Source: Erysipelotrichaceae bacterium
Lineage (GTDB): Bacteria; Bacillota_I; Bacilli_A; Erysipelotrichales; Erysipelotrichaceae
NCBI GenBank assembly: GCA_034180345.1
Contig: JAXFOQ010000040.1
Location: 6,265-70,264 of the forward strand
DNA: 64,000 nucleotides
Direction of reading: 5' to 3'
In this document: one piece after another, positions 1 through 64,000 of the stretch
How the letters are laid out: the number at the start of each line of letters is the position of its first letter
How positions within the stretch are numbered: position 1 is the first letter of the stretch
The notes under the pieces: generated by a model
Told to the model about the DNA's origin: nothing
What the model saw: the letters and a program-made list of their open reading frames with translations, nothing else
The model's database searches: none
Position numbers and translations under genes: made by a program

Positions 1-18
1 TTCGTACACTGAAATGAG

Positions 19-849
19 GTGATTATCATTAATAACAGCATTTATAAATTGAATAATAAGTACTATACATTGTTGATTTTAGGTATTGTTTTGTTGAGCG
101 ATATTTTTATTGCAACAAAGTTGAATGCTTCTCATGATGCTTTAGGTTTATATGCGGCAATGAATAGAGTTAATATCAGCTATTTTCATATGATATTTAT
201 TTGTGTGTCAATTGGACTTTTACTCGCAAGAGAGTATTCACTATATCATAGTAAATATGATGAATTGATAATTAATAGAGTAGGTAATGATAATTTTTTA
301 CGAAAGAAAATACTTGGTTGTTTTACAAAGTTTTTTATATATAGATTTTTACTAGATTTTTCATTGATAGTTGTTATTCATTTTTTTATCTATAAAATAA
401 ATTTTGCCAGACCTATAACCTTTAATATTTTTAATCATTCTTTACATTCTTTTTTTTGGAAATCAGAACCGATAAGTATTTTTATGTATTTAATTTTAGC
501 TTCAATTGGAACAGGGATATTTGCGACTTTTATTTTTTTATTGATTGATTATATCAAGAATAAATATGTATATATTTGCTTACCATTGATTTTACAATTC
601 TTTTCAATATTAACTATTTTTTTGCTTTGTGGTTTATTATCTACGATTACAGGTTTAAGGATTGGTGCTGGCTTTAATCATTATATAACCTATCTTAGTT
701 ATTTCTATGCTCCTGTAGCTATACTTTTTCCTGGAATGATGTTTGAAAATTTAGTAGTTTTTAATTCGATATTCTCTAATTTATTTTATTTAATTGTGAT
801 ATTTATATTGTATAAATCGGTCTTAAACAAAAGGAAAAGGTATGGTTAA
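19..849 (+). CDS. polytopic membrane protein, possible ABC-2-type permease partner
   Basis: ORF track. Many hydrophobic segments and no motif I recognise. Its stop overlaps the next ORF start (842/849). First gene of a 4-ORF AT-rich unit containing an ABC ATPase. The GTG at 19 sits inside a GAGGTG SD-like string, so the exact start is uncertain. Confidence 0.45.
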   Translation: MIIINNSIYKLNNKYYTLLILGIVLLSDIFIATKLNASHDALGLYAAMNRVNISYFHMIFICVSIGLLLAREYSLYHSKYDELIINRVGNDNFLRKKILGCFTKFFIYRFLLDFSLIVVIHFFIYKINFARPITFNIFNHSLHSFFWKSEPISIFMYLILASIGTGIFATFIFLLIDYIKNKYVYICLPLILQFFSILTIFLLCGLLSTITGLRIGAGFNHYITYLSYFYAPVAILFPGMMFENLVVFNSIFSNLFYLIVIFILYKSVLNKRKRYG

Positions 850-1369
850 GACATTTTTTAAATTATTAAACAGTAAATATTTCTTTATTTATTTGTTAAG
901 TTTACTTCCTTTATTCTATTTTAGGTATTTTGGTGGTGGACAAGAATTGACTCTTGAAATTTGGTTTTTAAATGTTGGAGTACTAAAATTATTTGTAGTA
1001 CCAGCATATTTACTTTATTTGGTATTTAGAACAAGAAAAATTAAATCATTGATAAATTATATCTTGCCAAGATTTAAAGGGAAATTTATTGATTTTTTGA
1101 TTAAGTTATCATTTATAGAAATTATTATATATTTTGTTTGCACATACTTTATATTGATTGTGTTGAATTTTGATTTTATTAATCGGATGGATATTCTAAT
1201 TATTTATCTTTTATTTATTTTGGTATATATGATTATGAGTGTTATGATTATTAATATTACAATATTCACTAATAAAAAAATAACGATAGTTTTGACTGTG
1301 GTACCATTTGTACTTAATTTTTTAATTTCGTATTTTATTTTATCGTATGTAGAAAAACTATTTTCTTAG
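842..1369 (+). CDS. small polytopic membrane protein (unknown family)
   Basis: ORF track. About 5 hydrophobic segments. Overlaps the upstream ORF by 8 nt, which suggests translational coupling. Confidence 0.45.
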   Translation: MVKTFFKLLNSKYFFIYLLSLLPLFYFRYFGGGQELTLEIWFLNVGVLKLFVVPAYLLYLVFRTRKIKSLINYILPRFKGKFIDFLIKLSFIEIIIYFVCTYFILIVLNFDFINRMDILIIYLLFILVYMIMSVMIINITIFTNKKITIVLTVVPFVLNFLISYFILSYVEKLFS

Positions 1370-1382
1370 AAGGGAGAAATGT

Positions 1383-2003
1383 ATGAGTGATGTTTTGGTG
1401 GAAATCAGGAATTTAAGCAAAAAGTTTAAAAATAAGCATATTTTAAATGGTTTGAATTTAATTATTAACGAGGGAGAACATATTCTTATTGAAGGCAAAA
1501 ACGCTTGTGGGAAATCTACATTATTAAAAATTATTGCCAATATTTATGAAAAAACATCAGGTGAAATTATTTGTTATAAGAAATTTAAAATAGGAGCTTT
1601 TATCGAAAATCCTTCATTTATTGAAAATGAAACAGCCTTATATAATATGAAATTTCTTATTGAGTTAACTGATAAATTTAATATTGAGAAGATCAGACCT
1701 TATTTTGAATTGCTGGAATTGGATATTGATAATAAAGATACTGTTAATAAATATAGTGTCGGTATGCGACAAAAACTGGGAATTATTCAGGCTGTGATGG
1801 AAGATCAAGATTTAATATTATTCGATGAACCGACAAGAGGACTTGATAAAGATAGTGTTGAAAAATTTTATAGTTTAATAAAAATGCTGAAAGCACAAAA
1901 CAGAACCTGTATTATTGTGGCTCATGATGGTGTTTCTGGTATTGATTTTGATAAGAGCTATGTGATTGAAGATGGAAAATGTAAAGAAAAAATGGCTGTT
2001 TAA
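1383..2003 (+). CDS. ABC transporter ATP-binding protein (short, 206 aa)
   Basis: Walker A GKNACGKST, ABC signature SVGMRQKL, Walker B LILFDEPTRGLD, H-loop IIVAHD. A GGGAGA SD precedes the ATG. Confidence 0.85.
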   Translation: MSDVLVEIRNLSKKFKNKHILNGLNLIINEGEHILIEGKNACGKSTLLKIIANIYEKTSGEIICYKKFKIGAFIENPSFIENETALYNMKFLIELTDKFNIEKIRPYFELLELDIDNKDTVNKYSVGMRQKLGIIQAVMEDQDLILFDEPTRGLDKDSVEKFYSLIKMLKAQNRTCIIVAHDGVSGIDFDKSYVIEDGKCKEKMAV

Positions 2004-2463
2004 ATACCGTGCAATATTGTTGGACTTGGTTGTGTGTCTTGTTTCAAGTCTTGTTTCAAATAATGAAGCAACTAAAATAATTTATAAATTATCTAACTCT
2101 TCTTTAATGCTTTTTTTGGCAATTATTCATTCTTTGGCATATTGTTTATTTTTTATGGATAATAATTATTATTATTTTTTGATGAAGGAAGCTGTTGTTG
2201 TTAGAATTGGTAAAAATAAATTTAATAAATTATTGATATTAAAATCAATTAAATTAACGGTTTTATTATTGGTTTTTCAGTTGTTAATAAATATTTTGTG
2301 TTTTGGTGATTTGCTGATAGCAGAAACATTAATTATTGTGTTTTTATCATTACCATTATTTATGATTTCAATAATCATTAAAAAGAATTTTAATATTGAA
2401 GAAAATCATATTATTATAGTTCTATTAATTTTAATGACCATTGGTAAAGGTCTGATAAAATAA
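1966..2463 (+). CDS. small polytopic membrane protein (unknown family)
   Basis: ORF track. About 4 hydrophobic segments. Overlaps the end of the ATPase gene; the start could be any of several in-frame ATGs between 1966 and 1991. Confidence 0.4.
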   Translation: MKMENVKKKWLFKYRAILLDLVVCLVSSLVSNNEATKIIYKLSNSSLMLFLAIIHSLAYCLFFMDNNYYYFLMKEAVVVRIGKNKFNKLLILKSIKLTVLLLVFQLLINILCFGDLLIAETLIIVFLSLPLFMISIIIKKNFNIEENHIIIVLLILMTIGKGLIK

Positions 2464-2484
2464 TAATTTAAAATAAGATATTTG

Positions 2485-2808
2485 TTAAAATTTAAGATAT
2501 TTTTCAATATCAAGCACAAAGACTACGGCACCACCAGCTTTAACACTGATTGGAAATGCTGCAAGTCTGCCGATGTCATATGAGGTGCTTGATGGTACAA
2601 TTTCAGTTCGACTCTTAGATTCTACCCCGATTATCTCAATGGCTTTATCGACTAAATTATCTTCACAACCAACAATTATCGTGGTATTACCTGTCTTTAA
2701 AAAACCACCTGTTGAAGCAATTTTAGTAATTTGAAAATTAGCGTCTGTCAGAGCATTTGCGACACTGCCAGCATCATCATTTGATACGACTGCAAGAATT
2801 AGTTTCAT
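2485..2808 (-). CDS. darA: PII-like cyclic-di-AMP receptor (DarA/PstA/YaaQ family)
   Basis: MKLILAVV..FQITKIASTGGFLKTGNTTIIVG..GGAVVFVLDIEKY aligns by eye along its length with B. subtilis YaaQ/DarA. A GGAGG lies 8 nt upstream of the ATG at 2808, so I trim the track start at 2823. Confidence 0.8.
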   Translation of the reverse strand: MKLILAVVSNDDAGSVANALTDANFQITKIASTGGFLKTGNTTIIVGCEDNLVDKAIEIIGVESKSRTEIVPSSTSYDIGRLAAFPISVKAGGAVVFVLDIEKYLKF

Positions 2809-2865
2809 AATATCCGCCTCCATCTATATTATACCTAATTATTAATGAAATGATGTATAATTATT

Positions 2866-3729
2866 GTGATTATGAGAATATTTAAAGAATACTTATATGT
2901 AATTATTTCAAGTTTTATTTTAGCGGTGGCGACAATATATTTAATTCTACCAAATAAGTTGGTATGTGGAGGAATGAGTGGTTTAACGCTGATTGCTTAT
3001 CATTTTTTAAAAATTAATGAGGCGATTATTATCACTGTTCTTACAGGGGGTCTTTTTATTGTCGGATGGTTATTTATGGGCAATGATTTTGCGAAAAAGA
3101 CATTATTGAGCAGTGTTGCCTATCCCATTTTTACATATTTATTGATGAAGTTGAATATTACTGTGCAGATCGATCCTTTGTTGGCGGGGATATATGCTGG
3201 AATATTAAGTGGTTTTGCGATTGGTCTTACGATGAGTGTCAATGGCAGTACTGGAGGTATGGATATTCCACCACTGATATTGAGTAAACTTACTGGCATC
3301 AATGTTGCGACATTGGTGTTGTTTACTGATGGTAGTATTGTGCTTATCGGAGCGGTTATTTATGGTCTAACTCCAACACTTATCGGTATTATTGTTTTAT
3401 TGTTGACATCATATACCTTGAATAAAACTTTGACTTTTGGAACTTTTCAAAGTAAGAAGGTTGAAATTATTTCAGATAAATATCTCGAATTAAATGAGGC
3501 TTTAAATCATAGTTTGGATTATGGGACAACAATTAGTGATGTGGCAGGTGGATATTCTAAACAACATAAGAAGATGATTACCTGCGTTATTCATAATAAG
3601 TCTTATCAAAAGGTTATTGATTTAATTGGTCGTTATGATGAAAAAGCGTTTGTAGTTGTGAGTGATGCCTATGAGGTCAAGGGTGAGGGTTTTAGTTATG
3701 CTAAACGCCTTGTTCACTTGAAAAAATAA
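2866..3729 (+). CDS. YitT-family membrane protein with C-terminal DUF2179-like domain
   Basis: N-terminal multi-TM region with GGMSGL and GGMDI motifs, plus a soluble C-terminal ~80 aa (GGYSKQHKKMITCVI..VVVSDAYEVKGEGF) typical of YitT/YpjC proteins. Confidence 0.75.
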   Translation: MIMRIFKEYLYVIISSFILAVATIYLILPNKLVCGGMSGLTLIAYHFLKINEAIIITVLTGGLFIVGWLFMGNDFAKKTLLSSVAYPIFTYLLMKLNITVQIDPLLAGIYAGILSGFAIGLTMSVNGSTGGMDIPPLILSKLTGINVATLVLFTDGSIVLIGAVIYGLTPTLIGIIVLLLTSYTLNKTLTFGTFQSKKVEIISDKYLELNEALNHSLDYGTTISDVAGGYSKQHKKMITCVIHNKSYQKVIDLIGRYDEKAFVVVSDAYEVKGEGFSYAKRLVHLKK

Positions 3730-3753
3730 GCCTTAAAGGATAAAATTAATATT

Positions 3754-4437
3754 ATGATAAAAATAGAAAATGTCTTTAAAATATATAAAAATGGTACCCG
3801 TGCACTTAACAATGTCAATTTGAATATTGAGGCTGGTGAGTTTGTATATATTATGGGCTCAACAGGCTCTGGTAAATCAACATTGATTAAATTGTTAGAT
3901 GGTGAGGAAATTCCTAGTGGGGGTTTGGTCGAAGTTGGTGGTGTTAATGTTGGCAAGTTAAAACATCGCAAGGTTCCTTTATATAGACGCAATATCGGTG
4001 TTGTTTTTCAAGATTATCGCTTATTGCCAAAGAAGACAGTTTTTGAAAATATTGCCTTTGCCATGCAGGTTTGTGATGCTAAGGATGCTGATATTAGAAA
4101 AAGGGTTCGTAAGGTTATGAAATTGGTTGAATTAAAGGAAAAATCAACTTGTTTTCCTAATGAACTATCTGGTGGTCAACAACAACGCGTGGCGATTGCT
4201 CGTGCGATTGCCAACCGTCCGAAGATCTTAATTGCCGATGAACCAACTGGTAACCTAGATCCTAAGATGAGCGATGATATTATTAAATTATTTGAACGCA
4301 TTAATAAAGAAGAAAATACGACAATTTTGATTGTAACCCATGACAGTGTGATTGTTAAAGAACATCCTAAGCGAACCATTGTCTTAGATAGTGGACATAT
4401 TGTGGGTGATATGAATGGTGGTGTACCGAATGTTTAG
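3754..4437 (+). CDS. ftsE: cell-division ABC ATPase FtsE
   Basis: Walker A GSTGSGKST, signature LSGGQQQRVAIARA, Walker B LIADEPTGNLD. Followed by ftsX with an overlap. Confidence 0.88.
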   Translation: MIKIENVFKIYKNGTRALNNVNLNIEAGEFVYIMGSTGSGKSTLIKLLDGEEIPSGGLVEVGGVNVGKLKHRKVPLYRRNIGVVFQDYRLLPKKTVFENIAFAMQVCDAKDADIRKRVRKVMKLVELKEKSTCFPNELSGGQQQRVAIARAIANRPKILIADEPTGNLDPKMSDDIIKLFERINKEENTTILIVTHDSVIVKEHPKRTIVLDSGHIVGDMNGGVPNV

Positions 4438-5332
4438 GAGATTTTTTAGACATATTAATGAAGGGCTGCAGGGGGTTATTCGCCACTTTGCGATGAGTAT
4501 TTCCAGTGCCACGGCTGTTACAGTTACCCTTATTTTGATTATTGTTTTTTTGGTTTTTACTTCTAATCTTCAAGAGATTACTAAGAATATTGAAAATTCA
4601 ATCAATATTACTGCTACGGTAAAGTTTGAAGCTGAGGGTAAAAACAATATTCAACGCATTGAAAATGACCTTAAAAGAATTGCAGGTGTTAAAGAAGTTA
4701 AATACCATACCAAACAACAAGAGTATGAATATTTTTTAAGCAATTACCAAAATGAACAAAAGGCGCTATTTGAATCATATAGTGGTGAAAATCCTTTTAA
4801 AGATGCCTTTCTGATTGAAATTTACGATGGCAAACAAATTGATATCATCAACAATAAGATTAAACAAATTGATGGCATTTTCAGTAGTGAATATGGTGGT
4901 CTTTCATCACAAAGACTAATTGAATTACTCGATAATGTGCGTGTTGGTGGTTTGGTGTTAGTTATATCACTGTGTTTACTAGCGATATATCTTGTTTATA
5001 ACACTATTAAAATTACTATTTCAGCTCGTGCTGATGAAATTTGGATTATGCGTAATGTCGGTGCTAAAAATGGCTATGTTCGAGCGCCCTTTCTTGTGGA
5101 AGGTATTGTTATTGGGATGATGGGAGCTATTATTCCAATGGCGCTTGGTACCTTTGGCTATGCCTATATTTATCGTGTTACTGGTGGCTATATTGGGGCT
5201 AAGATATTACCGTTAATTGAACCTTATCCATATATTTTATATATTGCAGCCATTGCCCTGGGTATTGGTGTTGTGGTTGGTTTTATAGGTTCGTATTGGA
5301 GTGTATGTAAGTACTTGAGGATTAAACGATGA
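4430..5332 (+). CDS. ftsX: cell-division permease-like protein FtsX
   Basis: MFRRFFRHINEGLQG.. N-terminus, a large extracellular loop, then 3 C-terminal TM segments, which is the FtsX topology. The ATG at 4430 overlaps the ftsE stop. Confidence 0.82.
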   Translation: MFRRFFRHINEGLQGVIRHFAMSISSATAVTVTLILIIVFLVFTSNLQEITKNIENSINITATVKFEAEGKNNIQRIENDLKRIAGVKEVKYHTKQQEYEYFLSNYQNEQKALFESYSGENPFKDAFLIEIYDGKQIDIINNKIKQIDGIFSSEYGGLSSQRLIELLDNVRVGGLVLVISLCLLAIYLVYNTIKITISARADEIWIMRNVGAKNGYVRAPFLVEGIVIGMMGAIIPMALGTFGYAYIYRVTGGYIGAKILPLIEPYPYILYIAAIALGIGVVVGFIGSYWSVCKYLRIKR

Positions 5333-6693
5333 AAAAAACAATTAATCTTGTTGTAGTTATTCTTTTGTGTTTTTTATGCTTCGGTATTAAAGAAACTAAA
5401 ACTATTAGAGCCAATGTGTCAATTGAAGACTGTGTCGGTGATGTTTCGCCTGAAAATCGGGATGAGTGTTTAGCCCTGCAAGAAAAACTTAAGGCGGATA
5501 ATGAAAAGACGAAACAAGCGCTTGCTGAAGCTGCTAAAGATATTAAAGAGGCAATTAAAAAAGCTCATGAGATCCAAGAGAAGATTAATGAGATTCAAAA
5601 GGATGTTGATGATTTAAATATTAAGATTAGTGCTTTGGAATCTTCGATTGAGGTACTTACTAAAAATATTAAGGTTAATGAAAAAGATATTAATAATATT
5701 CGTAAAAAGATTTTAGATCGGATGGCTTCAATGCAGACGGTTATGCACTATAATCCGATGGTTGATTTTATTATGGGGGCAACATCATTTGAAGATTTAA
5801 TTCGCCGAACTATCGGTATTAAACAAATTAATGAATATGATGAAAAGGTTAAAACGGACTTGGCAATTAAGGTCAAGACTTTAAACGAGGAAAAGACTAA
5901 GCTTAAAGTGGCTAAAGAAGATATTGTTAAGTCTAAAAATATTTTGGTCTATAAACAAGATGAATTGGTAATACAAAAAGATTACTATGAAATTTTAAAA
6001 GTGGAATTATTAAAAAAACAAGAAGATTTAAGACTTGAATATAGTCAGGTTGCTAGTAACATCGGTGCTATTAAAGAGGGCATCGCCAATATTAAAACCG
6101 ATAATATCACAACCTCAGATGGTTGGACGGTCCCTGTGAATGGTGATTATTGGATTAGTGCTGGCACTTGGGAGTATCCGGGTGGTGGACGCCATTTAGG
6201 CATTGATTTTGCAGGGGATGTCGGTACTGATATTATCGCTCCTGCCAATGGGGTGGTAGTACAAACCTATGATGGTTGTCCTACATATGGTGGTCTTGGT
6301 GATTATTGTGGTGAATTGGCAGGATTGGGTAATCAGGTAAGATTGGTTGTAGTAGTAAATTCTAAGCTATATGGTGTTACGATCGGACATATGCAAAATG
6401 GTAGTGTTACAGCCAATTATCAACAGGTTAATGCTGGTGCGTATCTAGGAAAAATGGGTTCTAGTGGTTCATCAAGTGGACCTCATGCCCATGTGGAAAT
6501 TGTTTATCTAGGCGAAGAAAGCTATTGGAAGAATCAAGGTTCAGGTACGGCGATTGCCAATTATGTAAATGCTTGGAGCGGTGATTTAAGTTTTGATGCC
6601 GCCAGAGAAGAAGATGCATATATGCAATCTGCTTGTGAAAATCATAGTGGCCACCCATGTAGAATAAGACCAGAAACAATATTTGGAGGCTAA
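5329..6693 (+). CDS. secreted coiled-coil M23 (LytM) metallopeptidase, putative FtsEX-coupled murein hydrolase
   Basis: Signal peptide, a ~230 aa heptad-rich region, and an M23 domain with intact HxxxD (HLGIDF) and HxH (HAHVE). ATGA overlap with ftsX. Confidence 0.8.
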   Translation: MKKTINLVVVILLCFLCFGIKETKTIRANVSIEDCVGDVSPENRDECLALQEKLKADNEKTKQALAEAAKDIKEAIKKAHEIQEKINEIQKDVDDLNIKISALESSIEVLTKNIKVNEKDINNIRKKILDRMASMQTVMHYNPMVDFIMGATSFEDLIRRTIGIKQINEYDEKVKTDLAIKVKTLNEEKTKLKVAKEDIVKSKNILVYKQDELVIQKDYYEILKVELLKKQEDLRLEYSQVASNIGAIKEGIANIKTDNITTSDGWTVPVNGDYWISAGTWEYPGGGRHLGIDFAGDVGTDIIAPANGVVVQTYDGCPTYGGLGDYCGELAGLGNQVRLVVVVNSKLYGVTIGHMQNGSVTANYQQVNAGAYLGKMGSSGSSSGPHAHVEIVYLGEESYWKNQGSGTAIANYVNAWSGDLSFDAAREEDAYMQSACENHSGHPCRIRPETIFGG

Positions 6694-6697
6694 GTAT

Positions 6698-8191
6698 ATG
6701 GAAGAAAATCAAGAAAAACATCAAGATACGACGATTATTAAACTTAATAAAGTTTTACTTAAGAGTGAAAGAGAAGAATTGAATAGGAAACGCAAGACAA
6801 AGGCATTCTTTGTCTTATCTTTTCTTGTGGTTTTTGCGATTGGAGTCGTGGCTGGCTTTGGACTTAATAATAAAAAGATTGCCAATATCAATAGTAATAC
6901 TCAAGACGAAATAATAGAGGCTTTAAATGGTTATTGGTTATATGGTGATCATTATGAAGATTTATCAACAGTTTTAAAAGATAAGGCTTTAAAAGGAATG
7001 ACAACTTTTGCTGACGATCCTTATACGACATATTTCTCTAAGGAAGAAGCCTTAGAATTTAACCAAAATGTTTCAATGAATATTACGGGTATTGGTGTTG
7101 GACTTAATGAGGATGTCAATAAAGATGTCTTTATAACTAAGGTATATGATAAATCACCAGCTAAAAAAGCAGGACTTATTGCAGGGGATATTTTTTATGC
7201 GGTTAATGATCAAAAAGTAGCTGGTATTGGTATTAAAGCCTTAAAGGACTTGGTAATTGGTAGTGAAAATACCACAGTTGAAATTAAGGTTAAGCGTAAT
7301 GAAACTATTAAGTCATTTTCAATCAAACGCGAAAAGATTGATTTTTCAGCCTTTGGTGAAAAAAGAGGAAATTATTATTACTTAAATATTAATTCTTTTG
7401 GTGAAGAAACTGATCTTCGAGTTAGCGAATATCTTAATGATATGAAAAATGAGGGCTTAAGTAACTTAATTATTGATTTAAGAGATAATGGTGGCGGCTA
7501 TTTAACGGCAGTTACTAAGATTCTTGGTTTATTTTTAGATCGGGATGCGACCTGCTTAATTGAAGAATATAAGGATGGAAGCCAAAAAGTCGATAAGGTT
7601 CAAGGAAGTAAAATGAATCACATTAAAAAGATTGTTCTACTTCAAAATCAAAGCAGTGCCAGTGCTTCAGAAGTATTTATTATGGCTCTTAGAGAACAAT
7701 TTCCTAATCTTACTACTGTTGGAACGACAACCTATGGTAAGGGGGTCATTCAGGGTCAATATGAATTAAGTGATGGTAGTGTTTTAAAGCTTACAACATC
7801 TAAATGGCTATCTAGTAAGGGTGTTTGGATTAACGGCAAGGGTATTAATCCTGATCATCAAGTTAATCGACCACTATTCTTTGACTTTGAATTTAAAGCG
7901 ATGAATGATGATGAGAGCTTAAAACTGGGTGATAGTGATAATCGTATTGGCAGTATTCGTCTAGGTTTGGAATTTTTAGGTTATCATACCGAAGCTTATG
8001 GAACATATTTTGATGAAAGTCTGGTACAGGCAATTAAGAATTATGAAGGTGATAATAACTTAGAAACAACAGGGATAATTAGTCGTAAGCTCCAACAAAA
8101 TATTGTTACTAGTGCTAATCGTTTATACAATAACGACTATCAAAATCATGATCCTCAGATGAAAAAGGCAATTAAATTAATTAATGAATAA
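6698..8191 (+). CDS. S41 carboxy-terminal processing protease with PDZ and C-terminal peptidoglycan-binding-like domain
   Basis: TM anchor, PDZ domain (GIGVGL..SPAKKAGLIAGD), S41 core (DLRDNGGGYL, SASASEVF, TYGKG), and a C-terminal PG_binding_1-like segment. GGAGG lies 7 nt before the ATG at 6698. Confidence 0.85.
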   Translation: MEENQEKHQDTTIIKLNKVLLKSEREELNRKRKTKAFFVLSFLVVFAIGVVAGFGLNNKKIANINSNTQDEIIEALNGYWLYGDHYEDLSTVLKDKALKGMTTFADDPYTTYFSKEEALEFNQNVSMNITGIGVGLNEDVNKDVFITKVYDKSPAKKAGLIAGDIFYAVNDQKVAGIGIKALKDLVIGSENTTVEIKVKRNETIKSFSIKREKIDFSAFGEKRGNYYYLNINSFGEETDLRVSEYLNDMKNEGLSNLIIDLRDNGGGYLTAVTKILGLFLDRDATCLIEEYKDGSQKVDKVQGSKMNHIKKIVLLQNQSSASASEVFIMALREQFPNLTTVGTTTYGKGVIQGQYELSDGSVLKLTTSKWLSSKGVWINGKGINPDHQVNRPLFFDFEFKAMNDDESLKLGDSDNRIGSIRLGLEFLGYHTEAYGTYFDESLVQAIKNYEGDNNLETTGIISRKLQQNIVTSANRLYNNDYQNHDPQMKKAIKLINE

Positions 8192-10154
8192 AAAGTTTGA
8201 ATTAGTAAGTGATTATGAATTAAAGGGTGATCAAATCAAGGCTGTTGATTCTTTAGTCGAGGGCTTGAACAATCATCAAAAACATCAGGTTTTACTTGGG
8301 GTTACTGGCTCAGGTAAGACTTTTACTATTGCCAATGTCATTGCCAGAGTTAATAAGCCAACCATTGTCTTTGCCCACAACAAAACTCTTGCGGGTCAAT
8401 TGTATAGTGAATTTAAAGCACTGTTTCCTCATAACCGTGTAGAATACTTCGTATCTAATTTTGACTATTACCAACCAGAGGCGTATATGCCTAAAACAGA
8501 TACTTATATTGAAAAAACCGCTGATACCAATAAAGAATTGGATATGCTTAGAATGAGTACCTATAATTCAATGTTGGAACACTCAGATACGATAGTAGTT
8601 GCCAGTGTGGCCTGTATTTATGCTTCAAGTGATCCCGATAGTTATCGAGGAATGTTTTTTACGCTTAAAGTCGGTGAAGCCTTCGATCGGCAATCATTGA
8701 TTAAAAAATTAGTTTCTTTACAATATAAACGAAACAATACCGAACATATCCGCGGAACTTTCAGCGTTATTGGTGATAGTGTTGAAATAACCCCAGGACA
8801 TACTGAAGAATATTTGGTTAGAGTTGAATATTTTGATGATGAGATTGAACGAATTGTAGAAATTGACCCTTTATCTAAAAAAGTATTAAGAGGCTTTACT
8901 CTGTATAATTTCTTTCCTGCTGAGGCCTATGCCCGCGATATTGACGATATTCATAGTGCCTGTGAAAACATTGAAAAAGAATTAGAACAGCGCCTGCAAC
9001 ATTTCAAAGCCAAAAATCAAGCATTGGAATATGAACGCCTAGAACAACGAACCCGATATGATTTAGAAAGCTTGAGAGAATTTGGCTATTGCAGTGGTAT
9101 AGAAAATTATTCAATGCATATTGATAAGCGCAAACATGGTCAAAGACCATTTAATTTATTTGATTATTTTAAAGATGATTTTTTATTGGTTATTGATGAA
9201 AGCCATGTGTCATTGCCGCAGATTAGAGGGATGTTTAATGGCGACCGCGCTCGTAAACAAACATTGGTGGACTATGGTTTTAGATTGCCTAGTGCCTTGG
9301 ATAATCGTCCGATGACCTTTGAGGAATTTGTGGATATTGATTGTGATCGAATATATATCAGCGCCACCCCTGGCGACTATGAATTGGAGTTGGTTAATCA
9401 TCAGGTTATCGAGCAGATTATTAGACCTACGGGATTGGTGGATCCGAAATTAGAGGTTCGTAAGAGTTATGGTCAAATTGATGATTTATTGGAAGAAATT
9501 CATAAACAAATCACTAAAAATGAACGGACTTTAATCACTACTTTAACGGTTAAAATGGCTGAAGATTTAACGGCATTTTTGGTTAAACAGGGTATTAAGG
9601 TGGCTTATTTACATCATGAAACAAAGACTCTTGAACGAATCGAAACTATTTTAGATTTACGCAAGGGTAAAATTGATGTTTTAGTTGGCATTAATTTACT
9701 TCGTGAGGGTTTAGATTTACCTGAGGTTAGTTTAGTAGCTATTATCAATGCTGATAGTGAAGGCTTTTTAAGAAGTTATCGTTCACTTATTCAAACTATT
9801 GGTCGGGCTGCTAGAAACAGTGAAGGTAGGGTTATCATGTATGCTGATAATATTACTGATTCAATGAGGAAGGCCATTGATGAAACCAATCGTCGTCGAG
9901 AAATTCAAATTAAATATAATATTGAACACAACATCACTCCTAAGACGATTATTAAGACTATTAGTGAACCGATTCACGGCAAAGAAACCAAGAGGATGGC
10001 ACTTAAATATCAACATCGTAAAAAGAAAAATGCGGTCGATCAAAAACAATTTATTGAGAATTTAAGAATCGAGATGTGTGAAGCTGCCAAAGCATTAAAT
10101 TTTGAAAGAGCGATGGAATTAAGGGATGTTATTATGGAGATAGAAAATGAATAA
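8184..10154 (+). CDS. uvrB: excinuclease ABC subunit B
   Basis: GVTGSGKTFT Walker A, YYQPEAY beta-hairpin region, DESH box, and a C-terminal UVR motif (AAKALNFERAMELRD). Confidence 0.96.
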   Translation: MNKKFELVSDYELKGDQIKAVDSLVEGLNNHQKHQVLLGVTGSGKTFTIANVIARVNKPTIVFAHNKTLAGQLYSEFKALFPHNRVEYFVSNFDYYQPEAYMPKTDTYIEKTADTNKELDMLRMSTYNSMLEHSDTIVVASVACIYASSDPDSYRGMFFTLKVGEAFDRQSLIKKLVSLQYKRNNTEHIRGTFSVIGDSVEITPGHTEEYLVRVEYFDDEIERIVEIDPLSKKVLRGFTLYNFFPAEAYARDIDDIHSACENIEKELEQRLQHFKAKNQALEYERLEQRTRYDLESLREFGYCSGIENYSMHIDKRKHGQRPFNLFDYFKDDFLLVIDESHVSLPQIRGMFNGDRARKQTLVDYGFRLPSALDNRPMTFEEFVDIDCDRIYISATPGDYELELVNHQVIEQIIRPTGLVDPKLEVRKSYGQIDDLLEEIHKQITKNERTLITTLTVKMAEDLTAFLVKQGIKVAYLHHETKTLERIETILDLRKGKIDVLVGINLLREGLDLPEVSLVAIINADSEGFLRSYRSLIQTIGRAARNSEGRVIMYADNITDSMRKAIDETNRRREIQIKYNIEHNITPKTIIKTISEPIHGKETKRMALKYQHRKKKNAVDQKQFIENLRIEMCEAAKALNFERAMELRDVIMEIENE

Positions 10155-10737
10155 AATAACTTTAAAAAATAGTTTATATGGTTTAATTGGAGCAATAGTT
10201 TTAGGCTTCGGTATTGGTACATGGGACTTTGTGCGACTTGGCTTTGATTCGATTAATGTTTTTTATAATGCACTTTGTAATATTACAGGTTTATCGTTCT
10301 CGGCTATTAATTTTATTGGTGGGGCAGTGATGATTGTGGCCTGTATCATCATTGATCGTAAACAATTGGGAATTGCCACATTTATCAATGTTGTGATCAT
10401 CGCCTTAAGTATTAAGTACACAGGCTATTTTTATAGTCATTTTTATACTGATAATTTCTTTGTGAAGTTATTGATTCATTTTGTTGGTTTAAATGCCATT
10501 GCCCTTGGGGCAGCAATGATTGTGGTGTGTGATTTGGGTAAATCGCAATATGATGCCTTTGTTTTTGCGATTGCTTCAAAAAGTAAAAAATCATTTGTCT
10601 TTATCCGTTATATTGTTGATGGTGTGGCCTTAACACTAGGAATCTTATTAGGAGGAAGTTATGGTATTGGTACAATTATTGCCATCTTATTTATCGGTCA
10701 TTTAATGAAGCAATATATCAAGGTATTGAAAAGATGA
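10147..10737 (+). CDS. integral membrane protein (YczE/YitT-like)
   Basis: Six hydrophobic segments. Overlaps the uvrB stop and the miaA start. The family call is tentative. Confidence 0.5.
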   Translation: MNKITLKNSLYGLIGAIVLGFGIGTWDFVRLGFDSINVFYNALCNITGLSFSAINFIGGAVMIVACIIIDRKQLGIATFINVVIIALSIKYTGYFYSHFYTDNFFVKLLIHFVGLNAIALGAAMIVVCDLGKSQYDAFVFAIASKSKKSFVFIRYIVDGVALTLGILLGGSYGIGTIIAILFIGHLMKQYIKVLKR

Positions 10738-11630
10738 ATAAGGTCTTGGTTATTGTTGGGGCCACTGCCAGTGGTAAGAGTGCCTTGGGGATTAAATTAG
10801 CTAAACTTTTGAATGGTGAAATTATCTCTGGTGATAGTGTGCAGGTCTATAAGCATTTTAATATTGGTTCTGCTAAAATTTCTAAGGAAGAAATGGCTGG
10901 TGTTAAACATTACTTAATTGATGAATTGGATATTAAGGATGATTTTAGTGTTTATAACTTTCAAAAAAAGGCACGGGCCTATCTTAAACAAATTATCGCT
11001 AGTCATAAATTACCTATTATCGTTGGTGGAACAGGGCTTTATATTAGGGCTGCCCTATATGATTATCAATTTGAAGAAATTGATCACTGTGATTATCAAT
11101 GGGATAATTATGATGATGAAACACTATATAAGATGATGGTGGATATTGATCCACTCAGTGCTCAAAAAATTCACCCTAATAATAAAAGAAGAATTATAAG
11201 AGCCTTGGACATATATCATAGCACCAGTAATACTAAAAGCAGTTTAGAAGCAAAACAAAGCCATCAACCGATTTATGATGTGATGATGATCGGTATTAAA
11301 CCTGAGCGTAAACTCTTATACCAAAGAATTGAAGCCAGAGTTGAGGCGATGTTTAAAAATGGTTTAGTTGATGAAGTTGAGGACTTATTAAATAGGGGTG
11401 CCAGTTTTGATGATAAGGCTTTTAAGGCTATTGGCTATAAAGAATTTAAAGAATATTTTGAGGGTCAAATTGATTTAGCTGAGGTTAAAAGATTAATTAT
11501 TAAGCATACTAAAAATTATGCTAAAAGACAGGAAACATGGTTTAATAATAAAGAAAATGTTTATTGGATTGATGGGGATAATTGTGATCAATTGATTGAT
11601 AAAGTAAGGGATTGGCAAAATGCAGGATAA
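10734..11630 (+). CDS. miaA: tRNA dimethylallyltransferase
   Basis: GATASGKS P-loop, ISGDSVQVY, and GGTGLY motifs typical of MiaA. Confidence 0.92.
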   Translation: MNKVLVIVGATASGKSALGIKLAKLLNGEIISGDSVQVYKHFNIGSAKISKEEMAGVKHYLIDELDIKDDFSVYNFQKKARAYLKQIIASHKLPIIVGGTGLYIRAALYDYQFEEIDHCDYQWDNYDDETLYKMMVDIDPLSAQKIHPNNKRRIIRALDIYHSTSNTKSSLEAKQSHQPIYDVMMIGIKPERKLLYQRIEARVEAMFKNGLVDEVEDLLNRGASFDDKAFKAIGYKEFKEYFEGQIDLAEVKRLIIKHTKNYAKRQETWFNNKENVYWIDGDNCDQLIDKVRDWQNAG

Positions 11631-12318
11631 ATTATTAAGAATGGAAGCCTTAATCGGTAGTGATTGTTTAGATAATTTAAAAGCTGCTAAAGTGATGATT
11701 TGTGGAGTAGGCGGTGTCGGTAGTTTTGTTGCTGAAGCCTTGGCCCGTAGCGGTGTCGGTAAAATGGTGCTTATAGACTATGATGACATCGACATCAGCA
11801 ATCTTAACCGTCAACTTGAAACGGATATTAATAATATTGGTAAGTCCAAGGTGGAGGCAATGGCTAAACGAATTACAATGATCAGTGATTGTGAGGTCAG
11901 CTTCAGAAAAGAATACATTGATGAAAATTTTAGTTTAGCTGATGATTTAGACTATGTAATTGATTGCATCGACAGTCTTAATTCCAAATTGGTCTTGGCC
12001 AAATTGGCTAAACAAAAGGGTATTAGACACTTGGCCTCTATGGGAGCTGCTAAAAGAATAGAAGCTGGAAATATCATCTATTGTAATCTCGATAAAACTT
12101 TCAACGATCCTCTTGCGAGAAGGTTTCGTGAATTGGTTAAAAAAGAGCGTTATCAGCATAATATTAAGGTGGTATTTAGTGATTCTTTACCAATTAAGAC
12201 TAATTTTGGGTTATTACAAAAACAAAAAACGCTAGGAAGTTGTATAATGGTTACAGGTGCTATTGGACTTAAAATAGCCGAAGTTGTGCTTAAACAACTT
12301 ATGGAGGTAAAACGATGA
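11620..12318 (+). CDS. tcdA: ThiF/HesA-family tRNA threonylcarbamoyladenosine dehydratase
   Basis: GVGGVGS Rossmann motif, D..D..SNLNRQ, and overall TcdA/YrvM-like size. Confidence 0.75.
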   Translation: MQDKLLRMEALIGSDCLDNLKAAKVMICGVGGVGSFVAEALARSGVGKMVLIDYDDIDISNLNRQLETDINNIGKSKVEAMAKRITMISDCEVSFRKEYIDENFSLADDLDYVIDCIDSLNSKLVLAKLAKQKGIRHLASMGAAKRIEAGNIIYCNLDKTFNDPLARRFRELVKKERYQHNIKVVFSDSLPIKTNFGLLQKQKTLGSCIMVTGAIGLKIAEVVLKQLMEVKR

Positions 12319-14006
12319 AATTTAAAGATTTTGAATATCAAAGAATTAATTTTGAAACAATCGAAGAAACATTTAAACCCTTATTGAAAGAACTTGAGGA
12401 GGCTAAGGACAGCGTAACTTTTAATAAGGCGTTTAATAAGATTAATGAGTTTAGAAATCATATTACAACCCAAACGGTTTTGTGTAGTATTCGTCATGAT
12501 ATTAATACTAATGATGAATTTTATACTAAGGAAAATGATTATTGGGATGAGATTTTGCCGAAGGTACAGTTGTTCGACAATCTTTTCTATAAGATATGTC
12601 TTGCCTATCCTAGGCGTGATGAATTGAATATTCCTGATACTTTCTTTAAGATTGCTGAATTTTCATTAAAGAGTTTTGATGAAAAGATTATTGAAGAACT
12701 GCAATTAGAGAATAAATTAACCAGTGAATATACTAAATTAAAGGCTGGAGCCTTAATTGAATTAGATGGTAAGACCTATAATTTATCATCTTTGGGTCCT
12801 AAATTAAGCGACACTGACCGTGATGTTAGAAAGCGTGCTTATAAGGCTGTGAATGATTATTTTGAAAAACATGAGGCCGACTATGACCGTGTTTATGATG
12901 AATTGGTCAAGGTCAGAGATCGCATGGCTAAGAAATTAGGCTATGCCAACTATGTTGAAATGGGTTATATGCGTATGCAAAGAATTGGCTATGATAAGAA
13001 TATGGTGGCTAAGCTTCGCAAACAAGTATTAGAAGATATTGTGCCGATTGTCAGTGATATTTATGAGGCTCAACGCATAAGGCTGGGGCTTGATAAATTA
13101 ATGGAATACGATCGTTCACTTACTTTTTTAAGTGGTAATCCTACCCCTAAGGGAAGCAAGGATGAATTGGTTGCCAAGGCTTTGAATATGTATAAAGAAA
13201 TGTCGCCTGAAACTGGGGCCTTCTTTGAGATGATGGTCAACCATGATTTATTTGATTTAGAATCAAAGGATGGTAAAAATACAGGTGGTTACTGCACTGA
13301 TATTCCTGATCATAAAGTACCATTTATTTATGCCAACTTTAATGGTACTGCTGGTGATGTCGATGTTTTAACTCATGAAGCAGGTCATGCCTTCCAAGCC
13401 TATATGACCGCTAGGAGTAACACCATTCCTGAATGCGCCTTCCCAACGATGGAAACTGCAGAAATTCATTCAATGAGTATGGAATTTTTTGCCTATCCTT
13501 GGATTGAAGACTTTTTCAAGGAAGATAGTATCAAATATCGTTACAAACATATTAGTGGTACCCTTAAATTTTTACCTTATGGTGTTCTTGTGGATCACTT
13601 CCAACATGAAGTATATGAAAATCCAGAAATGAGTATCGCTGATCGTAAGGCAACATGGAAGAAATTAGAAGCGATGTATGAACCATTTATAAACTATGAA
13701 GATGATGATTTTGCGGCTAAGGGTACCTTCTGGTATCGACAAGGTCATATCTTCCAATCTCCTTTCTACTATATTGATTACTGTATTGCTCAACTTTGTG
13801 CATTACAATTTTTCAACCGTAGTCTGATTAAAGATGAAGGAACTTGGGAAGATTATTTAACGATTTGTCGCAATGGTGGTACTAAGAATTTCCTCGAGAA
13901 TGTTGCTGATGCTCACCTTGATTCACCATTTGAAGAAGGAAGCATTGCGAAAATTATCGGCAATATCGTGTCAGAATTAAATAAATATGATGTTTCAAAG
14001 TATTAG
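12315..14006 (+). CDS. pepF: M3B-family oligoendopeptidase (PepF-like)
   Basis: HEAGHAF zinc motif with a downstream E; ~560 aa, typical of oligoendopeptidase F-type enzymes. Confidence 0.8.
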   Translation: MKFKDFEYQRINFETIEETFKPLLKELEEAKDSVTFNKAFNKINEFRNHITTQTVLCSIRHDINTNDEFYTKENDYWDEILPKVQLFDNLFYKICLAYPRRDELNIPDTFFKIAEFSLKSFDEKIIEELQLENKLTSEYTKLKAGALIELDGKTYNLSSLGPKLSDTDRDVRKRAYKAVNDYFEKHEADYDRVYDELVKVRDRMAKKLGYANYVEMGYMRMQRIGYDKNMVAKLRKQVLEDIVPIVSDIYEAQRIRLGLDKLMEYDRSLTFLSGNPTPKGSKDELVAKALNMYKEMSPETGAFFEMMVNHDLFDLESKDGKNTGGYCTDIPDHKVPFIYANFNGTAGDVDVLTHEAGHAFQAYMTARSNTIPECAFPTMETAEIHSMSMEFFAYPWIEDFFKEDSIKYRYKHISGTLKFLPYGVLVDHFQHEVYENPEMSIADRKATWKKLEAMYEPFINYEDDDFAAKGTFWYRQGHIFQSPFYYIDYCIAQLCALQFFNRSLIKDEGTWEDYLTICRNGGTKNFLENVADAHLDSPFEEGSIAKIIGNIVSELNKYDVSKY

Positions 14007-14015
14007 GAGGTACAG

Positions 14016-14717
14016 ATGAACAATTATAATTATGATTATATCGAAGAAGAAAGAAGTATTGATTTAAATCGTTATCTTGTTTCAACTTTCGGATTATTGG
14101 CAGCAGGACTTGCACTATCAACGCTAGCTGGGGCAGTAATCAGCAGATATTTTTTAGGTTTACTTTTTGAAAATCGAGCTTTTATCTTGATTGCGATCAT
14201 GGTTCAATTGGCACTTGTGATTAATTTATCCGCAAGAATTACCAAGATGGAAACCGTTACTGCTTGGCTTAGTTACTTCGGTTATTGTTTAATTACTGGA
14301 ATTAACTTTGCGTTTTTGATGTTGTCATTTGAAATAACTTCAATGGTTATGGCCTTTGGTATGACAGCTGTGGTTTTTACTTCTATGGCTATTATTGGGC
14401 TTACAGGCAAAGTTGATTTTACGAAATTTGGTAGTTATTTTTTGGTGGGCTTATTAGCGATTATCATCATCAGTATTTTAAATGTCTTCTTCTTTAAAGC
14501 TGAAGGATTAAGCTTATTTGTTTTATACGGTGGAGTAATTTTGTTTTTAGGTTTAACAGCTTATGATGTTCAAAAAATTAGAAACATCTATTATGAAGTC
14601 CAACATGATGATAAGTTAAGAAATAATTTTATGGTTTATGGAGCCTTTCAGTTGTATCTTGATTTTGTTAATTTATTTATTTATATCCTAAGAATTTTTG
14701 GTCGAAGAAGAAATTAA
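14016..14717 (+). CDS. Bax inhibitor-1/YccA-family membrane protein
   Basis: Seven TM segments and a C-terminal basic tail (GRRRN). The AYDVQKI motif is typical of the BI-1 family. Confidence 0.8.
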   Translation: MNNYNYDYIEEERSIDLNRYLVSTFGLLAAGLALSTLAGAVISRYFLGLLFENRAFILIAIMVQLALVINLSARITKMETVTAWLSYFGYCLITGINFAFLMLSFEITSMVMAFGMTAVVFTSMAIIGLTGKVDFTKFGSYFLVGLLAIIIISILNVFFFKAEGLSLFVLYGGVILFLGLTAYDVQKIRNIYYEVQHDDKLRNNFMVYGAFQLYLDFVNLFIYILRIFGRRRN

Positions 14718-14750
14718 CAGAGTTAGCATTTTAAATTATTAATAAGTTTA

Positions 14751-14801
14751 AAAAGACTATTATAAATTGGTCCATTAATGTCCGATATTTAATAGTCTTT
14801 T
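14751..14801 (+). terminator. possible intrinsic terminator after the BI-1 gene
   Basis: Inverted repeat AAAAGACTATTA / TAATAGTCTTTT (12 bp arms) ending in a T-run. The loop is long (27 nt), so confidence is moderate. Confidence 0.45.
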
Positions 14802-14892
14802 ATTATTGTTGGGTTTTATTTGCGATAAATTATTAGCAGTTAAATAATATTTTAAGCATTAATATGTTAGAATTGACTTATATTAAAAAATT

Positions 14893-15090
14893 ATGCACTA
14901 TCTTTGTAAGAATTGTAAATATGAATTTGATTATCTACCGCCAGTTCATCAACATCGTATGGCCTTTGGTAAATTTGGTGGTGATAAATGTATAATCTGT
15001 CGCAGGGGACAGGCGCTTGAAAAAGTTTGTCCTAAGTGTGGTGAGAAGTCTTTTGAAGTTAGTGTTAAAATTCCTAAAGAATTCATTTAA
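14893..15090 (+). CDS. small zinc-ribbon protein (three CxxC pairs)
   Basis: 65 aa with CKNC, CIIC and CPKC motifs. Lies 17 nt upstream of pepO on the same strand. Confidence 0.5.
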   Translation: MHYLCKNCKYEFDYLPPVHQHRMAFGKFGGDKCIICRRGQALEKVCPKCGEKSFEVSVKIPKEFI

Positions 15091-15106
15091 AGGAGGAAAT
15101 AGATAG

Positions 15107-17002
15107 ATGAGTGTTAGAATTCAAGATGATTTATATCAAGCAGTTAATGGTGAATGGTTAAAAAGTGCTGTAATACCTGATGATCGCCCGACTACTGGTG
15201 GTTTTGCAGACCTAGATCAAGAAGTGGAAAAAATCTTAATGAAAGATTTTAAAGAGATGGCTTGCGGTGATAGGGAGATTCCTAATATTTTAGGAATGAA
15301 GGATGCGATTAAATATTATAAACAAATTTTAAATATTGAAAAGCGTAATCAAGAGGGTATTAGCCCACTTATGCCTTTGTTGAATAAAATTAAAGCTATT
15401 AAGTCCCTTGATGATTTTAATAGTAGAATTAAAGAATTGGCATTTGATAGTATTGAATTACCGATTAATTTCTTTGTGCAGGCAGATATGAAGGATGCTT
15501 TGAACCATAGTTTTACTATTCAAGGTCCAGACATCATTCTTCCAGATACGACATATTATGGTAATGATGCTGGTAAGAGTTTGTTGGAAATTTATCAAAA
15601 TACCGCTTTAAAATTGATGGATTATACTGACTTAACGGATGCAGATAAAAAAAGATATGTTGAAGATACATTGGAATTTGATGAGCTTGTATCAAAAAGA
15701 GTAAAGAGTCAATTAGAGTGGGCGGACTATGTTAATGACTATAATCCGATGGCTATTGATGATGTTATTGAATATTTAAGACCTTTTGATATTCGAGGAT
15801 TTTTGTATGCGGTCTATGGTGATGATTTACCAAGGACAATTATTGTTAGAGATCCTAGAGCGATTAAAGAGTTTAAAGAATATTTTAATGAAACAACCTT
15901 TACGAAGTACTTGCATTGGTTATATGTTAGAACCCTCTTATCTGGAGCATCATTTTTATCAGAAGAAATGACAGCTCTTTCTCATGTGTATCGTCGTAGT
16001 CTTGTAGGTATTGAAAAGGATCCTGTTTTAGAAAAACAAGCCTATCAACGAGCATCTTCAATGTTTGATGAACCAATCGGAGTTTATTATGGACGCACAT
16101 ATTTTGGTGAAGAAGCTAAGCAGGATGTAGTTTTGATGGTTAAGAAAATTATCAAAGCCTATGAGGGAAGAATGAGAAAAAATACCTTCCTTGAAGAAGC
16201 TACAAAGGAAAAAGCCTTACTTAAATTAGCTAATATCACAATCAAAATGGGCTATCCTGATGAGGTTCATCAGTATTATGAATTGATGAGTGTAAATGAA
16301 GAAGATTCATATTTTGAAACAACACAAAAATTAAATCATGTTTTGTTGGAAAGAAATTTGAATAAACTTAATAAGGCAGTGGATAAGACAGAGTGGGAAA
16401 TGCCAGGACATATGGTTAATGCTTGTTATGACCCAAGTAAAAATGATATTACCTTCCCATCGGCAATTCTTCAAAAACCTTTCTATGCGATTGATCAAAG
16501 TGTAAGTGAAAATCTTGGTGGTATTGGTGCGGTTATTGGCCATGAAATATCACATGCCTTTGATAATAACGGTGCGCATTTTGATGAAAATGGAAACTTA
16601 AACAATTGGTGGCTTGAAAAAGACTTCGCTGAATTTGAGAAACTTACTAAAAATATGATTGAACAATTTGATGGCATTGATTTCTGTGGCGGTAAAGTCA
16701 ATGGTGAACTTGTTGTGAGTGAAAATATTGCCGATAATGGTGGTATGGGGGCGACACTTGAAATATTGCACCAAGAAAAAGATGCTGATTTTGAGGCCTA
16801 CTTTAAAAACTGGGCAAGGGTATGGTGTCATAAATCTAAAGAGGAATATGTATTATTGTTATTGAGTAATGATGTACATGCCCCAGGTGAGTTGCGTAGC
16901 AATATGCAGCCTCGTAATTTCCAAGAGTGGTATGATACTTTTGGAGTTACTCATGAAGATAAAATGTATCTACCTGAAGAAAAACGGATAACGATTTGGT
17001 AA
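15107..17002 (+). CDS. pepO: M13-family neutral endopeptidase
   Basis: HEISHAFD zinc motif, ENIADNGG, and NAxY motifs; 631 aa, typical of PepO. Confidence 0.88.
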   Translation: MSVRIQDDLYQAVNGEWLKSAVIPDDRPTTGGFADLDQEVEKILMKDFKEMACGDREIPNILGMKDAIKYYKQILNIEKRNQEGISPLMPLLNKIKAIKSLDDFNSRIKELAFDSIELPINFFVQADMKDALNHSFTIQGPDIILPDTTYYGNDAGKSLLEIYQNTALKLMDYTDLTDADKKRYVEDTLEFDELVSKRVKSQLEWADYVNDYNPMAIDDVIEYLRPFDIRGFLYAVYGDDLPRTIIVRDPRAIKEFKEYFNETTFTKYLHWLYVRTLLSGASFLSEEMTALSHVYRRSLVGIEKDPVLEKQAYQRASSMFDEPIGVYYGRTYFGEEAKQDVVLMVKKIIKAYEGRMRKNTFLEEATKEKALLKLANITIKMGYPDEVHQYYELMSVNEEDSYFETTQKLNHVLLERNLNKLNKAVDKTEWEMPGHMVNACYDPSKNDITFPSAILQKPFYAIDQSVSENLGGIGAVIGHEISHAFDNNGAHFDENGNLNNWWLEKDFAEFEKLTKNMIEQFDGIDFCGGKVNGELVVSENIADNGGMGATLEILHQEKDADFEAYFKNWARVWCHKSKEEYVLLLLSNDVHAPGELRSNMQPRNFQEWYDTFGVTHEDKMYLPEEKRITIW

Positions 17003-17009
17003 TATTATA

Positions 17010-17046
17010 AAATTCCATCTTATAATTGGATGGAATTTTATTTTAG
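17010..17046 (+). terminator. intrinsic terminator of pepO
   Basis: AAATTCCATC-N9-GATGGAATTT hairpin followed by TATTTTA. Confidence 0.75.
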
Positions 17047-17051
17047 GCAAT

Positions 17052-17160
17052 AAAAAAACTTACATTGTGTAAGTTTAGTGTACTACATGTACAACCCTTG
17101 CGGGCGGTTAAGATAAATCTTTATTTGAACTCGTTATGTAGTTAATTAGGGATCAACTAC
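17052..17160 (-). ncRNA. tracrRNA: tracrRNA of the type II-A locus
   Basis: Plus-strand 17134-17156 is identical to CRISPR repeat positions 10-32 at 21 of 23 nt, and 17124-17128 matches repeat positions 2-6, so the anti-repeat is on the minus strand. Downstream on the minus strand lie small hairpins (AAGA/UCUU, CCC-GCAA-GGG, GUAC-N5-GUAC), then the terminator hairpin ACTTACA-N3-TGTAAGT followed by T7 (17052-17076). The ends are approximate. Confidence 0.8.
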
Positions 17161-17166
17161 ATTCTT

Positions 17167-17194
17167 AGTATAACTCAAACAAATATAAAATCAA
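17167..17194 (-). promoter_or_regulatory. putative sigma-A promoter of tracrRNA
   Basis: On the minus strand, TTGATT (17194-17189), a 16 nt spacer, then TATACT (17172-17167). This places the start near 17160, just upstream of the anti-repeat. Confidence 0.5.
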
Positions 17195-17242
17195 TATTAA
17201 TTTTAATATTTTATTTTGTTGTGCATTTTTTTGTACATAAGA

Positions 17243-17271
17243 TTGATTATAATATTGTTAAAGGATATAAT
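17243..17271 (+). promoter_or_regulatory. putative sigma-A promoter of cas9 operon
   Basis: TTGATT (17243-17248), a 17 nt spacer, then TATAAT (17266-17271). An AGGAG SD follows, then the ATG at 17289. Divergent from the tracrRNA promoter. Confidence 0.5.
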
Positions 17272-17288
17272 TACAAAAAGGAGAAAAT

Positions 17289-17873
17289 ATGTACAAATTA
17301 GATGAATATTATTTAGGGTTTGATATAGGAACAAATTCTGTCGGTTGGGCAGTTACTGACAACAAATATAAGGTATTAAAATTTAATGGAAAATCTATGT
17401 GGGGTGTTCGGATGTTTGATGAAGGTAAAACAGCTTTAGAACGCCGAACTTTCAGAGCTGTCAGAAGAAGAAAAGAAAGACAAAAATTTAGATTAAGTTT
17501 ACTTGAAGATTTATTTAAAGATGAAATTTCTAAAAAAGATATGGGTTTTTTTATGCGTTTAAAAGAAAGCGCTTACTACAAGGAAGATAAAAGTATATGC
17601 CAAAAGAATGCGCTATTCAATGATATTAATTATAAAGATAAAGACTATCATAAAGAATATCCGACCATTCACCATTTGATTAAACATATTATAGATGATA
17701 AAAGTCCTGTTGATATTCGCTTGCTATTTCTTGCGATTCATTATTTAATAAAAAATCGAGGGCATTTTCTATTTGCTGGAAATTTTAAAATTGAAGGATC
17801 GTTTAATGAACTTTTCAATAATCTAAAGAAAACGATTGAAGATGATTTGGGTATAGTTTTGATTGTGATTTAG
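17289..17873 (+). CDS. cas9: Cas9, N-terminal fragment (RuvC-I, arginine-rich bridge helix); frame ends prematurely
   Basis: YLGFDIGTNSVGWAV (RuvC-I catalytic Asp), RRTFRAVRRRKERQKFR bridge helix, and YPTIHHLI..NRGHFLF. The frame stops at TAG 17871-17873, while homology continues in the -1 frame. Confidence 0.9.
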   Translation: MYKLDEYYLGFDIGTNSVGWAVTDNKYKVLKFNGKSMWGVRMFDEGKTALERRTFRAVRRRKERQKFRLSLLEDLFKDEISKKDMGFFMRLKESAYYKEDKSICQKNALFNDINYKDKDYHKEYPTIHHLIKHIIDDKSPVDIRLLFLAIHYLIKNRGHFLFAGNFKIEGSFNELFNNLKKTIEDDLGIVLIVI

Positions 17874-20800
17874 ACAAAATCGAAAAAATTTTAGGAGATA
17901 AATCACTCGGTATTACCAGAAAAAAAGAAAGTTTGATTAAAGAAATCAAAATTGATTCAAATGATAAAACTGCTAAAGAGATAATTAAAGCTATCTGTAA
18001 TTTATTAAGTGGTGGTAAAGAATCAATCAAAAAAATATTTTCTGATGTGGAAAATGAAGATGTTGCTAAAATTCAATTTTCTTCTGCCAATTATGATGAG
18101 GATAAAGATAAACTTGAGGCTGTTTTAAATGAAAAAATACTTTTAATTGAACAATTAAAAGCCCTATATGATTGGTCGGTGCTGGAAGAAATGCTAAAAT
18201 TTGCCGATGCAGATAAAGATGGGATAAAACGCATTTCATCGGCGAAAGTAAATATTTATAATCAACATAAAGATGATTTGAAAAAATTAAAAAAGGTTAT
18301 TAAAAATCATTATACTGCAAAAGATTACAATGATATTTTCCGTTCTAAAAATATCGAAAATAACTATGTTTTATATAGTGGCAAACCAATTATAAATTCT
18401 AAAAATAAGGTTATTACAAATTGTACTCAAGCGGAATTTTGTGATTTTTTAAAAAAGAATTATTTTAATAAAGATTTTGATGATGACTTATATAAAGAGG
18501 TCAAAGAAAAAGTTGTCAATGGAATTTTACTTCCCAAGCAAGTTAATTCTGGCAATGGAGTTATTCCATATCAACTAAAAAAGGCCGACTTAATTAAAAT
18601 GCTAGATAATGCAGAAAAATATTTTGAATTTTTAAAGGTTAGTGATAACTATGGAAGTGTAAAAGATAAAATAATTAAATTAATGGAATTCCGTATTCCA
18701 TATTATATCGGACCGATAAATCCTTATCATAAAGACGGGATTCACTGTTGGGTTGAAAGAAAAATTGAGCATGAAAAAGTAATGCCTTGGAATTTTAACG
18801 ATGTTATCGATGTGGAAACTACCAGGGAAAAATTTATTACTACTAGAACCAATAAATGTACTTATCTTTTGGGGGAAGATGTATTACCGAAAGAATCACT
18901 TTTATATTCTGAATTTATGATTTTAAATGAATTGAATAATTTACGCTTTAGCGGTAAAACATTAGATGAAATTAATTCAGGATTAAAATCAGAAATATTT
19001 AATCATTTATATAAAAAGGAAAGAAAAGTAACAATCAATAAAATTAAAGAATTGATGAAATGCAAGGGGATTAATACTGAAGATTTAGTTGTTTCAGGTG
19101 TAAATGGTGATTTAAAAGCTAATTATAAGTCGTATTTAGATTTTAATTTTATATTAGGTAATGAAATTGAAAAAGAGAATACTAAAAATATGATAGAAGA
19201 TATCATTAAATATATTGTTATTTTTGGTGCAGAAAAACAAGTATTGAAAGAAATGCTAAAAAAGAAATTTGGAGATAATTTAACAAATGATCAAATTAAA
19301 AAAATAGTTAAATTAAATTACAAAGAATGGGGAAGATTATCTCGTAAATTATTAACGGGCATTGAAGGTATAGATAATAATACTGGCGAATATACCAGTA
19401 TTATTGGAATGATGCGTAGTACTAATAATATTTTTATGGAATTATTATCAAAGGATAAATATACCTTTTTAGCTGAAATTGAAAAAAATAACAATCCAAA
19501 AAATATTGATAAGTTAAAATATGAAGTTTTAGATGATTTATATGTTTCTCCTGCTGTAAAAAGATCTTTATGGCAAACACTTAAAATCACAAACGAAGTG
19601 GTTAAAATTATGAAACACTCTCCTAAAAAGGTTTTTATAGAGATGACAAGAGAACATTCTGATAATCATAATCAAAAAGATTCTCGAAAAGAATTTTTAA
19701 AGAAAATATATAGTAAATTAGAAGATGAGTACAAGGATGTCGGACAATGTTGCGATAAAATCGAAGATCGAAGATTTAGAAGTGATAGAATATTTTTATA
19801 TTTTACACAACTAGGAAGATGTGCATATTCAAATAGAACTATAGATTTTGAAGATATTTTCAATGAAAATATTTACGACATTGATCATATTTATCCTAAG
19901 TCAAAATTTTATGATGACGGAATTGATAATAAAGTTTTAGTTTTGAAAGAATATAATGCTAAAAAAGATAATAAATACCCACTTGTTGATGAATTATCTC
20001 ATTTCCGTCAAGAAAGATTATGGAAGATTTTGCGCCAAAAAGAACTTATTTCAGAAAAGAAATATCAACGCTTAATGCGTAAAGAACCTTTTAGCGATAA
20101 GGAGTTAAGTGAATTTATTGCTAGGCAGCTTGTAGAAACTAGTCAATCAGCTAAAGCTTCTGCTGAAATATTGAAAAATTATTTAACAAAGAATAATGAA
20201 GAAACTGAAATTGTTTATGTAAAAGCTGGCAATGTTTCGCGTTTTAGACAATATTTTGATTTGATCAAATGTCGTGATATTAACGATTTTCACCACGCAC
20301 ATGATGCCTATTTAAATATTGTGGTAGGCAATGTTTATAACACTAAATTTACAAAAAGCCCACAAAATTTTATTAAGGAAAGCTCGAAAAATAGAAATTA
20401 TAATATTGATATTAAAGCGAACTTTATTCATGATATTAAAAGAGGCGATGTTGTTGCTTGGAAAGAAAATGAGTCGATTAAAATCGTTAAGAAGCAAATG
20501 CTTAACAATAATATTCAAACATCATATCAAAGTCAGATTAAAATCGGACAATTTTATGATCAAAATATAGTTGGGAAAGATTCCGCAAAATGCCCTATTA
20601 AAGGTAAAGGGGTTATTAGTGATTTATCTAAATATGGTGGTTATAGCGGGATTCGTTCTTCTTATTTTTCATTGATTGAATATAAACAAAAAAATAAAAA
20701 TATTAGAAGAATTGAAAGTGTACCATCTTATATTGCTTCAAGAATTGAAAAAGATTATAAATTATTGGAATTATATTTTAAAGAATTGTTATCTACAACT

Positions 20801-21361
20801 GAAGTTAAAATTTTGATTGATAAAATTAAAATTGGTACAGAATTAATTTATGGGGGATTTAAATATAAAATTAATGGTAATGATAAACAAAATTTGATTA
20901 TTTGCCCTGTAATTCAATTGATATTAGAAAAGAATCAATATAATTATTATAAAAAGATTAGCTCATTTTTAAATAAGATGTCTTCAAATAAAAATATTGA
21001 AGTAGATGAAATTAAAGACAAAATTTCTGTAAAAGAAAATGTCGACTTTTATCAGACTTTAATTAATAAAATTGATAATTCAATTTTTAGTAATAGGGTT
21101 AATAATCAAAATAAAGATATAAAAAATGGTTTTGAAATATTTAAAAATCTTTCTATTAAAGATCAAATTTTGGCATTGAGTGAATTATTAAAAATCTTTA
21201 AGGCTAAACCAATAAATCCAAATTTTTCATTGATAAATGGTTCTAAAAGTATTGCTGTACCAAGAATTTCAAAAAATTTGAACTGCAAAAATACTTATAA
21301 ATTGGTTTATAAATCGGTTACTGGTTTGTTTGAGGAGGTAATAGATTTAAATAAAATATGA
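17846..21361 (+). CDS. cas9: Cas9, remainder (REC, RuvC-II, HNH, RuvC-III, PI) in the -1 frame relative to the N-terminal fragment
   Basis: This frame is open from 17846 (TGA at 17843-17845). IPYYIGP; HNH motif DIDHIYPKS..DN-KVL; RuvC-III DINDFHHAHDAYLN. The stop overlaps the cas1 ATG. The track starts it at TTG 17933, but there is no independent SD. Confidence 0.9.
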   Translation, partial: FGYSFDCDLDKIEKILGDKSLGITRKKESLIKEIKIDSNDKTAKEIIKAICNLLSGGKESIKKIFSDVENEDVAKIQFSSANYDEDKDKLEAVLNEKILLIEQLKALYDWSVLEEMLKFADADKDGIKRISSAKVNIYNQHKDDLKKLKKVIKNHYTAKDYNDIFRSKNIENNYVLYSGKPIINSKNKVITNCTQAEFCDFLKKNYFNKDFDDDLYKEVKEKVVNGILLPKQVNSGNGVIPYQLKKADLIKMLDNAEKYFEFLKVSDNYGSVKDKIIKLMEFRIPYYIGPINPYHKDGIHCWVERKIEHEKVMPWNFNDVIDVETTREKFITTRTNKCTYLLGEDVLPKESLLYSEFMILNELNNLRFSGKTLDEINSGLKSEIFNHLYKKERKVTINKIKELMKCKGINTEDLVVSGVNGDLKANYKSYLDFNFILGNEIEKENTKNMIEDIIKYIVIFGAEKQVLKEMLKKKFGDNLTNDQIKKIVKLNYKEWGRLSRKLLTGIEGIDNNTGEYTSIIGMMRSTNNIFMELLSKDKYTFLAEIEKNNNPKNIDKLKYEVLDDLYVSPAVKRSLWQTLKITNEVVKIMKHSPKKVFIEMTREHSDNHNQKDSRKEFLKKIYSKLEDEYKDVGQCCDKIEDRRFRSDRIFLYFTQLGRCAYSNRTIDFEDIFNENIYDIDHIYPKSKFYDDGIDNKVLVLKEYNAKKDNKYPLVDELSHFRQERLWKILRQKELISEKKYQRLMRKEPFSDKELSEFIARQLVETSQSAKASAEILKNYLTKNNEETEIVYVKAGNVSRFRQYFDLIKCRDINDFHHAHDAYLNIVVGNVYNTKFTKSPQNFIKESSKNRNYNIDIKANFIHDIKRGDVVAWKENESIKIVKKQMLNNNIQTSYQSQIKIGQFYDQNIVGKDSAKCPIKGKGVISDLSKYGGYSGIRSSYFSLIEYKQKNKNIRRIESVPSYIASRIEKDYKLLELYFKELLSTTEVKILIDKIKIGTELIYGGFKYKINGNDKQNLIICPVIQLILEKNQYNYYKKISSFLNKMSSNKNIEVDEIKDKISVKENVDFYQTLINKIDNSIFSNRVNNQNKDIKNGFEIFKNLSIKDQILALSELLKIFKAKPINPNFSLINGSKSIAVPRISKNLNCKNTYKLVYKSVTGLFEEVIDLNKI

Positions 21362-22233
21362 GTTGGAGAACGATTGTTATTAGTGAGTGTGCCAAAATTG
21401 ATTATAAAATGAATTATTTGGTAATTAGAAAAGACAATGAAGTAAATAGAGTTTTTATTAATGAAATTGCTATATTGATTATTGAAAGCACAGCTGTTTC
21501 AATGACTTCTTATTTAATGTCCGAACTAATTAAAAATAAAGTTAAAATAATTTTTTGTGATGAAAAAAGAAATCCTGAGTCAGAACTTATTTCTTATTAT
21601 GGCAGTCATGATACCAGCGAAAAAATTAGAAGACAGATGCGATGGAATAAAGAACTTAAATCATTGTTATGGTCTGTGATTGTTAGTGAAAAGATTAAGC
21701 AACAGATGTTATTTTTGAAAGAATTAAAAAATGATCGTTATAAACTTTTGGAACAATATACTTATGAAATTGAACAAGGAGATTCAACAAATAGAGAGGC
21801 TCATGCAGCTAAAGTATATTTTAATTCTCTTTATGGCAATGAGTTTAGCAGGGTGGATGATTGTAATATTAATGCAGCTTTAAACTATGGTTATTCTTTG
21901 CTTCTGTCTGCATTTAATCGCGAAATAAGTAAAAATGGTTATTTGACACAAATTGGTATATTTCACGATAATATGTTCAATCATTTTAATTTATCTTGTG
22001 ATTTTATGGAACCTTTTAGACCTATTATCGATCGTAAGGTTTATTCTATGAAACTTGAAAAGTTTGACTCAGAAGAAAAATTGGAGTTAATCGACTTAAT
22101 TAACTCTAAGGTAAATATTGATTCAAAAAATCATTATTTACTTAATGCTATTCAAATATATACAAAAAGTATTTTTGATGCTTTAGATGATAGTGATTTA
22201 TCGTTAATAAAAATGTATAAGTATGAGTTATAG
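21358..22233 (+). CDS. cas1: CRISPR integrase Cas1 (type II)
   Basis: 291 aa, with MSWRTIVIS.. N-terminus, NREAHAAKVYF and ALNYGYS motifs typical of type II-A Cas1. ATGA overlap with cas9. Confidence 0.92.
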   Translation: MSWRTIVISECAKIDYKMNYLVIRKDNEVNRVFINEIAILIIESTAVSMTSYLMSELIKNKVKIIFCDEKRNPESELISYYGSHDTSEKIRRQMRWNKELKSLLWSVIVSEKIKQQMLFLKELKNDRYKLLEQYTYEIEQGDSTNREAHAAKVYFNSLYGNEFSRVDDCNINAALNYGYSLLLSAFNREISKNGYLTQIGIFHDNMFNHFNLSCDFMEPFRPIIDRKVYSMKLEKFDSEEKLELIDLINSKVNIDSKNHYLLNAIQIYTKSIFDALDDSDLSLIKMYKYEL

Positions 22234-22543
22234 ATTTATGAGAGTATTGGTGTTTTTTGATTTGCCGACAACTACAGCCGATGAAAGAAGAGAGTACACG
22301 AAGTTTCGTAAATATTTAATTGTTAATGGTTTTATGATGCTTCAAGAATCGGTATATAGTAGGCTTGTTCTTAATTATTCTGTTTGCGAGGCTACAATTA
22401 TGGCTCTTAAAAATAACAGTCCAAATAGTGGCTTGGTTCAAGTGATTAGTATTACTGAAAAACAATACTCAAGAATGGAGTTTATTGTTGGTAAAGAAAA
22501 AAATGATGTTATAAATGATGATAGGAGATTAATAGTATTTTGA
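22223..22543 (+). CDS. cas2: Cas2 (type II)
   Basis: 106 aa; MRVLVFFDLPT..YTKFRKYL..GFMMLQESVY is the Cas2 ferredoxin-fold N-terminus. Overlaps the end of cas1. Confidence 0.9.
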   Translation: MSYRFMRVLVFFDLPTTTADERREYTKFRKYLIVNGFMMLQESVYSRLVLNYSVCEATIMALKNNSPNSGLVQVISITEKQYSRMEFIVGKEKNDVINDDRRLIVF

Positions 22544-23208
22544 ATTTAGTATTTTATGATTGGAATTTGAATATTTCATTTAAGGAAAATATTGTTAATG
22601 TTTTGGTAATTGAAAATAAAATTTGTTTTAGAAATATTATTGAAGAATTAATTGATAATATTGACGGAGTTAAGGAAAGTATTATTTTGTCAGAAAATGA
22701 TAAACAATTAAAAATTTCAAAATATGTAGAATTAATTGAATCTATCTTCTTTATTAATCTCAATAATACAAAATTTATTAAAAAAGTTATCGAAGAATTA
22801 AAAGATGATGCAGTTTCTGAAAACAATTTTTTAAAAACAAACGCATTATTATCGTTGGTTGATAAAAATATCGGAGATTTAATTGCTAATAGTCGTTTTA
22901 ATTTATCTTATGAACCTTGTTCAATAAATAATTTATTAAAAAATGCAGAAATTAGATTTGATTATACTTGTGAAACTATTGTTGAAAAAATTATGAATTA
23001 TTTAGAATTATGCAATAAAGTTTTAGGTATAAAAATATTTATTTTTATAAATATTAAAGATTTATTTACAGAAAAAGAATTTAAAGAGCTTTATAAATTC
23101 TGCAATTATATAAAAATAAATTTATTTTTAGTAGAAAATGAAGAAGGGCCACATTTAGATAGTGAAAAATATTATATTATAGATGAAAATTTGAATGAAA
23201 TATATTAG
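22540..23208 (+). CDS. csn2: Csn2 (type II-A signature protein)
   Basis: 222 aa in the canonical position between cas2 and the array. Acidic and Lys-rich, with overall Csn2-like sequence. TTG start overlaps the cas2 TGA. Confidence 0.8.
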   Translation: MNLVFYDWNLNISFKENIVNVLVIENKICFRNIIEELIDNIDGVKESIILSENDKQLKISKYVELIESIFFINLNNTKFIKKVIEELKDDAVSENNFLKTNALLSLVDKNIGDLIANSRFNLSYEPCSINNLLKNAEIRFDYTCETIVEKIMNYLELCNKVLGIKIFIFINIKDLFTEKEFKELYKFCNYIKINLFLVENEEGPHLDSEKYYIIDENLNEIY

Positions 23209-23272
23209 AATATGAGTATATATGATCCTTGTGTGTATCGTTTCACATTTTAACTACATACTATGATTTGAG
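23209..23272 (+). promoter_or_regulatory. CRISPR leader (64 nt) ending in ATTTGAG
   Basis: AT-rich spacer between the csn2 stop and repeat 1. The last 7 nt (23266-23272) are ATTTGAG, the leader-repeat junction motif described for streptococcal type II-A leaders. Confidence 0.7.
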
Positions 23273-23968
23273 GTTTGAGAGTTGTGTAGTTTATTAGGGA
23301 TCAAAAACTAATACCTCCTGACAGTATAAGTAAAGATAGTTTGAGAGTTGTGTAGTTTATTAGGGATCAAAAACAAAAATAAATGCACTATGACGCTAAC
23401 CTTTGTTTGAGAGTTGTGTAGTTTATTAGGGATCAAAAACATAACCACTTTGATAGTAAGGCTCTTGATAGTTTGAGAGTTGTGTAGTTTATTAGGGATC
23501 AAAAACACAAAATAATTGAATTTGTCTTTATTATTTGTTTGAGAGTTGTGTAGTTTATTAGGGATCAAAAACTAATGCACAGCTCCACGCTTTTGATACT
23601 CAGTTTGAGAGTTGTGTAGTTTATTAGGGATCAAAAACCAGATAAGAATTATAAAGTAGATGACCGCAGTTTGAGAGTTGTGTAGTTTATTAGGGATCAA
23701 AAACTTTGAATCCGCAGTTAAATCATCTTCCCACGTTTGAGAGTTGTGTAGTTTATTAGGGATCAAAAACCCATTTACTAATGGTCGGAGTGGCTCTACT
23801 GTTTGAGAGTTGTGTAGTTTATTAGGGATCAAAAACCCAGCTTATGACGCACTATATATCGAATTAGTTTGAGAGTTGTGTAGTTTATTAGTGATCAAAA
23901 ACGTATTAAACAAAAGATTTTTGATAGCTTTTGTTTGAGAGTTGTGGGTTTGTGATCTGATAGGGATA
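23273..23968 (+). CRISPR. type II-A CRISPR array: 11 x 36-nt repeats (last degenerate), 10 x 30-nt spacers
   Basis: The repeat GTTTGAGAGTTGTGTAGTTTATTAGGGATCAAAAAC occurs at 23273 and then every 66 nt, with exact periodicity. Repeat 10 carries G>T at 23892. Repeat 11 (23933-23968) keeps only the first 14 nt. Confidence 0.98.
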
Positions 23969-24080
23969 CTTATAAGTTTTTTAATTTTTCAAAGGTTTTA
24001 TAATGAATGAAATTACATTTATGATACAACATAGTCTATGAAGTAAGATATTTGGAAATTTAAATAAAGAGGATAAAGAA

Positions 24081-25124
24081 ATGGATAAAAAAGATGAAAT
24101 GATGATTGTAAATCATGAATCCCTTGTAAAAAAGATTTATATTATTAGGGGACAAAAGGTGATGCTTGACTTTGAATTAGCCGAAATCTATGGATATGAA
24201 ACAAAGGCTTTTAATCAGCAAGTAAAAAGGAATATTGAAAAATTTGATGAAGACTTTATGTTCCGATTAACCGACGAAGAAGTATCTGAACTTTCAAGGT
24301 CACAAAATGTGACCTTGAACAAGAGTGCAGGAAGAGGTAGTAATATTAAGTACAATCCTCATGCCTTTACCGAGCAGGGAATCTATATGCTGATGACAGT
24401 TCTCAAAGGAGAGCTTGCGGTCAAGCAGAGTAAAGCTCTGATTCGTACCTTTAAGAAGATGAAAGACTATATCGTAGAAAATCAAGGGTTGATTGGGAAA
24501 AGAGAGTTTTTGCAGCTTTCGATGCAGATTACAAGCAATGTCGTGGAAATGCAGGATTTAAGACGAGATTTAAGAGATGTGGAAGATCAGGTGGCGGAAG
24601 TGATGGACACCTTAAATAATGTGGTGCATAAATCCGAACTGTCTGATTTGATCCTTGATCTCAGCAATCCGCAACTCAAATACGGATTTTTACTCTTGAA
24701 CGGACAACCGATTGAAGCAAATCTTGCTTATAAGGACATTTACAGCATAGCGAAAAAGAGTATCTATATCGTCGATAACTACATCGGAGTGAAAACTTTG
24801 GTCTTGCTAAAAGATGTCCCTTCATCGGTAGAGGTCATTATATTCAGCGATAACATCGGCAAAGGACTTCATACCCTTGAATATCAGGACTTCTGTCAAG
24901 AATATCCGTTTAGAAAGATAAGATTCCAAAAATCCGGTGGAGAGTTTCATGACAGATACATTTTTATCGACTGGAATACCGAACATCAACGAATCTATCA
25001 TTGTGGAGCGTCCTCCAAAGATGCAGGACAAAGAATCACAAGCATAACAGAAGTGGTCGATCAGATGATTTATACCGACCTTATCAATAATCTCTTGAAA
25101 AATCCGGTGTTGCAGTTAAAATAG
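24081..25124 (+). CDS. ORF6N/KilA-N-like DNA-binding domain protein with C-terminal PLD-like (HxR..D..GxS) domain
   Basis: The N-terminus IYIIRGQKVMLDFELAEIYGYETKAFNQQVKRNIEKFDEDFMFRL..HAFTEQGIYMLMTVLKG is the ORF6N signature. A helical linker follows. The C-terminus SIYIVDNYIG..FHDRYIFID..HCGASSKD resembles an HKD-type motif. A good AGAGGA SD is present. Confidence 0.7.
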   Translation: MDKKDEMMIVNHESLVKKIYIIRGQKVMLDFELAEIYGYETKAFNQQVKRNIEKFDEDFMFRLTDEEVSELSRSQNVTLNKSAGRGSNIKYNPHAFTEQGIYMLMTVLKGELAVKQSKALIRTFKKMKDYIVENQGLIGKREFLQLSMQITSNVVEMQDLRRDLRDVEDQVAEVMDTLNNVVHKSELSDLILDLSNPQLKYGFLLLNGQPIEANLAYKDIYSIAKKSIYIVDNYIGVKTLVLLKDVPSSVEVIIFSDNIGKGLHTLEYQDFCQEYPFRKIRFQKSGGEFHDRYIFIDWNTEHQRIYHCGASSKDAGQRITSITEVVDQMIYTDLINNLLKNPVLQLK

Positions 25125-25287
25125 AAGTGGAAAATGGGTTGAAAATTTTAAAAAATATGTATCCAATCCTTGACACAAGGGTGGAAAATAAAATAGTAAA
25201 TATTTTTAAGAAGGCTTATTTAGTATCGTAAAAGTGCATTTTTTATCGAGCAATTAATTTTGGCATCTAAATTTATTTTTATTAAAG

Positions 25288-25296
25288 TGATACAAT
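25288..25296 (+). promoter_or_regulatory. extended -10 promoter element for the helicase-nuclease gene
   Basis: TGATACAAT (TG-N-TACAAT) lies 24 nt upstream of the ATG at 25320. A GGGG SD-like run is at 25311-25314. Confidence 0.4.
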
Positions 25297-25319
25297 ATAT
25301 ATGGAAATATGGGGTAGAT

Positions 25320-28061
25320 ATGAACACTGAAAATAATATGATTATCATTAAAGGTGAAATAAAAACTTCTGATGTAAAATCGTGTAAATATGATGGTAAT
25401 ATTAATAAATGGACTGTAAAATTTAATAATGAAAAACCATATTTTTATGAATTTCATAATTTAGAAAAATTAATCAAACCAAAAGTTTTAAATAAAAATA
25501 TGTATCGTATAAAAAATAAAGGTGTGGAATTATTCGATATTAAAGATATACGCGTTTTTGAGGGTAAAAATGACAAATATTGGCATATTTGTTTTGATAA
25601 CGGAAGTAAAAAAGATTATCGTGAGAAAGAATTAGAAATATTTGAATCAGTTTTAAATGAAAAAGAATCTTCAAATGTATTTGAATACATAAAACAAATT
25701 GCGGAATTAAATGAAATTGTAAATGATTTAACTGGTGAAAAAATATTAATTAAAAAATATAATAATTTAACATTTTTAAGTAACGATGTAGTTTTGTCAA
25801 AATATTTGAACCCTACCTTATTGAAAAATAGAAAGTCAAATATAGATTATAAACCAATTTTTCCTTTTGGATGTAATAATAGTCAATACACCGCAGTGAA
25901 AAGTGCTATGGAGAATCAAATTAGTGTTATTCAGGGACCTCCTGGAACAGGAAAAACACAAACAATATTAAATATTATTGCCAATATATTGATACAAGAT
26001 AAAACAGTTCAGATAGTTTCTAATAATAATTCTGCTACTGCAAACATTTATGATAAATTATCTTCTAATAAATATGGTTTAGGCTTTATTGTTGCAATTT
26101 TAGGCAATGAGAATAATAAAAAAATCTTTATAGAACAACAAAATAAAAATTATCCTGATTTTTCTACTTGGAAAATAGAAAAAGATTTAATTGAGGAATT
26201 ACAAAAATCAGTTCCAGAGCAATTCATAAAATTAAAAGAAATTTTTGATAAGCAAGAAAAATTAGCATATTTAAAACAGGAATTTTCACAATTAAGTACA
26301 GAACAGGAATATTTTAATCAATATTCTAATAATTCAGATGTAAATTTTGAAAAAATAAAATTTAAGAAAAATTTGCATTCAAATTCTGTAATGAAATTAC
26401 TACAAGAGTGTCAATCGATTTCAGAAAATAAAAAAACAATAGGATTTTTATTTAAAGTAAAATCTTTTTTTACATGCGGAATAAAAGACCGCAGTATATA
26501 TAATCAAGATATTTCAAATATAATTATTGTATTTCAATATATGTATTATTATGCAAAAAATAATGAATTATTGTCAGAAATTGATGTTCTTGAAAAATAT
26601 TTGGATAATGCCGATGGAACTTTACTTGATAATTTATGCGAAGAGTCAATGAAAATATTAAAGGACAAACTCGTGAGAAAATATGAAGTTAATGATAGTC
26701 GCAAAATATTTAATGAAGATAGTTTTCGGGAAGAATCTAATAAGATTTTAGAAGAATATCCCGTTATATTAAGTACAACATTCTCATCGACAAATAGTTT
26801 AAATTCTCATATTATATATGATTATTTAATTATTGATGAAGCATCACAAGTGGATATAGCTACAGGTGCATTAGCTCTTTCTTGTGCAAAAAATGTTGTT
26901 ATTGTAGGCGATACTAAACAATTGCCAAATATTGTTAATAATGATGTGAAATCTAAGGCAAATGCAATATTTGATAGTTTTAATCTCAATGAAGGGTATA
27001 GATATACAAAAAGTTTTTTACAGTCTGTTATTGATGTATTTTCAGATTCAAAGATACCAAAAACATTATTAAGAGAACATTATAGATGTCATCCGAAAAT
27101 AATTAATTTTTGCAATCAAAAATTTTATAATGGCGATTTAGTTATAATGACAAAAGACAAAGGTGAAAAAGATGTTTTATCAGTAATTAAAACTGCGGTT
27201 GGTAATCATGTGCGCGATAATTATAGTCAGCGTCAAATAGATGTAATTAAACAAGAAGTACTCGCAAAATATAATTTAGATATGGATAAAACAGGAATTA
27301 TAACACCATATAGAAATCAAGTTAATGCCTTGCATAATGACATTGAGAATGTAAATGCTGATACAGTGCACAAATTTCAAGGAAAAGAAAAAGATAATAT
27401 TATTATATCGACAGTAGATGATGAGATAACAGATTTTGTAGATGATCCATTTTTAATTAATGTGGCCGTATCTAGGGCTAAAAATAAATTGATATTAGTT
27501 ACAACTGGAAATGAACAAAATAAAGAACGGAATATAACGGATTTAATTGACTATATTAAGTATAATAATTTTGAGGTTAAAGATAGTAATGTTTATTCAA
27601 TTTTTGATTATTTATATAAACAATATGATAAAAAAAGAATTTTATATTTAAAAAAACATAAAAAAATATCTGAATATGATTCAGAAAACTTAATGTATTT
27701 GCTAATTGAAGAAATTATTGCGGATAGTAGATATAGTGATTTAGATGTAGTTTATCATTATCCATTGAAAATGTTGATTCAGAATACGGCATTATTAAAT
27801 GAAGAAGAATATAAATATGCTATGAATCCATTAACACATTTAGATTTTTTGATATATAACAAAATTGGTAAAAAACCAGTTTTAGCAATTGAGGTTGATG
27901 GATACAGGTATCATGAAGAATATACAGTGCAATCTTCACGCGATTTATTAAAAGATCATTTGCTAGAATTATATGATATTCCACTACTAAGATTTAAGAC
28001 AAATGGTAGCAAAGAAAAAGAAATAATTATTGATATGTTAGAAAAGATAATTTCATCATAA
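25320..28061 (+). CDS. SF1 (Upf1/DNA2-like) helicase fused to C-terminal DUF2726/Vsr-like PD-(D/E)xK nuclease, with unknown ~200 aa N-terminal domain
   Basis: Walker A GPPGTGKT (25935-25958), DEASQ, GDTKQLP, REHYRCHPKIINF, TVHKFQGKEKD, and VAVSRAKNKL. The C-terminus HLDFLIYN..LAIEVDGYRYH..IPLLRF has E878 at 27891. Start is set at the ATG at 25320; the track ORF begins at an upstream TTG at 25260. Confidence 0.85.
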   Translation: MNTENNMIIIKGEIKTSDVKSCKYDGNINKWTVKFNNEKPYFYEFHNLEKLIKPKVLNKNMYRIKNKGVELFDIKDIRVFEGKNDKYWHICFDNGSKKDYREKELEIFESVLNEKESSNVFEYIKQIAELNEIVNDLTGEKILIKKYNNLTFLSNDVVLSKYLNPTLLKNRKSNIDYKPIFPFGCNNSQYTAVKSAMENQISVIQGPPGTGKTQTILNIIANILIQDKTVQIVSNNNSATANIYDKLSSNKYGLGFIVAILGNENNKKIFIEQQNKNYPDFSTWKIEKDLIEELQKSVPEQFIKLKEIFDKQEKLAYLKQEFSQLSTEQEYFNQYSNNSDVNFEKIKFKKNLHSNSVMKLLQECQSISENKKTIGFLFKVKSFFTCGIKDRSIYNQDISNIIIVFQYMYYYAKNNELLSEIDVLEKYLDNADGTLLDNLCEESMKILKDKLVRKYEVNDSRKIFNEDSFREESNKILEEYPVILSTTFSSTNSLNSHIIYDYLIIDEASQVDIATGALALSCAKNVVIVGDTKQLPNIVNNDVKSKANAIFDSFNLNEGYRYTKSFLQSVIDVFSDSKIPKTLLREHYRCHPKIINFCNQKFYNGDLVIMTKDKGEKDVLSVIKTAVGNHVRDNYSQRQIDVIKQEVLAKYNLDMDKTGIITPYRNQVNALHNDIENVNADTVHKFQGKEKDNIIISTVDDEITDFVDDPFLINVAVSRAKNKLILVTTGNEQNKERNITDLIDYIKYNNFEVKDSNVYSIFDYLYKQYDKKRILYLKKHKKISEYDSENLMYLLIEEIIADSRYSDLDVVYHYPLKMLIQNTALLNEEEYKYAMNPLTHLDFLIYNKIGKKPVLAIEVDGYRYHEEYTVQSSRDLLKDHLLELYDIPLLRFKTNGSKEKEIIIDMLEKIISS

Positions 28062-28299
28062 TGTTTAATATATTTTTAGCTATATAATACTTGATAATCA
28101 ACGAAAGTTGGCTTTTCGTTATTTTCAATTTATTGTATAAAAATAATTTTATTATCGCAAAGCATCAACGCTAAGAATATTTATAAATTTTTAGAAAAAA
28201 CTTAAAATTATACACAATAAAAAGATGATTATTTGTAAAATTAATCTTGAAAGTTATGTTATAACTTAAGAAACAGTTACATTAATCATCTTTTTAAAT

Positions 28300-29679
28300 T
28301 TATTTATCATTTATATTTTGAATTAAATTATTAAATTCAATAGGTCCATCTTCACCTTGTTTATAATTATATAAGGGAAGATTGTTGTTTTTATGCAAAT
28401 CTTTAAGTTCTTGAATATACTTCCAACTTAATTCAATTTGTTCCCATTTAGTAAACCAAGTATCATCATTATTTATACAAGCGCAAAGCATTCTTTCGTA
28501 CGCCTCAGGGGTATTTAATTTAAATTCTAAATTACAATTTTGGCAAAATTCCATATGTGTTTTAGTGATACTATCTTCCCCAGGTGTTTTGATATTAAAT
28601 TCTAAGTGTACGGCTTCGGTTGGTTGAATTTTGATTACTAAGATATTTGAAGGTATATCATTGTTATTTTTCTTAAAAACAATCGCCACCTCAATTTCTC
28701 TTCTGCTACATTTTTTACCAGTTTTGATAAAAAAGGGAACACCCTGCCATCTAGGATTATCAATAAATAATTTTAATCCAGCAAATGTTTCGGTATGAGA
28801 ATCAGGATTAACCTTATCCTCTTTTTGATACCCCTCATATTGTCCAATAACCAAAGTATCTTGAATATTTATTTTATCAGTTGCTCTTAGAGCGTTAAAT
28901 ACCTTTAGTTGTTCATAAGGAAGTGGATTATTTGGGTTATCTAAGGCCACAATTGAAAGTATCTGTAAGAGATGGTTTTGAACCATATCCTTAAGTGCTC
29001 CAGCCCGATCATAATAGTTACCACGAGTTTCAATACCGACAGTTTCCAGCGCACTGATATGCACACTTTCAATATTTTCATTTGACCAAACATTTGAAAA
29101 GATCGGATTACTTTCCCTAATGGTTAAAATATTTCTAATCATCTCTTTGCCTAAGTAATGATCAATACGATAAATATTATTCTCCCCAAAGGCTTCATCG
29201 AGATATTTATTTAATTTTTTAGCTTCATTCAAAGAGGCTCCAAAAGGTTTTTCCAAGATGATTTTAGGATTTTTAATATTATTGATGGTTTGAATACCCT
29301 TGCTTATTATTTCGAAAAATTCAGGGGCCACCGCATAATAAATTAAATTATTATTATAGTTATTATCTTTAAGATAATGATTAAATAATTTATATTCATC
29401 AATATTGTTAAAGTCCATCTTATAATAATCAATATGTTTAAATAGGGCTTGTATCATTGTTTCATCAATTTTTGTTCGGGAGAATTTTTTAATCCATTCG
29501 ATAATTATTTGATGATAATCTTCATTGTGGTAATCTCTCCTACCAATGGCGATAATTTTAAATGAATCACCTAGAAGCTTTCGGGAATACAGGTCATATA
29601 TAGCTGGTAATAATTTACGATAAGCCAGATCACCAGTACCCCCAAAAATAGTAATTGAAATATTATTGTTCATCATCAT
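28300..29679 (-). CDS. zwf: glucose-6-phosphate 1-dehydrogenase
   Basis: FGGTGDLAYRKLLPA, EKPFG, and RIDHYLGKE motifs. The likely start is the MMMNNN ATG cluster at 29679-29671, which overlaps the gnd stop. Confidence 0.93.
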   Translation of the reverse strand: MMMNNNISITIFGGTGDLAYRKLLPAIYDLYSRKLLGDSFKIIAIGRRDYHNEDYHQIIIEWIKKFSRTKIDETMIQALFKHIDYYKMDFNNIDEYKLFNHYLKDNNYNNNLIYYAVAPEFFEIISKGIQTINNIKNPKIILEKPFGASLNEAKKLNKYLDEAFGENNIYRIDHYLGKEMIRNILTIRESNPIFSNVWSNENIESVHISALETVGIETRGNYYDRAGALKDMVQNHLLQILSIVALDNPNNPLPYEQLKVFNALRATDKINIQDTLVIGQYEGYQKEDKVNPDSHTETFAGLKLFIDNPRWQGVPFFIKTGKKCSRREIEVAIVFKKNNNDIPSNILVIKIQPTEAVHLEFNIKTPGEDSITKTHMEFCQNCNLEFKLNTPEAYERMLCACINNDDTWFTKWEQIELSWKYIQELKDLHKNNNLPLYNYKQGEDGPIEFNNLIQNINDK

Positions 29680-31048
29680 TCCAGTTATGGTGTTCAAAAC
29701 CATTGCGATCTATTCTTTGATAGGTGTGGGCCCCGAAATAATCTCTTTGAGCTTGAATGATGTTGGCTCCAAGTAAATCTGTTGATAATTGATTTAAGTA
29801 AAGTAGTGCATTGGTAAATACTGGTAGTGGAAGATTGGTTCCAAGACCTTTTAAAACAATATTTTTTAATGCTTGATGATTATTCTTAATCTGATCAACA
29901 AAAACATCATTAAGCAATAAATTATCAGAACTATGGTCATAGGCGTTCATGATTTTTTGTAATAACTTGGCTTGGATGATACAACCAGCTCTAAATATCG
30001 CAGCGATATTCTTATAGTTTAAATTCCAATTATATTTATCAGAGGCATCGTGGTATAATCCAAAACCTTGAATAAAGGCTAGGCTTTTAGCTAAAAGATA
30101 GGCTTGATGAACATCTTCTAGATCAACATCAAGATGATTATTATCATTGATGATATTATGGAGCTTTTCTCTTAGATTTGTATTATTAGACATAATTCTT
30201 GCCTGATAAGCAGCAGTTAATAGCGAAGCGTTGTATTCTTGGGCTAGGGCTTCAATGCTTGTCCATCGGCCTGTGCCCTTGTTTCCCGCAACATCTAAGA
30301 TCATATCTACCAGATCATTATCGCTATGTTCATCTTTTTCTTTTAAGACGATTGATGTTATTTCAACAAGATAACTATTGGCTTCACCTTGGTTCCAATT
30401 ATCCAATATTTCCGCAATTTCACGGTTAGAATATTTGCCCATTTTTTTAAGAATTAGATAAGTTTCAGCCAGTAATTGCATATCGGCATATTCGATCCCA
30501 TTATGAACCATTTTTACATAGTGGCCACTACCACCTTCTCCAATGTATGTGCAGCAGGGATCATTATGATATTTGGCAGATATAGCTTCTAATATCGGAG
30601 AAATTTCTTGATATGCCTTTGCATCACCAGATGGCATGATGCTAGGACCTTTTAAAGCCCCTTCTTCACCCCCTGATACCCCAACACCAAAGTAATGAAT
30701 ATTCATTTTAGCCAGTTCGGTACTTCTTCTTTCGGTATCCTTAAAAAATGAGTTGCCACCATCCATAATAATATCTCCTGGCTCTAAAAGTTTGACTAGC
30801 CTTTCAACAACAGCATTAACAGCCTTGCCCGCAGAAACCATTAAGAAGATTTTACGCGGTTTTTCCAATGAATTGACAAAGTCTTCAATGTGCTCATAGC
30901 CTTGAAAATTATCAATATTCATCTTGATAAGTTTTTTTGTACTTTCATATGTACGATTATAACCACTAACTTTAAAGTTGTGATTTAACATATTTAGGGC
31001 AATGTTTCTTCCCATTACGCCTAAGCCGATTACACCGATTTGATTCAT
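29663..31048 (-). CDS. gnd: 6-phosphogluconate dehydrogenase (decarboxylating)
   Basis: IGVIGLGVMGRNIALN Rossmann motif, GGNS, and GHYVKMVHNGIEY. Confidence 0.95.
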   Translation of the reverse strand: MNQIGVIGLGVMGRNIALNMLNHNFKVSGYNRTYESTKKLIKMNIDNFQGYEHIEDFVNSLEKPRKIFLMVSAGKAVNAVVERLVKLLEPGDIIMDGGNSFFKDTERRSTELAKMNIHYFGVGVSGGEEGALKGPSIMPSGDAKAYQEISPILEAISAKYHNDPCCTYIGEGGSGHYVKMVHNGIEYADMQLLAETYLILKKMGKYSNREIAEILDNWNQGEANSYLVEITSIVLKEKDEHSDNDLVDMILDVAGNKGTGRWTSIEALAQEYNASLLTAAYQARIMSNNTNLREKLHNIINDNNHLDVDLEDVHQAYLLAKSLAFIQGFGLYHDASDKYNWNLNYKNIAAIFRAGCIIQAKLLQKIMNAYDHSSDNLLLNDVFVDQIKNNHQALKNIVLKGLGTNLPLPVFTNALLYLNQLSTDLLGANIIQAQRDYFGAHTYQRIDRNGFEHHNWNDDEQ

Positions 31049-31974
31049 TTTTCCTCCTTAGCAATGATCGCTATTCCTTCGGGAATATTTATTTTATTTA
31101 TTTGTTGGGTGATTAAACCGTTATTAAGTTTAAACACTGTCATATTATCACTTAAACGATTAAGAGCCAACAGATGATTATCAATTATCATAAAGTCACG
31201 GGGGTGTTTTCCATCGGTACTTACAACCTGTACCAATGAAATTTTTTCTTGATTTAGTTTAAAGACTGAAATAACATTTTGATCACGAGTTGATACATAT
31301 AGGTGGTGATCATAATATCTAATGGCAGCACTACCACCGATGTTATTAACACCATTTAAGATATTTATCTTATTTATTAGTTCTAATTTATTGTTGTAAA
31401 TATATAAAATATTGTTCAATTCACCAACTACATATAAATAATCATCAACATCAACAATGTGTCTTGGTCCACTATTTTTTGGCAATAATATTTCTTGATG
31501 AATATTGAAATTAGCATCAAAGACAATAATTTTATCCAATAATAAACAAGGGACTAAAAAGTAATCTTTAAAAAAATATACTTGATGACAGCCAGCCTGA
31601 TCTTTAATTTTAATTGTTTTATGATGTGATAATTTATCATTATTAATATTGATGATATTAATACTTCCTTCGTGATAATTGGCAGTATATAAATAATTAT
31701 TTTGATAACCGATATAACAAGAAGCGCTTTTTTCATAGCTAAGTTTATCAATTGTATTACCATAACTATCAATTAATAGTACTCCAGAATCATTTTCAAA
31801 ATCACAAACAGCTGCAATATATTCACCAACCATACATAGATATTTAGGATTGTCGATTTCTTTGAGTAGTTTTAAATGATTAATTTTACCATCTGAATAT
31901 TTAAAAGTATAAATACCCTTACTTTTTGTGTTTGTGTATGTTCCCACATAGACTTGATAATTTTTATTCATCAT
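31045..31974 (-). CDS. pgl: beta-propeller 6-phosphogluconolactonase (YbhE/Pgl type)
   Basis: YVGTYT..GIYTF N-terminus, repetitive beta-propeller pattern, and position upstream of gnd-zwf with an ATGA overlap. The track ORF extends to 32034; the ATG at 31974 fits the family N-terminus better. Confidence 0.75.
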   Translation of the reverse strand: MMNKNYQVYVGTYTNTKSKGIYTFKYSDGKINHLKLLKEIDNPKYLCMVGEYIAAVCDFENDSGVLLIDSYGNTIDKLSYEKSASCYIGYQNNYLYTANYHEGSINIININNDKLSHHKTIKIKDQAGCHQVYFFKDYFLVPCLLLDKIIVFDANFNIHQEILLPKNSGPRHIVDVDDYLYVVGELNNILYIYNNKLELINKINILNGVNNIGGSAAIRYYDHHLYVSTRDQNVISVFKLNQEKISLVQVVSTDGKHPRDFMIIDNHLLALNRLSDNMTVFKLNNGLITQQINKINIPEGIAIIAKEEK

Positions 31975-32132
31975 CAGTATAAATTCTAACCTATTAAAGT
32001 CGATTTTTGTGAGCTTTTGCTCAAAAAGTATCAATAATTATCCGTTTTATATATTATCAGGTGAGATTTTGGATGTTTAATTTTTTAATTAATTAAGATA
32101 CAATATCTTTATAAAACAAAGGAGAATTACAC

Positions 32133-32462
32133 ATGGGAAAATGTCCAAATTGCGGAGCGCCAATGGTTGACCATAGATGTGAATATTGTGGTTATAATGT
32201 GGTTGCAGAAAATAATCATAGTAGTGTTCATAATTATTATTTCTTTGAAAAGGAAAGAAAAAGTCGTAAAAATAAGGTAATTGCATTCATTTTGTGTTTT
32301 TTCTTTGGGATAAGTGGTGTCCATTATTTTTATGTTGGAAGATTTGGCAAGGGATTACTTTATTTTTTTACGGGTGGTTTATTTTCCATTGGTTGGATTT
32401 TAGATATATTTTCAATCGCCAGTGGTAATTTTAAAGATGCTGATGGCTTGCTATTAAAATAG
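32133..32462 (+). CDS. zinc-ribbon + TM2 domain membrane protein
   Basis: CPNCGAP..CEYCG zinc ribbon followed by two TM helices carrying GVHYFYVGRFGKG..GWILD (TM2 domain). Confidence 0.75.
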   Translation: MGKCPNCGAPMVDHRCEYCGYNVVAENNHSSVHNYYFFEKERKSRKNKVIAFILCFFFGISGVHYFYVGRFGKGLLYFFTGGLFSIGWILDIFSIASGNFKDADGLLLK

Positions 32463-32469
32463 GCTAGGT

Positions 32470-33318
32470 ATGTATTTTTTAGATAATATAAAGAATAAAT
32501 TTACAGAAGTTATTGAATTTGCCGACAACAACAATAAGCTGGTAATTTATAAATATCACCATCAACGCCGTCGTAATCAAATTAAAATCGGACTTAATTT
32601 AGTTGTTAAAGAAGGCCAAAAAGCCATCATTATTAAAGATGGCATCATCGAAGAAATATATGATCCTGGCACACATACGATGGAAATTAATAATCATGTT
32701 CTTTTTGATATTGTAAAATCTTCATTTAATTGTTTAGATGAAACCAAGATGGCTGATTTATATTTTGTGAATATGGGTTCAATCATCGACAATAAATGGG
32801 CCACCAAATCACCAGTGCTTAAAAAAGATCTTGAGTTAGGAATGGTTAGAGTCAGATCATTTGGCAAATTTTCATTTAAGATTGATGATCTTCAACTTTT
32901 TATTAATGAAATATTTAGAAGTAATAATTTAACCTTATCTTATGATATTATTCAATACTTGACGGTCATGGTTGCTGAAGCCTTTGCCCAGATAATCATT
33001 GATGAGGGAATACCAATTTTAAATATATTATCTAATTATGATGAAATTGGTAATAGTGTTTGTGATCGTGTTAATAGCTTGGCCAATAGAATTGGTATTG
33101 AATTTACTTCAGTGATTATCGAAAGTATTTCCTTGCCTGAGCATGTTGAAAAATTAATTGATGAACAATTCGTTTCTAATTTTGGTCAAAATAATATTTC
33201 TCCGACTATTAAAGATAATGATGTTGAAAGACTTAGAGAGCTAAAATTATTATTGAATGAGGGAATTATTACTCAAGCAGAATTTGATTTAAAGAAGAAA
33301 CAAATTTTAAAAATATAA
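32470..33318 (+). CDS. SPFH-domain protein (YdjI-like) with C-terminal SHOCT motif
   Basis: The IEFADNN..KIGLNLVVKEGQKAIIIKDG..VRVRSFGKFSFKI pattern matches YdjI-type SPFH proteins. The C-terminal LLNEGIITQAEFDLKKKQIL is a SHOCT motif. Confidence 0.65.
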   Translation: MYFLDNIKNKFTEVIEFADNNNKLVIYKYHHQRRRNQIKIGLNLVVKEGQKAIIIKDGIIEEIYDPGTHTMEINNHVLFDIVKSSFNCLDETKMADLYFVNMGSIIDNKWATKSPVLKKDLELGMVRVRSFGKFSFKIDDLQLFINEIFRSNNLTLSYDIIQYLTVMVAEAFAQIIIDEGIPILNILSNYDEIGNSVCDRVNSLANRIGIEFTSVIIESISLPEHVEKLIDEQFVSNFGQNNISPTIKDNDVERLRELKLLLNEGIITQAEFDLKKKQILKI

Positions 33319-33323
33319 GTTAG

Positions 33324-34562
33324 TTAAAGCAGTTTACCTGCTAAATGACCAGTGCTAAAGGCAACGGTTAAATTATAACCGCCAGTATATCCATGAACAT
33401 CAATAAGCTCACCACAGAAATATAAATTATGAAATAGTTTGGACCTCATTGTTTTGGGGTCTATTTCTTTAATGTCGATACCACCAGCCGTAACAAAGGC
33501 CTTGTCAATATCTAAGGTAGCATAAGCGCTTAATCTGAAGGCTTTTATCTGGTTGATAATGGTTGCTAAATTATTTTTAGAAATATTGGTGATGGGAATA
33601 TTTAACCATGCCTTGGCAATATAATTGGCAAAGCGTTCAGGAAGATATGTTTTTAATGCCTTGTTGATAGCTAAGTTTTTTTGCTTTATTAAAATAGCCA
33701 TTAATTGTGTTGTTGGGATATTTGGTAATAAGTCTATTTCTAAAGTTAGATCTTTTTCGATATTTTTCGCAATCAGTCCCGAACACCTCAAGGCACAAGG
33801 ACCAGAGATCCCAAAATGGGTAAAAATCATCGGTCCTTGATGAGTGATTAATGGTTTATTTTGTTGATCAATAACTTTTATGATGACATTCTTAAAAGAA
33901 AGTCCTTTTAAGCTTTGATCTTTGATTACTGCTTCATGAGAAATAATCGGTACTTCCGAAGGGTATAATTCAGTGATATGATGGCCAATTTTAGTAGCCA
34001 TACGATATCCATCACCACAAGATCCAGTAAGACTAAAAGACTTTCCTCCTGTGGCTAAAATAAAGTTATCGGCATATAAGGTTTCACCATTTTTAAGGCT
34101 TATGCTTTCAATGGTATTTTGGCATTTGTTTAGTTGGATTACTTCGGCATTTGTTTGTATCTTTATATGAGCATTTTTTAACGCTTGATATAGAGCATCT
34201 AAAATGCTTTTAGCTTTATTGCTTATTGGAAAGATTCTCCCGTTATCTTCTTCTTTTAACTCAACATTAAGATTTTCAAAAAAATCCATAATGTCGCAAC
34301 TACCAAAATTATTTAGGGCACTGTAAAGAAATTTACCATTACCTATAATATTTTTGATTAAGTCATTGGTATTTTTGTTGTTGGTGAGATTACAACGCCC
34401 ACCACCTGTCAATAATAATTTTCTACCTAAACTACTATTTTTTTCAACCAAAAGAATATTTTGGTATTTTTGGGCGCTGGTTAGGGCGGCCATGATGCCA
34501 CTTGGTCCACCACCGATAATAATTACATCATATTTCACAAGATAATTATAAATGATATTCAA
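33324..34562 (-). CDS. HI0933/BaiN-family NAD(P)/FAD-dependent oxidoreductase
   Basis: DVIIIGGGPSGIMAA dinucleotide motif, GGGRCNLTN, and C-terminal GELIDVHGYTGGYNL. Confidence 0.85.
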   Translation of the reverse strand: MNIIYNYLVKYDVIIIGGGPSGIMAALTSAQKYQNILLVEKNSSLGRKLLLTGGGRCNLTNNKNTNDLIKNIIGNGKFLYSALNNFGSCDIMDFFENLNVELKEEDNGRIFPISNKAKSILDALYQALKNAHIKIQTNAEVIQLNKCQNTIESISLKNGETLYADNFILATGGKSFSLTGSCGDGYRMATKIGHHITELYPSEVPIISHEAVIKDQSLKGLSFKNVIIKVIDQQNKPLITHQGPMIFTHFGISGPCALRCSGLIAKNIEKDLTLEIDLLPNIPTTQLMAILIKQKNLAINKALKTYLPERFANYIAKAWLNIPITNISKNNLATIINQIKAFRLSAYATLDIDKAFVTAGGIDIKEIDPKTMRSKLFHNLYFCGELIDVHGYTGGYNLTVAFSTGHLAGKLL

Positions 34563-34636
34563 ATAAATATTTAGTTTTTAAATAATATTTATCTGTACAT
34601 AAAAAATGACATTTAGATATTGTTTGCTTAGATACG

Positions 34637-35632
34637 ATGAATTATACTGATAGTATGAAAGAGAAAAAGACAAGTATCTTGGCTGTTTACGAAATATTAA
34701 AAATACATTCTGATGAAGATCACATTATTAATTGTGGCTTTATTATGGAAAAATTAAAGGGTATCTATGATATTGCATTAGATCGCCGCACAATATATAA
34801 GAATATTGAAATGTTGATTGAATATGGTTATGATATTTCAACATACGAAGAAAATAAAAAGGGCTATTTTTTAAGAAAAAGGCAATTTGAAAAATCGGAA
34901 GTATTTTTATTATGCAATGTTATTCATTCATCAAATTTAATTCCTCAGCATAATTCTAAAGAATTAATTGATAAGATTTTAGATTCACAAAACGAATATG
35001 TTAAGAGTGATTTTCGTAATCAGGTATATATTGATAATACTGATAAAAAAGAAAATAAAGAATTTTTCTATACAATCGAAATACTTAGTGAAGCCATTAA
35101 AAATCATAAAGTTATCAATTTTGATTATGTTAAATACAATCATGAGTTGAAGTTGGTTAAGCGTCGAGATGAAAAATATTATCTATCACCATATTATTTA
35201 GTCTATATGAATGAAAGAACATATTTAATTGGTAAAAGTGCTAATCATCATGATCTGGTTCATTATCGTATTGATAAGATTAAAAACATTGAAATTGATG
35301 AGGAAGGCCTATATCTTAAGCCTGACCACAACCAAGACCCTTATATTTATGCCAAGAATAAAATGTATATGTATGGTGGTGATGAACTTACAGTTGCCTT
35401 GCTTTGTGATTATCAAATTCTTGATGATATGGTTGATATTTTTGGCAAAAATATCACAATCATTGAAAAGGATCCTGAACATTTTATCATCCGTGTTAAT
35501 AGCACAATGCAGGGAATGTTATACCTATCTTTACAATATTTAGAACATATGGAAGTGCTTGAACCCAATGATTTAAAAGTTAAAATTATTGACACTTTAA
35601 ACCGTGGTTTAAATAGATATAATGAAAATTAA
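34637..35632 (+). CDS. wHTH-WYL-WCX transcriptional regulator
   Basis: N-terminal winged HTH (ILAVYEIL..DRRTIYKNIEMLIEYGY), a WYL core (YYLSPYYLVYMNERTYLIG..HYRIDKI), and a C-terminal WCX-like domain. Confidence 0.8.
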   Translation: MNYTDSMKEKKTSILAVYEILKIHSDEDHIINCGFIMEKLKGIYDIALDRRTIYKNIEMLIEYGYDISTYEENKKGYFLRKRQFEKSEVFLLCNVIHSSNLIPQHNSKELIDKILDSQNEYVKSDFRNQVYIDNTDKKENKEFFYTIEILSEAIKNHKVINFDYVKYNHELKLVKRRDEKYYLSPYYLVYMNERTYLIGKSANHHDLVHYRIDKIKNIEIDEEGLYLKPDHNQDPYIYAKNKMYMYGGDELTVALLCDYQILDDMVDIFGKNITIIEKDPEHFIIRVNSTMQGMLYLSLQYLEHMEVLEPNDLKVKIIDTLNRGLNRYNEN

Positions 35633-35766
35633 TATTTTTTAAGTATTGTTTATTTACTTAATTTATTGATTAGTATATACTTTACTTGTCAAATAGTTTA
35701 AAGATGATTTTGTGCTAGAAATTATTTGAATAAATAATAAATTAAAGAATAGGAGAATATTATATT

Positions 35767-36216
35767 ATGAGTAGAATTGATGCTAAAACACATTCAAAGG
35801 CATTTACGGGAATTAAATATGAGGATTTTTCATTATATGAGAATTATTCGCGTGTGCATGGTTTGTTGGGGAAGGGTTTTACCATTTTAATGGCTATTTA
35901 CAATAGTGAAAGAGGTATTACTCAACGCGATATTTGTAACTGCACTTTTTCTACTAAACAAGTAGTTAATGCCGCAATTAAAAATTGGCTTGATGAGGGA
36001 TATGTATATTTAACCGTTAAGGAAGATGATCGCCGTACTAAGGCGGTAATGATGACAGAAAAGGGTCGTGAATATGCTTCAAAAATTTTAGATCCTCTTG
36101 CCGAGGCAGAAGTAATTGCTATGAAGACTTTAAAATCACACGAACAAAAACAATTAATTGAATTATATACAAAATACAATTGTAAATTAAGAGAACTATT
36201 AGAGGATAACCACTAG
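35767..36216 (+). CDS. MarR-family transcriptional regulator
   Basis: 149 aa; the wHTH pattern ITQRDICNCTFSTKQVVNAAIKNWLDEGYVYL..DDRRTKAV is typical of MarR. Confidence 0.8.
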   Translation: MSRIDAKTHSKAFTGIKYEDFSLYENYSRVHGLLGKGFTILMAIYNSERGITQRDICNCTFSTKQVVNAAIKNWLDEGYVYLTVKEDDRRTKAVMMTEKGREYASKILDPLAEAEVIAMKTLKSHEQKQLIELYTKYNCKLRELLEDNH

Positions 36217-36219
36217 TAG

Positions 36220-36948
36220 ATGATTGAATTTAAAAATGTCAGTAAACAATTTAATAATAACAGTGTAATAAAAGATCTAAATTTTAAAATTGATTGTGGG
36301 GAATTTTTCGTCATTATTGGAGCCAGTGGTAGTGGCAAGACTACCATCCTTAAAATGATTAATCAGCTCATTGTTCAAACAAGTGGCGATATTTTTATTA
36401 ATGGTAAATCGGTTAAAGATTATAATTTAAGACAATTAAGATTGAATATCGGGTATGTGCTACAACAGATAGCACTTTTTCCCAATTTATCAGTATATGA
36501 AAATGTGTGCTTAATTCCCAAGATGAAGAAATTTGCTTGTTCAGTAACTAAAAAAAGAATTGATGAGTTTATGCAACTTATGGGCTTAGACCCTGAAATA
36601 TATAAGCACCGTAAACCTAATTCATTATCAGGAGGCGAGGCTCAACGCGTAGGCATTTTAAGGGCTATTATCGGTAATCCTAGTATTATTTTAATGGATG
36701 AACCCTTTAGTGCCTTAGATCCTATCGCTAGAAAACAACTTCAAAAAATTATTAAAACCATTCATGAAACGCTTGATATTACGGTGGTTTTTGTAACTCA
36801 TGATATGCAGGAAGCACTTAGTTTGGGAGAAAGAATTTGTATTGTCAACAATGGTGAGATTGTGCAGATAGGTACGCCAAAAGAAATAAAAGATCATCCT
36901 AACAATTTATATGTTAAGGAATTGATTGAGTCAGGATGTGATAATTAG
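36220..36948 (+). CDS. ABC ATPase of an Opu-type (glycine betaine/choline/carnitine) importer, without CBS domains
   Basis: GASGSGKTT, LSGGEAQRVGILRA, LMDEPFSALD, and a Q-loop. It precedes a fused permease/SBP gene of the OpuB/OpuC type. Confidence 0.8.
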   Translation: MIEFKNVSKQFNNNSVIKDLNFKIDCGEFFVIIGASGSGKTTILKMINQLIVQTSGDIFINGKSVKDYNLRQLRLNIGYVLQQIALFPNLSVYENVCLIPKMKKFACSVTKKRIDEFMQLMGLDPEIYKHRKPNSLSGGEAQRVGILRAIIGNPSIILMDEPFSALDPIARKQLQKIIKTIHETLDITVVFVTHDMQEALSLGERICIVNNGEIVQIGTPKEIKDHPNNLYVKELIESGCDN

Positions 36949-36949
36949 C

Positions 36950-38467
36950 ATGAGTGGTATTTATACAACATTTTTAGAAAAGAAGGGTGATTTGATTATT
37001 GCACTTTTAGAACACCTTGAACTTACAATATATGCCCTTGTAATTGCGATTGTTATTGCTTTACCACTGGCTATTGGAGTAGCTAAACATAAGAAGGTTG
37101 CAAGTACAGTGATTTATTTCACTAGTATTTTTCAAACTATTCCTTCATTGGCGTTACTGGGTTTATTTATTCCATTATTTGGAATTGGTAAAATTCCAGC
37201 CTTAATTACCTTGGTTATTTATGCCATTTTTCCAATATTACAAAATACTATTACTGGACTTCAAGAAATTGATCCATCACTTGAAGAAGCCGCCGATGCC
37301 TTCGGGATGTCAATGTATGAGAAATTAAAGAATTTCGAAATCCCCATCGCAGCTCCGATTATTATTTCAGGAGTTAGATCGTCAGCAGTTTTAATTATTG
37401 GTACCGCTACTTTGGCATCACTTATTGGCGCTGGTGGTCTAGGTAGTTTTATTTTATTGGGTATTGATCGTAACAATATCGCCCTAATTGTCATAGGTGC
37501 TGGTAGTACTGCCCTTTTGGCAATCATAATTAATTATATTATTAAGCTATTTGAAAAATGGAAGATTAAATTTATGTTGCGAACCTTATTTGTGGCGATG
37601 TTGATTATGAGTATCTTCTTTAACGGTACCAACAAGATGAAGAATACGATTGTGATTGGTGGTAAATTAGGAACTGAACCTGAAATTTTAATTAATATGT
37701 ATAAAGAATTAATCGAAGATAATAGTGATCTTAATGTTGAGGTTAAACCAAATTTTGGTAAGACAGTTTTTCTTTATGATGCTTTAAAAAATGGCAATAT
37801 TGATATTTATCCAGAATTCACTGGCACAATCACCTCGACCCTATTAAAGAATAAAATTAAGGTATCTAATGACCCTAAAGAAGTATATGAGGTTGCTAAG
37901 AAGGGGATTTTACAACAGGATAATTTAGTCTTGCTTGAACCGATGATTTATCAAAATACTTATGCTTTGGCAGTTACTAAGAAATTTTCTGAACGCAACG
38001 GGGTAGAAAAAATTTCTGATTTGAAAAAGTATGAAAATCAGGTTAATGCTGGTTTTACTTTGGAATTTAATGATCGTATTGATGGCAATAGGGGTATTAA
38101 GGAAAAGTATGGTATTAATCTTAAAGTCAGCACCTTAGAGCCATCACTTACCTATAAAGCTATTGCTAGTGGTAAGGTGGAGGTTATAAATGTTGATAGT
38201 ACCAGTAGTAAAATTAAGGTTAATGATTTATATATTTTGAAAGATGACTTGGGTATTTTCCCACCATATCAGGGTGCTGCCTTGATGCGAAAGGAAACTG
38301 CTGATAAATATCCAAAAATACTTGAAGCCCTTTCTAAATTAAGCAATCAAATTACCGAAGAAGAAATCATTCAATTAAATTATGATGTGGAAATTAGAGG
38401 CATCAATCCTAATAAAGCCGCTAGAGATTTCTTGATTAAAAAGGGAATGATTAAAGAAAAGAAATGA
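36950..38467 (+). CDS. fused ABC permease + substrate-binding domain (Opu/BusAB type)
   Basis: N-terminal 6-TM BPD_transp_1-like region (EAADAFGMS), then a C-terminal periplasmic-binding-like half (IVIGGKLGTEPEIL..YPEFTGT..PPYQGAALMR). Confidence 0.8.
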   Translation: MSGIYTTFLEKKGDLIIALLEHLELTIYALVIAIVIALPLAIGVAKHKKVASTVIYFTSIFQTIPSLALLGLFIPLFGIGKIPALITLVIYAIFPILQNTITGLQEIDPSLEEAADAFGMSMYEKLKNFEIPIAAPIIISGVRSSAVLIIGTATLASLIGAGGLGSFILLGIDRNNIALIVIGAGSTALLAIIINYIIKLFEKWKIKFMLRTLFVAMLIMSIFFNGTNKMKNTIVIGGKLGTEPEILINMYKELIEDNSDLNVEVKPNFGKTVFLYDALKNGNIDIYPEFTGTITSTLLKNKIKVSNDPKEVYEVAKKGILQQDNLVLLEPMIYQNTYALAVTKKFSERNGVEKISDLKKYENQVNAGFTLEFNDRIDGNRGIKEKYGINLKVSTLEPSLTYKAIASGKVEVINVDSTSSKIKVNDLYILKDDLGIFPPYQGAALMRKETADKYPKILEALSKLSNQITEEEIIQLNYDVEIRGINPNKAARDFLIKKGMIKEKK

Positions 38468-38557
38468 TATTAAAAGGCGATGATTCATGATGTGACCCCC
38501 AATCGTTAGATTTTTTGGTCTAATTTTTGGGAGTCGGTACATCAATCATCGCCTATT

Positions 38558-39010
38558 TTAATTGTTGATTTTCCAACCGTTATTTTTTAAATACTCACTA
38601 ATCATTTTAAGGGAAATATAATCAAATTCATCTTCTTCAACTGTAATAATACCCTGTTTTGCTAGAGCAATAATTTTATCTTTAGAACTAGTGTCTAGAA
38701 CAATGGTTTCAATAAAGACATTATCTTTTACTTCTGCCTGGTAAGTTGAGTCCTCAATACCCACAAATTTCTTTTTTGTTTCTTCAATAATTTTATGCAA
38801 TTCTTGTTTTTCTTCATCAGACTTTATTTCTAAGGTTGTAACATAGGTCATTTTATTAATGACATCCTTAAGACTGGTGATGGTTATTTTGGTAGTATCT
38901 TTTTGAAAGGTTGTAATTTGATTTTTTGAACAACCAACAATATTACCAATGAGGATGATTGATAAAATAAGATTGATTATTTTAGAAAATTTCTTTTTAG
39001 AAATTGCCAT
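38558..39010 (-). CDS. lipoprotein of unknown function
   Basis: The ATG at 39010 gives MAISKKKFSKIINLILSIILIGNIVGC with a lipobox. Overlaps the upstream gene by 14 nt. Confidence 0.6.
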   Translation of the reverse strand: MAISKKKFSKIINLILSIILIGNIVGCSKNQITTFQKDTTKITITSLKDVINKMTYVTTLEIKSDEEKQELHKIIEETKKKFVGIEDSTYQAEVKDNVFIETIVLDTSSKDKIIALAKQGIITVEEDEFDYISLKMISEYLKNNGWKINN

Positions 39011-40064
39011 TAGATCCACCACCTTTAGTATAAGTTGCATGTTTAATTTCATCATAATTTCTTAACCATGACAAGACAACATCATCGCTGGTTAAGCGAT
39101 TGAAATCATATTTATGATTTAATATTTTCAATAATTCTTCATCATCATAATTTTCTAATTCTTGACAATATATTTTCATACGATGAATTTTATCCAGTTT
39201 AATCTTTTCATCAATTAGTTTGATTTGATCTTCACGATTTTCAAACAATATATCATTGTAGATATCACTGGTTTTAAGTAATTCAATAACATTGCTTGGA
39301 ATATTGTTATAGACAGCCATTTCATCTATCAACCGATAGTATGCCTTTAATTTTGCTTCTTTGGAATTATCGGTCTTTTTATGATCGTTGTTTAAATATT
39401 GATCTTGAGAACTTGATGCTTTTTTAAGATGGGTATCTAATTCAATAGGTTTATTTTTTGAAAATGAAATAAAAATTTTAATTCCTAAGATAATTAATAT
39501 TATTGGACCGATGAATTTTAAGATATTCATAAGCGCATTGTCTGATTTTGGAGTATTTTGATTATTGGTAGTTGTTGTATTTAATTCATTGACAATCCCT
39601 TTGACAATTTCAATGACTGCCTGATCCCAATCTTGATTTTTTAGATATTCATTAGCTTTTTGATTTATGTACTTATGAGAACTTTTGAAATAATACTTAT
39701 GACTATTACCTTCCATACCATCGCCATAGGTCATACTAAATTTACGATCTTTAACAGCGAGAATAAATAGAATTCCTGAATTTTGTTCCTTTCCCTCAAC
39801 ATTATTAAAGCCTACATTTTTTTGATTAAATCTCTCAATGCGATATTCTTCCATACTTTGAGGGAAGGTGGTTTCAATTACCTCCAATCTAAAACCATAT
39901 TTTGACATTGGCGATTCATCATAGAGCTTTTGTATTTCTAGCTTGGTGGCTGGTGTTAGGTATCTTCCTTCATCAAAGACAACACCAGAATCGTTAGCAT
40001 AAACATTAGCACCCCCCAGTACCAATAATATGAGAACCATTAAAATTTTAGTTAGCTTCTTCAT
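38997..40064 (-). CDS. TPM-domain membrane protein with uncharacterised cytoplasmic C-terminal domain
   Basis: Signal peptide, a TPM/YgcG-like domain (GVVFDEGRYLTPATKLEIQ..ILFILAVKDRKF), one TM segment, then ~150 aa of unknown helical sequence. Confidence 0.65.
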   Translation of the reverse strand: MKKLTKILMVLILLVLGGANVYANDSGVVFDEGRYLTPATKLEIQKLYDESPMSKYGFRLEVIETTFPQSMEEYRIERFNQKNVGFNNVEGKEQNSGILFILAVKDRKFSMTYGDGMEGNSHKYYFKSSHKYINQKANEYLKNQDWDQAVIEIVKGIVNELNTTTTNNQNTPKSDNALMNILKFIGPIILIILGIKIFISFSKNKPIELDTHLKKASSSQDQYLNNDHKKTDNSKEAKLKAYYRLIDEMAVYNNIPSNVIELLKTSDIYNDILFENREDQIKLIDEKIKLDKIHRMKIYCQELENYDDEELLKILNHKYDFNRLTSDDVVLSWLRNYDEIKHATYTKGGGSNGNF

Positions 40065-40081
40065 AACTTAATTATAATCTA

Positions 40082-40855
40082 AATAAATTTGATTACCAAT
40101 GCTTAAAAGTCTTTCTAAGATATTGACACTCAGTTAAATATAATATAACTAAATTTCCAGAACCAACCGAAATAATATTGGAAGTTGATAAAAAAGAATT
40201 TGTAGAACTTTTTGGAGAATTATTGAAAATTGAGAATATTTTAAGAAACTTTGATGAGTTTGAAAACTTTGAAAAAATTATTTCAGATAGGCAGATGCAA
40301 GACATGAAGAGTGTCTATGTTGATATTAGAGAAAGCATTATAAACCCAAGGAATGGCGAAAAAATCGATTTTTCTGACATTGAATTTCAAATTGATTTAC
40401 TTAAAACAGATGAAATTAATTTAGATTATATTTTAGCTTTGATATTAGAAAAATCAAAAGAAAATGATGATGTAGAAAGTCTAAAAGCAGAAGTTCGCAG
40501 AGTAATCAGATCTTCTTTTGGAACAAGGGCAAAAGAAGAATTGATCATGGACTTTATAAATGTAACAAGATTGTCAGAATTAAAGAATACTGATGATATT
40601 CTTGAAGCTTTTTATAGTTTTGCAAGAAAAGAAAAGGAAGTTAAAATAAAAGATTTGATTGCATAGGAAAAACTTAAAGAAGATTCAACCCGTTTTATAG
40701 AAAAAGCAATTAGTAAAGGATATGTTGAATATGTCGGTGATGAATTAGACCGCATCCTGCCACCAACTTCGCGCAGATGTGGTGCAAGAGAAAAGAAGAA
40801 AGAAATAGTATTGGAAAAGGTAAGAAAAATTGCGGAAGTCTTTGTGGGAATTTAG
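40082..40855 (+). pseudogene. hsdR: relic of type I restriction enzyme R subunit (C-terminal ~240 aa only, with in-frame TAG)
   Basis: FVELFGELLKIENILRNFDEF..IEFQIDLLKTDEINLDYILALI..VRRVIRSSFGTRAKEELIMDFIN..LPPTSRR..KK matches the conserved C-terminal domain of Firmicute HsdR. There is no nuclease or helicase part, no SD, and an in-frame TAG at 40664-40666. Confidence 0.8.
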
Positions 40856-41066
40856 TTTATCTTTATAGTTATAGACCATTAAAATTAAATAAAAATAAGA
40901 CCTATTGTAACAAGCGATAAAAGTAGTGCAATAGGTCTTTTAGTTAATGCATTTTCTATTGATAATAAAAAGTAACACAGATTTAAGAAAAAATAAAAAT
41001 ATCAATGATTATAATTGAGCTAAAATCATTGATATATAAGGGTTTGTTGAGAAGATTTTTAAAAAA

Positions 41067-41157
41067 TGGCGGAGATGGTGGGATTCGAACCCACGCGCCC
41101 ATTGCTGGACAAAACGATTTCGAGTCGTTCTCGTTATGACCACTTCGATACATCTCC
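41067..41157 (-). tRNA. tRNA-Ser (anticodon CGA), CCA encoded
   Basis: The reverse complement reads GGAGATG..(D arm)..AACGA-CTCGAAA-TCGTT..long variable arm..GTGGGTTCGAATCCCAC..CATCTCC-G-CCA. It is 91 nt, a class II tRNA. A downstream hairpin ATCAATGATT/AATCATTGAT is followed by a T-run. Confidence 0.9.
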
Positions 41158-41186
41158 GTACTTACTAATATATACTTATCTTTTGT

Positions 41187-41918
41187 TTATTTCAATGTAA
41201 AGATATAGTTATGTTCATCCGATAATTGATCATTGAATTGATAATTTAACATATTAAAATATTTAAGTTTTTGATAATCATTTATTTTATTAATTGCGCA
41301 ATATCTTACAAAGGCACCACGAGCCGCCTTAAGTGCCGTAGCTTTTACAAGGTATTTATTATTACGATATTCATTAAAAGAGATATTGATAATTTTAGCT
41401 TTTTTAAGATGGGGTATGATGGCTTTTGCGTATTCATCACTTGCAAGATTGATGATTATTTCATTTTCCTGATCAATGCTTTCAGCAAGTTTATCACCCC
41501 AAAAATCATATAAATTATTAAAATTATCAATGGATAGCTTGGCTTGAAATTCTAAACGATAGGGTTCAATACCATCAAAGGCTCTGAGTAGCCCATAATA
41601 TCCTGAGATAATCAATAGGTGATTATTTAAATAATTTAAAGAATCATTATCTAAACTGATCGGTGAGATATTTTTATATTGGATGCCATAATAACTATAT
41701 ATTGCTGGTGTTGGTAATTGTTTATTATATAGACGCTCATAGTTTAATTGGGCTATTTTATCATTACAATTCCAAATACTTTTAATCTCTTGAAATGACA
41801 TAGTTAATAATTTTTGTTTAATTTTTTCTTTAATGTTATTAAATAAGGGTATTGATAATTCAATATCAACTTCACTTTCATCAATCATAGTCTTGGCTGG
41901 AGAAATAATCATTTTCAT
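41187..41918 (-). CDS. yaaA: peroxide stress protein YaaA (UPF0246)
   Basis: MKMIISPAKTM N-terminus, YYGLLR, and the NLAS.EY pattern typical of YaaA. Confidence 0.85.
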   Translation of the reverse strand: MKMIISPAKTMIDESEVDIELSIPLFNNIKEKIKQKLLTMSFQEIKSIWNCNDKIAQLNYERLYNKQLPTPAIYSYYGIQYKNISPISLDNDSLNYLNNHLLIISGYYGLLRAFDGIEPYRLEFQAKLSIDNFNNLYDFWGDKLAESIDQENEIIINLASDEYAKAIIPHLKKAKIINISFNEYRNNKYLVKATALKAARGAFVRYCAINKINDYQKLKYFNMLNYQFNDQLSDEHNYIFTLK

Positions 41919-41974
41919 AAATAAATATTAGCATAAAATAAGATATTGAGTATTGAATGTGCTAATATTTGTCT

Positions 41975-42814
41975 ATGGAATATAAAGTATTGAATAATGG
42001 TATTAAGATGCCTAAGATGGCGCTAGGAACATTTAAGTTGGATGTTAATGATGAAAATGAAGCGGCTATTGTAAAGGCATTAAATTTAGGCTTTAGGCAT
42101 ATTGATACTGCTACTTGGTATCACAATGAGGATATGGTTGGAAAAGCTGTTAAGAAAAGTGGTATTAAGCGTGAAGAGATATTTATTACGACCAAATTAA
42201 ACAATGATACCAGAGGTTATGATGAAACTAAAAAAGCCATTGAATTAAGTTTAATGATGTTGGGTGTTGAATATTTAGATTTATATCTTTTGCATTGGCC
42301 AGCACCAGTTAAATTTAGACATGATTATAATAATTATAATCTTCAATCTTGGAGAGCTATGGAAGAATATTATAAACTCGGTAAAATTAAAGCTATTGGG
42401 GTTAGTAATTTTATGGTTCATCACTTTGAGGGTTTTTATGATGAAGTTGAAATTAAACCGATGGTAAATCAAATTGAAATTCACCCTGGATATTGTGATG
42501 AGAATGTTGTTGAATATTGTCATAAACATGATATTGCAATTGTGGCCTATTCTCCTTTAGGAAGAGGAAATCTAATTGATGATGATAGGGTTAAAATGAT
42601 TGCTGAAAGTTTAAAGAAAAGTCCATCACAAGTATTAATCAGTTATATTATTTCACAATATGATGCTTGTATTGTCAGAAGCACCAATCAAAAACATTTA
42701 ATTGATAATTTGAATGTTGATTTTATTCTGGATGAGAAAACCATTAAAATTTTAGCTAGTGATAATGATAAGGCTAATCGTTTATCTAAAGATCCTGATA
42801 ATTCTAATCAATAA
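41975..42814 (+). CDS. aldo/keto reductase (2,5-diketo-D-gluconate reductase-like)
   Basis: GFRHIDTA..Y, LDLYLLHWP, IGVSNF, NQIEIHP, and AYSPLG motifs. Confidence 0.88.
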   Translation: MEYKVLNNGIKMPKMALGTFKLDVNDENEAAIVKALNLGFRHIDTATWYHNEDMVGKAVKKSGIKREEIFITTKLNNDTRGYDETKKAIELSLMMLGVEYLDLYLLHWPAPVKFRHDYNNYNLQSWRAMEEYYKLGKIKAIGVSNFMVHHFEGFYDEVEIKPMVNQIEIHPGYCDENVVEYCHKHDIAIVAYSPLGRGNLIDDDRVKMIAESLKKSPSQVLISYIISQYDACIVRSTNQKHLIDNLNVDFILDEKTIKILASDNDKANRLSKDPDNSNQ

Positions 42815-42902
42815 TTTAGCAATATTATTTTAATAATGCTAAATAATATTTATTTAAAAATAGCTATATAAATAGTTATTTTTTTAATTTATTTAGTTAT
42901 TT

Positions 42903-42944
42903 TTAGCACTTAACATTTGACATTGCTAAAAAAAGTGCTAATAT
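42903..42944 (+). promoter_or_regulatory. hsp20 promoter overlapped by a CIRCE-like inverted repeat
   Basis: TTAGCACTT (42903-11), a 9 nt spacer, CATTGCTAA (42921-29), and a perfect complementary arm AAGTGCTAA (42933-41). TTGACA (42917-22), a 16 nt spacer, TAATAT (42939-44). Confidence 0.55.
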
Positions 42945-42984
42945 AAAGATGTAGTTAGAGATATTACTACAAGGAGGACAAAAG

Positions 42985-43401
42985 ATGAGATTTATACCTA
43001 GTAAAAACAATTTCTTTGAAGATGTATTTGATTCTGTATTAAACACACCGTCATTTGGAGGAGGTAGCATTATGAAAACAGATATTTATGAAAAAGATGG
43101 AAAATATAATTTGATTATCGAAGCACCAGGATACAAGAGGGAAGATATTAACATTTCCTTGTATCAAGGTAATTTAACTATTAGTTTATCTAAGAATGAA
43201 ACTACCGAAGAAAAAGATGGCAAGGGCAATGTTATCAGACAAGAGCGTTATAGTGGTAATTGTTCTAGAACTTTCTATGTGGGTGAGGGTATTCGTGAAT
43301 CAGATATTGTCGCATCACTTGAGGAAGGGGAGCTTAAAATTTCACTTCCGACTGCTAAACAAAAAGAAATTGAAGAACGAAAGACTATATCTATTTTATA
43401 A
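42985..43401 (+). CDS. small heat-shock protein (Hsp20/alpha-crystallin)
   Basis: The alpha-crystallin core MKTDIYEKDGKYNLIIEAPGYKREDINISL..G.L.ISLP; 138 aa. Confidence 0.9.
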   Translation: MRFIPSKNNFFEDVFDSVLNTPSFGGGSIMKTDIYEKDGKYNLIIEAPGYKREDINISLYQGNLTISLSKNETTEEKDGKGNVIRQERYSGNCSRTFYVGEGIRESDIVASLEEGELKISLPTAKQKEIEERKTISIL

Positions 43402-43429
43402 CTTAAAAAGGAACTCGTCATGAGTTCCT

Positions 43430-44197
43430 TTAATATGGGTTATTTTTTTCAAAATCAGGATCGTATTGTTTAGCTTCTTCAATACTGTCAAATTCCAGAA
43501 TAACACCATCATTATAAGATTTAAGTTCTAATTTTAATTCATCCAAGTGTTGCATATATAAAGCTTCCCAAACATTATTTTTAACTGCTTCCTCGTCAAA
43601 TCTTCGCATGAGAATATCCACGAATTTCTTACTAAAATCTTGATTGAAGTAAACATGTCCCAGCATAATATCAGCATCTTGACCACCAATTACAACATCA
43701 TTGATTATCTTATGTTCATCGGTTTTAAGGCACCATTCATCAGTTTTTCCGTTGATGTGAATTGATGAGTAATAACTTTGGTAGTTGTATTGTTCAAAGA
43801 CATTTTCAGTAAAATAATTATCAACAGAACAAATGTAACTATTTTTTAAAATATCCTTAACCAGGATCAATGAACCCGTATTATTTCTGGTGTTATAACT
43901 GTCATTTTCAATAATATGAATATGGTATTTATCTTTAAGATAATAGAACATTTCTTTTTTATATCCGACAATTAAGTAAATATCATCAATACCTGCATCC
44001 TGAAGTTGTTTGATTTGTCTTTCAACCAAAACCTCACCCTTTATCTTGGCTAGACCCTTGGGTTTTATTGTACTTAGTGGTTGGAACCTGCTTGAAAGTC
44101 CCGCAGCCATGATAATGGCGTTATCAACCTTAAAATCCCTAAGGGCTGCATAATTTTTATTTTTTAAAAAGTTTTCAAATTCTTGTTTATTTATCAT
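43430..44197 (-). CDS. licC: LicC-like CTP:phosphocholine cytidylyltransferase (stand-alone copy)
   Basis: AIIMAAGLSSRFQPLS..PKGL..LVERQIKQL..GIDDIYLIVGYKKEMFYYLKDKY aligns along its length with pneumococcal LicC as I remember it. Confidence 0.75.
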   Translation of the reverse strand: MINKQEFENFLKNKNYAALRDFKVDNAIIMAAGLSSRFQPLSTIKPKGLAKIKGEVLVERQIKQLQDAGIDDIYLIVGYKKEMFYYLKDKYHIHIIENDSYNTRNNTGSLILVKDILKNSYICSVDNYFTENVFEQYNYQSYYSSIHINGKTDEWCLKTDEHKIINDVVIGGQDADIMLGHVYFNQDFSKKFVDILMRRFDEEAVKNNVWEALYMQHLDELKLELKSYNDGVILEFDSIEEAKQYDPDFEKNNPY

Positions 44198-45086
44198 ATG
44201 CTGAAATCAATCCACTTCCGACAATAACCAGTCCTAAAATAATATCTTTGAGTGAGGGAACTGTTTTTAAAATAAAGAAACTCACAATAATCGCAAAGGC
44301 GCTGTAGCTGATATTTAAAGCCATCGTCTTACTGGCACCGATTTGTTGGAATGAGCGATAGTAAAATAAATATGAAATAGTACCAAAGAAGGCGCTGATA
44401 AAGACAATTAAAATTAAATTGCTGGAAATAAGCTCCGAGGTTAAGCCCCATGCCTTGAATAAATTGATGATTACTAAGGCATAGAAAATCATTGAAATTG
44501 TTTGTCTGATTTGTAGTGCAACCTCATTATTGACATTTTCATTTTGTAAGCCATAGGTACAAATTACTCCCTCACTTGCCCAAGCAATAACACAAATAAG
44601 TGCCAAAGCAATTCCTAGCCACAGGTTGGTAATTTGTCCATCATTGGTATAGCCCAATAAGATGATGGCACCAATAGCGATAAATAAGGCGATAATTTGA
44701 TAAGGCTTTCGTTTTTCCTTTAAGAATATCCAAGCCATGAGTGAACCTAAGGCAGGATATAGGGATGAAATAATAGCGGTTAATGAGGGGCCAATTAAGC
44801 CAATAGCAGTGATATAGGCACTCATACCAATTGGTCCACCCAGTATTGCTGCCAACATGATAAATTTACCACCCCGTGTTTTAAGGGTATTGAAGGTTTC
44901 TTTTAATTTCCCTTTTATACCCATATATACCAACATAAAGATGGAACTACATAGGTCGTGTAAAAAGGTTGAAACCAGGGGCGCAATCAACATAACCCTA
45001 GCATCACCGGTGATTTTACCTAAGATAATCGAAATAATAACGGTATCAAAAGCCCAAAAAACACCTGATAATAATCCACTTAACAT
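44187..45086 (-). CDS. licB: DMT/EamA-family transporter, LicB-like putative choline permease
   Basis: Ten TM segments with a duplicated EamA-like architecture. Sits between two lic genes and overlaps the downstream licC-like gene. Confidence 0.65.
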   Translation of the reverse strand: MLSGLLSGVFWAFDTVIISIILGKITGDARVMLIAPLVSTFLHDLCSSIFMLVYMGIKGKLKETFNTLKTRGGKFIMLAAILGGPIGMSAYITAIGLIGPSLTAIISSLYPALGSLMAWIFLKEKRKPYQIIALFIAIGAIILLGYTNDGQITNLWLGIALALICVIAWASEGVICTYGLQNENVNNEVALQIRQTISMIFYALVIINLFKAWGLTSELISSNLILIVFISAFFGTISYLFYYRSFQQIGASKTMALNISYSAFAIIVSFFILKTVPSLKDIILGLVIVGSGLISAYDK

Positions 45087-45088
45087 TT

Positions 45089-46825
45089 TTACTCTCCTAA
45101 AGAACTAAATTCTTTAATATTTTTAGTTTCATTTTTAATAATTTGGAAGTAGTCTTTGGCATAACGATATTGACGATATGAATACTCACCAAAGTCAATA
45201 CCTAATTGGTATTTAAATTCACACCAATTACTCCAAAGCATACCTGCAATAGCCATATAAGCATATATTTTATATCTAATTTTATCAGGGCACTGATATT
45301 CATAATATATATCAATGACCTCATCTGCCCCCTTGCGATCAAGCAGGGCATAGATAATAAACATCGCAATATCCAGATCCTTATCCTGCATACCTGCATA
45401 TTCAAAGTCTAATAAGCGAATATTTCCTTGGTTATCAATGATAAAGTTATCATGGTTGGCATCAATATGACATAAAACATATTTAATATCGAAGCTATCA
45501 ATAACTTTTTTAAGTTTCATAATATTCGTTTTGGTTTTGGTATAATCAGGATACATTGAACGATGTTTCATTAAATCTTCATAAAAATCAATCAATTCAA
45601 AAATTTTAAAATGATGTTTTACAGTTAAATTACCAGTATGTAATTTTTTAAGTAAATTCATACAATTTGATAATTCTTGTTTATTATTAGGATCTAAACT
45701 ATGTGAATATTCAATAAATTCAGTAATTTTATAACCATTGTCAGGGTTAAAGTATAAAACTTTATCAGAGATATTCAAAGGGCTGATGACATCATAGACT
45801 GCCTTTTCTTGGTGGCGGTTGATTAGTTGATCAGTTCCAGCCCCAGGCATCCTCATGATGTAGCGTTTATTTTTTATTGTAAAGATGAAGGAATTATTGG
45901 TCATCCCCGCCTTCAACAATTCGATTTTTTCAATATCTTTACATTCAACTTTAAAAACATTTTTAATAATATTAAGTGTTTCGTTTTCAAGACTTTCAGA
46001 GTTATAGTCATAGCTGATGACATCATTATAAGAATTAAATTCTCTTACTCCATCAAGGAAAAGTGCTGGAATAAACATCTTGTCATTTTCAAATAGTAAG
46101 TCGTCATAATAACATTGGTAGTCGGTATTATTTTTAAGGATTTGATAATATTTGGATGCTGATATTTTGTCGATAAACATCAGCCCGCCACAGGTTTCAA
46201 AACCTTCACCAGCAGTTTTAATGACCTCATTTTTTTTATTTAAGGTTACATAGGCATTTTGATCAACAGTCTTTTTAAGTCCATACCATGAAGAAACATT
46301 ATTTCTGATAAAAATATTTTCTTCCAAGTAAATATCACAAGGAATGATATAGGTATTATTAAGTTCTTCTTTGGCAAGGGCCAAACTATAGGCATTGCTG
46401 TAATCTTTATATTTATTATTGATGATTAAATCAACATGGTATTTATCAACTAGATAGTCGAATTTTTCCTTTTGGTAGCCGATGATAATTTTAATATTGT
46501 CGATTCCGGCCTCCTTTAATTGTTTAATCAGTCTTTCAATCAATACTTCATTGTTGATTTTTAAAAAGGCCTTAGAAATATTACGACTGATGGGGGTAAG
46601 ACGGGTAGCAGGTCCTGCTGCCAAGATAATAGCATTGACATTTTTAGCAATTATATTTTGATTGATTAAGTGATTGGAATTATCAATTATATTTTGTTTT
46701 TTAAGTGAAGTGAGTGTTTTGTTCACAAGCCCTAAGGAAATGTTGTTTTTTGTGGCTATTTCCCTTTGGTTGTGGAATTGATTGTTTATGATAGAATCTA
46801 AAATAAGATATTCATTATTGTTCAT
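45089..46825 (-). CDS. triple fusion: wHTH + LicC-like nucleotidyltransferase + LicA-like choline kinase
   Basis: N-terminal wHTH (QREIATKNNISLGLVNKTLTSLKKQNII). NTP-transferase domain (AIILAAGPATRLTPIS..IIIGYQKEKFDYLVDKY). Kinase domain (GMTNNSF.., LCHIDANHDNFII, LLDFEYAG). Confidence 0.8.
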   Translation of the reverse strand: MNNNEYLILDSIINNQFHNQREIATKNNISLGLVNKTLTSLKKQNIIDNSNHLINQNIIAKNVNAIILAAGPATRLTPISRNISKAFLKINNEVLIERLIKQLKEAGIDNIKIIIGYQKEKFDYLVDKYHVDLIINNKYKDYSNAYSLALAKEELNNTYIIPCDIYLEENIFIRNNVSSWYGLKKTVDQNAYVTLNKKNEVIKTAGEGFETCGGLMFIDKISASKYYQILKNNTDYQCYYDDLLFENDKMFIPALFLDGVREFNSYNDVISYDYNSESLENETLNIIKNVFKVECKDIEKIELLKAGMTNNSFIFTIKNKRYIMRMPGAGTDQLINRHQEKAVYDVISPLNISDKVLYFNPDNGYKITEFIEYSHSLDPNNKQELSNCMNLLKKLHTGNLTVKHHFKIFELIDFYEDLMKHRSMYPDYTKTKTNIMKLKKVIDSFDIKYVLCHIDANHDNFIIDNQGNIRLLDFEYAGMQDKDLDIAMFIIYALLDRKGADEVIDIYYEYQCPDKIRYKIYAYMAIAGMLWSNWCEFKYQLGIDFGEYSYRQYRYAKDYFQIIKNETKNIKEFSSLGE

Positions 46826-46897
46826 AATATTACCTCCATATAAATTATATGAACAATAAGTGATTAAATCAAGCCATTTAGACGATATTGAATAATT

Positions 46898-48127
46898 TTA
46901 TTGGTGAAATTTATTTAATTGATGAGAATATAAGCTATGCCTTCCTGAAATAATAAAAGTTATCACTATAATTTTCATAAAATAATGTAAGTAATGAATA
47001 TTAAATAATTCAATCGCCAGGGCAAGTGATGCGATAGGGCATTTAGTCAAAGCCACAAAGTAGGCAATCATAGCACAGGCAATAAAAAGACTTGATGGTA
47101 AATTAAATATTCCTGAAAAGGTCATACCGATACCAGCACCAATTGCCAGAGTTGGAACAATTTCACCACCCTTAAAACCAGCACCTAAAACAATTGAAGT
47201 TAAGATTATTTTAAGAAGAAAGCTATAAGCATTGCTGCTTCCCTTAAAGGATGCTTGAATGATATTTATTCCACCACTATAATATATTTTATCTTTTAAT
47301 ATAGCTGTAATTAGGATGAAAATTAAGGCACCGATAATAATTCTAAGGTAGGGATTAGGGAAATGATGCTCAAAGATTTTTTTGGTTAAGTGCAGTGTTT
47401 TAATAAAGACATTAGAAAAGATGGTGATGATGATTGCCAAAAAGATTAGTGCTAATAAAATGATGATGCTAAATTTGTCAATATTGGGATCAAGATTAAA
47501 AGTTATTGGACTACCGATAATTAAGGTTCTGATTTTAGCGGCAATAAGGGCCGAAATAAGGGTAGGTAATAAATTTTTTAAATAGATATTACCGACAACT
47601 AAGATTTCAAGACAAAAGATAGCGGCTGTTAACGGTGTTCCAAATAGACCACTAAAACAAGCACTCATACCACAAAAGATTAGTGTTTCCTGTTCCCTGG
47701 CATTTAATTTAATCAGTTTAGTAAAAAAGTTTGAAACACTACTTCCAAGTACCAGTGCTGCCCCTTCTTTTCCAACAGAAGCACCTCCCAGATGCGATAG
47801 AGTGGTGGCGATAAAAATCAATATTCCCTGGATGGGCTTAATATTATGATTATTGTTTAAGGCATAGATAAGCTGATTGGGTCCATCAATATTATTTTCT
47901 TTTAATTTCTTAGTGATAAAAATGATAAGCATACCAAATATTGGTAACAGGTAGATGATAAATGTATGGTGCTTCCATAGATCATCTGCAAGATCAATTA
48001 ACATTTCAAAGATAACGCCAATACTACCGACAACAAGCCCAGCACCGATGGCAATCATCAATAATTTAAGTTTTTTAAGGTCGTAAATTTCATCGTTCAT
48101 AATTAACAATAATACACCAAAAATCAC
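46898..48127 (-). CDS. ClC-family voltage-gated chloride/anion channel
   Basis: About 10-11 TM segments with GGASVGKEGAALVLG and GLFGTPLTAAIF selectivity-filter-like motifs. The start is uncertain; an alternative ATG is at 48100. Confidence 0.75.
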   Translation of the reverse strand: MIFGVLLLIMNDEIYDLKKLKLLMIAIGAGLVVGSIGVIFEMLIDLADDLWKHHTFIIYLLPIFGMLIIFITKKLKENNIDGPNQLIYALNNNHNIKPIQGILIFIATTLSHLGGASVGKEGAALVLGSSVSNFFTKLIKLNAREQETLIFCGMSACFSGLFGTPLTAAIFCLEILVVGNIYLKNLLPTLISALIAAKIRTLIIGSPITFNLDPNIDKFSIIILLALIFLAIIITIFSNVFIKTLHLTKKIFEHHFPNPYLRIIIGALIFILITAILKDKIYYSGGINIIQASFKGSSNAYSFLLKIILTSIVLGAGFKGGEIVPTLAIGAGIGMTFSGIFNLPSSLFIACAMIAYFVALTKCPIASLALAIELFNIHYLHYFMKIIVITFIISGRHSLYSHQLNKFHQ

Positions 48128-48176
48128 TAAAACATCATCTTTATTATGCTATAATTTATGAGATTATAAGGAGATA

Positions 48177-48704
48177 ATGATGGAAAAAACATATAAAAGT
48201 GATGAGATCTATCATGGGAAGATTATTAATCTGTTAAAAGATGAGGTTATTTTAGATGATGGTCAACATAGCTATCGTGAAGTTGTTGAACATAGGGGTG
48301 GTGCCTGTATTGCGATTGAAGATTTGGATGGTAAGTTTATCATGGTTAAACAATATCGTTATGCCCAAAAATGTGAAGTCTTGGAATTTTGCGCTGGTAA
48401 ATTAGAACCAGAAGAAAAGCCTGATGTTACGGTTATTCGTGAGGCTATTGAAGAAACGGGTTATGATGTGGAATTGGTCCATGATTTCGGTTATATGATG
48501 CCAACCCCAGGTTATGTTAGTGAAAGAATTTATTTGTATCATGGCAGGGTTAAGGCTTATCTTGGTCAAACCTTTGATGAAGATGAAAAAATTGAACTTT
48601 ACCATTATAGTTTAGATGAAATAGAAATGATGATTAAAAAAGGAGAAATTGTTGATGCCAAGACTATTTGTCTGGTATATCATTTGAGGAATATTGAACA
48701 ATGA
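48177..48704 (+). CDS. NUDIX hydrolase (ADP-ribose pyrophosphatase-like)
   Basis: Nudix box GKLEPEEKPDVTVIREAIEETGY; ~175 aa, NudF/YqkG-like. Confidence 0.8.
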   Translation: MMEKTYKSDEIYHGKIINLLKDEVILDDGQHSYREVVEHRGGACIAIEDLDGKFIMVKQYRYAQKCEVLEFCAGKLEPEEKPDVTVIREAIEETGYDVELVHDFGYMMPTPGYVSERIYLYHGRVKAYLGQTFDEDEKIELYHYSLDEIEMMIKKGEIVDAKTICLVYHLRNIEQ

Positions 48705-49219
48705 AACTAAAAGAATACATATTTTATACTATTATTGCTGCCCTATATGCAGTATTATCATTGGTTATCGGGGGTTTTGCCTTTGGCATTGTGCAATTTA
48801 GATATGCTGAAGTCTTAAATATTTTAGCCTTAAAAAATAAAAAATTTATTTGGAGTCTTACTTTAGGCTGTTTTATTACCAATTTAATCGGAGTATTATC
48901 AGGAACTAATCCAATCGGTATTTTGGATGTGATCATAGGAAGCCTTGCAACCCTTATTGCAGGATATTTGATGTACTATTTAAAAGATAAGAAAATATAT
49001 GGTTTACCAATATGGTCATTATTGATGCCTGCGCTGATAAACGGAATTATCATCGGAGCTGAACTTACCTATGTATTTACTCCAGAAACATTAGTAGTTG
49101 GTTTCTATTTGAATTTCATCAGTGTTTTTGTCAGTGAATTTATTATTGTAACAATCTTTGGAACCTTATTGATGAAACCGTTATTTAAGAATTTGGAATA
49201 TGTTAAAATTAAGTTATGA
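48701..49219 (+). CDS. queT: QueT-family queuosine-precursor transporter
   Basis: Five TM segments; the N-terminus ..AALYAVLSLV..FG.VQFRYAEVLNIL is typical of QueT. Confidence 0.7.
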   Translation: MKLKEYIFYTIIAALYAVLSLVIGGFAFGIVQFRYAEVLNILALKNKKFIWSLTLGCFITNLIGVLSGTNPIGILDVIIGSLATLIAGYLMYYLKDKKIYGLPIWSLLMPALINGIIIGAELTYVFTPETLVVGFYLNFISVFVSEFIIVTIFGTLLMKPLFKNLEYVKIKL

Positions 49220-49551
49220 ATAAATTAGATATTAAAGATTTAGATAAATTAAATGAAAGACTAAGTAAACTTCAAGCAGGTGAATTGCTGGTGCTTAGTG
49301 ATGGTGTTGAAGAAAAGTTTGTATTAATTGATAGTAATACTTTTGATATGATGCAAAAGGCCTTTGATTTGGATGTTAAAAATAATCCACTTAAATATTT
49401 TGATCCAAGTAAATTGGAAGTTAGGGTAATTAGTGATCCATCAAAACCTGAACTTAGTGAAGAAGAGTATGAAGCTATCAAAAAACAATTAAATGAAGCC
49501 TTGGAAAAGACACTTAAACCATCACATAAGTATAAACTTAGTCAATCATAA
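49216..49551 (+). CDS. hypothetical acidic protein (111 aa)
   Basis: ORF track. ATGA overlap with queT. No recognisable motif. Confidence 0.5.
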   Translation: MNKLDIKDLDKLNERLSKLQAGELLVLSDGVEEKFVLIDSNTFDMMQKAFDLDVKNNPLKYFDPSKLEVRVISDPSKPELSEEEYEAIKKQLNEALEKTLKPSHKYKLSQS

Positions 49552-49560
49552 GAGGTGAAT

Positions 49561-50187
49561 ATGAAAAAGGGATTATTTATTGTATTGGAAGGACCTGATG
49601 GTTCAGGTAAAAGTACCGTTGCGGCTAAGATTAAAACATCCTTGGAGGACCAAGGTTTTTTGGTATGTCATACCAGAGAACCAGGAGGCATTGATATTGC
49701 TGAACAGATTCGTAAAGTTATTCTCGATCCTAAAAATACGGCAATGGACGAAAAAACCGAAGCCTTATTATATGCTGCTAGTCGCAGACAACACCTAATA
49801 GAAAAGGTGGTTCCAGCTATCGACAGGGGGGAGATTGTACTTTGTGAGCGTTTTGTTGATTCTTCCTTGGCCTATCAAGGATATGCCCGTGGTATTGGCA
49901 TTGATGAAATCTTGAATATCAATATGTTTGCGATTGATAATCATTTTCCTGACTTAACAATTTATTTAGATACGGCTGCCGATGTCGGTTTAAAACGCAT
50001 TGAAAACCGTGGTTTTAAAGATCGTTTGGATCAAGAGTCTTTAGCTTTTCATATTCGTGTAACCGAAGGCTATCGTATAATCAACAAGCGTTTTAGTGAT
50101 CGTATTCAAACTGTTGATGCGAACAGAAGTATTGATGAGGTTGTTGATGCCTGTATGCATTTAATTTCAGGAAAGATTAATGCTTAA
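49561..50187 (+). CDS. tmk: thymidylate kinase
   Basis: FIVLEGPDGSGKST P-loop, REPGG, and the DRF/LID region. Confidence 0.93.
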   Translation: MKKGLFIVLEGPDGSGKSTVAAKIKTSLEDQGFLVCHTREPGGIDIAEQIRKVILDPKNTAMDEKTEALLYAASRRQHLIEKVVPAIDRGEIVLCERFVDSSLAYQGYARGIGIDEILNINMFAIDNHFPDLTIYLDTAADVGLKRIENRGFKDRLDQESLAFHIRVTEGYRIINKRFSDRIQTVDANRSIDEVVDACMHLISGKINA

Positions 50188-51097
50188 CTTAAAAGAAAGT
50201 CAAAGAGTTGCCTACCAAAGTTTAAATAATGCCCTTAAATTTCAAAAAGTAAGTCATTGTTTTCTTTTTGAAGGTCCTAAGACGGCTGCTAAACTGGAAA
50301 TGGCCTATGTCTTGGCTTCGGCTATTATTTTAGAAAGTGATTGTTTGGATATCGTTGATAATGTTATTTATGAACGAATTAGCAATCACCAATATTTGGA
50401 TTTGTATTTTATTGACGGCTCAGAAAATGTCATCAAAAAAGAACAAATTGAAGCGATGTTTGAAAAATTTAATAAAACCGGCTTGGAATTGGCAGCTAAA
50501 AAAGTTTATATTATTAATAATATCAATAATGCTTCAACTAAAGTTTTAAATATGTTATTGAAATTTATGGAAGAACCAAATTCTAATGATGTAGTTGGTA
50601 TTTTGATTAGTGATGAAGCTGATAATTTATTACCGACTATCAGAAGTCGTACCTTAAATGTTTTGTTTGTGCAGGATAGCCAACAGGAAATAGTTGCCAA
50701 ATATCTTAAGAAAGACTTTGACTTATCGGCTGCCAATGATATAACTAAGATAATCAATAGGTATGATGATAATATTACAGTTGATATGTATCGTTTTAGT
50801 CAGCATTTAAAAGCATTATGTATTGAAAATATCCGTCATTTTGAAACCTTTATCTTTGAAATTCAAAATAATATTTATCCAAGTCTTAAAGACTATGAAC
50901 GCCATCACATTATTAAAATAATTTTATTGTTTATTGATATGTTGTTATGGGAACTTAAGAATAATAGCCAATTTAATCTTGATAAATATTTAAAATTAAG
51001 TGAAATACTGATTGATGCTAAAGAAAAATTTAATAATCGCTTTGATTATAAATTAGCTTTTGATGAATTAGTGTATAATTTATATAAGGAGTTATGA
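50180..51097 (+). CDS. holB: DNA polymerase III subunit delta-prime
   Basis: HCFLFEGP, sensor-like IRSRT, conserved position after tmk; ~305 aa. Confidence 0.8.
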   Translation: MLNLKESQRVAYQSLNNALKFQKVSHCFLFEGPKTAAKLEMAYVLASAIILESDCLDIVDNVIYERISNHQYLDLYFIDGSENVIKKEQIEAMFEKFNKTGLELAAKKVYIINNINNASTKVLNMLLKFMEEPNSNDVVGILISDEADNLLPTIRSRTLNVLFVQDSQQEIVAKYLKKDFDLSAANDITKIINRYDDNITVDMYRFSQHLKALCIENIRHFETFIFEIQNNIYPSLKDYERHHIIKIILLFIDMLLWELKNNSQFNLDKYLKLSEILIDAKEKFNNRFDYKLAFDELVYNLYKEL

Positions 51098-51951
51098 TGG
51101 AATTATACATAAATATTAAATTTGATAATAATCATAAATTATATACTTTTAAAACGATTGATGATACGCTACAAAAAAATGATTATGTAGTTGTTGAAAG
51201 TGCCAGAGGAATTGAACTCGGCAAGGTGATGACCGTTCCTCGCAAAACTCATGATTTAAGCGATGATTTTGAGATTAAAGAAATATTGAGAAGCGCCACT
51301 TGTGAAGATCTTGAGATGTTTAAAAAGAATCGTGATGATGCTAAAAAGGCACTTAAAATATGCCAAATATATGCGAATCAATTAAAACTTAAGATGGAAA
51401 TAGTAGTTTGTGAATATACCCTAGATCGTAGCAAGCTAACTTTTATTTATATCGCCGATGATCGTGTTGATTTTAGAGAATTGTTAAAGATTTTAGCGAC
51501 AGAATTTCGGACTCGTATCGAATTAAGGCAGGTTGGTGTCAGAGATCGTGCGCGTTATATTAGTGGGGTCGGCATCTGTGGTCGTGAATTATGTTGCCAT
51601 GGTTTTATTAATGATTTTGAAATGATCTCCATAAATATGGCTAAAAATCAATTACTAGCGCTTAATGTCAGTAAACTATCTGGTCAATGTGGTAAACTTA
51701 AATGTTGTCTTAAATATGAAGATGATGTATATACAGATATTCGTAAAGATTTACCTAAAATAGGATCGAGTATTGAATATGAACATAATATTTACCGTTT
51801 AAGTTCGATAAATATTATTAATCGTACTTGTAAGTTGGAGAATCATGAGAATGCCTTATTTATAAAAATTGATGAGGTATTAAAAAAGGGTAAGGTTATT
51901 AATAAAAATACTACTAAAAAGGAAGCGACTAATAATGAAAAGGCAGGCTAG
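51094..51951 (+). CDS. ricT: PSP1-domain protein RicT/YaaT
   Basis: PSP1 core FRELLKILATEFRTRIELRQVG.RD, plus the Cys cluster GICGRELCCH..CGKLKCC. Confidence 0.88.
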   Translation: MMELYINIKFDNNHKLYTFKTIDDTLQKNDYVVVESARGIELGKVMTVPRKTHDLSDDFEIKEILRSATCEDLEMFKKNRDDAKKALKICQIYANQLKLKMEIVVCEYTLDRSKLTFIYIADDRVDFRELLKILATEFRTRIELRQVGVRDRARYISGVGICGRELCCHGFINDFEMISINMAKNQLLALNVSKLSGQCGKLKCCLKYEDDVYTDIRKDLPKIGSSIEYEHNIYRLSSINIINRTCKLENHENALFIKIDEVLKKGKVINKNTTKKEATNNEKAG

Positions 51952-52777
51952 TTTTAAAAATAAGTCAGCGACACTTTTTTTGGTAGCCACACCGATTGGA
52001 AATCTTAATGAATTTAGTAGTAGAGCTGTTGAAGTTTTAAAGAATGTTAATGTTATTGCATGTGAAGATACCAGAACTTCTAAGACCCTACTTAAACATT
52101 TTGGGATTGATAATAAACTTATTAGTTACCATAATTTTAATGAAAAGGCTAGTACTGAAGGTATCTTATCACTTTTGGCTCAGGGTAAAAATATCGCTCT
52201 AATCAGCGATGCTGGTTATCCAATAATCAGTGATCCAGGTTATGAATTGGTCAACAATTGTATTAAACATGAATATAATGTTGTACCCATCAGTGGTGCC
52301 AATGCCGCCTTAAATGCCTTGGTAGCATCAGGGCTTTCTGGTAGTCATTTTCTTTTTTATGGTTTTTTAAATAATAAGAGTGGTGAGGCTCATAAAGAGT
52401 TGGAGGCCTTAAAAAAATATCCTTTTACTATTATCTTTTATGAGGCACCCCATCGGATCAACAAAACTCTCAATCTAATTTATCAAATCTTTGGCAATCG
52501 CTATTGTTGTCTAGCCAGAGAAATAACCAAACAATATGAAGAATTTATTCGTGGCAACCTAGATGAAATTAAGGATCTTGAAAATTTAAAGGGTGAGATG
52601 GTCATTGTTTTAGATGGTTATAAAAATGATGATAAGGATATTTGTTATGATGATCTTATTGAAATTGTCCACGAATATATCAAGTTGGGGATGAGTACCA
52701 AGGATGCAATTGCAGTGGTTGCCAAAGAACACGGTGTATCTAAAAAGGATGTTTATAATCGTTATCATCAAGCATGA
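51935..52777 (+). CDS. rsmI: 16S rRNA (cytidine1402-2'-O)-methyltransferase
   Basis: LFLVATPIGNL..IACEDTR, SDAGYP.ISDPG, and FYEAPHR motifs. Confidence 0.93.
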   Translation: MKRQASFKNKSATLFLVATPIGNLNEFSSRAVEVLKNVNVIACEDTRTSKTLLKHFGIDNKLISYHNFNEKASTEGILSLLAQGKNIALISDAGYPIISDPGYELVNNCIKHEYNVVPISGANAALNALVASGLSGSHFLFYGFLNNKSGEAHKELEALKKYPFTIIFYEAPHRINKTLNLIYQIFGNRYCCLAREITKQYEEFIRGNLDEIKDLENLKGEMVIVLDGYKNDDKDICYDDLIEIVHEYIKLGMSTKDAIAVVAKEHGVSKKDVYNRYHQA

Positions 52778-52855
52778 GTTATATATGTAGTAATTCATGC
52801 TTTTTTAGTATAAAATTTATATAATTTAATCATTTAATATAAGGGGGTATATTTA

Positions 52856-54523
52856 ATGAAGAAAATATCAAAGTTAGGATTATTGTTGATAATTATTTCA
52901 GCTTTAATTGGAACTTCCATTCCATATGTTGTAAGTAGGATTATCGATGGTAAAGATAAAATTTTTTATTTTATTGATAATGGTATTTTATTGGTTATTT
53001 TATTTTTGGTTCAGGCGATTTTTTCAACTTTGGCAAATTTCCGCTTTGTGGAATTATCAGAGAAAAATGCCTTTATCTTAAGGAATGAGCTAATCAATAA
53101 AATTTTAAAGGCTAAATTGGCATTTTTAGATAAATTAAGCATCGGTAAAATTCCTAGTCATATTGATAATAATATTAAAGTAATTCAAAATTTTTATGCT
53201 AAGTCGGTACCTAATTTTATTAGTGCGATATTTACCTTGATTATTTCGCTGATATTTTTATTTAGTTTAGATTTAAATTTAACCATATTGTTGATTATTC
53301 TTTTACCGATCATTGCCTTAATTATCGTACCGATAACAATGTTGTCTGGTAGGTATGCAGATTTATTTCAAAAAGAAAATTCACTTTATATTGAAAAATT
53401 AAGTAATATTTTTAACAATGTTATATACATTAAAACTCTTAATGCTGAAGAAGACATCATAAATGACTTAACTGAAAATAATCAAAAGATTAGAGTTTTC
53501 TCTACTAAAAATAATAAGGTTGATGCCTTTGTTTATCCATTTCTGTTATTGGCTTTAGTGGCGATACTAGCAATCATTTTTATGTATGGTGGTCTTAGGG
53601 TTTCACAGGGCTATATCAGTGTTGGGGTATTAATAGCCTACTTGTTATATATCTTTCAATTATTAACACCAGTTTCTGGCATTAGTAGCTTCTTTTCGGA
53701 TAAAGAAAGATCAGAAGTTAATTATGAGGAATTAAAGGTTTATTTAGAATTGAAACAGGAAGAAGATACGAATATTACAACCGTTGAAAAAATAGAGAAA
53801 ATAACCTTTGATAATGTAAGCTTTGGCTATGATGATGAAGCGATTATTGAGGATTTAAATTTAGCGATTAAAAAAGGTGAAAAAATAGCTGTGGTTGGAG
53901 AATCAGGCTCAGGAAAATCTACGATGTTTAAATTATTGATGAATTTGTATTCTTGTAAGGAAGGAAATATTCTTATCAATGATCAAAATATCAACAAGCT
54001 CAGTCTTAAAAGCCTTAGGGACAATATTGCCTTTATACCTCAAGAAAATAGTATTATCTATTCAAAATTAGGCAAATTTTTAGCCTTATCATCGGATGAA
54101 GTACAGCCTGAAAAGATTGTTGAAATTTTTGAAGCACTTAATTTAAAGGAAAAATTCAACTTAGAAACCTTAGATTTAGATAGTGTTGATTATGGTCTTG
54201 GTGGTAAAAATCTTTCAACAGGTCAAAAACAACGAATTTTAATCGCCAAGGCATTAATTTCTAAATTTAGTGTTTTATTGATGGATGAATCAACTTCGGC
54301 TGTCGATTCGGAGCTTGAAAATAAAATATTTAATATTGTGGATGAATATTGTAAAGATAAGATTATGATTTCTATCGCTCATCGATTATCGACAGTTAAA
54401 TATGTTGATCGGGTTATCTTTTTTGAAGATGGTAAAATCACTGGTGATGACACGCATGAAAATTTATATCGATCTCATGAGAAATATCAAAGATATATCG
54501 ATTTACAGAATATTAATAACTAA
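52856..54523 (+). CDS. ABC exporter, fused TMD-NBD half transporter
   Basis: Six TM segments at the N-terminus. GESGSGKST, LSTGQKQRILIAKA, LLMDESTSAVD, and IAHRLS. Confidence 0.85.
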   Translation: MKKISKLGLLLIIISALIGTSIPYVVSRIIDGKDKIFYFIDNGILLVILFLVQAIFSTLANFRFVELSEKNAFILRNELINKILKAKLAFLDKLSIGKIPSHIDNNIKVIQNFYAKSVPNFISAIFTLIISLIFLFSLDLNLTILLIILLPIIALIIVPITMLSGRYADLFQKENSLYIEKLSNIFNNVIYIKTLNAEEDIINDLTENNQKIRVFSTKNNKVDAFVYPFLLLALVAILAIIFMYGGLRVSQGYISVGVLIAYLLYIFQLLTPVSGISSFFSDKERSEVNYEELKVYLELKQEEDTNITTVEKIEKITFDNVSFGYDDEAIIEDLNLAIKKGEKIAVVGESGSGKSTMFKLLMNLYSCKEGNILINDQNINKLSLKSLRDNIAFIPQENSIIYSKLGKFLALSSDEVQPEKIVEIFEALNLKEKFNLETLDLDSVDYGLGGKNLSTGQKQRILIAKALISKFSVLLMDESTSAVDSELENKIFNIVDEYCKDKIMISIAHRLSTVKYVDRVIFFEDGKITGDDTHENLYRSHEKYQRYIDLQNINN

Positions 54524-54592
54524 AATTATTGGGATATTAAATTAAAAAAAGTTAACTTTGTAGTTAACCTTTTTAATTACCTTAGTTTTAAA

Positions 54593-55543
54593 TTATTTTA
54601 TACTTTCAAAGGCTTTATTGATAGCTTCTTTTAGTGTCTTTGATGATAAATTTAATTTATTCATTTCACTTTCATCAAGTTTTAATTCAATTATATTTTT
54701 AATGCCTTCACTACCGATTACGGCTGGTGCACCAAGATAAATATCCTTTTGACCATAAAGATCATCTAAGTATACCGAAAGAGGCAAGATGGCATTTTCA
54801 TTATCCAAGATGGCTTTAGTTATTCTAGCAAGGGCAACCGCCACACCATAGTAGGTGGCACCCTTTTTTTCGATAATGTGATAGGCAGCATTTTTAACCT
54901 TAAAGAAAATATTGACCAATTCTTCTTGGTTGATGTCTGGATGGTGTTCAACCCATTCGTAAATACTCATTCCACCGACCGTTGTATGCGACCATGCAGG
55001 AAATTCAGTATCTCCATGTTCTCCCATAATATAACCATGGACATTTCTAGCATCAACATTTAAAATGGTTGAAATTTCTTTACGGAAACGCGCACTATCA
55101 AGTGATGTACCAGAGCCGAATACTTTATTGGTAGGGAGTTTAGAAAATTTTTGAGCAGCATAGGTCATAACATCAACAGGGTTGCTGGCAACAAGAATTA
55201 AACCATTAAACCCACTTGCCATTAATTGTTCGATGATATTTTTCATAATTTTGATATTCTTTGTTACAAGATCTAAGCGTGTTTCACCATCTTTTTGTGG
55301 TGCTCCAGCGGTGATGACCACCAGTTCAGCATCGTGGCAGTCCTTGTAATCAGCGGCGTATATTTTTTTAGGCGAGGTATAGGCCAAGGCATCACTAAGA
55401 TCCATGGCATCACCCTCGCATTTATTTTTATTAATATCAATAATTCCTATTTCTTGGGCAATGTTTTGTGTTACAAGCGCAAAGGCAAAACTGCTTCCAA
55501 CCGCTCCATTACCGATAATCATTACTTTTTCTCTTTTTTTCAT
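54593..55543 (-). CDS. ldh: L-lactate dehydrogenase
   Basis: [27 protein letters not shown], and [15 protein letters not shown] lies 7 nt before the ATG at 55543, so the track start at 55552 is trimmed. Confidence 0.93.
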
Positions 55544-55638
55544 TATAATCACCTCATCAATATTCTATCATTAATAAAACACGATAGGGTATTTAATACT
55601 TAAATGATAATTGATAAAATATTTTAGGAGGTAAAATT

Positions 55639-56319
55639 ATGAAGAGTGTTAATGTAAAATTAAGTAGTCGTATAGCGATATTATTAAATTATTTTTTAGG
55701 TGTGATATTTATATATCCGGCTATTTTGGAATTGATTATTCGTGGCATAAAGGCCAATGAGTCTTTATCAATCTTATTAAAAATTATTTATACTTTGGTG
55801 ATTACGGTAGTATTTATATTTATTATGCGTAAGGCCTTGGTTGATGATTTTAAAAATATTAAAGGCAACTACAAGGCGGTTATTATTCAAACATTAAAAT
55901 ATTTAGGTTTAATGTTGGTGGCTAATTTGATTATCGGTAATCTTTTAAATCTTATCGGTTCTAGCAGTGAAAATGAAGCAGCTCTTAAGGAAGTGATGAA
56001 TTTATCTTTACCACTATTGTTTGTGAATGCAGTTATTTTTGCGCCGATTGTTGAAGAAGCAGTATTTAGATTGGCAATTTTTAGACCCTTAAGAGAAAAA
56101 AATCGAATTGTAGCCTATGTGGTTAGTAGTGTTCTATTTGGTTTATTGCATGTTATTGGTAGTGCTAATTTAATTAATTATCTACAAATCATCCTATATG
56201 CTTCAATGGGTTATTTTTTAGCGAAAAATTACGAAAAGAACAACAGCCTTATCGCATCTATCTCATTACATTTTTTGAATAATTTGTTGGCATTTACGCT
56301 ATCGATGTTCTTAAAATAA
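55639..56319 (+). CDS. CPBP (CAAX) family intramembrane metalloprotease
   Basis: EEAVFR, FGLLH, and HFLNN motifs in a multi-TM protein. Confidence 0.85.
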   Translation: MKSVNVKLSSRIAILLNYFLGVIFIYPAILELIIRGIKANESLSILLKIIYTLVITVVFIFIMRKALVDDFKNIKGNYKAVIIQTLKYLGLMLVANLIIGNLLNLIGSSSENEAALKEVMNLSLPLLFVNAVIFAPIVEEAVFRLAIFRPLREKNRIVAYVVSSVLFGLLHVIGSANLINYLQIILYASMGYFLAKNYEKNNSLIASISLHFLNNLLAFTLSMFLK

Positions 56320-56486
56320 AGATATATTGATTGTTTTTGGAAGGATGATTATCAATAGCCATTCTTTTAAAATTTAATATAGATTTAACAAAAAATATAA
56401 AAGAAAAAATTTGACATTATGATTGATATTTAGTAACATAAATGAGCAAATGCTCAATTTATAGAAGGAAATGAGGTGGCTTTATT

Positions 56487-56621
56487 ATGAAGAGAACATA
56501 TCAACCGAGCAAAAGAAAGCACCAAAAAGTCCACGGTTTTAGAGCCCGTATGAAAACAGTTGGCGGACGCAAAGTTTTGGCTAGGCGTCGTGCTAAGGGC
56601 AGAAAGACATTGTCGGCATAA
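56487..56621 (+). CDS. rpmH: 50S ribosomal protein L34
   Basis: Not in the ORF track (44 aa): [54 protein letters not shown] is present. TTGACA-N17-TAACAT lies upstream (56413-56441). Confidence 0.95.
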
Positions 56622-56628
56622 GGTCAAT

Positions 56629-56651
56629 AAGCCACTTAGTTGTGGCTTTTT
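56629..56651 (+). terminator. hairpin + T-run between rpmH and rnpA (terminator/attenuator)
   Basis: AAGCCAC-TTAGTT-GTGGCTT followed by TTTTATTT. Confidence 0.6.
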
Positions 56652-56659
56652 ATTTACAA

Positions 56660-56992
56660 ATGAAAAAAGTATATCGGATATTAAAAAATCAAGAGTTTAA
56701 AAAGATTCTTGATCAACGCAAAAGAAGTCAAAATGATAGTTTTAAAATAGCTTATACCAATAAGTCCTTTGATCATGCCCGTTTAGGAATTAGTGTTTCT
56801 AAGAAGCTAGGCAATGCTGTTATCAGGAATAAAATTAAAAGACAGGTTAGAATGATGGTTGATTATATTGTTGATTTTAATGCCTATGAATATGATGTGA
56901 TCATAATCGTTAAAAAGGAATATTTACTTAAAAGCTATGAAACTAATCAAAATTACTTGGAAACATTATTAAAAAAATGTAAAATAAAATAG
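56660..56992 (+). CDS. rnpA: RNase P protein component
   Basis: The basic motif AV.RNKIKRQVR and its position after rpmH. The ATG at 56660 is preferred over the GTG at 56642, which lies inside the upstream hairpin. Confidence 0.88.
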   Translation: MKKVYRILKNQEFKKILDQRKRSQNDSFKIAYTNKSFDHARLGISVSKKLGNAVIRNKIKRQVRMMVDYIVDFNAYEYDVIIIVKKEYLLKSYETNQNYLETLLKKCKIK

Positions 56993-57018
56993 CGAGTTCT
57001 CAGAAAGGTTTATAAAAA

Positions 57019-57900
57019 ATGAATAAAAAGAAAATTTTATTATTAATTTCAGTAATAGTTATTGCCTTGGCATTAACTGGCTGTACTGTTCCTCACGATG
57101 CAAGTGGAAAGACAATCTTAATTGATAATAGCACAACATTTAAATATATGTTTGACAATGAAGGCTTTTTTGCTGCTTTGTTGGTCTTCCCACTTACAAA
57201 GTTGCTTAACTTTTTCGCTAATTCAACAGGTTCAGTATTTTTAGGTATTGTGCTTGTAACAGCAATTGTTAATATCGGGGTAGTTTTAGTTACTTGGAAA
57301 CAAAATGTTGCCCAACAAAAAATGCAAGAATTACAACCGGAAATGGCTAAAATTCAAAAGAAATATGAGGGCAGAACCGACCAAGACAGCCGTTTAAGAC
57401 AGGGTCAAGAAATGCAACAACTTTACAATAAACACGGTGTTAATCCTTTGGCTTCGATGGCAACCATGTTTATTCAAATGCCTATTCTACTTTCTATTTA
57501 TCATGCAGTAATGAGAAGCTATGCTGTGCATCAAGGAAAATTTTTGAATATGGATTTAGAAATTTCGCCACTTGCTGGCTTTAAAACTGGAAATTATGGC
57601 TACTTAGTTTTACTTGTTATATTATTGTTAGCTCAATTAGCTTCAATGAAGATTCCTACTTTTTTATCAGAGTTAAAAGCCAAGAAAGAAGCTGAAAAGC
57701 ATTATCGTAAATATGAAAAAGTACCAAATAAGGCACAAAATATAATGTATGGTTTTACAGTGATGATTTTATTTATGGCTTTGAGTATGCCAACGGCCAT
57801 GACGATATATTGGATTGTAAGTTCAACTATTTTAGCACTTAAAACTTATATTATTCATGTGATTATGGAAAGGAAAGCAAATGAAGAAATATCAGGGTAA
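57019..57900 (+). CDS. yidC: membrane protein insertase YidC (lipoprotein type)
   Basis: Lipobox LALTGC, and YidC core helices (QQKMQELQPEM..KY, NPL..MPIL). Confidence 0.9.
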   Translation: MNKKKILLLISVIVIALALTGCTVPHDASGKTILIDNSTTFKYMFDNEGFFAALLVFPLTKLLNFFANSTGSVFLGIVLVTAIVNIGVVLVTWKQNVAQQKMQELQPEMAKIQKKYEGRTDQDSRLRQGQEMQQLYNKHGVNPLASMATMFIQMPILLSIYHAVMRSYAVHQGKFLNMDLEISPLAGFKTGNYGYLVLLVILLLAQLASMKIPTFLSELKAKKEAEKHYRKYEKVPNKAQNIMYGFTVMILFMALSMPTAMTIYWIVSSTILALKTYIIHVIMERKANEEISG

Positions 57901-58492
57901 AAATTTAGATGATGTATTGAAGAAGATCGCAAGTGAAAATAATTGTGATTTAGCTGCAATTACTTATGAAATTATTGATGAACATAAGGGCATTTTAGGC
58001 ATTGGTAATTCTATTACCATAGCAGCATATGTACCAGAAGATATTAAAAATTTCATCTTTGAATATTTAGGCAGTTATTTTACTGAATTAAATCAGGCGG
58101 TAAAAATTGAAATCATCGAAGAAAAAGATAATTTAAAAGTTTTATTGGATGCTGAAAATAATGCGGTGGTTATCGGCAAGGGTGGTCAAACACTCAGGGC
58201 AATAAATCAAGTATTAAGATCTGCCTGCAATGTAACTTTTAAAAAGCGTGTTAATGTAACTGTTGATATTAACAACTATAAGGAAGAACGCTATAAAAAG
58301 GTTAAATTAATGGCTAAAAGAATTGCCTTGGAAGTAAGAAGAAGTAAGATTGATGCCGAGTTAGATCCACTACCAGCGGATGAACGCAAGATTATTCATC
58401 AATACCTAGGAGAATTTAAAAATATTAAAACTGAATCAATTGATGATGGTAATGATCGTCATATTGTGATTCACTATGTGAATGAAGAATAA
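57881..58492 (+). CDS. jag: Jag/KhpB RNA-binding protein (Jag_N, KH, R3H)
   Basis: KH GxxG (IGKGGQTLRAI), an R3H-like motif (ERKIIHQYL), and position after yidC. Confidence 0.88.
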   Translation: MKKYQGKNLDDVLKKIASENNCDLAAITYEIIDEHKGILGIGNSITIAAYVPEDIKNFIFEYLGSYFTELNQAVKIEIIEEKDNLKVLLDAENNAVVIGKGGQTLRAINQVLRSACNVTFKKRVNVTVDINNYKEERYKKVKLMAKRIALEVRRSKIDAELDPLPADERKIIHQYLGEFKNIKTESIDDGNDRHIVIHYVNEE

Positions 58493-58496
58493 AATT

Positions 58497-58520
58497 AAAC
58501 CAAGCTTAAGCTTGGTTTTT
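58497..58520. terminator. bidirectional intrinsic terminator
   Basis: AAACCAAGC-TTAA-GCTTGGTTT flanked by A- and T-runs, between convergent genes. Confidence 0.8.
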
Positions 58521-58526
58521 AACTAC

Positions 58527-59180
58527 TTATTTTAATAATTTAGCTTTTAAATGTTCTAATGATTTCTCACAAATCATAATTGCTGCATCCTTTGCCACTT
58601 GGGCATTATCTTTAAAATCAGGATTATTCAAATGTTCTTCGATAGTTTTATTGATTAGCTCTGTCATCTTTCTAACTTCATCAATAATGTAGCTTATATC
58701 ATCATATTCATTCATAAACATATCAAGAACTACTTTTTTAACACGGGATATTTCTTCATCTTCATTATTTAATTCAGTGGTAATTTTTTGTTCAAACCCC
58801 AATTCACGGTCAATTTCCTCGGGTTTTTTATCAGTTAAACAACTATCAATTAATTCTTTGGTTAGGGTAGAAGCTGTTGTTGTTTGTTTAAGGGGGATAT
58901 TTTCAATTTTAATGATTGTCTGGTCAATGGCATTAATCAATTTATCAGCGACCGTTATAACATGCTCATCAATATTTTTATTAGTTTGATTTTCAATGAC
59001 ATTAGTTTCTAATTCATAGGCCATTTTTTTAAAACTGATAATTATTTCATTTTTTAATCTTACTAGAATATGTTTTTTATCTTCAATGACATTTTCTATT
59101 CTATTATCTACAAGTTGTTCGACTTCAGCTATTTTATTACGCAATTTAATCATTTCCACTTTAATAATTTCACTATACAT
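58527..59180 (-). CDS. hypothetical all-helical acidic protein (217 aa)
   Basis: ORF track, trimmed to the ATG at 59180, which is preceded by a GAGGTAG SD. Heptad-like composition and no motif recognised. Confidence 0.55.
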   Translation of the reverse strand: MYSEIIKVEMIKLRNKIAEVEQLVDNRIENVIEDKKHILVRLKNEIIISFKKMAYELETNVIENQTNKNIDEHVITVADKLINAIDQTIIKIENIPLKQTTTASTLTKELIDSCLTDKKPEEIDRELGFEQKITTELNNEDEEISRVKKVVLDMFMNEYDDISYIIDEVRKMTELINKTIEEHLNNPDFKDNAQVAKDAAIMICEKSLEHLKAKLLK

Positions 59181-59292
59181 AATTTCTACCTCGTTGCCTA
59201 TATAGTATAAAATACCTAAAATTATTTTACAATTTATAATAGACAAATGAACTTATTGTAGTTATGATATAAGAAAGTAATAGGAGTGAGTG

Positions 59293-60114
59293 ATGACAAT
59301 TTTTGAAATTTTAAATGAAATTCAAGATGTACGCCATGGAGGCGAGCTTTGTGATTTCAATGGGTATCTTGAAGATTATTTAGGACAATTAGACCGTGAT
59401 GCGAAGGAGTATGAGTTGCTTAATGCTTTATTGGAAATGGATGCTGATATTAAAGTTATCCATAACTTAAAGGTATCATTGAGTAAGACTTCCATCAGCA
59501 ATCAAATTATTAGATACAAGGATATCAACAAGCTTGGAGATTATCCATTGAATGTTGAATATATCTTGAGTATTAAACAACAGGATCAAGCTAGAGCTAT
59601 CTTGTTGGATGAAGAATTTATTTTGGCCAAGGGTTTGTATTATGCGTTAAGTGAAGAACCTAGCCAATTTAATAGTTTAAGAAATGATATTATCGTTTTA
59701 CCTTTAAATGAAGATTTAGATACCGTAAGACAAGTATATAACAGTTTATTTACCGTTAGAACTGGTGCCATCCAAAGACGCATCGATCAAAAGCATTTAA
59801 GTGCTTATGATGAAGTATTGGAAAAGGCAATTGAAATGGCTAATAATACCGAAACAATCACTAAGGAAAAAATCTTAGAAGATCGTAAAAATCGCAATAT
59901 CGTTATCAATAAGGCGATTGCAACTTGGTACTTATTAAAGAAGTTTATCTATGTGCAATATATGGTTAATAAAGACATCCTTAGAGAACGCCATGATGGT
60001 GATATTAAGGCTCAAAGAAATCAAGCTAAGATTAATGCTGATAAGATTCGTTTTGCCCCATTAAGTAGTTTATGGCGCATTGATAACGAAGAAGAAATGT
60101 CTGAAAATAATTAA
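59293..60114 (+). CDS. hypothetical protein (273 aa)
   Basis: ORF track. An AGGAG SD precedes the ATG at 59293. No motif recognised. Confidence 0.55.
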   Translation: MTIFEILNEIQDVRHGGELCDFNGYLEDYLGQLDRDAKEYELLNALLEMDADIKVIHNLKVSLSKTSISNQIIRYKDINKLGDYPLNVEYILSIKQQDQARAILLDEEFILAKGLYYALSEEPSQFNSLRNDIIVLPLNEDLDTVRQVYNSLFTVRTGAIQRRIDQKHLSAYDEVLEKAIEMANNTETITKEKILEDRKNRNIVINKAIATWYLLKKFIYVQYMVNKDILRERHDGDIKAQRNQAKINADKIRFAPLSSLWRIDNEEEMSENN

Positions 60115-60124
60115 TTTTTAAACA

Positions 60125-60156
60125 AAAAGACAGTAAAATAATAAAACTGTCTTTTT
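60125..60156 (+). terminator. intrinsic terminator
   Basis: AAAAGACAG-N13-CTGTCTTTT followed by T. Confidence 0.7.
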
Positions 60157-60237
60157 ATAACCGCTTACATAGGATTGGTCCAATTGACTTTTAGTTTAGC
60201 TAAAATTATAATTTATATGACATAAGGAGGGAATGTA

Positions 60238-61248
60238 ATGTCAGTAAAAGTAGCAATTAATGGATTCGGTCGTATCGGTCGTCTAGCATTCAGACAAATG
60301 TTTGGTGATGCAGATTATGATATTATCGCAATCAATGATTTAACAGCTCCAGAAATGCTTGCCCATCTATTAAAATATGATTCAGCTCAAGGGAAATATG
60401 GCAAAGAAGTAAAAGCAGGCGAAGCTTCAATCACAGTTGATGGAAAAGAAATCAAAATCTATTCTGAAAAGGAAGCAGTTAATTTACCTTGGAAAGAATT
60501 GGGTGTAGATGTTGTATTAGAATGCACAGGTTTCTATACCAGCAAGGCTAAAGCACAAGCACATATTGATGCTGGTGCTAAAAAGGTAGTTATCAGCGCT
60601 CCAGCAGGTAACGACTTACCAACTATCGTTTATGGTGTAAACCATGAAATCTTAAAAGCAGAAGATAAAATTATCAGTGCAGCTTCATGCACAACTAACT
60701 GCTTAGCTCCAATGGCAAAGGCTTTAAATGAAATCGCTCCAATTCAAGCTGGTATCATGACAACAGTTCACGCTTATACAGGCGATCAAATGCTTCTTGA
60801 TGGACCTCACAGAAAGGGTGATTTAAGAAGAGCTCGTGCTGCTGCTGCTAATATCGTACCTAACAGCACTGGTGCAGCAAAGGCCATCGGTTTAGTTATT
60901 CCTGAACTTTCAGGTAAATTAATCGGTAGTGCTCAACGCGTACCTGTAACTACTGGTTCAAGCACAATCTTAGTAAGTATTGTTAAGGCTGAAGATTTAA
61001 CTGTTGAAAAAATTAATTCATATATGAAGAGCGTTGAAACTCCTTCATATGGTTATACTGAAGAACCATTAGTATCTAGTGATATTGTTGGTGAAACTCA
61101 CGGTTCAATCTTTGATGCAACTCAAACAATGATTACTAAAGCTGGTGAAGGCTTATACGAAGTTCAAACTGTTGCTTGGTATGATAATGAAAATTCATAT
61201 ACAACTCAAATGGTTAGAACAATTAAGTACTTCAATAGTATTAAATAA
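60238..61248 (+). CDS. gap: glyceraldehyde-3-phosphate dehydrogenase
   Basis: [19 protein letters not shown] active site, and WYDNE. A strong AGGAGG SD is present. Confidence 0.97.
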
Positions 61249-61260
61249 TTTAACTTATTA

Positions 61261-61288
61261 AGGGCATAATTAAATGCCCTTTTTTTAT
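61261..61288 (+). terminator. intrinsic terminator of gap
   Basis: AGGGCAT-AATTAA-ATGCCCT followed by T7. Confidence 0.85.
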
Positions 61289-61320
61289 TGATTGATGTTA
61301 TTATTTAGTTGGAGGATGAA

Positions 61321-62020
61321 TATGAAAAAATTTATTATTGAAAAGTCATTTTGGGATTTGTTTCCTGATGCTAAGATTGGAGTCTTGGTATTAAAGGGCA
61401 TTCAAAGCCAAGAATCTAATGATGAAATTATCAATTTATTAGCTCAGGCCAATCTTGAAGCTAAAAAGTATTTAGTAGCGGAATTGGTTAGTGAAAATAA
61501 GGAAGTTGCTGTATGGCGTAAGGCTTATCAGAAATTTAAAACTAAAAAAGGTGCCCGTTGTTCAATTGAAGCATTATTAAAACGCATTAATTCAGGCAAG
61601 GGTGTATCCACAATCAATGCCTTGGTCGATATTTATAATGCTGCCTCATTGAAGTATGCTTTGCCATGTGGTGCTGAGGATATTGACAAATTTAAGGGTG
61701 ATTTAAGATTAACTATTAGTGCAGGTGGGGATAAATTTATCGGTATCGGTGAAGATGATCTTGATGAAACCTTGGCTGGGGAGCTATGTTATTTAGATGA
61801 TGATGGGGCAGTGTGTCGCTGTTTTAATTGGCGTGATGGTATCCGCACTATGATTGACGATAATACTAAATCAGCATTTGTGGTGATGGAGGTCATTGAT
61901 AATCGTCTTGATGATTTACATAAGGCCTTAGCATTTATTAAAAATAATAGTGAAAAATATCTTGGAGCCGTGGTTGATGTCCATATTCTTGATCTTGATC
62001 ACCAAGAAATTAATTTATAG
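61321..62020 (+). CDS. B3/B4 tRNA-binding-domain protein (PheT-B3/4-like stand-alone)
   Basis: FPDAKIGVLVLKGI.., VWRKAY..F, NALVDIYNA.SLKY.LP.G.ED, and the CYLDD.G..CR.FNWRD pattern typical of stand-alone B3_4 proteins. The ATG at 61321 is preceded by GGAGG. Confidence 0.7.
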
Positions 62021-62069
62021 CTTTAAAGAACTATTCTTTATGATATGATTTATTAGAAAGAGGAAGCTT

Positions 62070-62552
62070 ATGAAAAATAAAGAATTAGAGAAATTTTTAA
62101 ATGATCATGATATTAAATATGGCTTTTTTGAGCATGAGCCTTTATTAACAATGGAAGATTCCTACAAATATACCAACCATATTCCTGGTGAACATTGTAA
62201 GAATTTATTTGTTACTGACAAAAAGAGGGTTAATTATTATCATATTTTAACCAAAGGGCAAAAAGCGGTGGACCTAAAACAGTTACAGACTGCCATGAAT
62301 GCTACACGCCTATCTTTTCCAAGTGCTGAGCGCCTAGATAGTGTCTTACATTTGGAACCTGGCTGTGTCAATCCTTTAACAATGATTTATACTGATGATC
62401 ATGTTCATTATTATTTTGATGAAGAATTATTGACCTGTGATTATTTAATTTTTTGTCCTAGCGTTGTTGATGAGTCGATTAATATGACGGTATCGGAATT
62501 TAAGAAGTTTATTGAAGCCACTGGGAAAACAGTTAATTTTATTAAAATGTAA
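62070..62552 (+). CDS. YbaK/ProX-family aminoacyl-tRNA trans-editing domain protein
   Basis: The pattern HCKNLF..D.K....L......VDLK.L......RLSF......L.L.PG.V.P is typical of YbaK/ProX deacylases. Confidence 0.7.
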   Translation: MKNKELEKFLNDHDIKYGFFEHEPLLTMEDSYKYTNHIPGEHCKNLFVTDKKRVNYYHILTKGQKAVDLKQLQTAMNATRLSFPSAERLDSVLHLEPGCVNPLTMIYTDDHVHYYFDEELLTCDYLIFCPSVVDESINMTVSEFKKFIEATGKTVNFIKM

Positions 62553-62667
62553 AATAATTATTTTAACCATCTATCTTGAAGTTATATTGAAACTATAAAA
62601 ATAATGCAAAAAAATAAGAACTATTGCAAAAAAATAAATAAGTAGTAAAATATAGCTAGGAGGTAAC

Positions 62668-63039
62668 ATGTTTGAATGGTTTAATGGAAATATATATTTA
62701 ATGAATGCTATTTTCTATGAAAGTAATATTACATTAAATAAGGCTGCTTTTCAGTATTTTGATGATGAGGATTTCTGTATTCTCGGCATTGATGTTAAAA
62801 ATAAAAAAGTGGCGATTAAGGCAGTTTCACTGCGTGATGTAGAACTGAAGCTTGTTGATGCATCGCATTTAAACAAATTATCTAAGGGTAAGGGCTATAT
62901 TAGAATTTCTAATAAAACCTTTAACAAGAGTGTTGCTGAAGTTCTAAAAGAAAGTTTGAATGGGCAGAAGTTTAAAGTTGACTATGATGAGAAAGAAAGG
63001 ATGCTAGTGGTAGATTTGAATGAACCACTAAAGGGGTAA
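62668..63039 (+). CDS. hypothetical protein (123 aa)
   Basis: ORF track. An AGGAGG SD is present. No motif recognised. Confidence 0.5.
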   Translation: MFEWFNGNIYLMNAIFYESNITLNKAAFQYFDDEDFCILGIDVKNKKVAIKAVSLRDVELKLVDASHLNKLSKGKGYIRISNKTFNKSVAEVLKESLNGQKFKVDYDEKERMLVVDLNEPLKG

Positions 63040-63046
63040 TTATACG

Positions 63047-63475
63047 ATGTATTTTTGGTTGTGGATAGGTATTATTGTATTTGCTTTAATTATTGAACTA
63101 ATAACCTTAGGATCAATGGTATCAATTTGGTTTACCTTTGGCGGTTGTTTTGGTTTAATTGCATATTTACTTGGTGCTAATTTTAAAGTTCAAGTAATTG
63201 TTTTCTTTATCTCATCAATTATGTTCTTCTTGGTATTTAAGCCATTGACTAAAAAATATATGCGTTCAAAGGTTGAACCGACAAATTGTGATCGCTATAT
63301 CGGTAAAAGATACCATCTCATTAAAGGAATCACTGATGAAAAGTCAGGTGAGATTAAAATTAATGATTTAATTTGGTATGTTGTGAGTAATGATGGCTGT
63401 GATATTGAAGCAGGAAGTTTAGTCGAAATTTTAGCTTTTGAAGGTTCTAAAGCTATTGTCAGAAAGGTTAATTAA
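63047..63475 (+). CDS. NfeD-family membrane protein
   Basis: Three N-terminal TM helices plus a C-terminal OB-like soluble domain (G.I.I....W......I..G..V.I). Immediately precedes an SPFH gene. Confidence 0.8.
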   Translation: MYFWLWIGIIVFALIIELITLGSMVSIWFTFGGCFGLIAYLLGANFKVQVIVFFISSIMFFLVFKPLTKKYMRSKVEPTNCDRYIGKRYHLIKGITDEKSGEIKINDLIWYVVSNDGCDIEAGSLVEILAFEGSKAIVRKVN

Positions 63476-63477
63476 GG

Positions 63478-64000
63478 ATGGAAATTATTAAAATTATTAT
63501 CGTTGTTGTCGCATTGCTAATTTTAGCATCGGTGCTACTAGCTAGTGTGCGTGTAGTTCCACAAGCCCACGCCTACATCATTGAAAGATTAGGTTCTTAT
63601 CACTCAACATGGAAAAATGGAGTACATTTAAAGATACCATTTGCTGACCATGTCGCAAAGAAAGTATCACTAAAGGAAATTGTTAAAGACTTTGCACCGC
63701 AACCTGTTATTACCAAAGATAATGTTACAATGCAAATTGATACAGTTGTTTATTTCCAAATTGTTGATCCTAAATTATATACATATGGTGTTGAATATCC
63801 TCTAAGTGCCTTAGAAAATTTAACAGCTACAACTTTAAGAAATATCATCGGTGATTTAGAACTTGATGAAACTCTAACATCTCGTGATATTATCAATACT
63901 AAAATGCGTGCTATTTTAGATGAGGCTACTGATCCTTGGGGCATTAAAGTTGGTCGTGTTGAAGTTAAAAATATTATTCCACCACGCGATATTCAAGAAT
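63478..64000 (+). CDS. SPFH/band-7 (stomatin/QmcA-like) protein, 3' end outside the window
   Basis: The ATG at 63478 opens a frame that runs to the window end: MEIIKIIIVVVALLILASVLLASVRVVPQAHAYIIERLGSYH..ITKDNVTMQIDTVVYFQIVDP..LRNIIGDLELDETLTSRD. It is absent from the ORF track because no stop is reached. Confidence 0.85.
   Translation, partial: MEIIKIIIVVVALLILASVLLASVRVVPQAHAYIIERLGSYHSTWKNGVHLKIPFADHVAKKVSLKEIVKDFAPQPVITKDNVTMQIDTVVYFQIVDPKLYTYGVEYPLSALENLTATTLRNIIGDLELDETLTSRDIINTKMRAILDEATDPWGIKVGRVEVKNIIPPRDIQE

Follow-up and report, generated by a model that had tools for sequence, protein, structure and literature searches.

Genetic context of the gene

The window (the whole 64-kb stretch of DNA analysed) carries a CRISPR-Cas locus of type II-A, in which cas9-cas1-cas2-csn2-like ORFs lie upstream of the repeat array. 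The array is followed by an ORF of 347 aa with an ATG start, present on the ORF check, and, 195 bp after that ORF and on the same strand, by a helicase gene (913 aa, with AAA_11/AAA_12 and DUF2726 domains). The features at and around the ORF are these:

23273-23902, forward strand: type II-A CRISPR array into which the cassette went, 10 complete repeats of 36 nt (GTTTGAGAGTTGTGTAGTTTATTAGGGATCAAAAAC) separated by 30-nt spacers
23933-23946, forward strand: truncated 11th repeat, reduced to its first 14 nt (GTTTGAGAGTTGTG), of which the last two are the TG crossover dinucleotide; attL-like host arm of the left junction
23947-23969, forward strand: left cassette end, GGT then TTGTGATCTGATAGGGATAC, a 20-mer that recurs after 5' half-repeats
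23970-24080, forward strand: cassette 5' untranslated region, containing a Shine-Dalgarno sequence (24068-24073) and, before it, a promoter-like site (23997-24025), conserved with loci L003, L036 and L165
24081-25124, forward strand: coding sequence of the ORF6N + PLD-like protein, 347 aa, PADLOC family PDC-S05 (ORF, Pfam and PADLOC matches)
24129-24401, forward strand: ORF6N (KilA-N/Bro-N class) DNA-binding domain, residues 17-107 (Pfam)
24293-24319, no strand: perfect 27-bp palindrome TTCAAGGTCACA-AAA-TGTGACCTTGAA inside the ORF6N coding DNA, residues 71-80
24411-24653, forward strand: predicted helical, charged linker, residues ~111-191 (AlphaFold2 helices 111-133 and 141-178, low pLDDT)
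24699-25121, forward strand: predicted divergent PLD-superfamily domain, residues ~207-347 (AlphaFold2 models, Foldseek, profile alignment)
24948-24971, forward strand: H290-D-R292-Y-I-F-I-D297, an HxR(x)4D variant of HxK(x)4D with H, D, R and D invariant, aligning on HDKVIIVD of Nuc
25005-25028, forward strand: G309-A-S311-S-K313-D314-A-G316, in place of GSxN, with G, S, K, D and G invariant in the C-domain alignment
25159-25183, forward strand: right cassette end GTATCCAATCCTTGACACAAGGGTG, ending in TG, a 25-mer that recurs in other junctions

The initial annotation had credited the gene with its own Shine-Dalgarno sequence and with a composition unlike that of its neighbours, and both points hold: AGAGGA is found 7 nt 5' of the ATG, downstream of a putative promoter (23997-24025), and the gene has a GC content of 0.39-0.40, compared with 0.19-0.29 for the helicase gene and the cas genes. 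Relative to close homologues, recombinase-less copies included, dN/dS is 0.04-0.08; the gene is under strong purifying selection, also in cassettes that lack a recombinase.

A duplex scan located an anti-repeat (a tracrRNA candidate) at ~17118-17157 on the minus strand, upstream of cas9. This is the sole good anti-repeat, and candidates at 23933-23969 or after the gene were rejected; an Rfam search of 16500-26000 gave no match. Given the position and strand of this anti-repeat, crRNAs are read on the plus strand and the cassette lies at the trailer end of the array.

A cassette inserted in the last CRISPR repeat

The gene is carried by a cassette of high GC content (23947-25183, 1,237 bp) with dyad-symmetric, att-like ends, integrated at the TG inside the 11th and last type II-A repeat. 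With up to 4 mismatches, the left 20-mer is found directly after the 5' halves of II-A or I-B repeats at loci L003, L006, L011, L036, L091, L094, L103, L105, L115 and L165, and in 38 junctions the right 25-mer follows the stop codon at a distance of 35-75 nt. Only the left junction of the window lies in a recognisable repeat, the right end not being followed by the 3' half (by eye, ~7 of the 22 positions past it match). The complete form of the event is seen at L003, which reads GTTTGAGAGCTTTG, insert, TTAATTCAGATAGGTGTAAAGC, and where removal of the insert rebuilds the local 36-nt repeat exactly; the same exact rebuilding is seen at L103, at L165 (twice) and in the I-B repeats of L094, and tandem right-end-to-left-end junctions occur in L094 and L036. 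Homologues of the downstream helicase gave no close uninterrupted version of the window locus, the nearest relative being 69% identical.

Near-identical cassettes interrupt both type I-B and type II-A repeats, as well as IS200 tnpA genes, in other oral Firmicutes. In a non-redundant count of the cassette family, CRISPR repeats hold 18/35 right and 10/15 left junctions; other sites include IS200 tnpA genes and further targets. The cassette ends are not found in more distant members of the protein family.

No serine recombinase is encoded in the cassette or elsewhere in the 64-kb window. At ~20 related loci, one to three genes for large serine recombinases directly precede the gene, which in turn is 35-75 nt away from the att-like right end; these recombinases presumably move the cassette. 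The left end of the recombinase-carrying elements is less clear, as homology breaks inside an ABC-ATPase gene and the end motif is absent there. The last place of the gene after three serine recombinases, near the att site, would also fit an accessory role in recombination.

Cassettes with the same ends carry other genes as well: two GmrSD_N proteins in L036, two weak HEPN_Cthe2314 matches (below the Pfam cut-off) in L165, and a C5-methylase with an OLD/AriA-like ATPase in L094. One L094 cassette (1067-4596) has both ends and no ORF6N-PLD gene. The gene is thus cargo of a mobile cassette, and its co-cargo is of defence type.

Known elements resemble this cassette in part. Like serine-integrase-type integrative elements, it has dyad-symmetric ends and precise junctions, but the window copy encodes no recombinase. 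Phage PhiAP1.1 of S. pyogenes also uses type II-A repeats for integration, in many cases the last of the array, and leaves hybrid half-repeats at its junctions (10.1101/2020.10.09.333658). It is however a phage whose attP shares 8 bp of identity with the repeat, whereas the window holds a cassette with ~25-bp dyad ends and a TG core, from a family of 1.2-kb to several-kb elements that also enter I-B repeats and IS200 tnpA genes, bear defence-type cargo and are linked to large serine recombinase triplets. Cyanobacterial Tn7-like transposons insert in the spacer area, unlike the cassette, which lies in the repeat itself.

The gene adjoins the CRISPR array because a mobile cassette integrated into the last repeat. 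The adjacency of the array and the helicase gene, which had been taken as evidence of function, loses its force, since the gene came with a repeat-integrating cassette and the helicase family occurs without it. A role as a CRISPR-Cas accessory or an anti-CRISPR function, with the array location reflecting functional coupling, could appeal to the share of junctions that fall in CRISPR repeats and to PhiAP1.1, which blunts immunity by integrating into a repeat (10.1101/2020.10.09.333658). The same cassette is nevertheless found in IS200 tnpA genes and other sites, the wider protein family shows no CRISPR link (145 neighbours, 80 species genomes), and in the window the insertion, being at the trailer end, spares the leader and 10 repeat-spacer units. 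We consider such coupling extremely improbable.

Pairing with the helicase, in a two-gene system resembling Mokosh in which the PLD-like protein would stand for MkoB (PLD) and the helicase for MkoA, was also considered. The helicase, lying immediately downstream on the same strand, does match the PADLOC model of MkoA (E=1.3e-52) and those of MkoC too. The PLD-like protein, on the other hand, matches only PDC-S05 models and no MkoB model at E<=1, and the cassette boundary at 25183 separates the two genes, which differ in GC content. Moreover, homologues of the helicase (67-69% identical) stand alone next to a His_Phos_1 gene and lack an ORF6N partner, and the helicase that adjoins the L167 copy of the cassette is 22% identical to that of the window. 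The pairing was rejected, and a Mokosh-like system here is very improbable.

The DNA-binding head, the linker and an intragenic palindrome

The protein is tripartite, with an ORF6N DNA-binding head joined to a C-terminal domain by a long helical linker. The head, proposed from the letters alone to span residues ~15-110, matches Pfam ORF6N (PF10543) over the whole model (residues 17-107 on positions 1-86/86, 115.4 bits against a cut-off of 27.8, E=1.4e-33). A match to Phage_pRha is weak, and there is none to Virulence_RhuM (PF13310) at E<=1 in Pfam. The helical character ascribed to residues ~130-190 is recovered in the AlphaFold2 model as a long helix at 141-178, and the linker is probably, judging from this model, a coiled-coil dimerisation element.

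The 27-bp palindrome in the ORF6N coding DNA is kept across the family through paired (covarying) changes and is also found in ORF6N-only genes. Such a covarying intragenic palindrome is a conserved DNA-level signal of ORF6N genes.

Heads of this kind are known from prophage anti-repressors (Ant/KilA/Bro), and the protein could be imagined as part of a lysis-lysogeny switch: residues 8-175 give matches to anti-repressor families of PHROG (best E=3.2e-21), the Phage_pRha match points the same way, and 27 loci are found on IMG/VR contigs. These matches are however limited to the N-terminal DNA-binding module. In 50,697 phage records, the C-terminal domain occurs in 3 (uncultured contigs) and the ORF6N subtype of the window in 4 (also uncultured contigs), and the closest IMG/VR matches are serine-recombinase elements; the C-terminal domain is also found in 56 plasmids. 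No near-identical DNA was found in plasmids or in the phage records, nor any phage gene in the cassette or around it within the window. The distribution largely refutes the anti-repressor reading, which is left with a very low probability. Homologues are not concentrated in prophage regulatory modules, the gene being almost absent from cultured phages.

A predicted PLD-superfamily domain with an invariant HxR...KD motif

The C-terminal domain is modelled with confidence by AlphaFold2, both alone (pLDDT 89.9, pTM 0.85) and within the whole protein (pLDDT ~90), and the beta-like segments noted in the initial annotation are strands in the model (SIYIV, 227-231; EVIIF, 251-255). The top 50/50 Foldseek matches of this domain in the PDB belong to the PLD superfamily, with TM 0.55-0.60 and rmsd 4-6 A, values that are evidence for the fold and not for an active site. 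Among them are Zucchini (4h4a, 0.59/0.58), NucT (0.57), Nuc (1byr, 0.55) and BfiI (0.55), together with FAM83 and TrmB. On these models, the domain has a PLD-superfamily fold, as had been suspected from the letters. Its sequence has diverged far from that of the known families: a PDB search with the protein returned nothing significant, the domain profile finds Nuc alone among PDB entries, and weakly (E=1), and the window protein has no Pfam PLDc or PLDc_2 match at E<=1, though 4/40 relatives have weak PLDc_2 matches (best E=0.0011).

In an alignment of 57 sequences with 25-98% identity to the query, H290, D291, R292, D297 and K313 are invariant, and conservation is 90% or higher at D232, Y234, T239, G309, S311, D314 and G316; in the C-domain alignment (40 sequences), H, D, R and D are invariant together with G309, S311, K313, D314 and G316. 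In the weak profile match mentioned above, HDR-x4-D aligns on the catalytic HDK-x4-D of Nuc. The initial annotation had placed FH290DRYIFID-x11-GASSKD at 24948-25019; the motif is there (H290 codon 24948-24950, D297 codon 24969-24971, G309-D314 25005-25022), although it ends at 25022, 3 nt further on. The likeness drawn to the HxK-x4-D-x6-GSxN signature stands for the fold and for the His and Asp, which are in register with Nuc. It does not extend to the canonical HxK(x)4D(x)6G(S/T)xN signature itself, the actual motif being HxR(x)4D(x)11GxSxKD, with an invariant Arg for Lys, a spacing of 11 rather than 6 and a different last element.

With Nuc of S. Typhimurium, NucT, Zucchini and the catalytic domain of BfiI, the domain shares its predicted fold, a single motif per chain, so that dimerisation would be needed, and an HDK/HDR-x4-D strand after which come a hairpin and a loop containing G and S. 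It differs from them in the Arg for Lys, in a hairpin 5 residues longer and in GxSxKDxG for GSxN; sequence similarity lies below family thresholds. As in BfiI, the PLD domain shares its chain with a distinct DNA-binding domain, but that of BfiI is C-terminal and of B3 type whereas the head here is an N-terminal ORF6N domain.

Whole-protein Foldseek comparisons give the archaeal regulators TrmBL2 and TrmB as best matches. Both have the same layout, with a long helix between a DNA-binding head and a C-terminal PLD-like domain, but their heads are winged helices and not ORF6N, and their PLD-like domains, to our knowledge, lack the His/Arg/Lys/Asp signature and are not catalytic. Structural neighbours of the C-terminal domain thus include non-catalytic PLD-like domains (TrmB, TrmBL2, FAM83).

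Membership in PDC-S05

The gene belongs, by profile matches, to PDC-S05, a catalogued candidate anti-phage family: PADLOC model PDLC04869 is matched at E=1.1e-107 (residues 2-340 on 3-302/306), and three more PDC-S05 models match one half of the protein, N- or C-terminal. In one large metagenome survey PDC-S05 ranks with the most abundant candidate defence types, and a representative in E. coli B lowered plating of T7 and T5 ~1000-fold and of T4 ~10-fold (PMC12881386). The earlier statement that no characterised system has this architecture is overturned by this family match and by that protective member. The window protein shares with PDC-S05 the full-length HMM match, the stand-alone gene, a head of KilA-N/Bro-N/ORF6N class and the C-terminal HDR domain. 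The protective member is however described (PMC12881386) only as carrying a Virulence_RhuM domain and is not known to share the ORF6N + HDR architecture. We found neither fold nor mechanism for PDC-S05 in the searchable literature, the family being set by HMMs and island enrichment.

The C-terminal domain is a portable module, found behind ORF6N, two copies of ORF6N, KilA-N and Bro-N/RhuM heads. It recurs in a protein of the RhuM family on B. thetaiotaomicron p5482 (hhalign 99.1%, E=1e-18), which also has the GxSxKDxG motif, and is the only domain common to the window protein and some RhuM-annotated proteins. The gene had been proposed to act as a single-gene unit, and the wider family agrees: the 145 immediate neighbours in 80 species genomes are mixed and rich in mobile-element genes, no family occurring in more than 6, and no fixed partner emerges. 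Recombinases make up 5/145 of these neighbours. In a Bacteroidales clade, the gene lies at the edge of a mobilisable element.

Possible functions

The reading we prefer, which in our judgement has an even chance of being correct, is that of a single-gene, mobile-element-borne, dimeric, DNA-targeting PLD-like nuclease serving defence. The ORF6N domain would bind DNA and the helical linker would hold a homodimer together, so that two single-motif PLD-like domains would together make up one composite site of catalysis, like those of Nuc and BfiI. His290 would attack a DNA phosphodiester to form a covalent phospho-histidine intermediate, with Arg292 and Lys313 binding phosphate in place of the canonical Lys and Asn. 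Invading DNA, from a phage or a competing mobile element, would be the target, and both the host and the carrying element would benefit. Dimerisation, cleavage of DNA, phospho-histidine chemistry and the defence phenotype are what we infer here from the features described above.

A less likely but still plausible function is that of a TrmB-like protein that regulates the mobile element or assists its recombination, made of a DNA-binding head, a coiled coil and a non-catalytic PLD-like sensor. It would bind DNA, such as the att site or the palindrome, and leave it uncut, steering either expression or the direction in which the serine recombinases act, integration or excision. The three-part layout shared with TrmBL2 and TrmB is consistent with this, as are the place of the gene behind the large serine recombinase genes at ~20 loci, the related RhuM-family gene of p5482, which is followed by a small serine recombinase gene, and the conserved palindrome, palindromes being typical binding sites of dimers. 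Against it, the H/R/D/K signature absent from TrmB-type domains is here invariant and lies on the catalytic motif of Nuc, recombinases are rare neighbours in the wider family, purifying selection on the gene stays strong in cassettes without a recombinase, and a PDC-S05 member expressed alone protects against phage (PMC12881386).

The protein might also move the cassette itself, as a PLD-type site-specific nuclease or strand-transferase acting as a dimer on the dyad ends, cutting and rejoining through phospho-histidine. The chemistry of the PLD/Tdp1 family conserves bond energy; the dyad symmetry of the ends is what a dimer would lead one to expect; and recombinase-less cassettes with this as their sole gene are precisely inserted in several arrays, with the repeats exactly rebuilt. 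This is nonetheless an improbable reading, as a same-ended cassette without the gene exists (L094), autonomous-looking copies carry large serine recombinases, the ~50-bp dyad site and its central dinucleotide being typical of such enzymes, and distant family members are without cassette ends. We give similarly slim prospects to the protein being more than cargo, a new kind of site-specific DNA enzyme (a PLD-type nuclease or strand-transferase) that, as a dimer on the dyad ends and/or the palindrome, drives or guides insertion of small defence cassettes into CRISPR repeats; if true, CRISPR arrays would be a landing pad reached through a recombination chemistry not known for mobile DNA.

Implications

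On the reading as a defence nuclease, the PLD-superfamily C-terminal module with its invariant HxR...KD motif provides a testable catalytic hypothesis for PDC-S05 (H290, R292 and K313), and the PLD assignment would join ORF6N-, KilA-N- and RhuM-headed proteins in one effector class. The gene also marks a family of short att-flanked cassettes that are found in I-B and II-A CRISPR repeats and bear further genes of restriction type. If this is general, CRISPR arrays would be integration hotspots for innate defence genes, and 'CRISPR-adjacent' genes would need to be checked for cassette ends before functional links are claimed.

Context of the ORF6N-PLD gene

The open reading frame proposed in the initial annotation is present (347 codons, with an ATG start), has a Shine-Dalgarno sequence of its own (AGAGGA, 7 nt upstream of the ATG) and, as had also been noted, stands apart from its neighbours in composition, with a GC content of 0.39-0.40 against 0.19-0.29 in the cas genes and the downstream helicase gene. 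Upstream lie cas9, cas1, cas2, a csn2-like ORF and ten full 36-nt repeats; downstream lies the gene for a 913-aa AAA_11/AAA_12 helicase with a DUF2726 nuclease-like tail. This proximity to the CRISPR array and the helicase had been taken to fit a defence role but is no evidence of function, as the gene is carried by a mobile cassette and the helicase, which lies outside it, is not its partner. The features concerned are:

23933-23946: first 14 nt of the 11th repeat, ending in TG and running straight into the left cassette end
23947-25183: cassette, 1,237 bp, encoding only the ORF6N-PLD protein
23950-23969: left cassette end, directly after the truncated 11th repeat, a junction of the CRISPR-repeat type
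24081-25124 (+): ORF6N-PLD gene
25159-25183: right cassette end, conserved, with no recognisable repeat 3' half after it

A candidate tracrRNA anti-repeat is found upstream of cas9, at about 17118-17157 on the minus strand (where Rfam reported nothing), and forms a duplex with the repeat of -37 kcal/mol with the usual bulge. The array is therefore read on the plus strand, and the cassette is inserted at its trailer end, the leader and ten repeat-spacer units being intact. The tenth repeat carries a G-to-T change at 23885-23891 (TTAGTGATC for TTAGGGATC), as expected for trailer-end decay.

A cassette family that targets CRISPR repeats

DNA 85-94% identical to 23933-25196 or 24050-25190 of the window occurs in unrelated surroundings in many contigs of oral Firmicutes, including Filifactor, Lachnoanaerobaculum, Lachnospiraceae oral taxon 107, [Eubacterium] yurii, Catonella, Johnsonella and Bulleidia. 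Both ends of the unit are conserved, TTGTGnTCTGATAGGGATAC on the left and GTATCCAATACTTGACACAAGGGTG on the right; joined right to left, they give a dyad, imperfect and about 50 bp long (GTATCC...CACAAG..TG..CTTGTG...GGATAC), and joints of this kind are found as tandem cassette junctions in two related loci (L094 and L036). In CRISPR repeats of types I-B and II-A the point of insertion is a TG. Members of the family were seen at 23933-23969 and 25159-25183 of the window and at loci L003, L004, L036, L085-L105, L165 and L166.

At L003 the insert splits a type II-A repeat exactly: its flanks GTTTGAGAGCTTTG and TTAATTCAGATAGGTGTAAAGC, which share a TG, together give the 36-nt repeat found next to it. 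The same exact splitting is seen in L103 and in two L165 insertions. Type I-B repeats are likewise split exactly, between ATTAGAATAGAACCAGATTG and GAATGTAAAG, in L094 and others. The 35 non-redundant right junctions (from up to 80 loci per scan, including metagenome contigs that may be related) fall in type I-B repeats (13), type II-A repeats (5, L098 included), IS200 tnpA genes (7, all at one tnpA position), tandem joints (2) and elsewhere (8); 10 of 15 non-redundant left junctions, counted in the same manner, lie in CRISPR repeats. The sequence after 25183 contains no recognisable repeat 3' half, so that on the right side of the window copy one has to assume either a subsequent deletion or a terminal repeat that had decayed beforehand.

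The two L165 cassettes (103 and 3601) lie in one type II-A array, each preceded by an identical spacer and half repeat, which implies duplication of a spacer and cassette block rather than two independent insertions. At 25170-25197 (+), a TTGACA in the right end and a host AATAGT 16 nt further on resemble, by consensus match only, a promoter pointing outward to the helicase gene.

Integration of mobile DNA in CRISPR repeats is known for phage PhiAP1.1 (10.1101/2020.10.09.333658), and integration next to such repeats for cyanobacterial Tn7-like elements. The cassettes described here are unlike both in size, ends, associated recombinases, cargo and target range (I-B, II-A and IS200 tnpA).

Association with serine recombinases

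A serine recombinase was looked for throughout the 64-kb window and not found. About 20 related loci have one to three genes for large serine recombinases (Resolvase, Recombinase and Zn_ribbon_recom domains) immediately ahead of the homologue of the gene, the sequence in common beginning about 30 nt before its start. Three consecutive genes of this kind (products of about 510-560 aa) precede the ORF6N-PLD gene immediately, beside a right cassette end, in L005, L010, L013, L015, L085, L086, L088-L090, L101, L102, L166, L170 and L172; a left boundary was looked for in these three-recombinase elements and not found. From the structure of its ends, the window copy would be non-autonomous, a derivative that such serine recombinases have moved or left behind. 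That the ORF6N-PLD protein is itself a PLD-type recombinase seems very improbable.

Cargo and neighbours

Five observations point to the gene being cassette cargo with a defence-type role. First, some cassettes with identical ends carry extra genes after it: two GmrSD_N (DUF262) proteins in L036, and two proteins with weak, below-cut-off HEPN-family matches in L165. Second, the ORF6N gene is missing altogether from the next cassette of L094, whose cargo is a C5 DNA methylase and an OLD/AriA-like ATPase. Third, dN/dS values of 0.04-0.08 indicate strong purifying selection with or without recombinases. Fourth, the immediate neighbours of the wider family are heterogeneous and include no conserved partner gene; mobile-element genes abound among them (TraG/VirD4, serine recombinases, HTH regulators, transposases), and there are some R-M, mad and Ptu genes. 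Fifth, a large Bacteroidales clade has the gene in first position in a mobilisable element that also carries a relaxase, MobC/NikA, HTH_17 and DUF5906. An accessory role in CRISPR is unlikely.

The helicase (25320-28061, plus strand) belongs to SF1, has its DUF2726 at the C-terminus and partially matches PADLOC MkoA/MkoC. Its family is very widespread (7040 matches at E<=1e-50, the nearest relative being only 69% identical), and homologues elsewhere stand alone beside a His_Phos_1 gene, in one case inside an island with a reverse transcriptase and a RhuM protein as well. A Mokosh-like pair formed by the two proteins is unlikely, and the helicase was rejected as a partner: its GC content resembles that of the host, its gene is beyond the cassette boundary, homologues 67-69% identical to it stand alone, and the helicase at another cassette copy is only 22% identical.

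A conserved palindrome in the ORF6N coding sequence

The ORF6N domain recognised in the initial annotation is matched by Pfam at residues 17-107 (E=1.4e-33). Between its two halves, window 24293-24319 is a perfect 27-bp palindrome, TTCAAGGTCACA-AAA-TGTGACCTTGAA, that codes for L-S-R-S-Q-N-V-T-L-N. The 12-pair stem is kept in 51 distinct homologues (our homologue alignment A7), with two-sided changes in 10 of the 12 pairs (for example CG 32 / UA 18 and AU 26 / CG 21). Paired cells amount to 96%, as against 80% in shuffles (0 of 500 reached the observed value) and 23-48% with slid partners. G-U pairs are almost absent and the paired changes cross codons, altering two amino acids together (TCA..GTG, TCG..GCG, TGC..GGC), which argues that selection acts on the symmetry of the DNA or on a DNA hairpin, and not on protein or RNA. 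As single-stranded DNA the palindrome folds with -12.8 kcal/mol (z=-5.3); it could be a hairpin of this kind or a symmetric operator for the ORF6N-PLD protein as a dimer. It also occurs in two ORF6N-only genes (L203 and L204) and is therefore a feature of the ORF6N module, independent of the PLD fusion.

A divergent PLD-like domain

The PLD fold proposed for the C-terminal domain is supported by AlphaFold2 models and Foldseek matches. Residues ~207-347 are modelled with a pLDDT of about 90 from the full alignment, and the domain alone with a pLDDT of 89.9 and a pTM of 0.85. Its best 50 Foldseek PDB matches all belong to the PLD superfamily, including bacterial PLD, FAM83 DUF1669, TrmBL2/TrmB, NucT, Zucchini, BfiI, Nuc, PLD3/4, vaccinia F13 and Tdp1, with TM-scores of 0.55-0.60 to single-domain nucleases. 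The signal in sequence is weak but consistent: the domain profile reaches only E=1 against Nuc, with vHDRyiiiD aligned on qHDKVIIVD, the HxK(x)4D motif of Nuc (which supports the earlier reading of Arg for Lys), and Pfam PLDc_2 is hit weakly by 4 of 40 relatives (best E=0.0011).

The stretch F-H290-D-R-Y-I-F-I-D297-x11-G309-A-S-S-K313-D314 is in the sequence as annotated, except that GASSKD ends at 25022 and not at 25019. The strict HKD signature is absent, the spacing to the glycine loop being 11 rather than 6, with GxSxKDxG in place of GSxN. Having the fold but not the defining sequence of an HKD enzyme, the domain is described here as PLD-like and divergent, and not as an HKD nuclease. The end of the NCBIfam VPA1262 family N-terminal domain weakly matches residues 285-322 (HDR...GASSKD; E=1.1e-4, far below cut-off), and this may be another family with the motif.

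Among 1.84 billion cluster representatives, 1175 matched residues 195-347 at E<=0.001. H290, D291, R292, D297 and K313 are unchanged in all 57 full-length relatives (25-98% identical to the query), among which D232, Y234, T239, G309, S311, D314 and G316 are at least 90% conserved; a 40-sequence alignment of the domain agrees. A PLD fold alone does not prove an enzyme, as some structural neighbours (TrmB, FAM83) are non-catalytic, but the invariant His/Arg/Asp/Lys/Asp set argues for a working phosphate-binding or catalytic site. The main alternative to a nuclease is a TrmB-like regulator or an accessory factor in recombination. It is favoured by the close association with serine recombinases and att ends and by a layout resembling that of TrmBL2; against it stand the invariant catalytic-type residues and a family that is in its majority recombinase-free, and we consider it rather improbable.

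Family, distribution and a possible role in defence

The architecture, which the initial annotation had believed uncharacterised, is already catalogued, for PADLOC PDC-S05, a candidate defence family, matches the protein over its whole length (E=1.1e-107); by HMM the protein belongs to both ORF6N and PDC-S05. The literature searched gives no fold or mechanism for PDC-S05. Nor does it connect proteins of the ORF6N or RhuM type with a PLD fold or with insertion in CRISPR repeats, though its coverage is incomplete and this is no proof of novelty. A PDC-S05 representative for which a Virulence_RhuM domain is described protected E. coli B: plating fell about 1000-fold for T7 and T5 and about 10-fold for T4 (PMC12881386).

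The C-terminal domain is a portable module, preceded by ORF6N, tandem ORF6N, KilA-N (P0244) or ORF6N and RhuM (P0223) heads. It is shared by a 'RhuM family protein' of Bacteroides thetaiotaomicron plasmid p5482 (hhalign 99.1%, E=1e-18; motif sHDRFLIVD...GASLKDLG). On this conjugative plasmid (L197, 27316-30410) the RhuM-family gene with the HDR domain is followed by genes for a small serine recombinase and a Fic-family protein.

The family is very large: more than 8000 relatives share words with the protein, and pattern scans gave at least 592 tblastn-confirmed stretches in genomes and at least 579 in metagenomes. The family is nearly absent from phages: the C-terminal domain occurs in 3 and the ORF6N subtype in 4 of 50,697 phage records, all uncultured contigs, and IMG/VR has 27 loci among 2.9 million contigs. 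PHROG anti-repressor matches are limited to the N-terminal half of the protein, and an anti-repressor is unlikely. Neither outcome that the initial annotation had named as contradicting it (a non-PLD fold without a conserved His, or mainly prophage homologues) is what we observed.

Single-motif PLD nucleases such as Nuc, BfiI and Zucchini work as dimers in which the two chains make up one composite active site, and their reaction passes through a phospho-histidine intermediate. The present protein has a DNA-binding head, a long helix, one PLD-like domain per chain and an invariant polar set. By analogy, it would dimerise through the helical linker and select DNA by its ORF6N heads; His290 would cut the DNA while Arg292 and Lys313 hold the phosphate. 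In this mechanism, to which we give an even chance, the protein would protect the cell and the element carrying it from phages or rival mobile DNA.

Follow-up and report, generated by a model that had tools for sequence, protein, structure and literature searches.

Hhe is said to have been described by Gao et al. in 2020 as a single-gene defence protein that combines a helicase with a Vsr-like endonuclease. Hhe proteins are about 1,800-1,900 aa long, contain DUF4011 in their N-terminal half and carry a C-terminal nuclease of the MTES_1575/DUF559 type. Mokosh systems pair an Upf1-like helicase core, present in MkoA (type I) or MkoC (type II), with a PLD nuclease that is either encoded separately as MkoB or fused within MkoC. 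Nhi, Hna and HmaA each unite an ATP-driven helicase and a nuclease in a single protein, and both parts are required for defence (summarised in PMC11232893); Nhi, at about 610 aa, places its nuclease at the N-terminus ahead of a DUF2075/Viral_helicase1 SF1 helicase, and Hna and HmaA are SF2 helicases.

A gene with features of several of these systems lies within the 64,000-nt stretch of Erysipelotrichaceae DNA that was analysed here (the window). As in Hhe, a single polypeptide contains an AAA_11/AAA_12 SF1 helicase and, C-terminal to it, a nuclease of the Vsr/DUF559-clan PD-(D/E)xK type, the gene stands alone, and copies are found in defence islands. Unlike Hhe, the protein has only about 910 aa and begins with a family-specific tandem-barrel domain, and its nuclease is best described by DUF2726. 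The Upf1-like core is shared with Mokosh, whereas the nuclease is PD-(D/E)xK rather than PLD. With Nhi, Hna and HmaA the protein has in common the union of helicase and nuclease, but its domain order is the reverse of that in Nhi and its SF1B core differs from the SF2 helicases of Hna and HmaA. Its closest solved structures, with which it shares a common motif set, are those of IGHMBP2, Upf1, Sen1/SETX and DNA2. DNA2 carries a RecB-like, iron-sulfur-bearing nuclease at its N-terminus, whereas here the N-terminus is a tandem beta-barrel without a nuclease motif and the nuclease is C-terminal and Vsr-like. Stand-alone DUF2726 proteins share the nuclease fold and catalytic residues; in the present protein DUF2726 forms the effector part at the end of a helicase fusion of 913 aa. 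The gene is a plausible single-gene helicase-nuclease defence candidate that lies outside every named system.

Gene structure and composition

The coding sequence is intact and extends over positions 25320..28061 of the forward strand, stop codon included (913 aa). An open reading frame of 933 aa begins at an upstream TTG codon (25260..28061, +), but the start is placed at the ATG at 25320 because a Shine-Dalgarno-like GGGGT (25311..25315, +; tGGGGtag when read from the sequence) precedes this ATG by 5 nt, and because the N-termini of homologues and the identical protein MDY6063275.1 agree with it. This NCBI entry, from an Erysipelotrichaceae MAG, is likewise 913 aa long and bears the label 'AAA domain-containing protein'. 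A consensus scan of the 195-nt gap that follows the upstream ORF6N gene revealed a promoter-like site, TTGACA and AATAGT with a 16-nt spacer (25170..25197, +), which suggests that the gene may have its own promoter, such sites being found at approximately chance frequency in this AT-rich region (43 found vs 35 expected).

The gene is a compositional outlier, with a GC content of 24.2% as compared with 30.6% for the whole window, and a GC3 of 14% as compared with 24-28% in the flanking housekeeping genes. The sequence-only reading of this locus had placed the lowest GC content of the window here; the strong AT-richness is evident, but csn2 (18.5%) and several 500-nt windows within the cas genes are lower.

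Domain architecture of the protein

Every motif quoted in that reading is present in the 913-aa protein, and Pfam searches reproduced its division into an N-terminus that matches no library, a complete SF1 helicase of the Upf1/DNA2 type and, at the C-terminus, a DUF2726/Vsr-like nuclease. The helicase core (residues 180-735; 25857..27524, +) belongs to the Upf1-like SF1B group, having motifs Q, I (Walker A), II (Walker B), III, IV, V and VI and exceeding the Pfam gathering thresholds for both AAA_11 (residues 185-539; 1.1e-28, 101.2 bits against a cut-off of 27) and AAA_12 (residues 572-728; 8.3e-24, 84.7 bits against 27). The motifs are GPPGTGKT (206-213), DEASQ (506-510), GDTKQLP (530-536), HYRCHP (587-592), HKFQGKEKD (684-692) and VAVSRAK (715-721). 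Sequence matches of the helicase in the PDB are DNA2, IGHMBP2, Sen1 and Upf1, and a Foldseek search with the full-length model returned IGHMBP2 (1.9e-12) together with Upf1, SETX, Aquarius and DNA2. From superfamily membership only, the motor would be expected to translocate 5'->3' on single-stranded nucleic acid.

The AAA_11 match covers 355 residues against a profile of 257 positions, reflecting a long helical insertion of about 195 aa in RecA1 (residues 286-480; 26175..26759, +) at the position of domain 1C, or the 'prong'. Its long helices are modelled at residues 288-336, 354-370, 398-429 and 435-455 with a pLDDT of approximately 80-90. Upf1-like SF1B helicases carry accessory modules at the same two positions, namely a 1B barrel and stalk before RecA1 and the 1C/prong insertion within it. 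The full-length AlphaFold model has a mean pLDDT of 68.6 and a pTM of 0.45, with values below 50 for RecA1b-RecA2, such that its domain packing is unusable and the prediction confirms the Upf1-like helicase class only; the low confidence probably arises because the full-length homologues used were all about 67% identical.

The C-terminal nuclease (residues 787-909; 27678..28046, +) matches DUF2726 at 1e-9 with 38.6 bits, above the Pfam gathering cut-off of 24.7, and matches MTES_1575 weakly. It contains the motifs HLDFLIYN (840-847), AIEVDGYRYH (856-865) and IPLLRF (887-892), and the catalytic D...E-x-D...H/K residues of the DUF2726/Vsr-like PD-(D/E)xK endonucleases are present. In the 933-aa numbering of the sequence-only reading the nuclease residues E878 and D880 were given correctly, but the Walker A lysine is K232 rather than K231. 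DUF2726 has been noted as a DNase of the restriction-endonuclease fold that is fused to defence-associated N-terminal domains (PMC3710099).

The N-terminal domain

Residues 1-184 have no matches in Pfam, PADLOC, NCBIfam or PHROGs. The N-terminal part had been described as Lys/Asn-rich and beta-rich, and it is both, with 15% K and 12.5% N and a beta-rich fold that AF2 models confidently (pLDDT 90.9). In this model the domain (residues 1-179) consists of two small SH3/Tudor/KOW-like barrels, related by internal duplication, and the helices that follow them. Repeat 1 is a five-strand SH3/Tudor/KOW-like beta module (residues 6-57; 25335..25490, +) with a pLDDT of about 96, and repeat 2 is a second beta module (residues 62-110; 25503..25649, +) that holds the segment KYWHICFDNGSKKDY at residues 86-100; hhalign relates the two with a probability of 89.7% (E 1.8e-6). 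The structural check on these residues that had been called for thus yielded tandem barrels with no specific structural relative: neither the PDB nor BFVD contained a Foldseek match at E<=1e-3, and the best matches were generic and weak ones to tandem Tudor, SH3 and KOW proteins (TM 0.2-0.3).

A helical connector (residues 111-179; 25650..25856, +) leads from the barrels to the helicase, with modelled helices at residues 115-130, 142-149 and 158-168; in the homologue alignment Y123 is invariant and L143 and Y162 are nearly so. By position only, this connector may be the equivalent of the 'stalk' in Upf1-like helicases. Foldseek detected no similarity between the barrels and the Upf1 1B barrel. 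Since the domain occupies the very position at which the regulatory 1B barrel and stalk are found in Upf1-like helicases, it may serve the helicase as an accessory module instead of acting as a dedicated sensor; the term 'sensor-like' that had been applied to it was a deduction rather than an observation.

Distribution and conservation of the family

The tripartite architecture defines a large family that is annotated merely as 'AAA domain-containing protein'. Its sequences number in the thousands, and it is present in at least 534 of 185,579 GTDB species, most of them Lachnospiraceae, with Bacteroidota and Proteobacteria also represented. Among complete E. coli genomes, 648 of 5,426 (12%) carry a homologue. 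When ten diverse representatives were run through Pfam, the nine complete, unfused proteins all exhibited the same architecture. Homologues from E. coli, Ralstonia and Bacteroides share it as well, and hhalign matches their N-domains to the family profile with probabilities of 96.7-97.8%. Apart from three longer proteins, all full-length N-domain matches are about 900-930 aa long with a common layout. The longer ones are a 960-aa protein with no DUF2726 match and only a partial match to AAA_12, a 1111-aa protein with N- and C-terminal extensions and a full DUF2726, and a 1172-aa protein, also with a full DUF2726, that is probably a read-through fusion with a topoisomerase gene.

Invariance was scored over 23 diverse homologues at 41-68% identity. 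All helicase motif residues are invariant, as are S788, E789, N790, D842, E858, D860, H865, R874, D875, K878 and R891 of the nuclease, and to judge from this alignment the catalytic residues of both enzymes are under strict purifying selection. Mean pairwise identity is 55-61% in the RecA cores and 55% in the nuclease, as compared with 27% in the N-terminal barrels, 28% in the connector and 23.5% in the RecA1 insertion, which is the fastest-evolving segment. The N-domain with its connector and the insertion diverge at roughly double the rate of the catalytic cores.

The Erysipelotrichaceae copy is about 67% identical to thousands of Lachnospiraceae copies, and this identity, together with its deviant GC3, indicates that the gene was obtained by horizontal transfer. 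Frameshifts split about 8 of the 72 genomic copies, a proportion that fits a dispensable and possibly costly gene.

Genomic context

In the window, the gene is flanked by the ORF6N gene upstream and by zwf on the downstream side. The sequence-only reading had placed it at the end of a defence island; a type II-A CRISPR-Cas locus, its cas9 frameshifted, and the ORF6N gene are indeed present, but they make up the whole of this island, and all genes further upstream and downstream are housekeeping.

Elsewhere, the expectation that homologues often lie beside defence genes was supported qualitatively, without a background control, by approximately 7 of 11 inspected contexts (CRISPR-Cas, Hachiman, Wadjet, Mrr, AbiH and restriction-modification). 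More specifically, defence-type neighbours include Mrr, AbiH, SLFN_AlbA_2, YhcG and ParE, and further contexts contain a PLD-DUF3427 helicase, N6_Mtase/Eco57I with HNH and an integrase, Hachiman HamA/HamB, or Wadjet JetC/JetD with AAA_13+PIN_12. Neighbour clusters, scanned as family counts rather than locus by locus, gave PADLOC matches to MTase_II, mREase_IV, JetD, a type I S subunit and several PDC candidates, and the commonest neighbours were GNAT acetyltransferases, a histidine phosphatase and a NUDIX protein. The gene had also been taken to act alone, and no partner is conserved over 72 loci: the largest neighbour cluster is found in about 16 of the 72, and most loci have unique neighbours.

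Functional interpretation

The most likely function of this widespread and horizontally mobile family is the protection of the cell from invading nucleic acid of phages or other mobile DNA, to which we assign a rough probability of 0.55. Pointing to defence are the two catalytic modules on one polypeptide, their invariant catalytic residues, the faster divergence of the accessory modules, a patchy but wide distribution, the signs of horizontal transfer, the frameshifted copies, the lack of a conserved neighbour, a helicase core nearest to those of Mokosh and Hhe among defence models, and frequent placement in variable regions or defence islands. Weighing against it are the several copies that lie amid housekeeping genes and the acetyltransferase, phosphatase and NUDIX genes that are the commonest neighbours. 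The homologue carried by 12% of E. coli genomes does not appear in the available main text and supplementary data of one defence screen, which is weak negative evidence. Nor is the family described in the freely accessible literature on DUF2726 with helicases, Hhe/DUF4011, Mokosh and DefensePredictor (texts and supplements).

If the family is protective, the accessory modules at the 1B barrel/stalk and 1C positions would keep the enzyme inactive or confer specificity for a substrate or trigger. Upon meeting a cue, for which a single-stranded 5' tail, an intermediate of replication or recombination, RNA or an R-loop, and a phage protein are all candidates, the motor would load and translocate 5'->3' with ATP, and the tethered nuclease would nick or cleave the DNA being tracked. 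The invader might then be destroyed directly, or the DNA damage might be sufficient to abort infection. Substrate, polarity and trigger are proposed here from family membership only.

Such a protein would extend the single-gene helicase-nuclease systems by a compact one of about 910 aa. Human-gut Lachnospiraceae carry the family in abundance and about one in eight E. coli genomes has a member, yet the PADLOC v2 and NCBIfam anti-phage models do not recognise it; the E. coli homologue makes direct testing possible in a standard host. With invariant cores and two fast-evolving modules at the 1B and 1C positions, its layout offers a tractable case for studying the specificity of helicase-nuclease immune proteins. 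Should the family prove not to be protective, it would still be a large unannotated one whose label, 'AAA domain-containing protein', could give way to an exact account of its domains.

Alternatively, the protein may be an accessory host enzyme of DNA repair or recombination that processes 5' flaps, ends, R-loops or stalled forks in the manner of DNA2 or AddAB. Its closest solved relatives, DNA2, IGHMBP2, Sen1/SETX and Upf1, would be in keeping with such a role, as would the existence of a true repair enzyme among the Vsr-type nucleases (PMC3424549) and the several homologues that sit amid housekeeping genes; uvrB is also present in the window, though 15 kb off and not linked. This role is nevertheless unlikely for a gene that is found in a small and patchy fraction of species and in only 12% of E. 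coli strains, that shows horizontal transfer, deviant composition and frequent pseudogenisation, and that shares variable islands with genes of restriction, Abi, Hachiman and Wadjet systems. Fast-evolving accessory domains are, moreover, atypical of core repair enzymes.

It is likewise unlikely that the gene serves a mobile element rather than the host, whether in plasmid or ICE exclusion, in post-segregational addiction or in the processing of the element's own DNA. In the window it adjoins the highly mobile, anti-repressor-like ORF6N gene, other copies lie beside an integrase or in IS-rich islands of E. coli, and DUF2726 genes of Fusobacteria were located amid mobile elements in an earlier survey (PMC3424549). 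However, homologues occur in only 18 of 72,556 plasmid records, several of which are megaplasmids or chromids, and in 2 of 50,697 phage records, both partial copies on gut 'phage' contigs, and the majority of copies lie on chromosomes, where they are not surrounded by any consistent element backbone. This explanation also overlaps with defence, because anti-plasmid activity is still immunity.

Bacterial helicases such as UvrD/PcrA, Mfd and RapA dock on RNA polymerase with a fold that the tandem Tudor/KOW-like barrels of the N-domain resemble. These barrels and a core nearest to RNA or R-loop helicases (Sen1/SETX, Upf1, IGHMBP2 and MkoA) are the basis for a more specific and quite doubtful proposal, that the protein is a transcription- or RNA-coupled sensor which tracks phage transcripts or R-loops, after which its Vsr-like domain nicks the template DNA. 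If true, this would represent a bacterial Sen1/Upf1-style surveillance helicase wired directly to a DNA nuclease, a defence logic so far undescribed.

A multi-gene system, in which the protein would work together with the product of a neighbouring gene, is very unlikely. In about 16 of 72 loci, one of them an otherwise housekeeping context, a His_Phos_1 gene lies 10 nt upstream; one lineage has a Mrr_cat gene 17 nt downstream, and HTH-NUDIX genes recur on the downstream side. The window, however, contains no His_Phos_1, Mrr-like nuclease or HTH-NUDIX gene, and most loci have neighbours of their own. Its ORF6N gene was rejected as a partner on account of an opposite compositional bias (GC3 of 42% vs 14%), a 90%-identity cluster of 950 members as compared with 2 for the helicase-nuclease, and its absence from all other inspected contexts.

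Comparison with profiles of named systems

Despite the module types held in common with Hhe, it is scarcely credible that the protein is a short member of Hhe, Mokosh type II or Nhi, and membership in these systems, in ProA and in DNA2 was rejected; all matches to the profiles of defence systems are limited to helicase motifs. The order of helicase and Vsr-type nuclease that had prompted the comparison with Hhe is present, but the protein reaches 85.9 bits where NCBIfam sets a cut-off of 2000 for Hhe (NF042953; best stretch residues 497-617, at positions 1279-1391 of 1797), has no Pfam match to DUF4011 at E<=0.1 and is half the length of Hhe, a shortness that the sequence-only reading had itself pointed out. 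Scores for ProA (127.2 bits vs 1500) and PLuB (105.1 vs 999) in NCBIfam are similarly low. The likeness to Nhi proposed at the same time does not hold, given the opposite domain order and no PADLOC match at E<=0.1, and Hna and HmaA were likewise undetected by sequence. For Mokosh, Pfam found no PLDc match in the protein, no PLD gene adjoins it in the window, and the N-terminal half of the MkoA profile is unmatched. The PADLOC comparison, which had been suggested as a check, gave defence-model matches in the helicase core only and ranks this core nearest to those of Mokosh and Hhe: MkoA (1.3e-52, over positions 547-1099 of 1112) and MkoC (6.9e-45) are the best-scoring defence models, and Hhe (PDLC02194) is matched at 2.7e-21 in two short stretches.

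Gene and catalytic modules

The helicase-nuclease lies within a long forward-strand open reading frame (25260..28061), for which ATG 25320, preceded by a Shine-Dalgarno-like GGGGT element, is on sequence grounds the biologically sensible start. The product from this codon has 913 aa, aligns end to end with homologues of ~909 aa and is identical to NCBI MDY6063275.1, an 'AAA domain-containing protein' of an Erysipelotrichaceae MAG. All motifs quoted in the sequence-only reading, which had proposed an Hhe/Nhi-like stand-alone defence protein, are found at their expected places; the observation is confirmed and the interpretation partly supported. The gene (24.2% GC, GC3 14%) is a compositional outlier, as are the neighbouring cas genes, because the whole window has 30.6% GC and flanking housekeeping genes have a GC3 of 24-28%. 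Its GC is not the lowest of the window, contrary to what had been noted for a sampled line of it; other stretches are lower.

Two intact catalytic modules are present in one chain. Pfam assigns AAA_11 to residues 185-539, AAA_12 to residues 572-728 and DUF2726, over its gathering score, to residues 787-909. The helicase part is a complete Upf1-like SF1B motor: a PDB sequence search with the helicase-nuclease as query returned DNA2, IGHMBP2, Sen1 and Upf1, and Foldseek with the full-length model returned IGHMBP2 (1.9e-12), Upf1, SETX, Aquarius, DNA2 and ZNFX1. The AAA_11 stretch covers 355 residues against a 257-position profile, the excess coming from a helical insertion (~286-480) located where Upf1-like helicases have domain 1C. 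A Vsr/DUF559-type signature marks the C-terminal domain: HLDF...IEVDG..YH...RD..K...LLRF. An alignment of 23 homologues (41-68% identical to the query) contains invariant Walker A (G206-T213), Walker B (D506, E507, Q510), motif III (G530, D531, Q534), motif IV (E586-C590), motif V (T682, K685, Q687, G688, E690), motif VI (V715-A720) and nuclease residues (S788, E789, N790, D842, E858, D860, H865, R874, D875, K878, R891). Therefore, both predicted enzymatic activities are under purifying selection.

N-terminal domain

The N-terminus had been described as free of recognised motifs, and residues 1-184 indeed have no Pfam match, nor does the N-terminus have one in PADLOC, NCBIfam or PHROGs. An AlphaFold2 model of residues 1-178 (mean pLDDT 90.9), built with an alignment of 54 fragments at 25-56% identity, nevertheless yields a fold class. 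Two beta modules of five strands each come one after the other (6-57 and 62-110), with helices at 115-168 C-terminal to them. Profile-profile comparison of the two repeats (probability 89.7%, E 1.8e-6) marks them as an internal duplication. With this model Foldseek gave no match at E<=1e-3 in PDB or BFVD, and its top resemblances were generic, with TM-scores of just 0.2-0.3: 53BP1 and other tandem Tudor domains, SH3 repeats of a phage endolysin, the KOW-containing ribosomal protein eS4 and phage KOW proteins. Thus, the fold class is that of tandem SH3/Tudor/KOW-like barrels with no specific relative. The barrels and helical connector fill the ~180 residues ahead of motif Q, and residue 181 aligns with IGHMBP2 residue 186. 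By position, rather than by demonstrated homology, they would be equivalent to the 1B barrel and stalk of IGHMBP2/Upf1.

Distribution and evolution of the family

The family is large, unannotated and, as far as could be found, uncharacterised. An exhaustive HMMER search recovered 411 N-domain cluster representatives at 50% identity, the domain being N-terminal in every full-length protein matched (~900-930 aa). Among about ten diverse representatives checked with Pfam, about eight (~910-930 aa) share the three-part layout; one of 1111 aa adds N- and C-terminal extensions, one of 1172 aa is a probable read-through fusion with a topoisomerase gene, and one of 960 aa has no DUF2726 match and just a partial AAA_12 match. 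With the whole protein as query, a word-indexed search gave >7,000 matches, of which the best 120 are all ~909 aa, 66-69% identical, derived from gut assemblies of Lachnospiraceae and Clostridia, and bear no more specific a name than 'AAA family ATPase'. At least 534 GTDB species were confirmed as carriers by a pattern scan in which each species was represented by one genome; those listed are mostly Lachnospiraceae, and the others include Fusobacterium, Succinivibrio, Schwartzia, Gastranaerophilales and Bacteroides MAGs.

The architecture is conserved across three phyla, and the gene is horizontally mobile. Searching plasmid records by tblastn revealed full-length homologues in Bacteroides finegoldii (50% identity), in Parabacteroides (40%) and on Ralstonia and Caballeronia megaplasmids, as well as an E. 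coli homologue (33% identity, residues 8-894 covered). By hhalign, the E. coli and Ralstonia N-termini match the family N-domain profile with probabilities of 97.8% and 96.7%. The E. coli homologue occurs in 648 of 5,426 complete genomes, annotated just as 'AAA domain-containing protein'. It has 893 aa and the same three-part architecture, as seen in E. coli pB39_V (locus L093, 7992-10673) and E. coli O104:H4 (L096, 12001-14682). Among the O157:H7 records listed, the match covers one feature annotated 'AAA domain-containing protein' and another annotated 'hypothetical protein', which may mean that the gene is split there.

Within the family, evolution is roughly twice as fast in the accessory parts as in the catalytic cores: mean pairwise identity is 27% for the N-barrels, 28% for the connector and 23.5% for the insertion, against 55-61% for the RecA segments and 55% for the nuclease. 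Crude ORF calls at 72 GTDB loci show an intact gene in 63 and ~8 split by frameshifts. Split or truncated two-ORF copies, about one in nine (L012, L023, L037, L042, L044, L063, L077, L085 and L088; for example 444+470 aa or 186+713 aa), suggest frequent inactivation.

Neighbouring genes and proposed function

Family members often reside in defence islands. Contexts annotated with Pfam include Mrr, HTH-NUDIX, SLFN_AlbA_2 and AbiH; Mrr, YhcG and Phd/ParE; a PLD-DEAD-DUF3427 helicase; N6_Mtase/Eco57I, HNH, SLFN_AlbA_2 and an integrase; Hachiman HamA/HamB; and Wadjet JetC/JetD with AAA_13/PIN_12. Four inspected contexts, three ordinary or uninformative and one from E. coli, hold no recognisable defence genes; the E. 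coli copy lies in an IS-rich island adjoining a PAPS-reductase/ParB gene pair. Among 149 neighbour-cluster representatives, PADLOC identified MTase_II, mREase_IV, JetD, a type I S subunit and several PDC candidates, and the commonest Pfam families were GNAT acetyltransferases and AraC regulators. Given these mixed contexts, the association, assessed qualitatively, is frequent and not universal. In Lachnospiraceae the region just downstream of the helicase-nuclease, which lies 3' of guaA, acts as a variable hotspot for defence genes.

We infer, with a probability of roughly 0.55, that the helicase-nuclease is a single-gene nucleic-acid-targeting immune enzyme with a gated motor and a tethered nuclease. 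Here the motor would be gated or directed by the helical insertion and by the barrels together with their connector; it might load on a single-stranded 5' tail, a replication intermediate or RNA/R-loop and then translocate 5'->3'; the Vsr-like nuclease would nick or cleave DNA last. Two other roles are unlikely, and equally so: that of an accessory repair enzyme, and a function serving the mobile element itself.

A cryptic two-gene system is more improbable still. The gene is inherited as a stand-alone unit, and no neighbour is universal among the 72 loci, the most frequent being His_Phos_1 (~16), a downstream HTH-NUDIX gene (12) and Mrr_cat (4). In one sub-lineage, the ~16 loci concerned, His_Phos_1 lies 10-28 nt upstream; it is absent from the window and may be a lineage-specific accessory partner. 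The His_Phos_1 gene (198 aa) occupies ~7376-7990 in each of L005-L009, L090 and L092, and at one locus bearing it every other neighbour is housekeeping. The HTH_26+NUDIX gene (~235 aa; L001 13878-14594, L005 11878-12585, L097 10757-11464), just downstream, is often accompanied by SLFN_AlbA_2/HATPase_c_4 proteins.

Comparison with known systems

The helicase-nuclease resembles Hhe, Mokosh, Nhi and DNA2 in outline and is a member of none. Hhe likewise places a Vsr-clan nuclease after an SF1 helicase, and the proposed likeness holds for these module types; it does not extend to membership, as the helicase-nuclease scores 85.9 bits against a cut-off of 2000 for the NCBIfam Hhe equivalog, lacks DUF4011 and has its own N-domain. 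As had been noted, it is much shorter, at half the length of Hhe. The ProA (127 bits against 1500) and PLuB (105 against 999) equivalogs score similarly far below cut-off. PADLOC matches the helicase to MkoA (1.3e-52), MkoC, PDC-S37 and Hhe (2.7e-21), all limited to helicase segments, and does the same for the E. coli, Ralstonia and Bacteroides homologues; the PLD nuclease of Mokosh is missing. A divergent Hhe or Mokosh member is therefore very improbable. Nor is it a member of Nhi, whose domain order (as had been noted) and helicase type are the opposite, and the nuclease is C-terminal and Vsr-like, unlike that of DNA2.

Published accounts of DUF2726 treat it as a DNase with a restriction-endonuclease fold, fused to N-terminal domains of the Abi type (PMC3710099), and as a PD-(D/E)xK family of the Vsr group with links to mobile elements (PMC3424549); no description of a DUF2726-helicase fusion was found in the literature searched. 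One recent E. coli screen left out single-gene candidates (PMC13069673), and the portions of another that were available contain no mention of the E. coli homologue (PMC13092281). The family is best described as a variant of solitary helicase-nuclease defence proteins, a kind already known, and would cause a specialist no great surprise, as defence islands commonly hold fusions of this type. As a candidate it is worthwhile and readily tested, being abundant in the gut microbiome, missing from current catalogues and represented by a convenient homologue in E. coli.

Genomic context in the window

A type II-A CRISPR-Cas locus (cas9, cas1, cas2, csn2) lies 5' of the gene, with an array of ~10 repeats at 23273-23946. 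A single frameshift interrupts cas9 (17289-21361; junction ~17850-17870): the first frame ends '...DDLGIVLIVI*' and Cas9 continues 'YSFDCDLDKIEKIL...' in the frame of the 17933..21361 ORF, reflecting either a pseudogene or an assembly error. The array, cas1, cas2 and csn2 appear intact. Upstream of cas9 all genes are housekeeping (ftsEX, a pcsB-like gene, ctpA, uvrB, miaA, pepF and others).

An ORF6N gene (24081-25124, 347 aa) is anti-repressor-like in PHROGs, and the C-terminal half of its product (~residues 190-347) has no Pfam match. It has 37.6% GC in a 30% GC genome. The 950 members of its cluster at 90% identity mark it as a mobile gene whose spread has been very recent and wide. It was rejected as a partner of the helicase-nuclease, given its GC3 (42% versus 14%), its cluster size (950 versus 2) and its absence from all other contexts inspected. 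Downstream, zwf, gnd and a lactonase gene lie on the opposite strand. Pfam annotation of an identical Logan contig places a TM2-domain gene followed by a Band_7/SHOCT gene at 32133-33318 and a WYL-domain regulator gene at 34637-35632.
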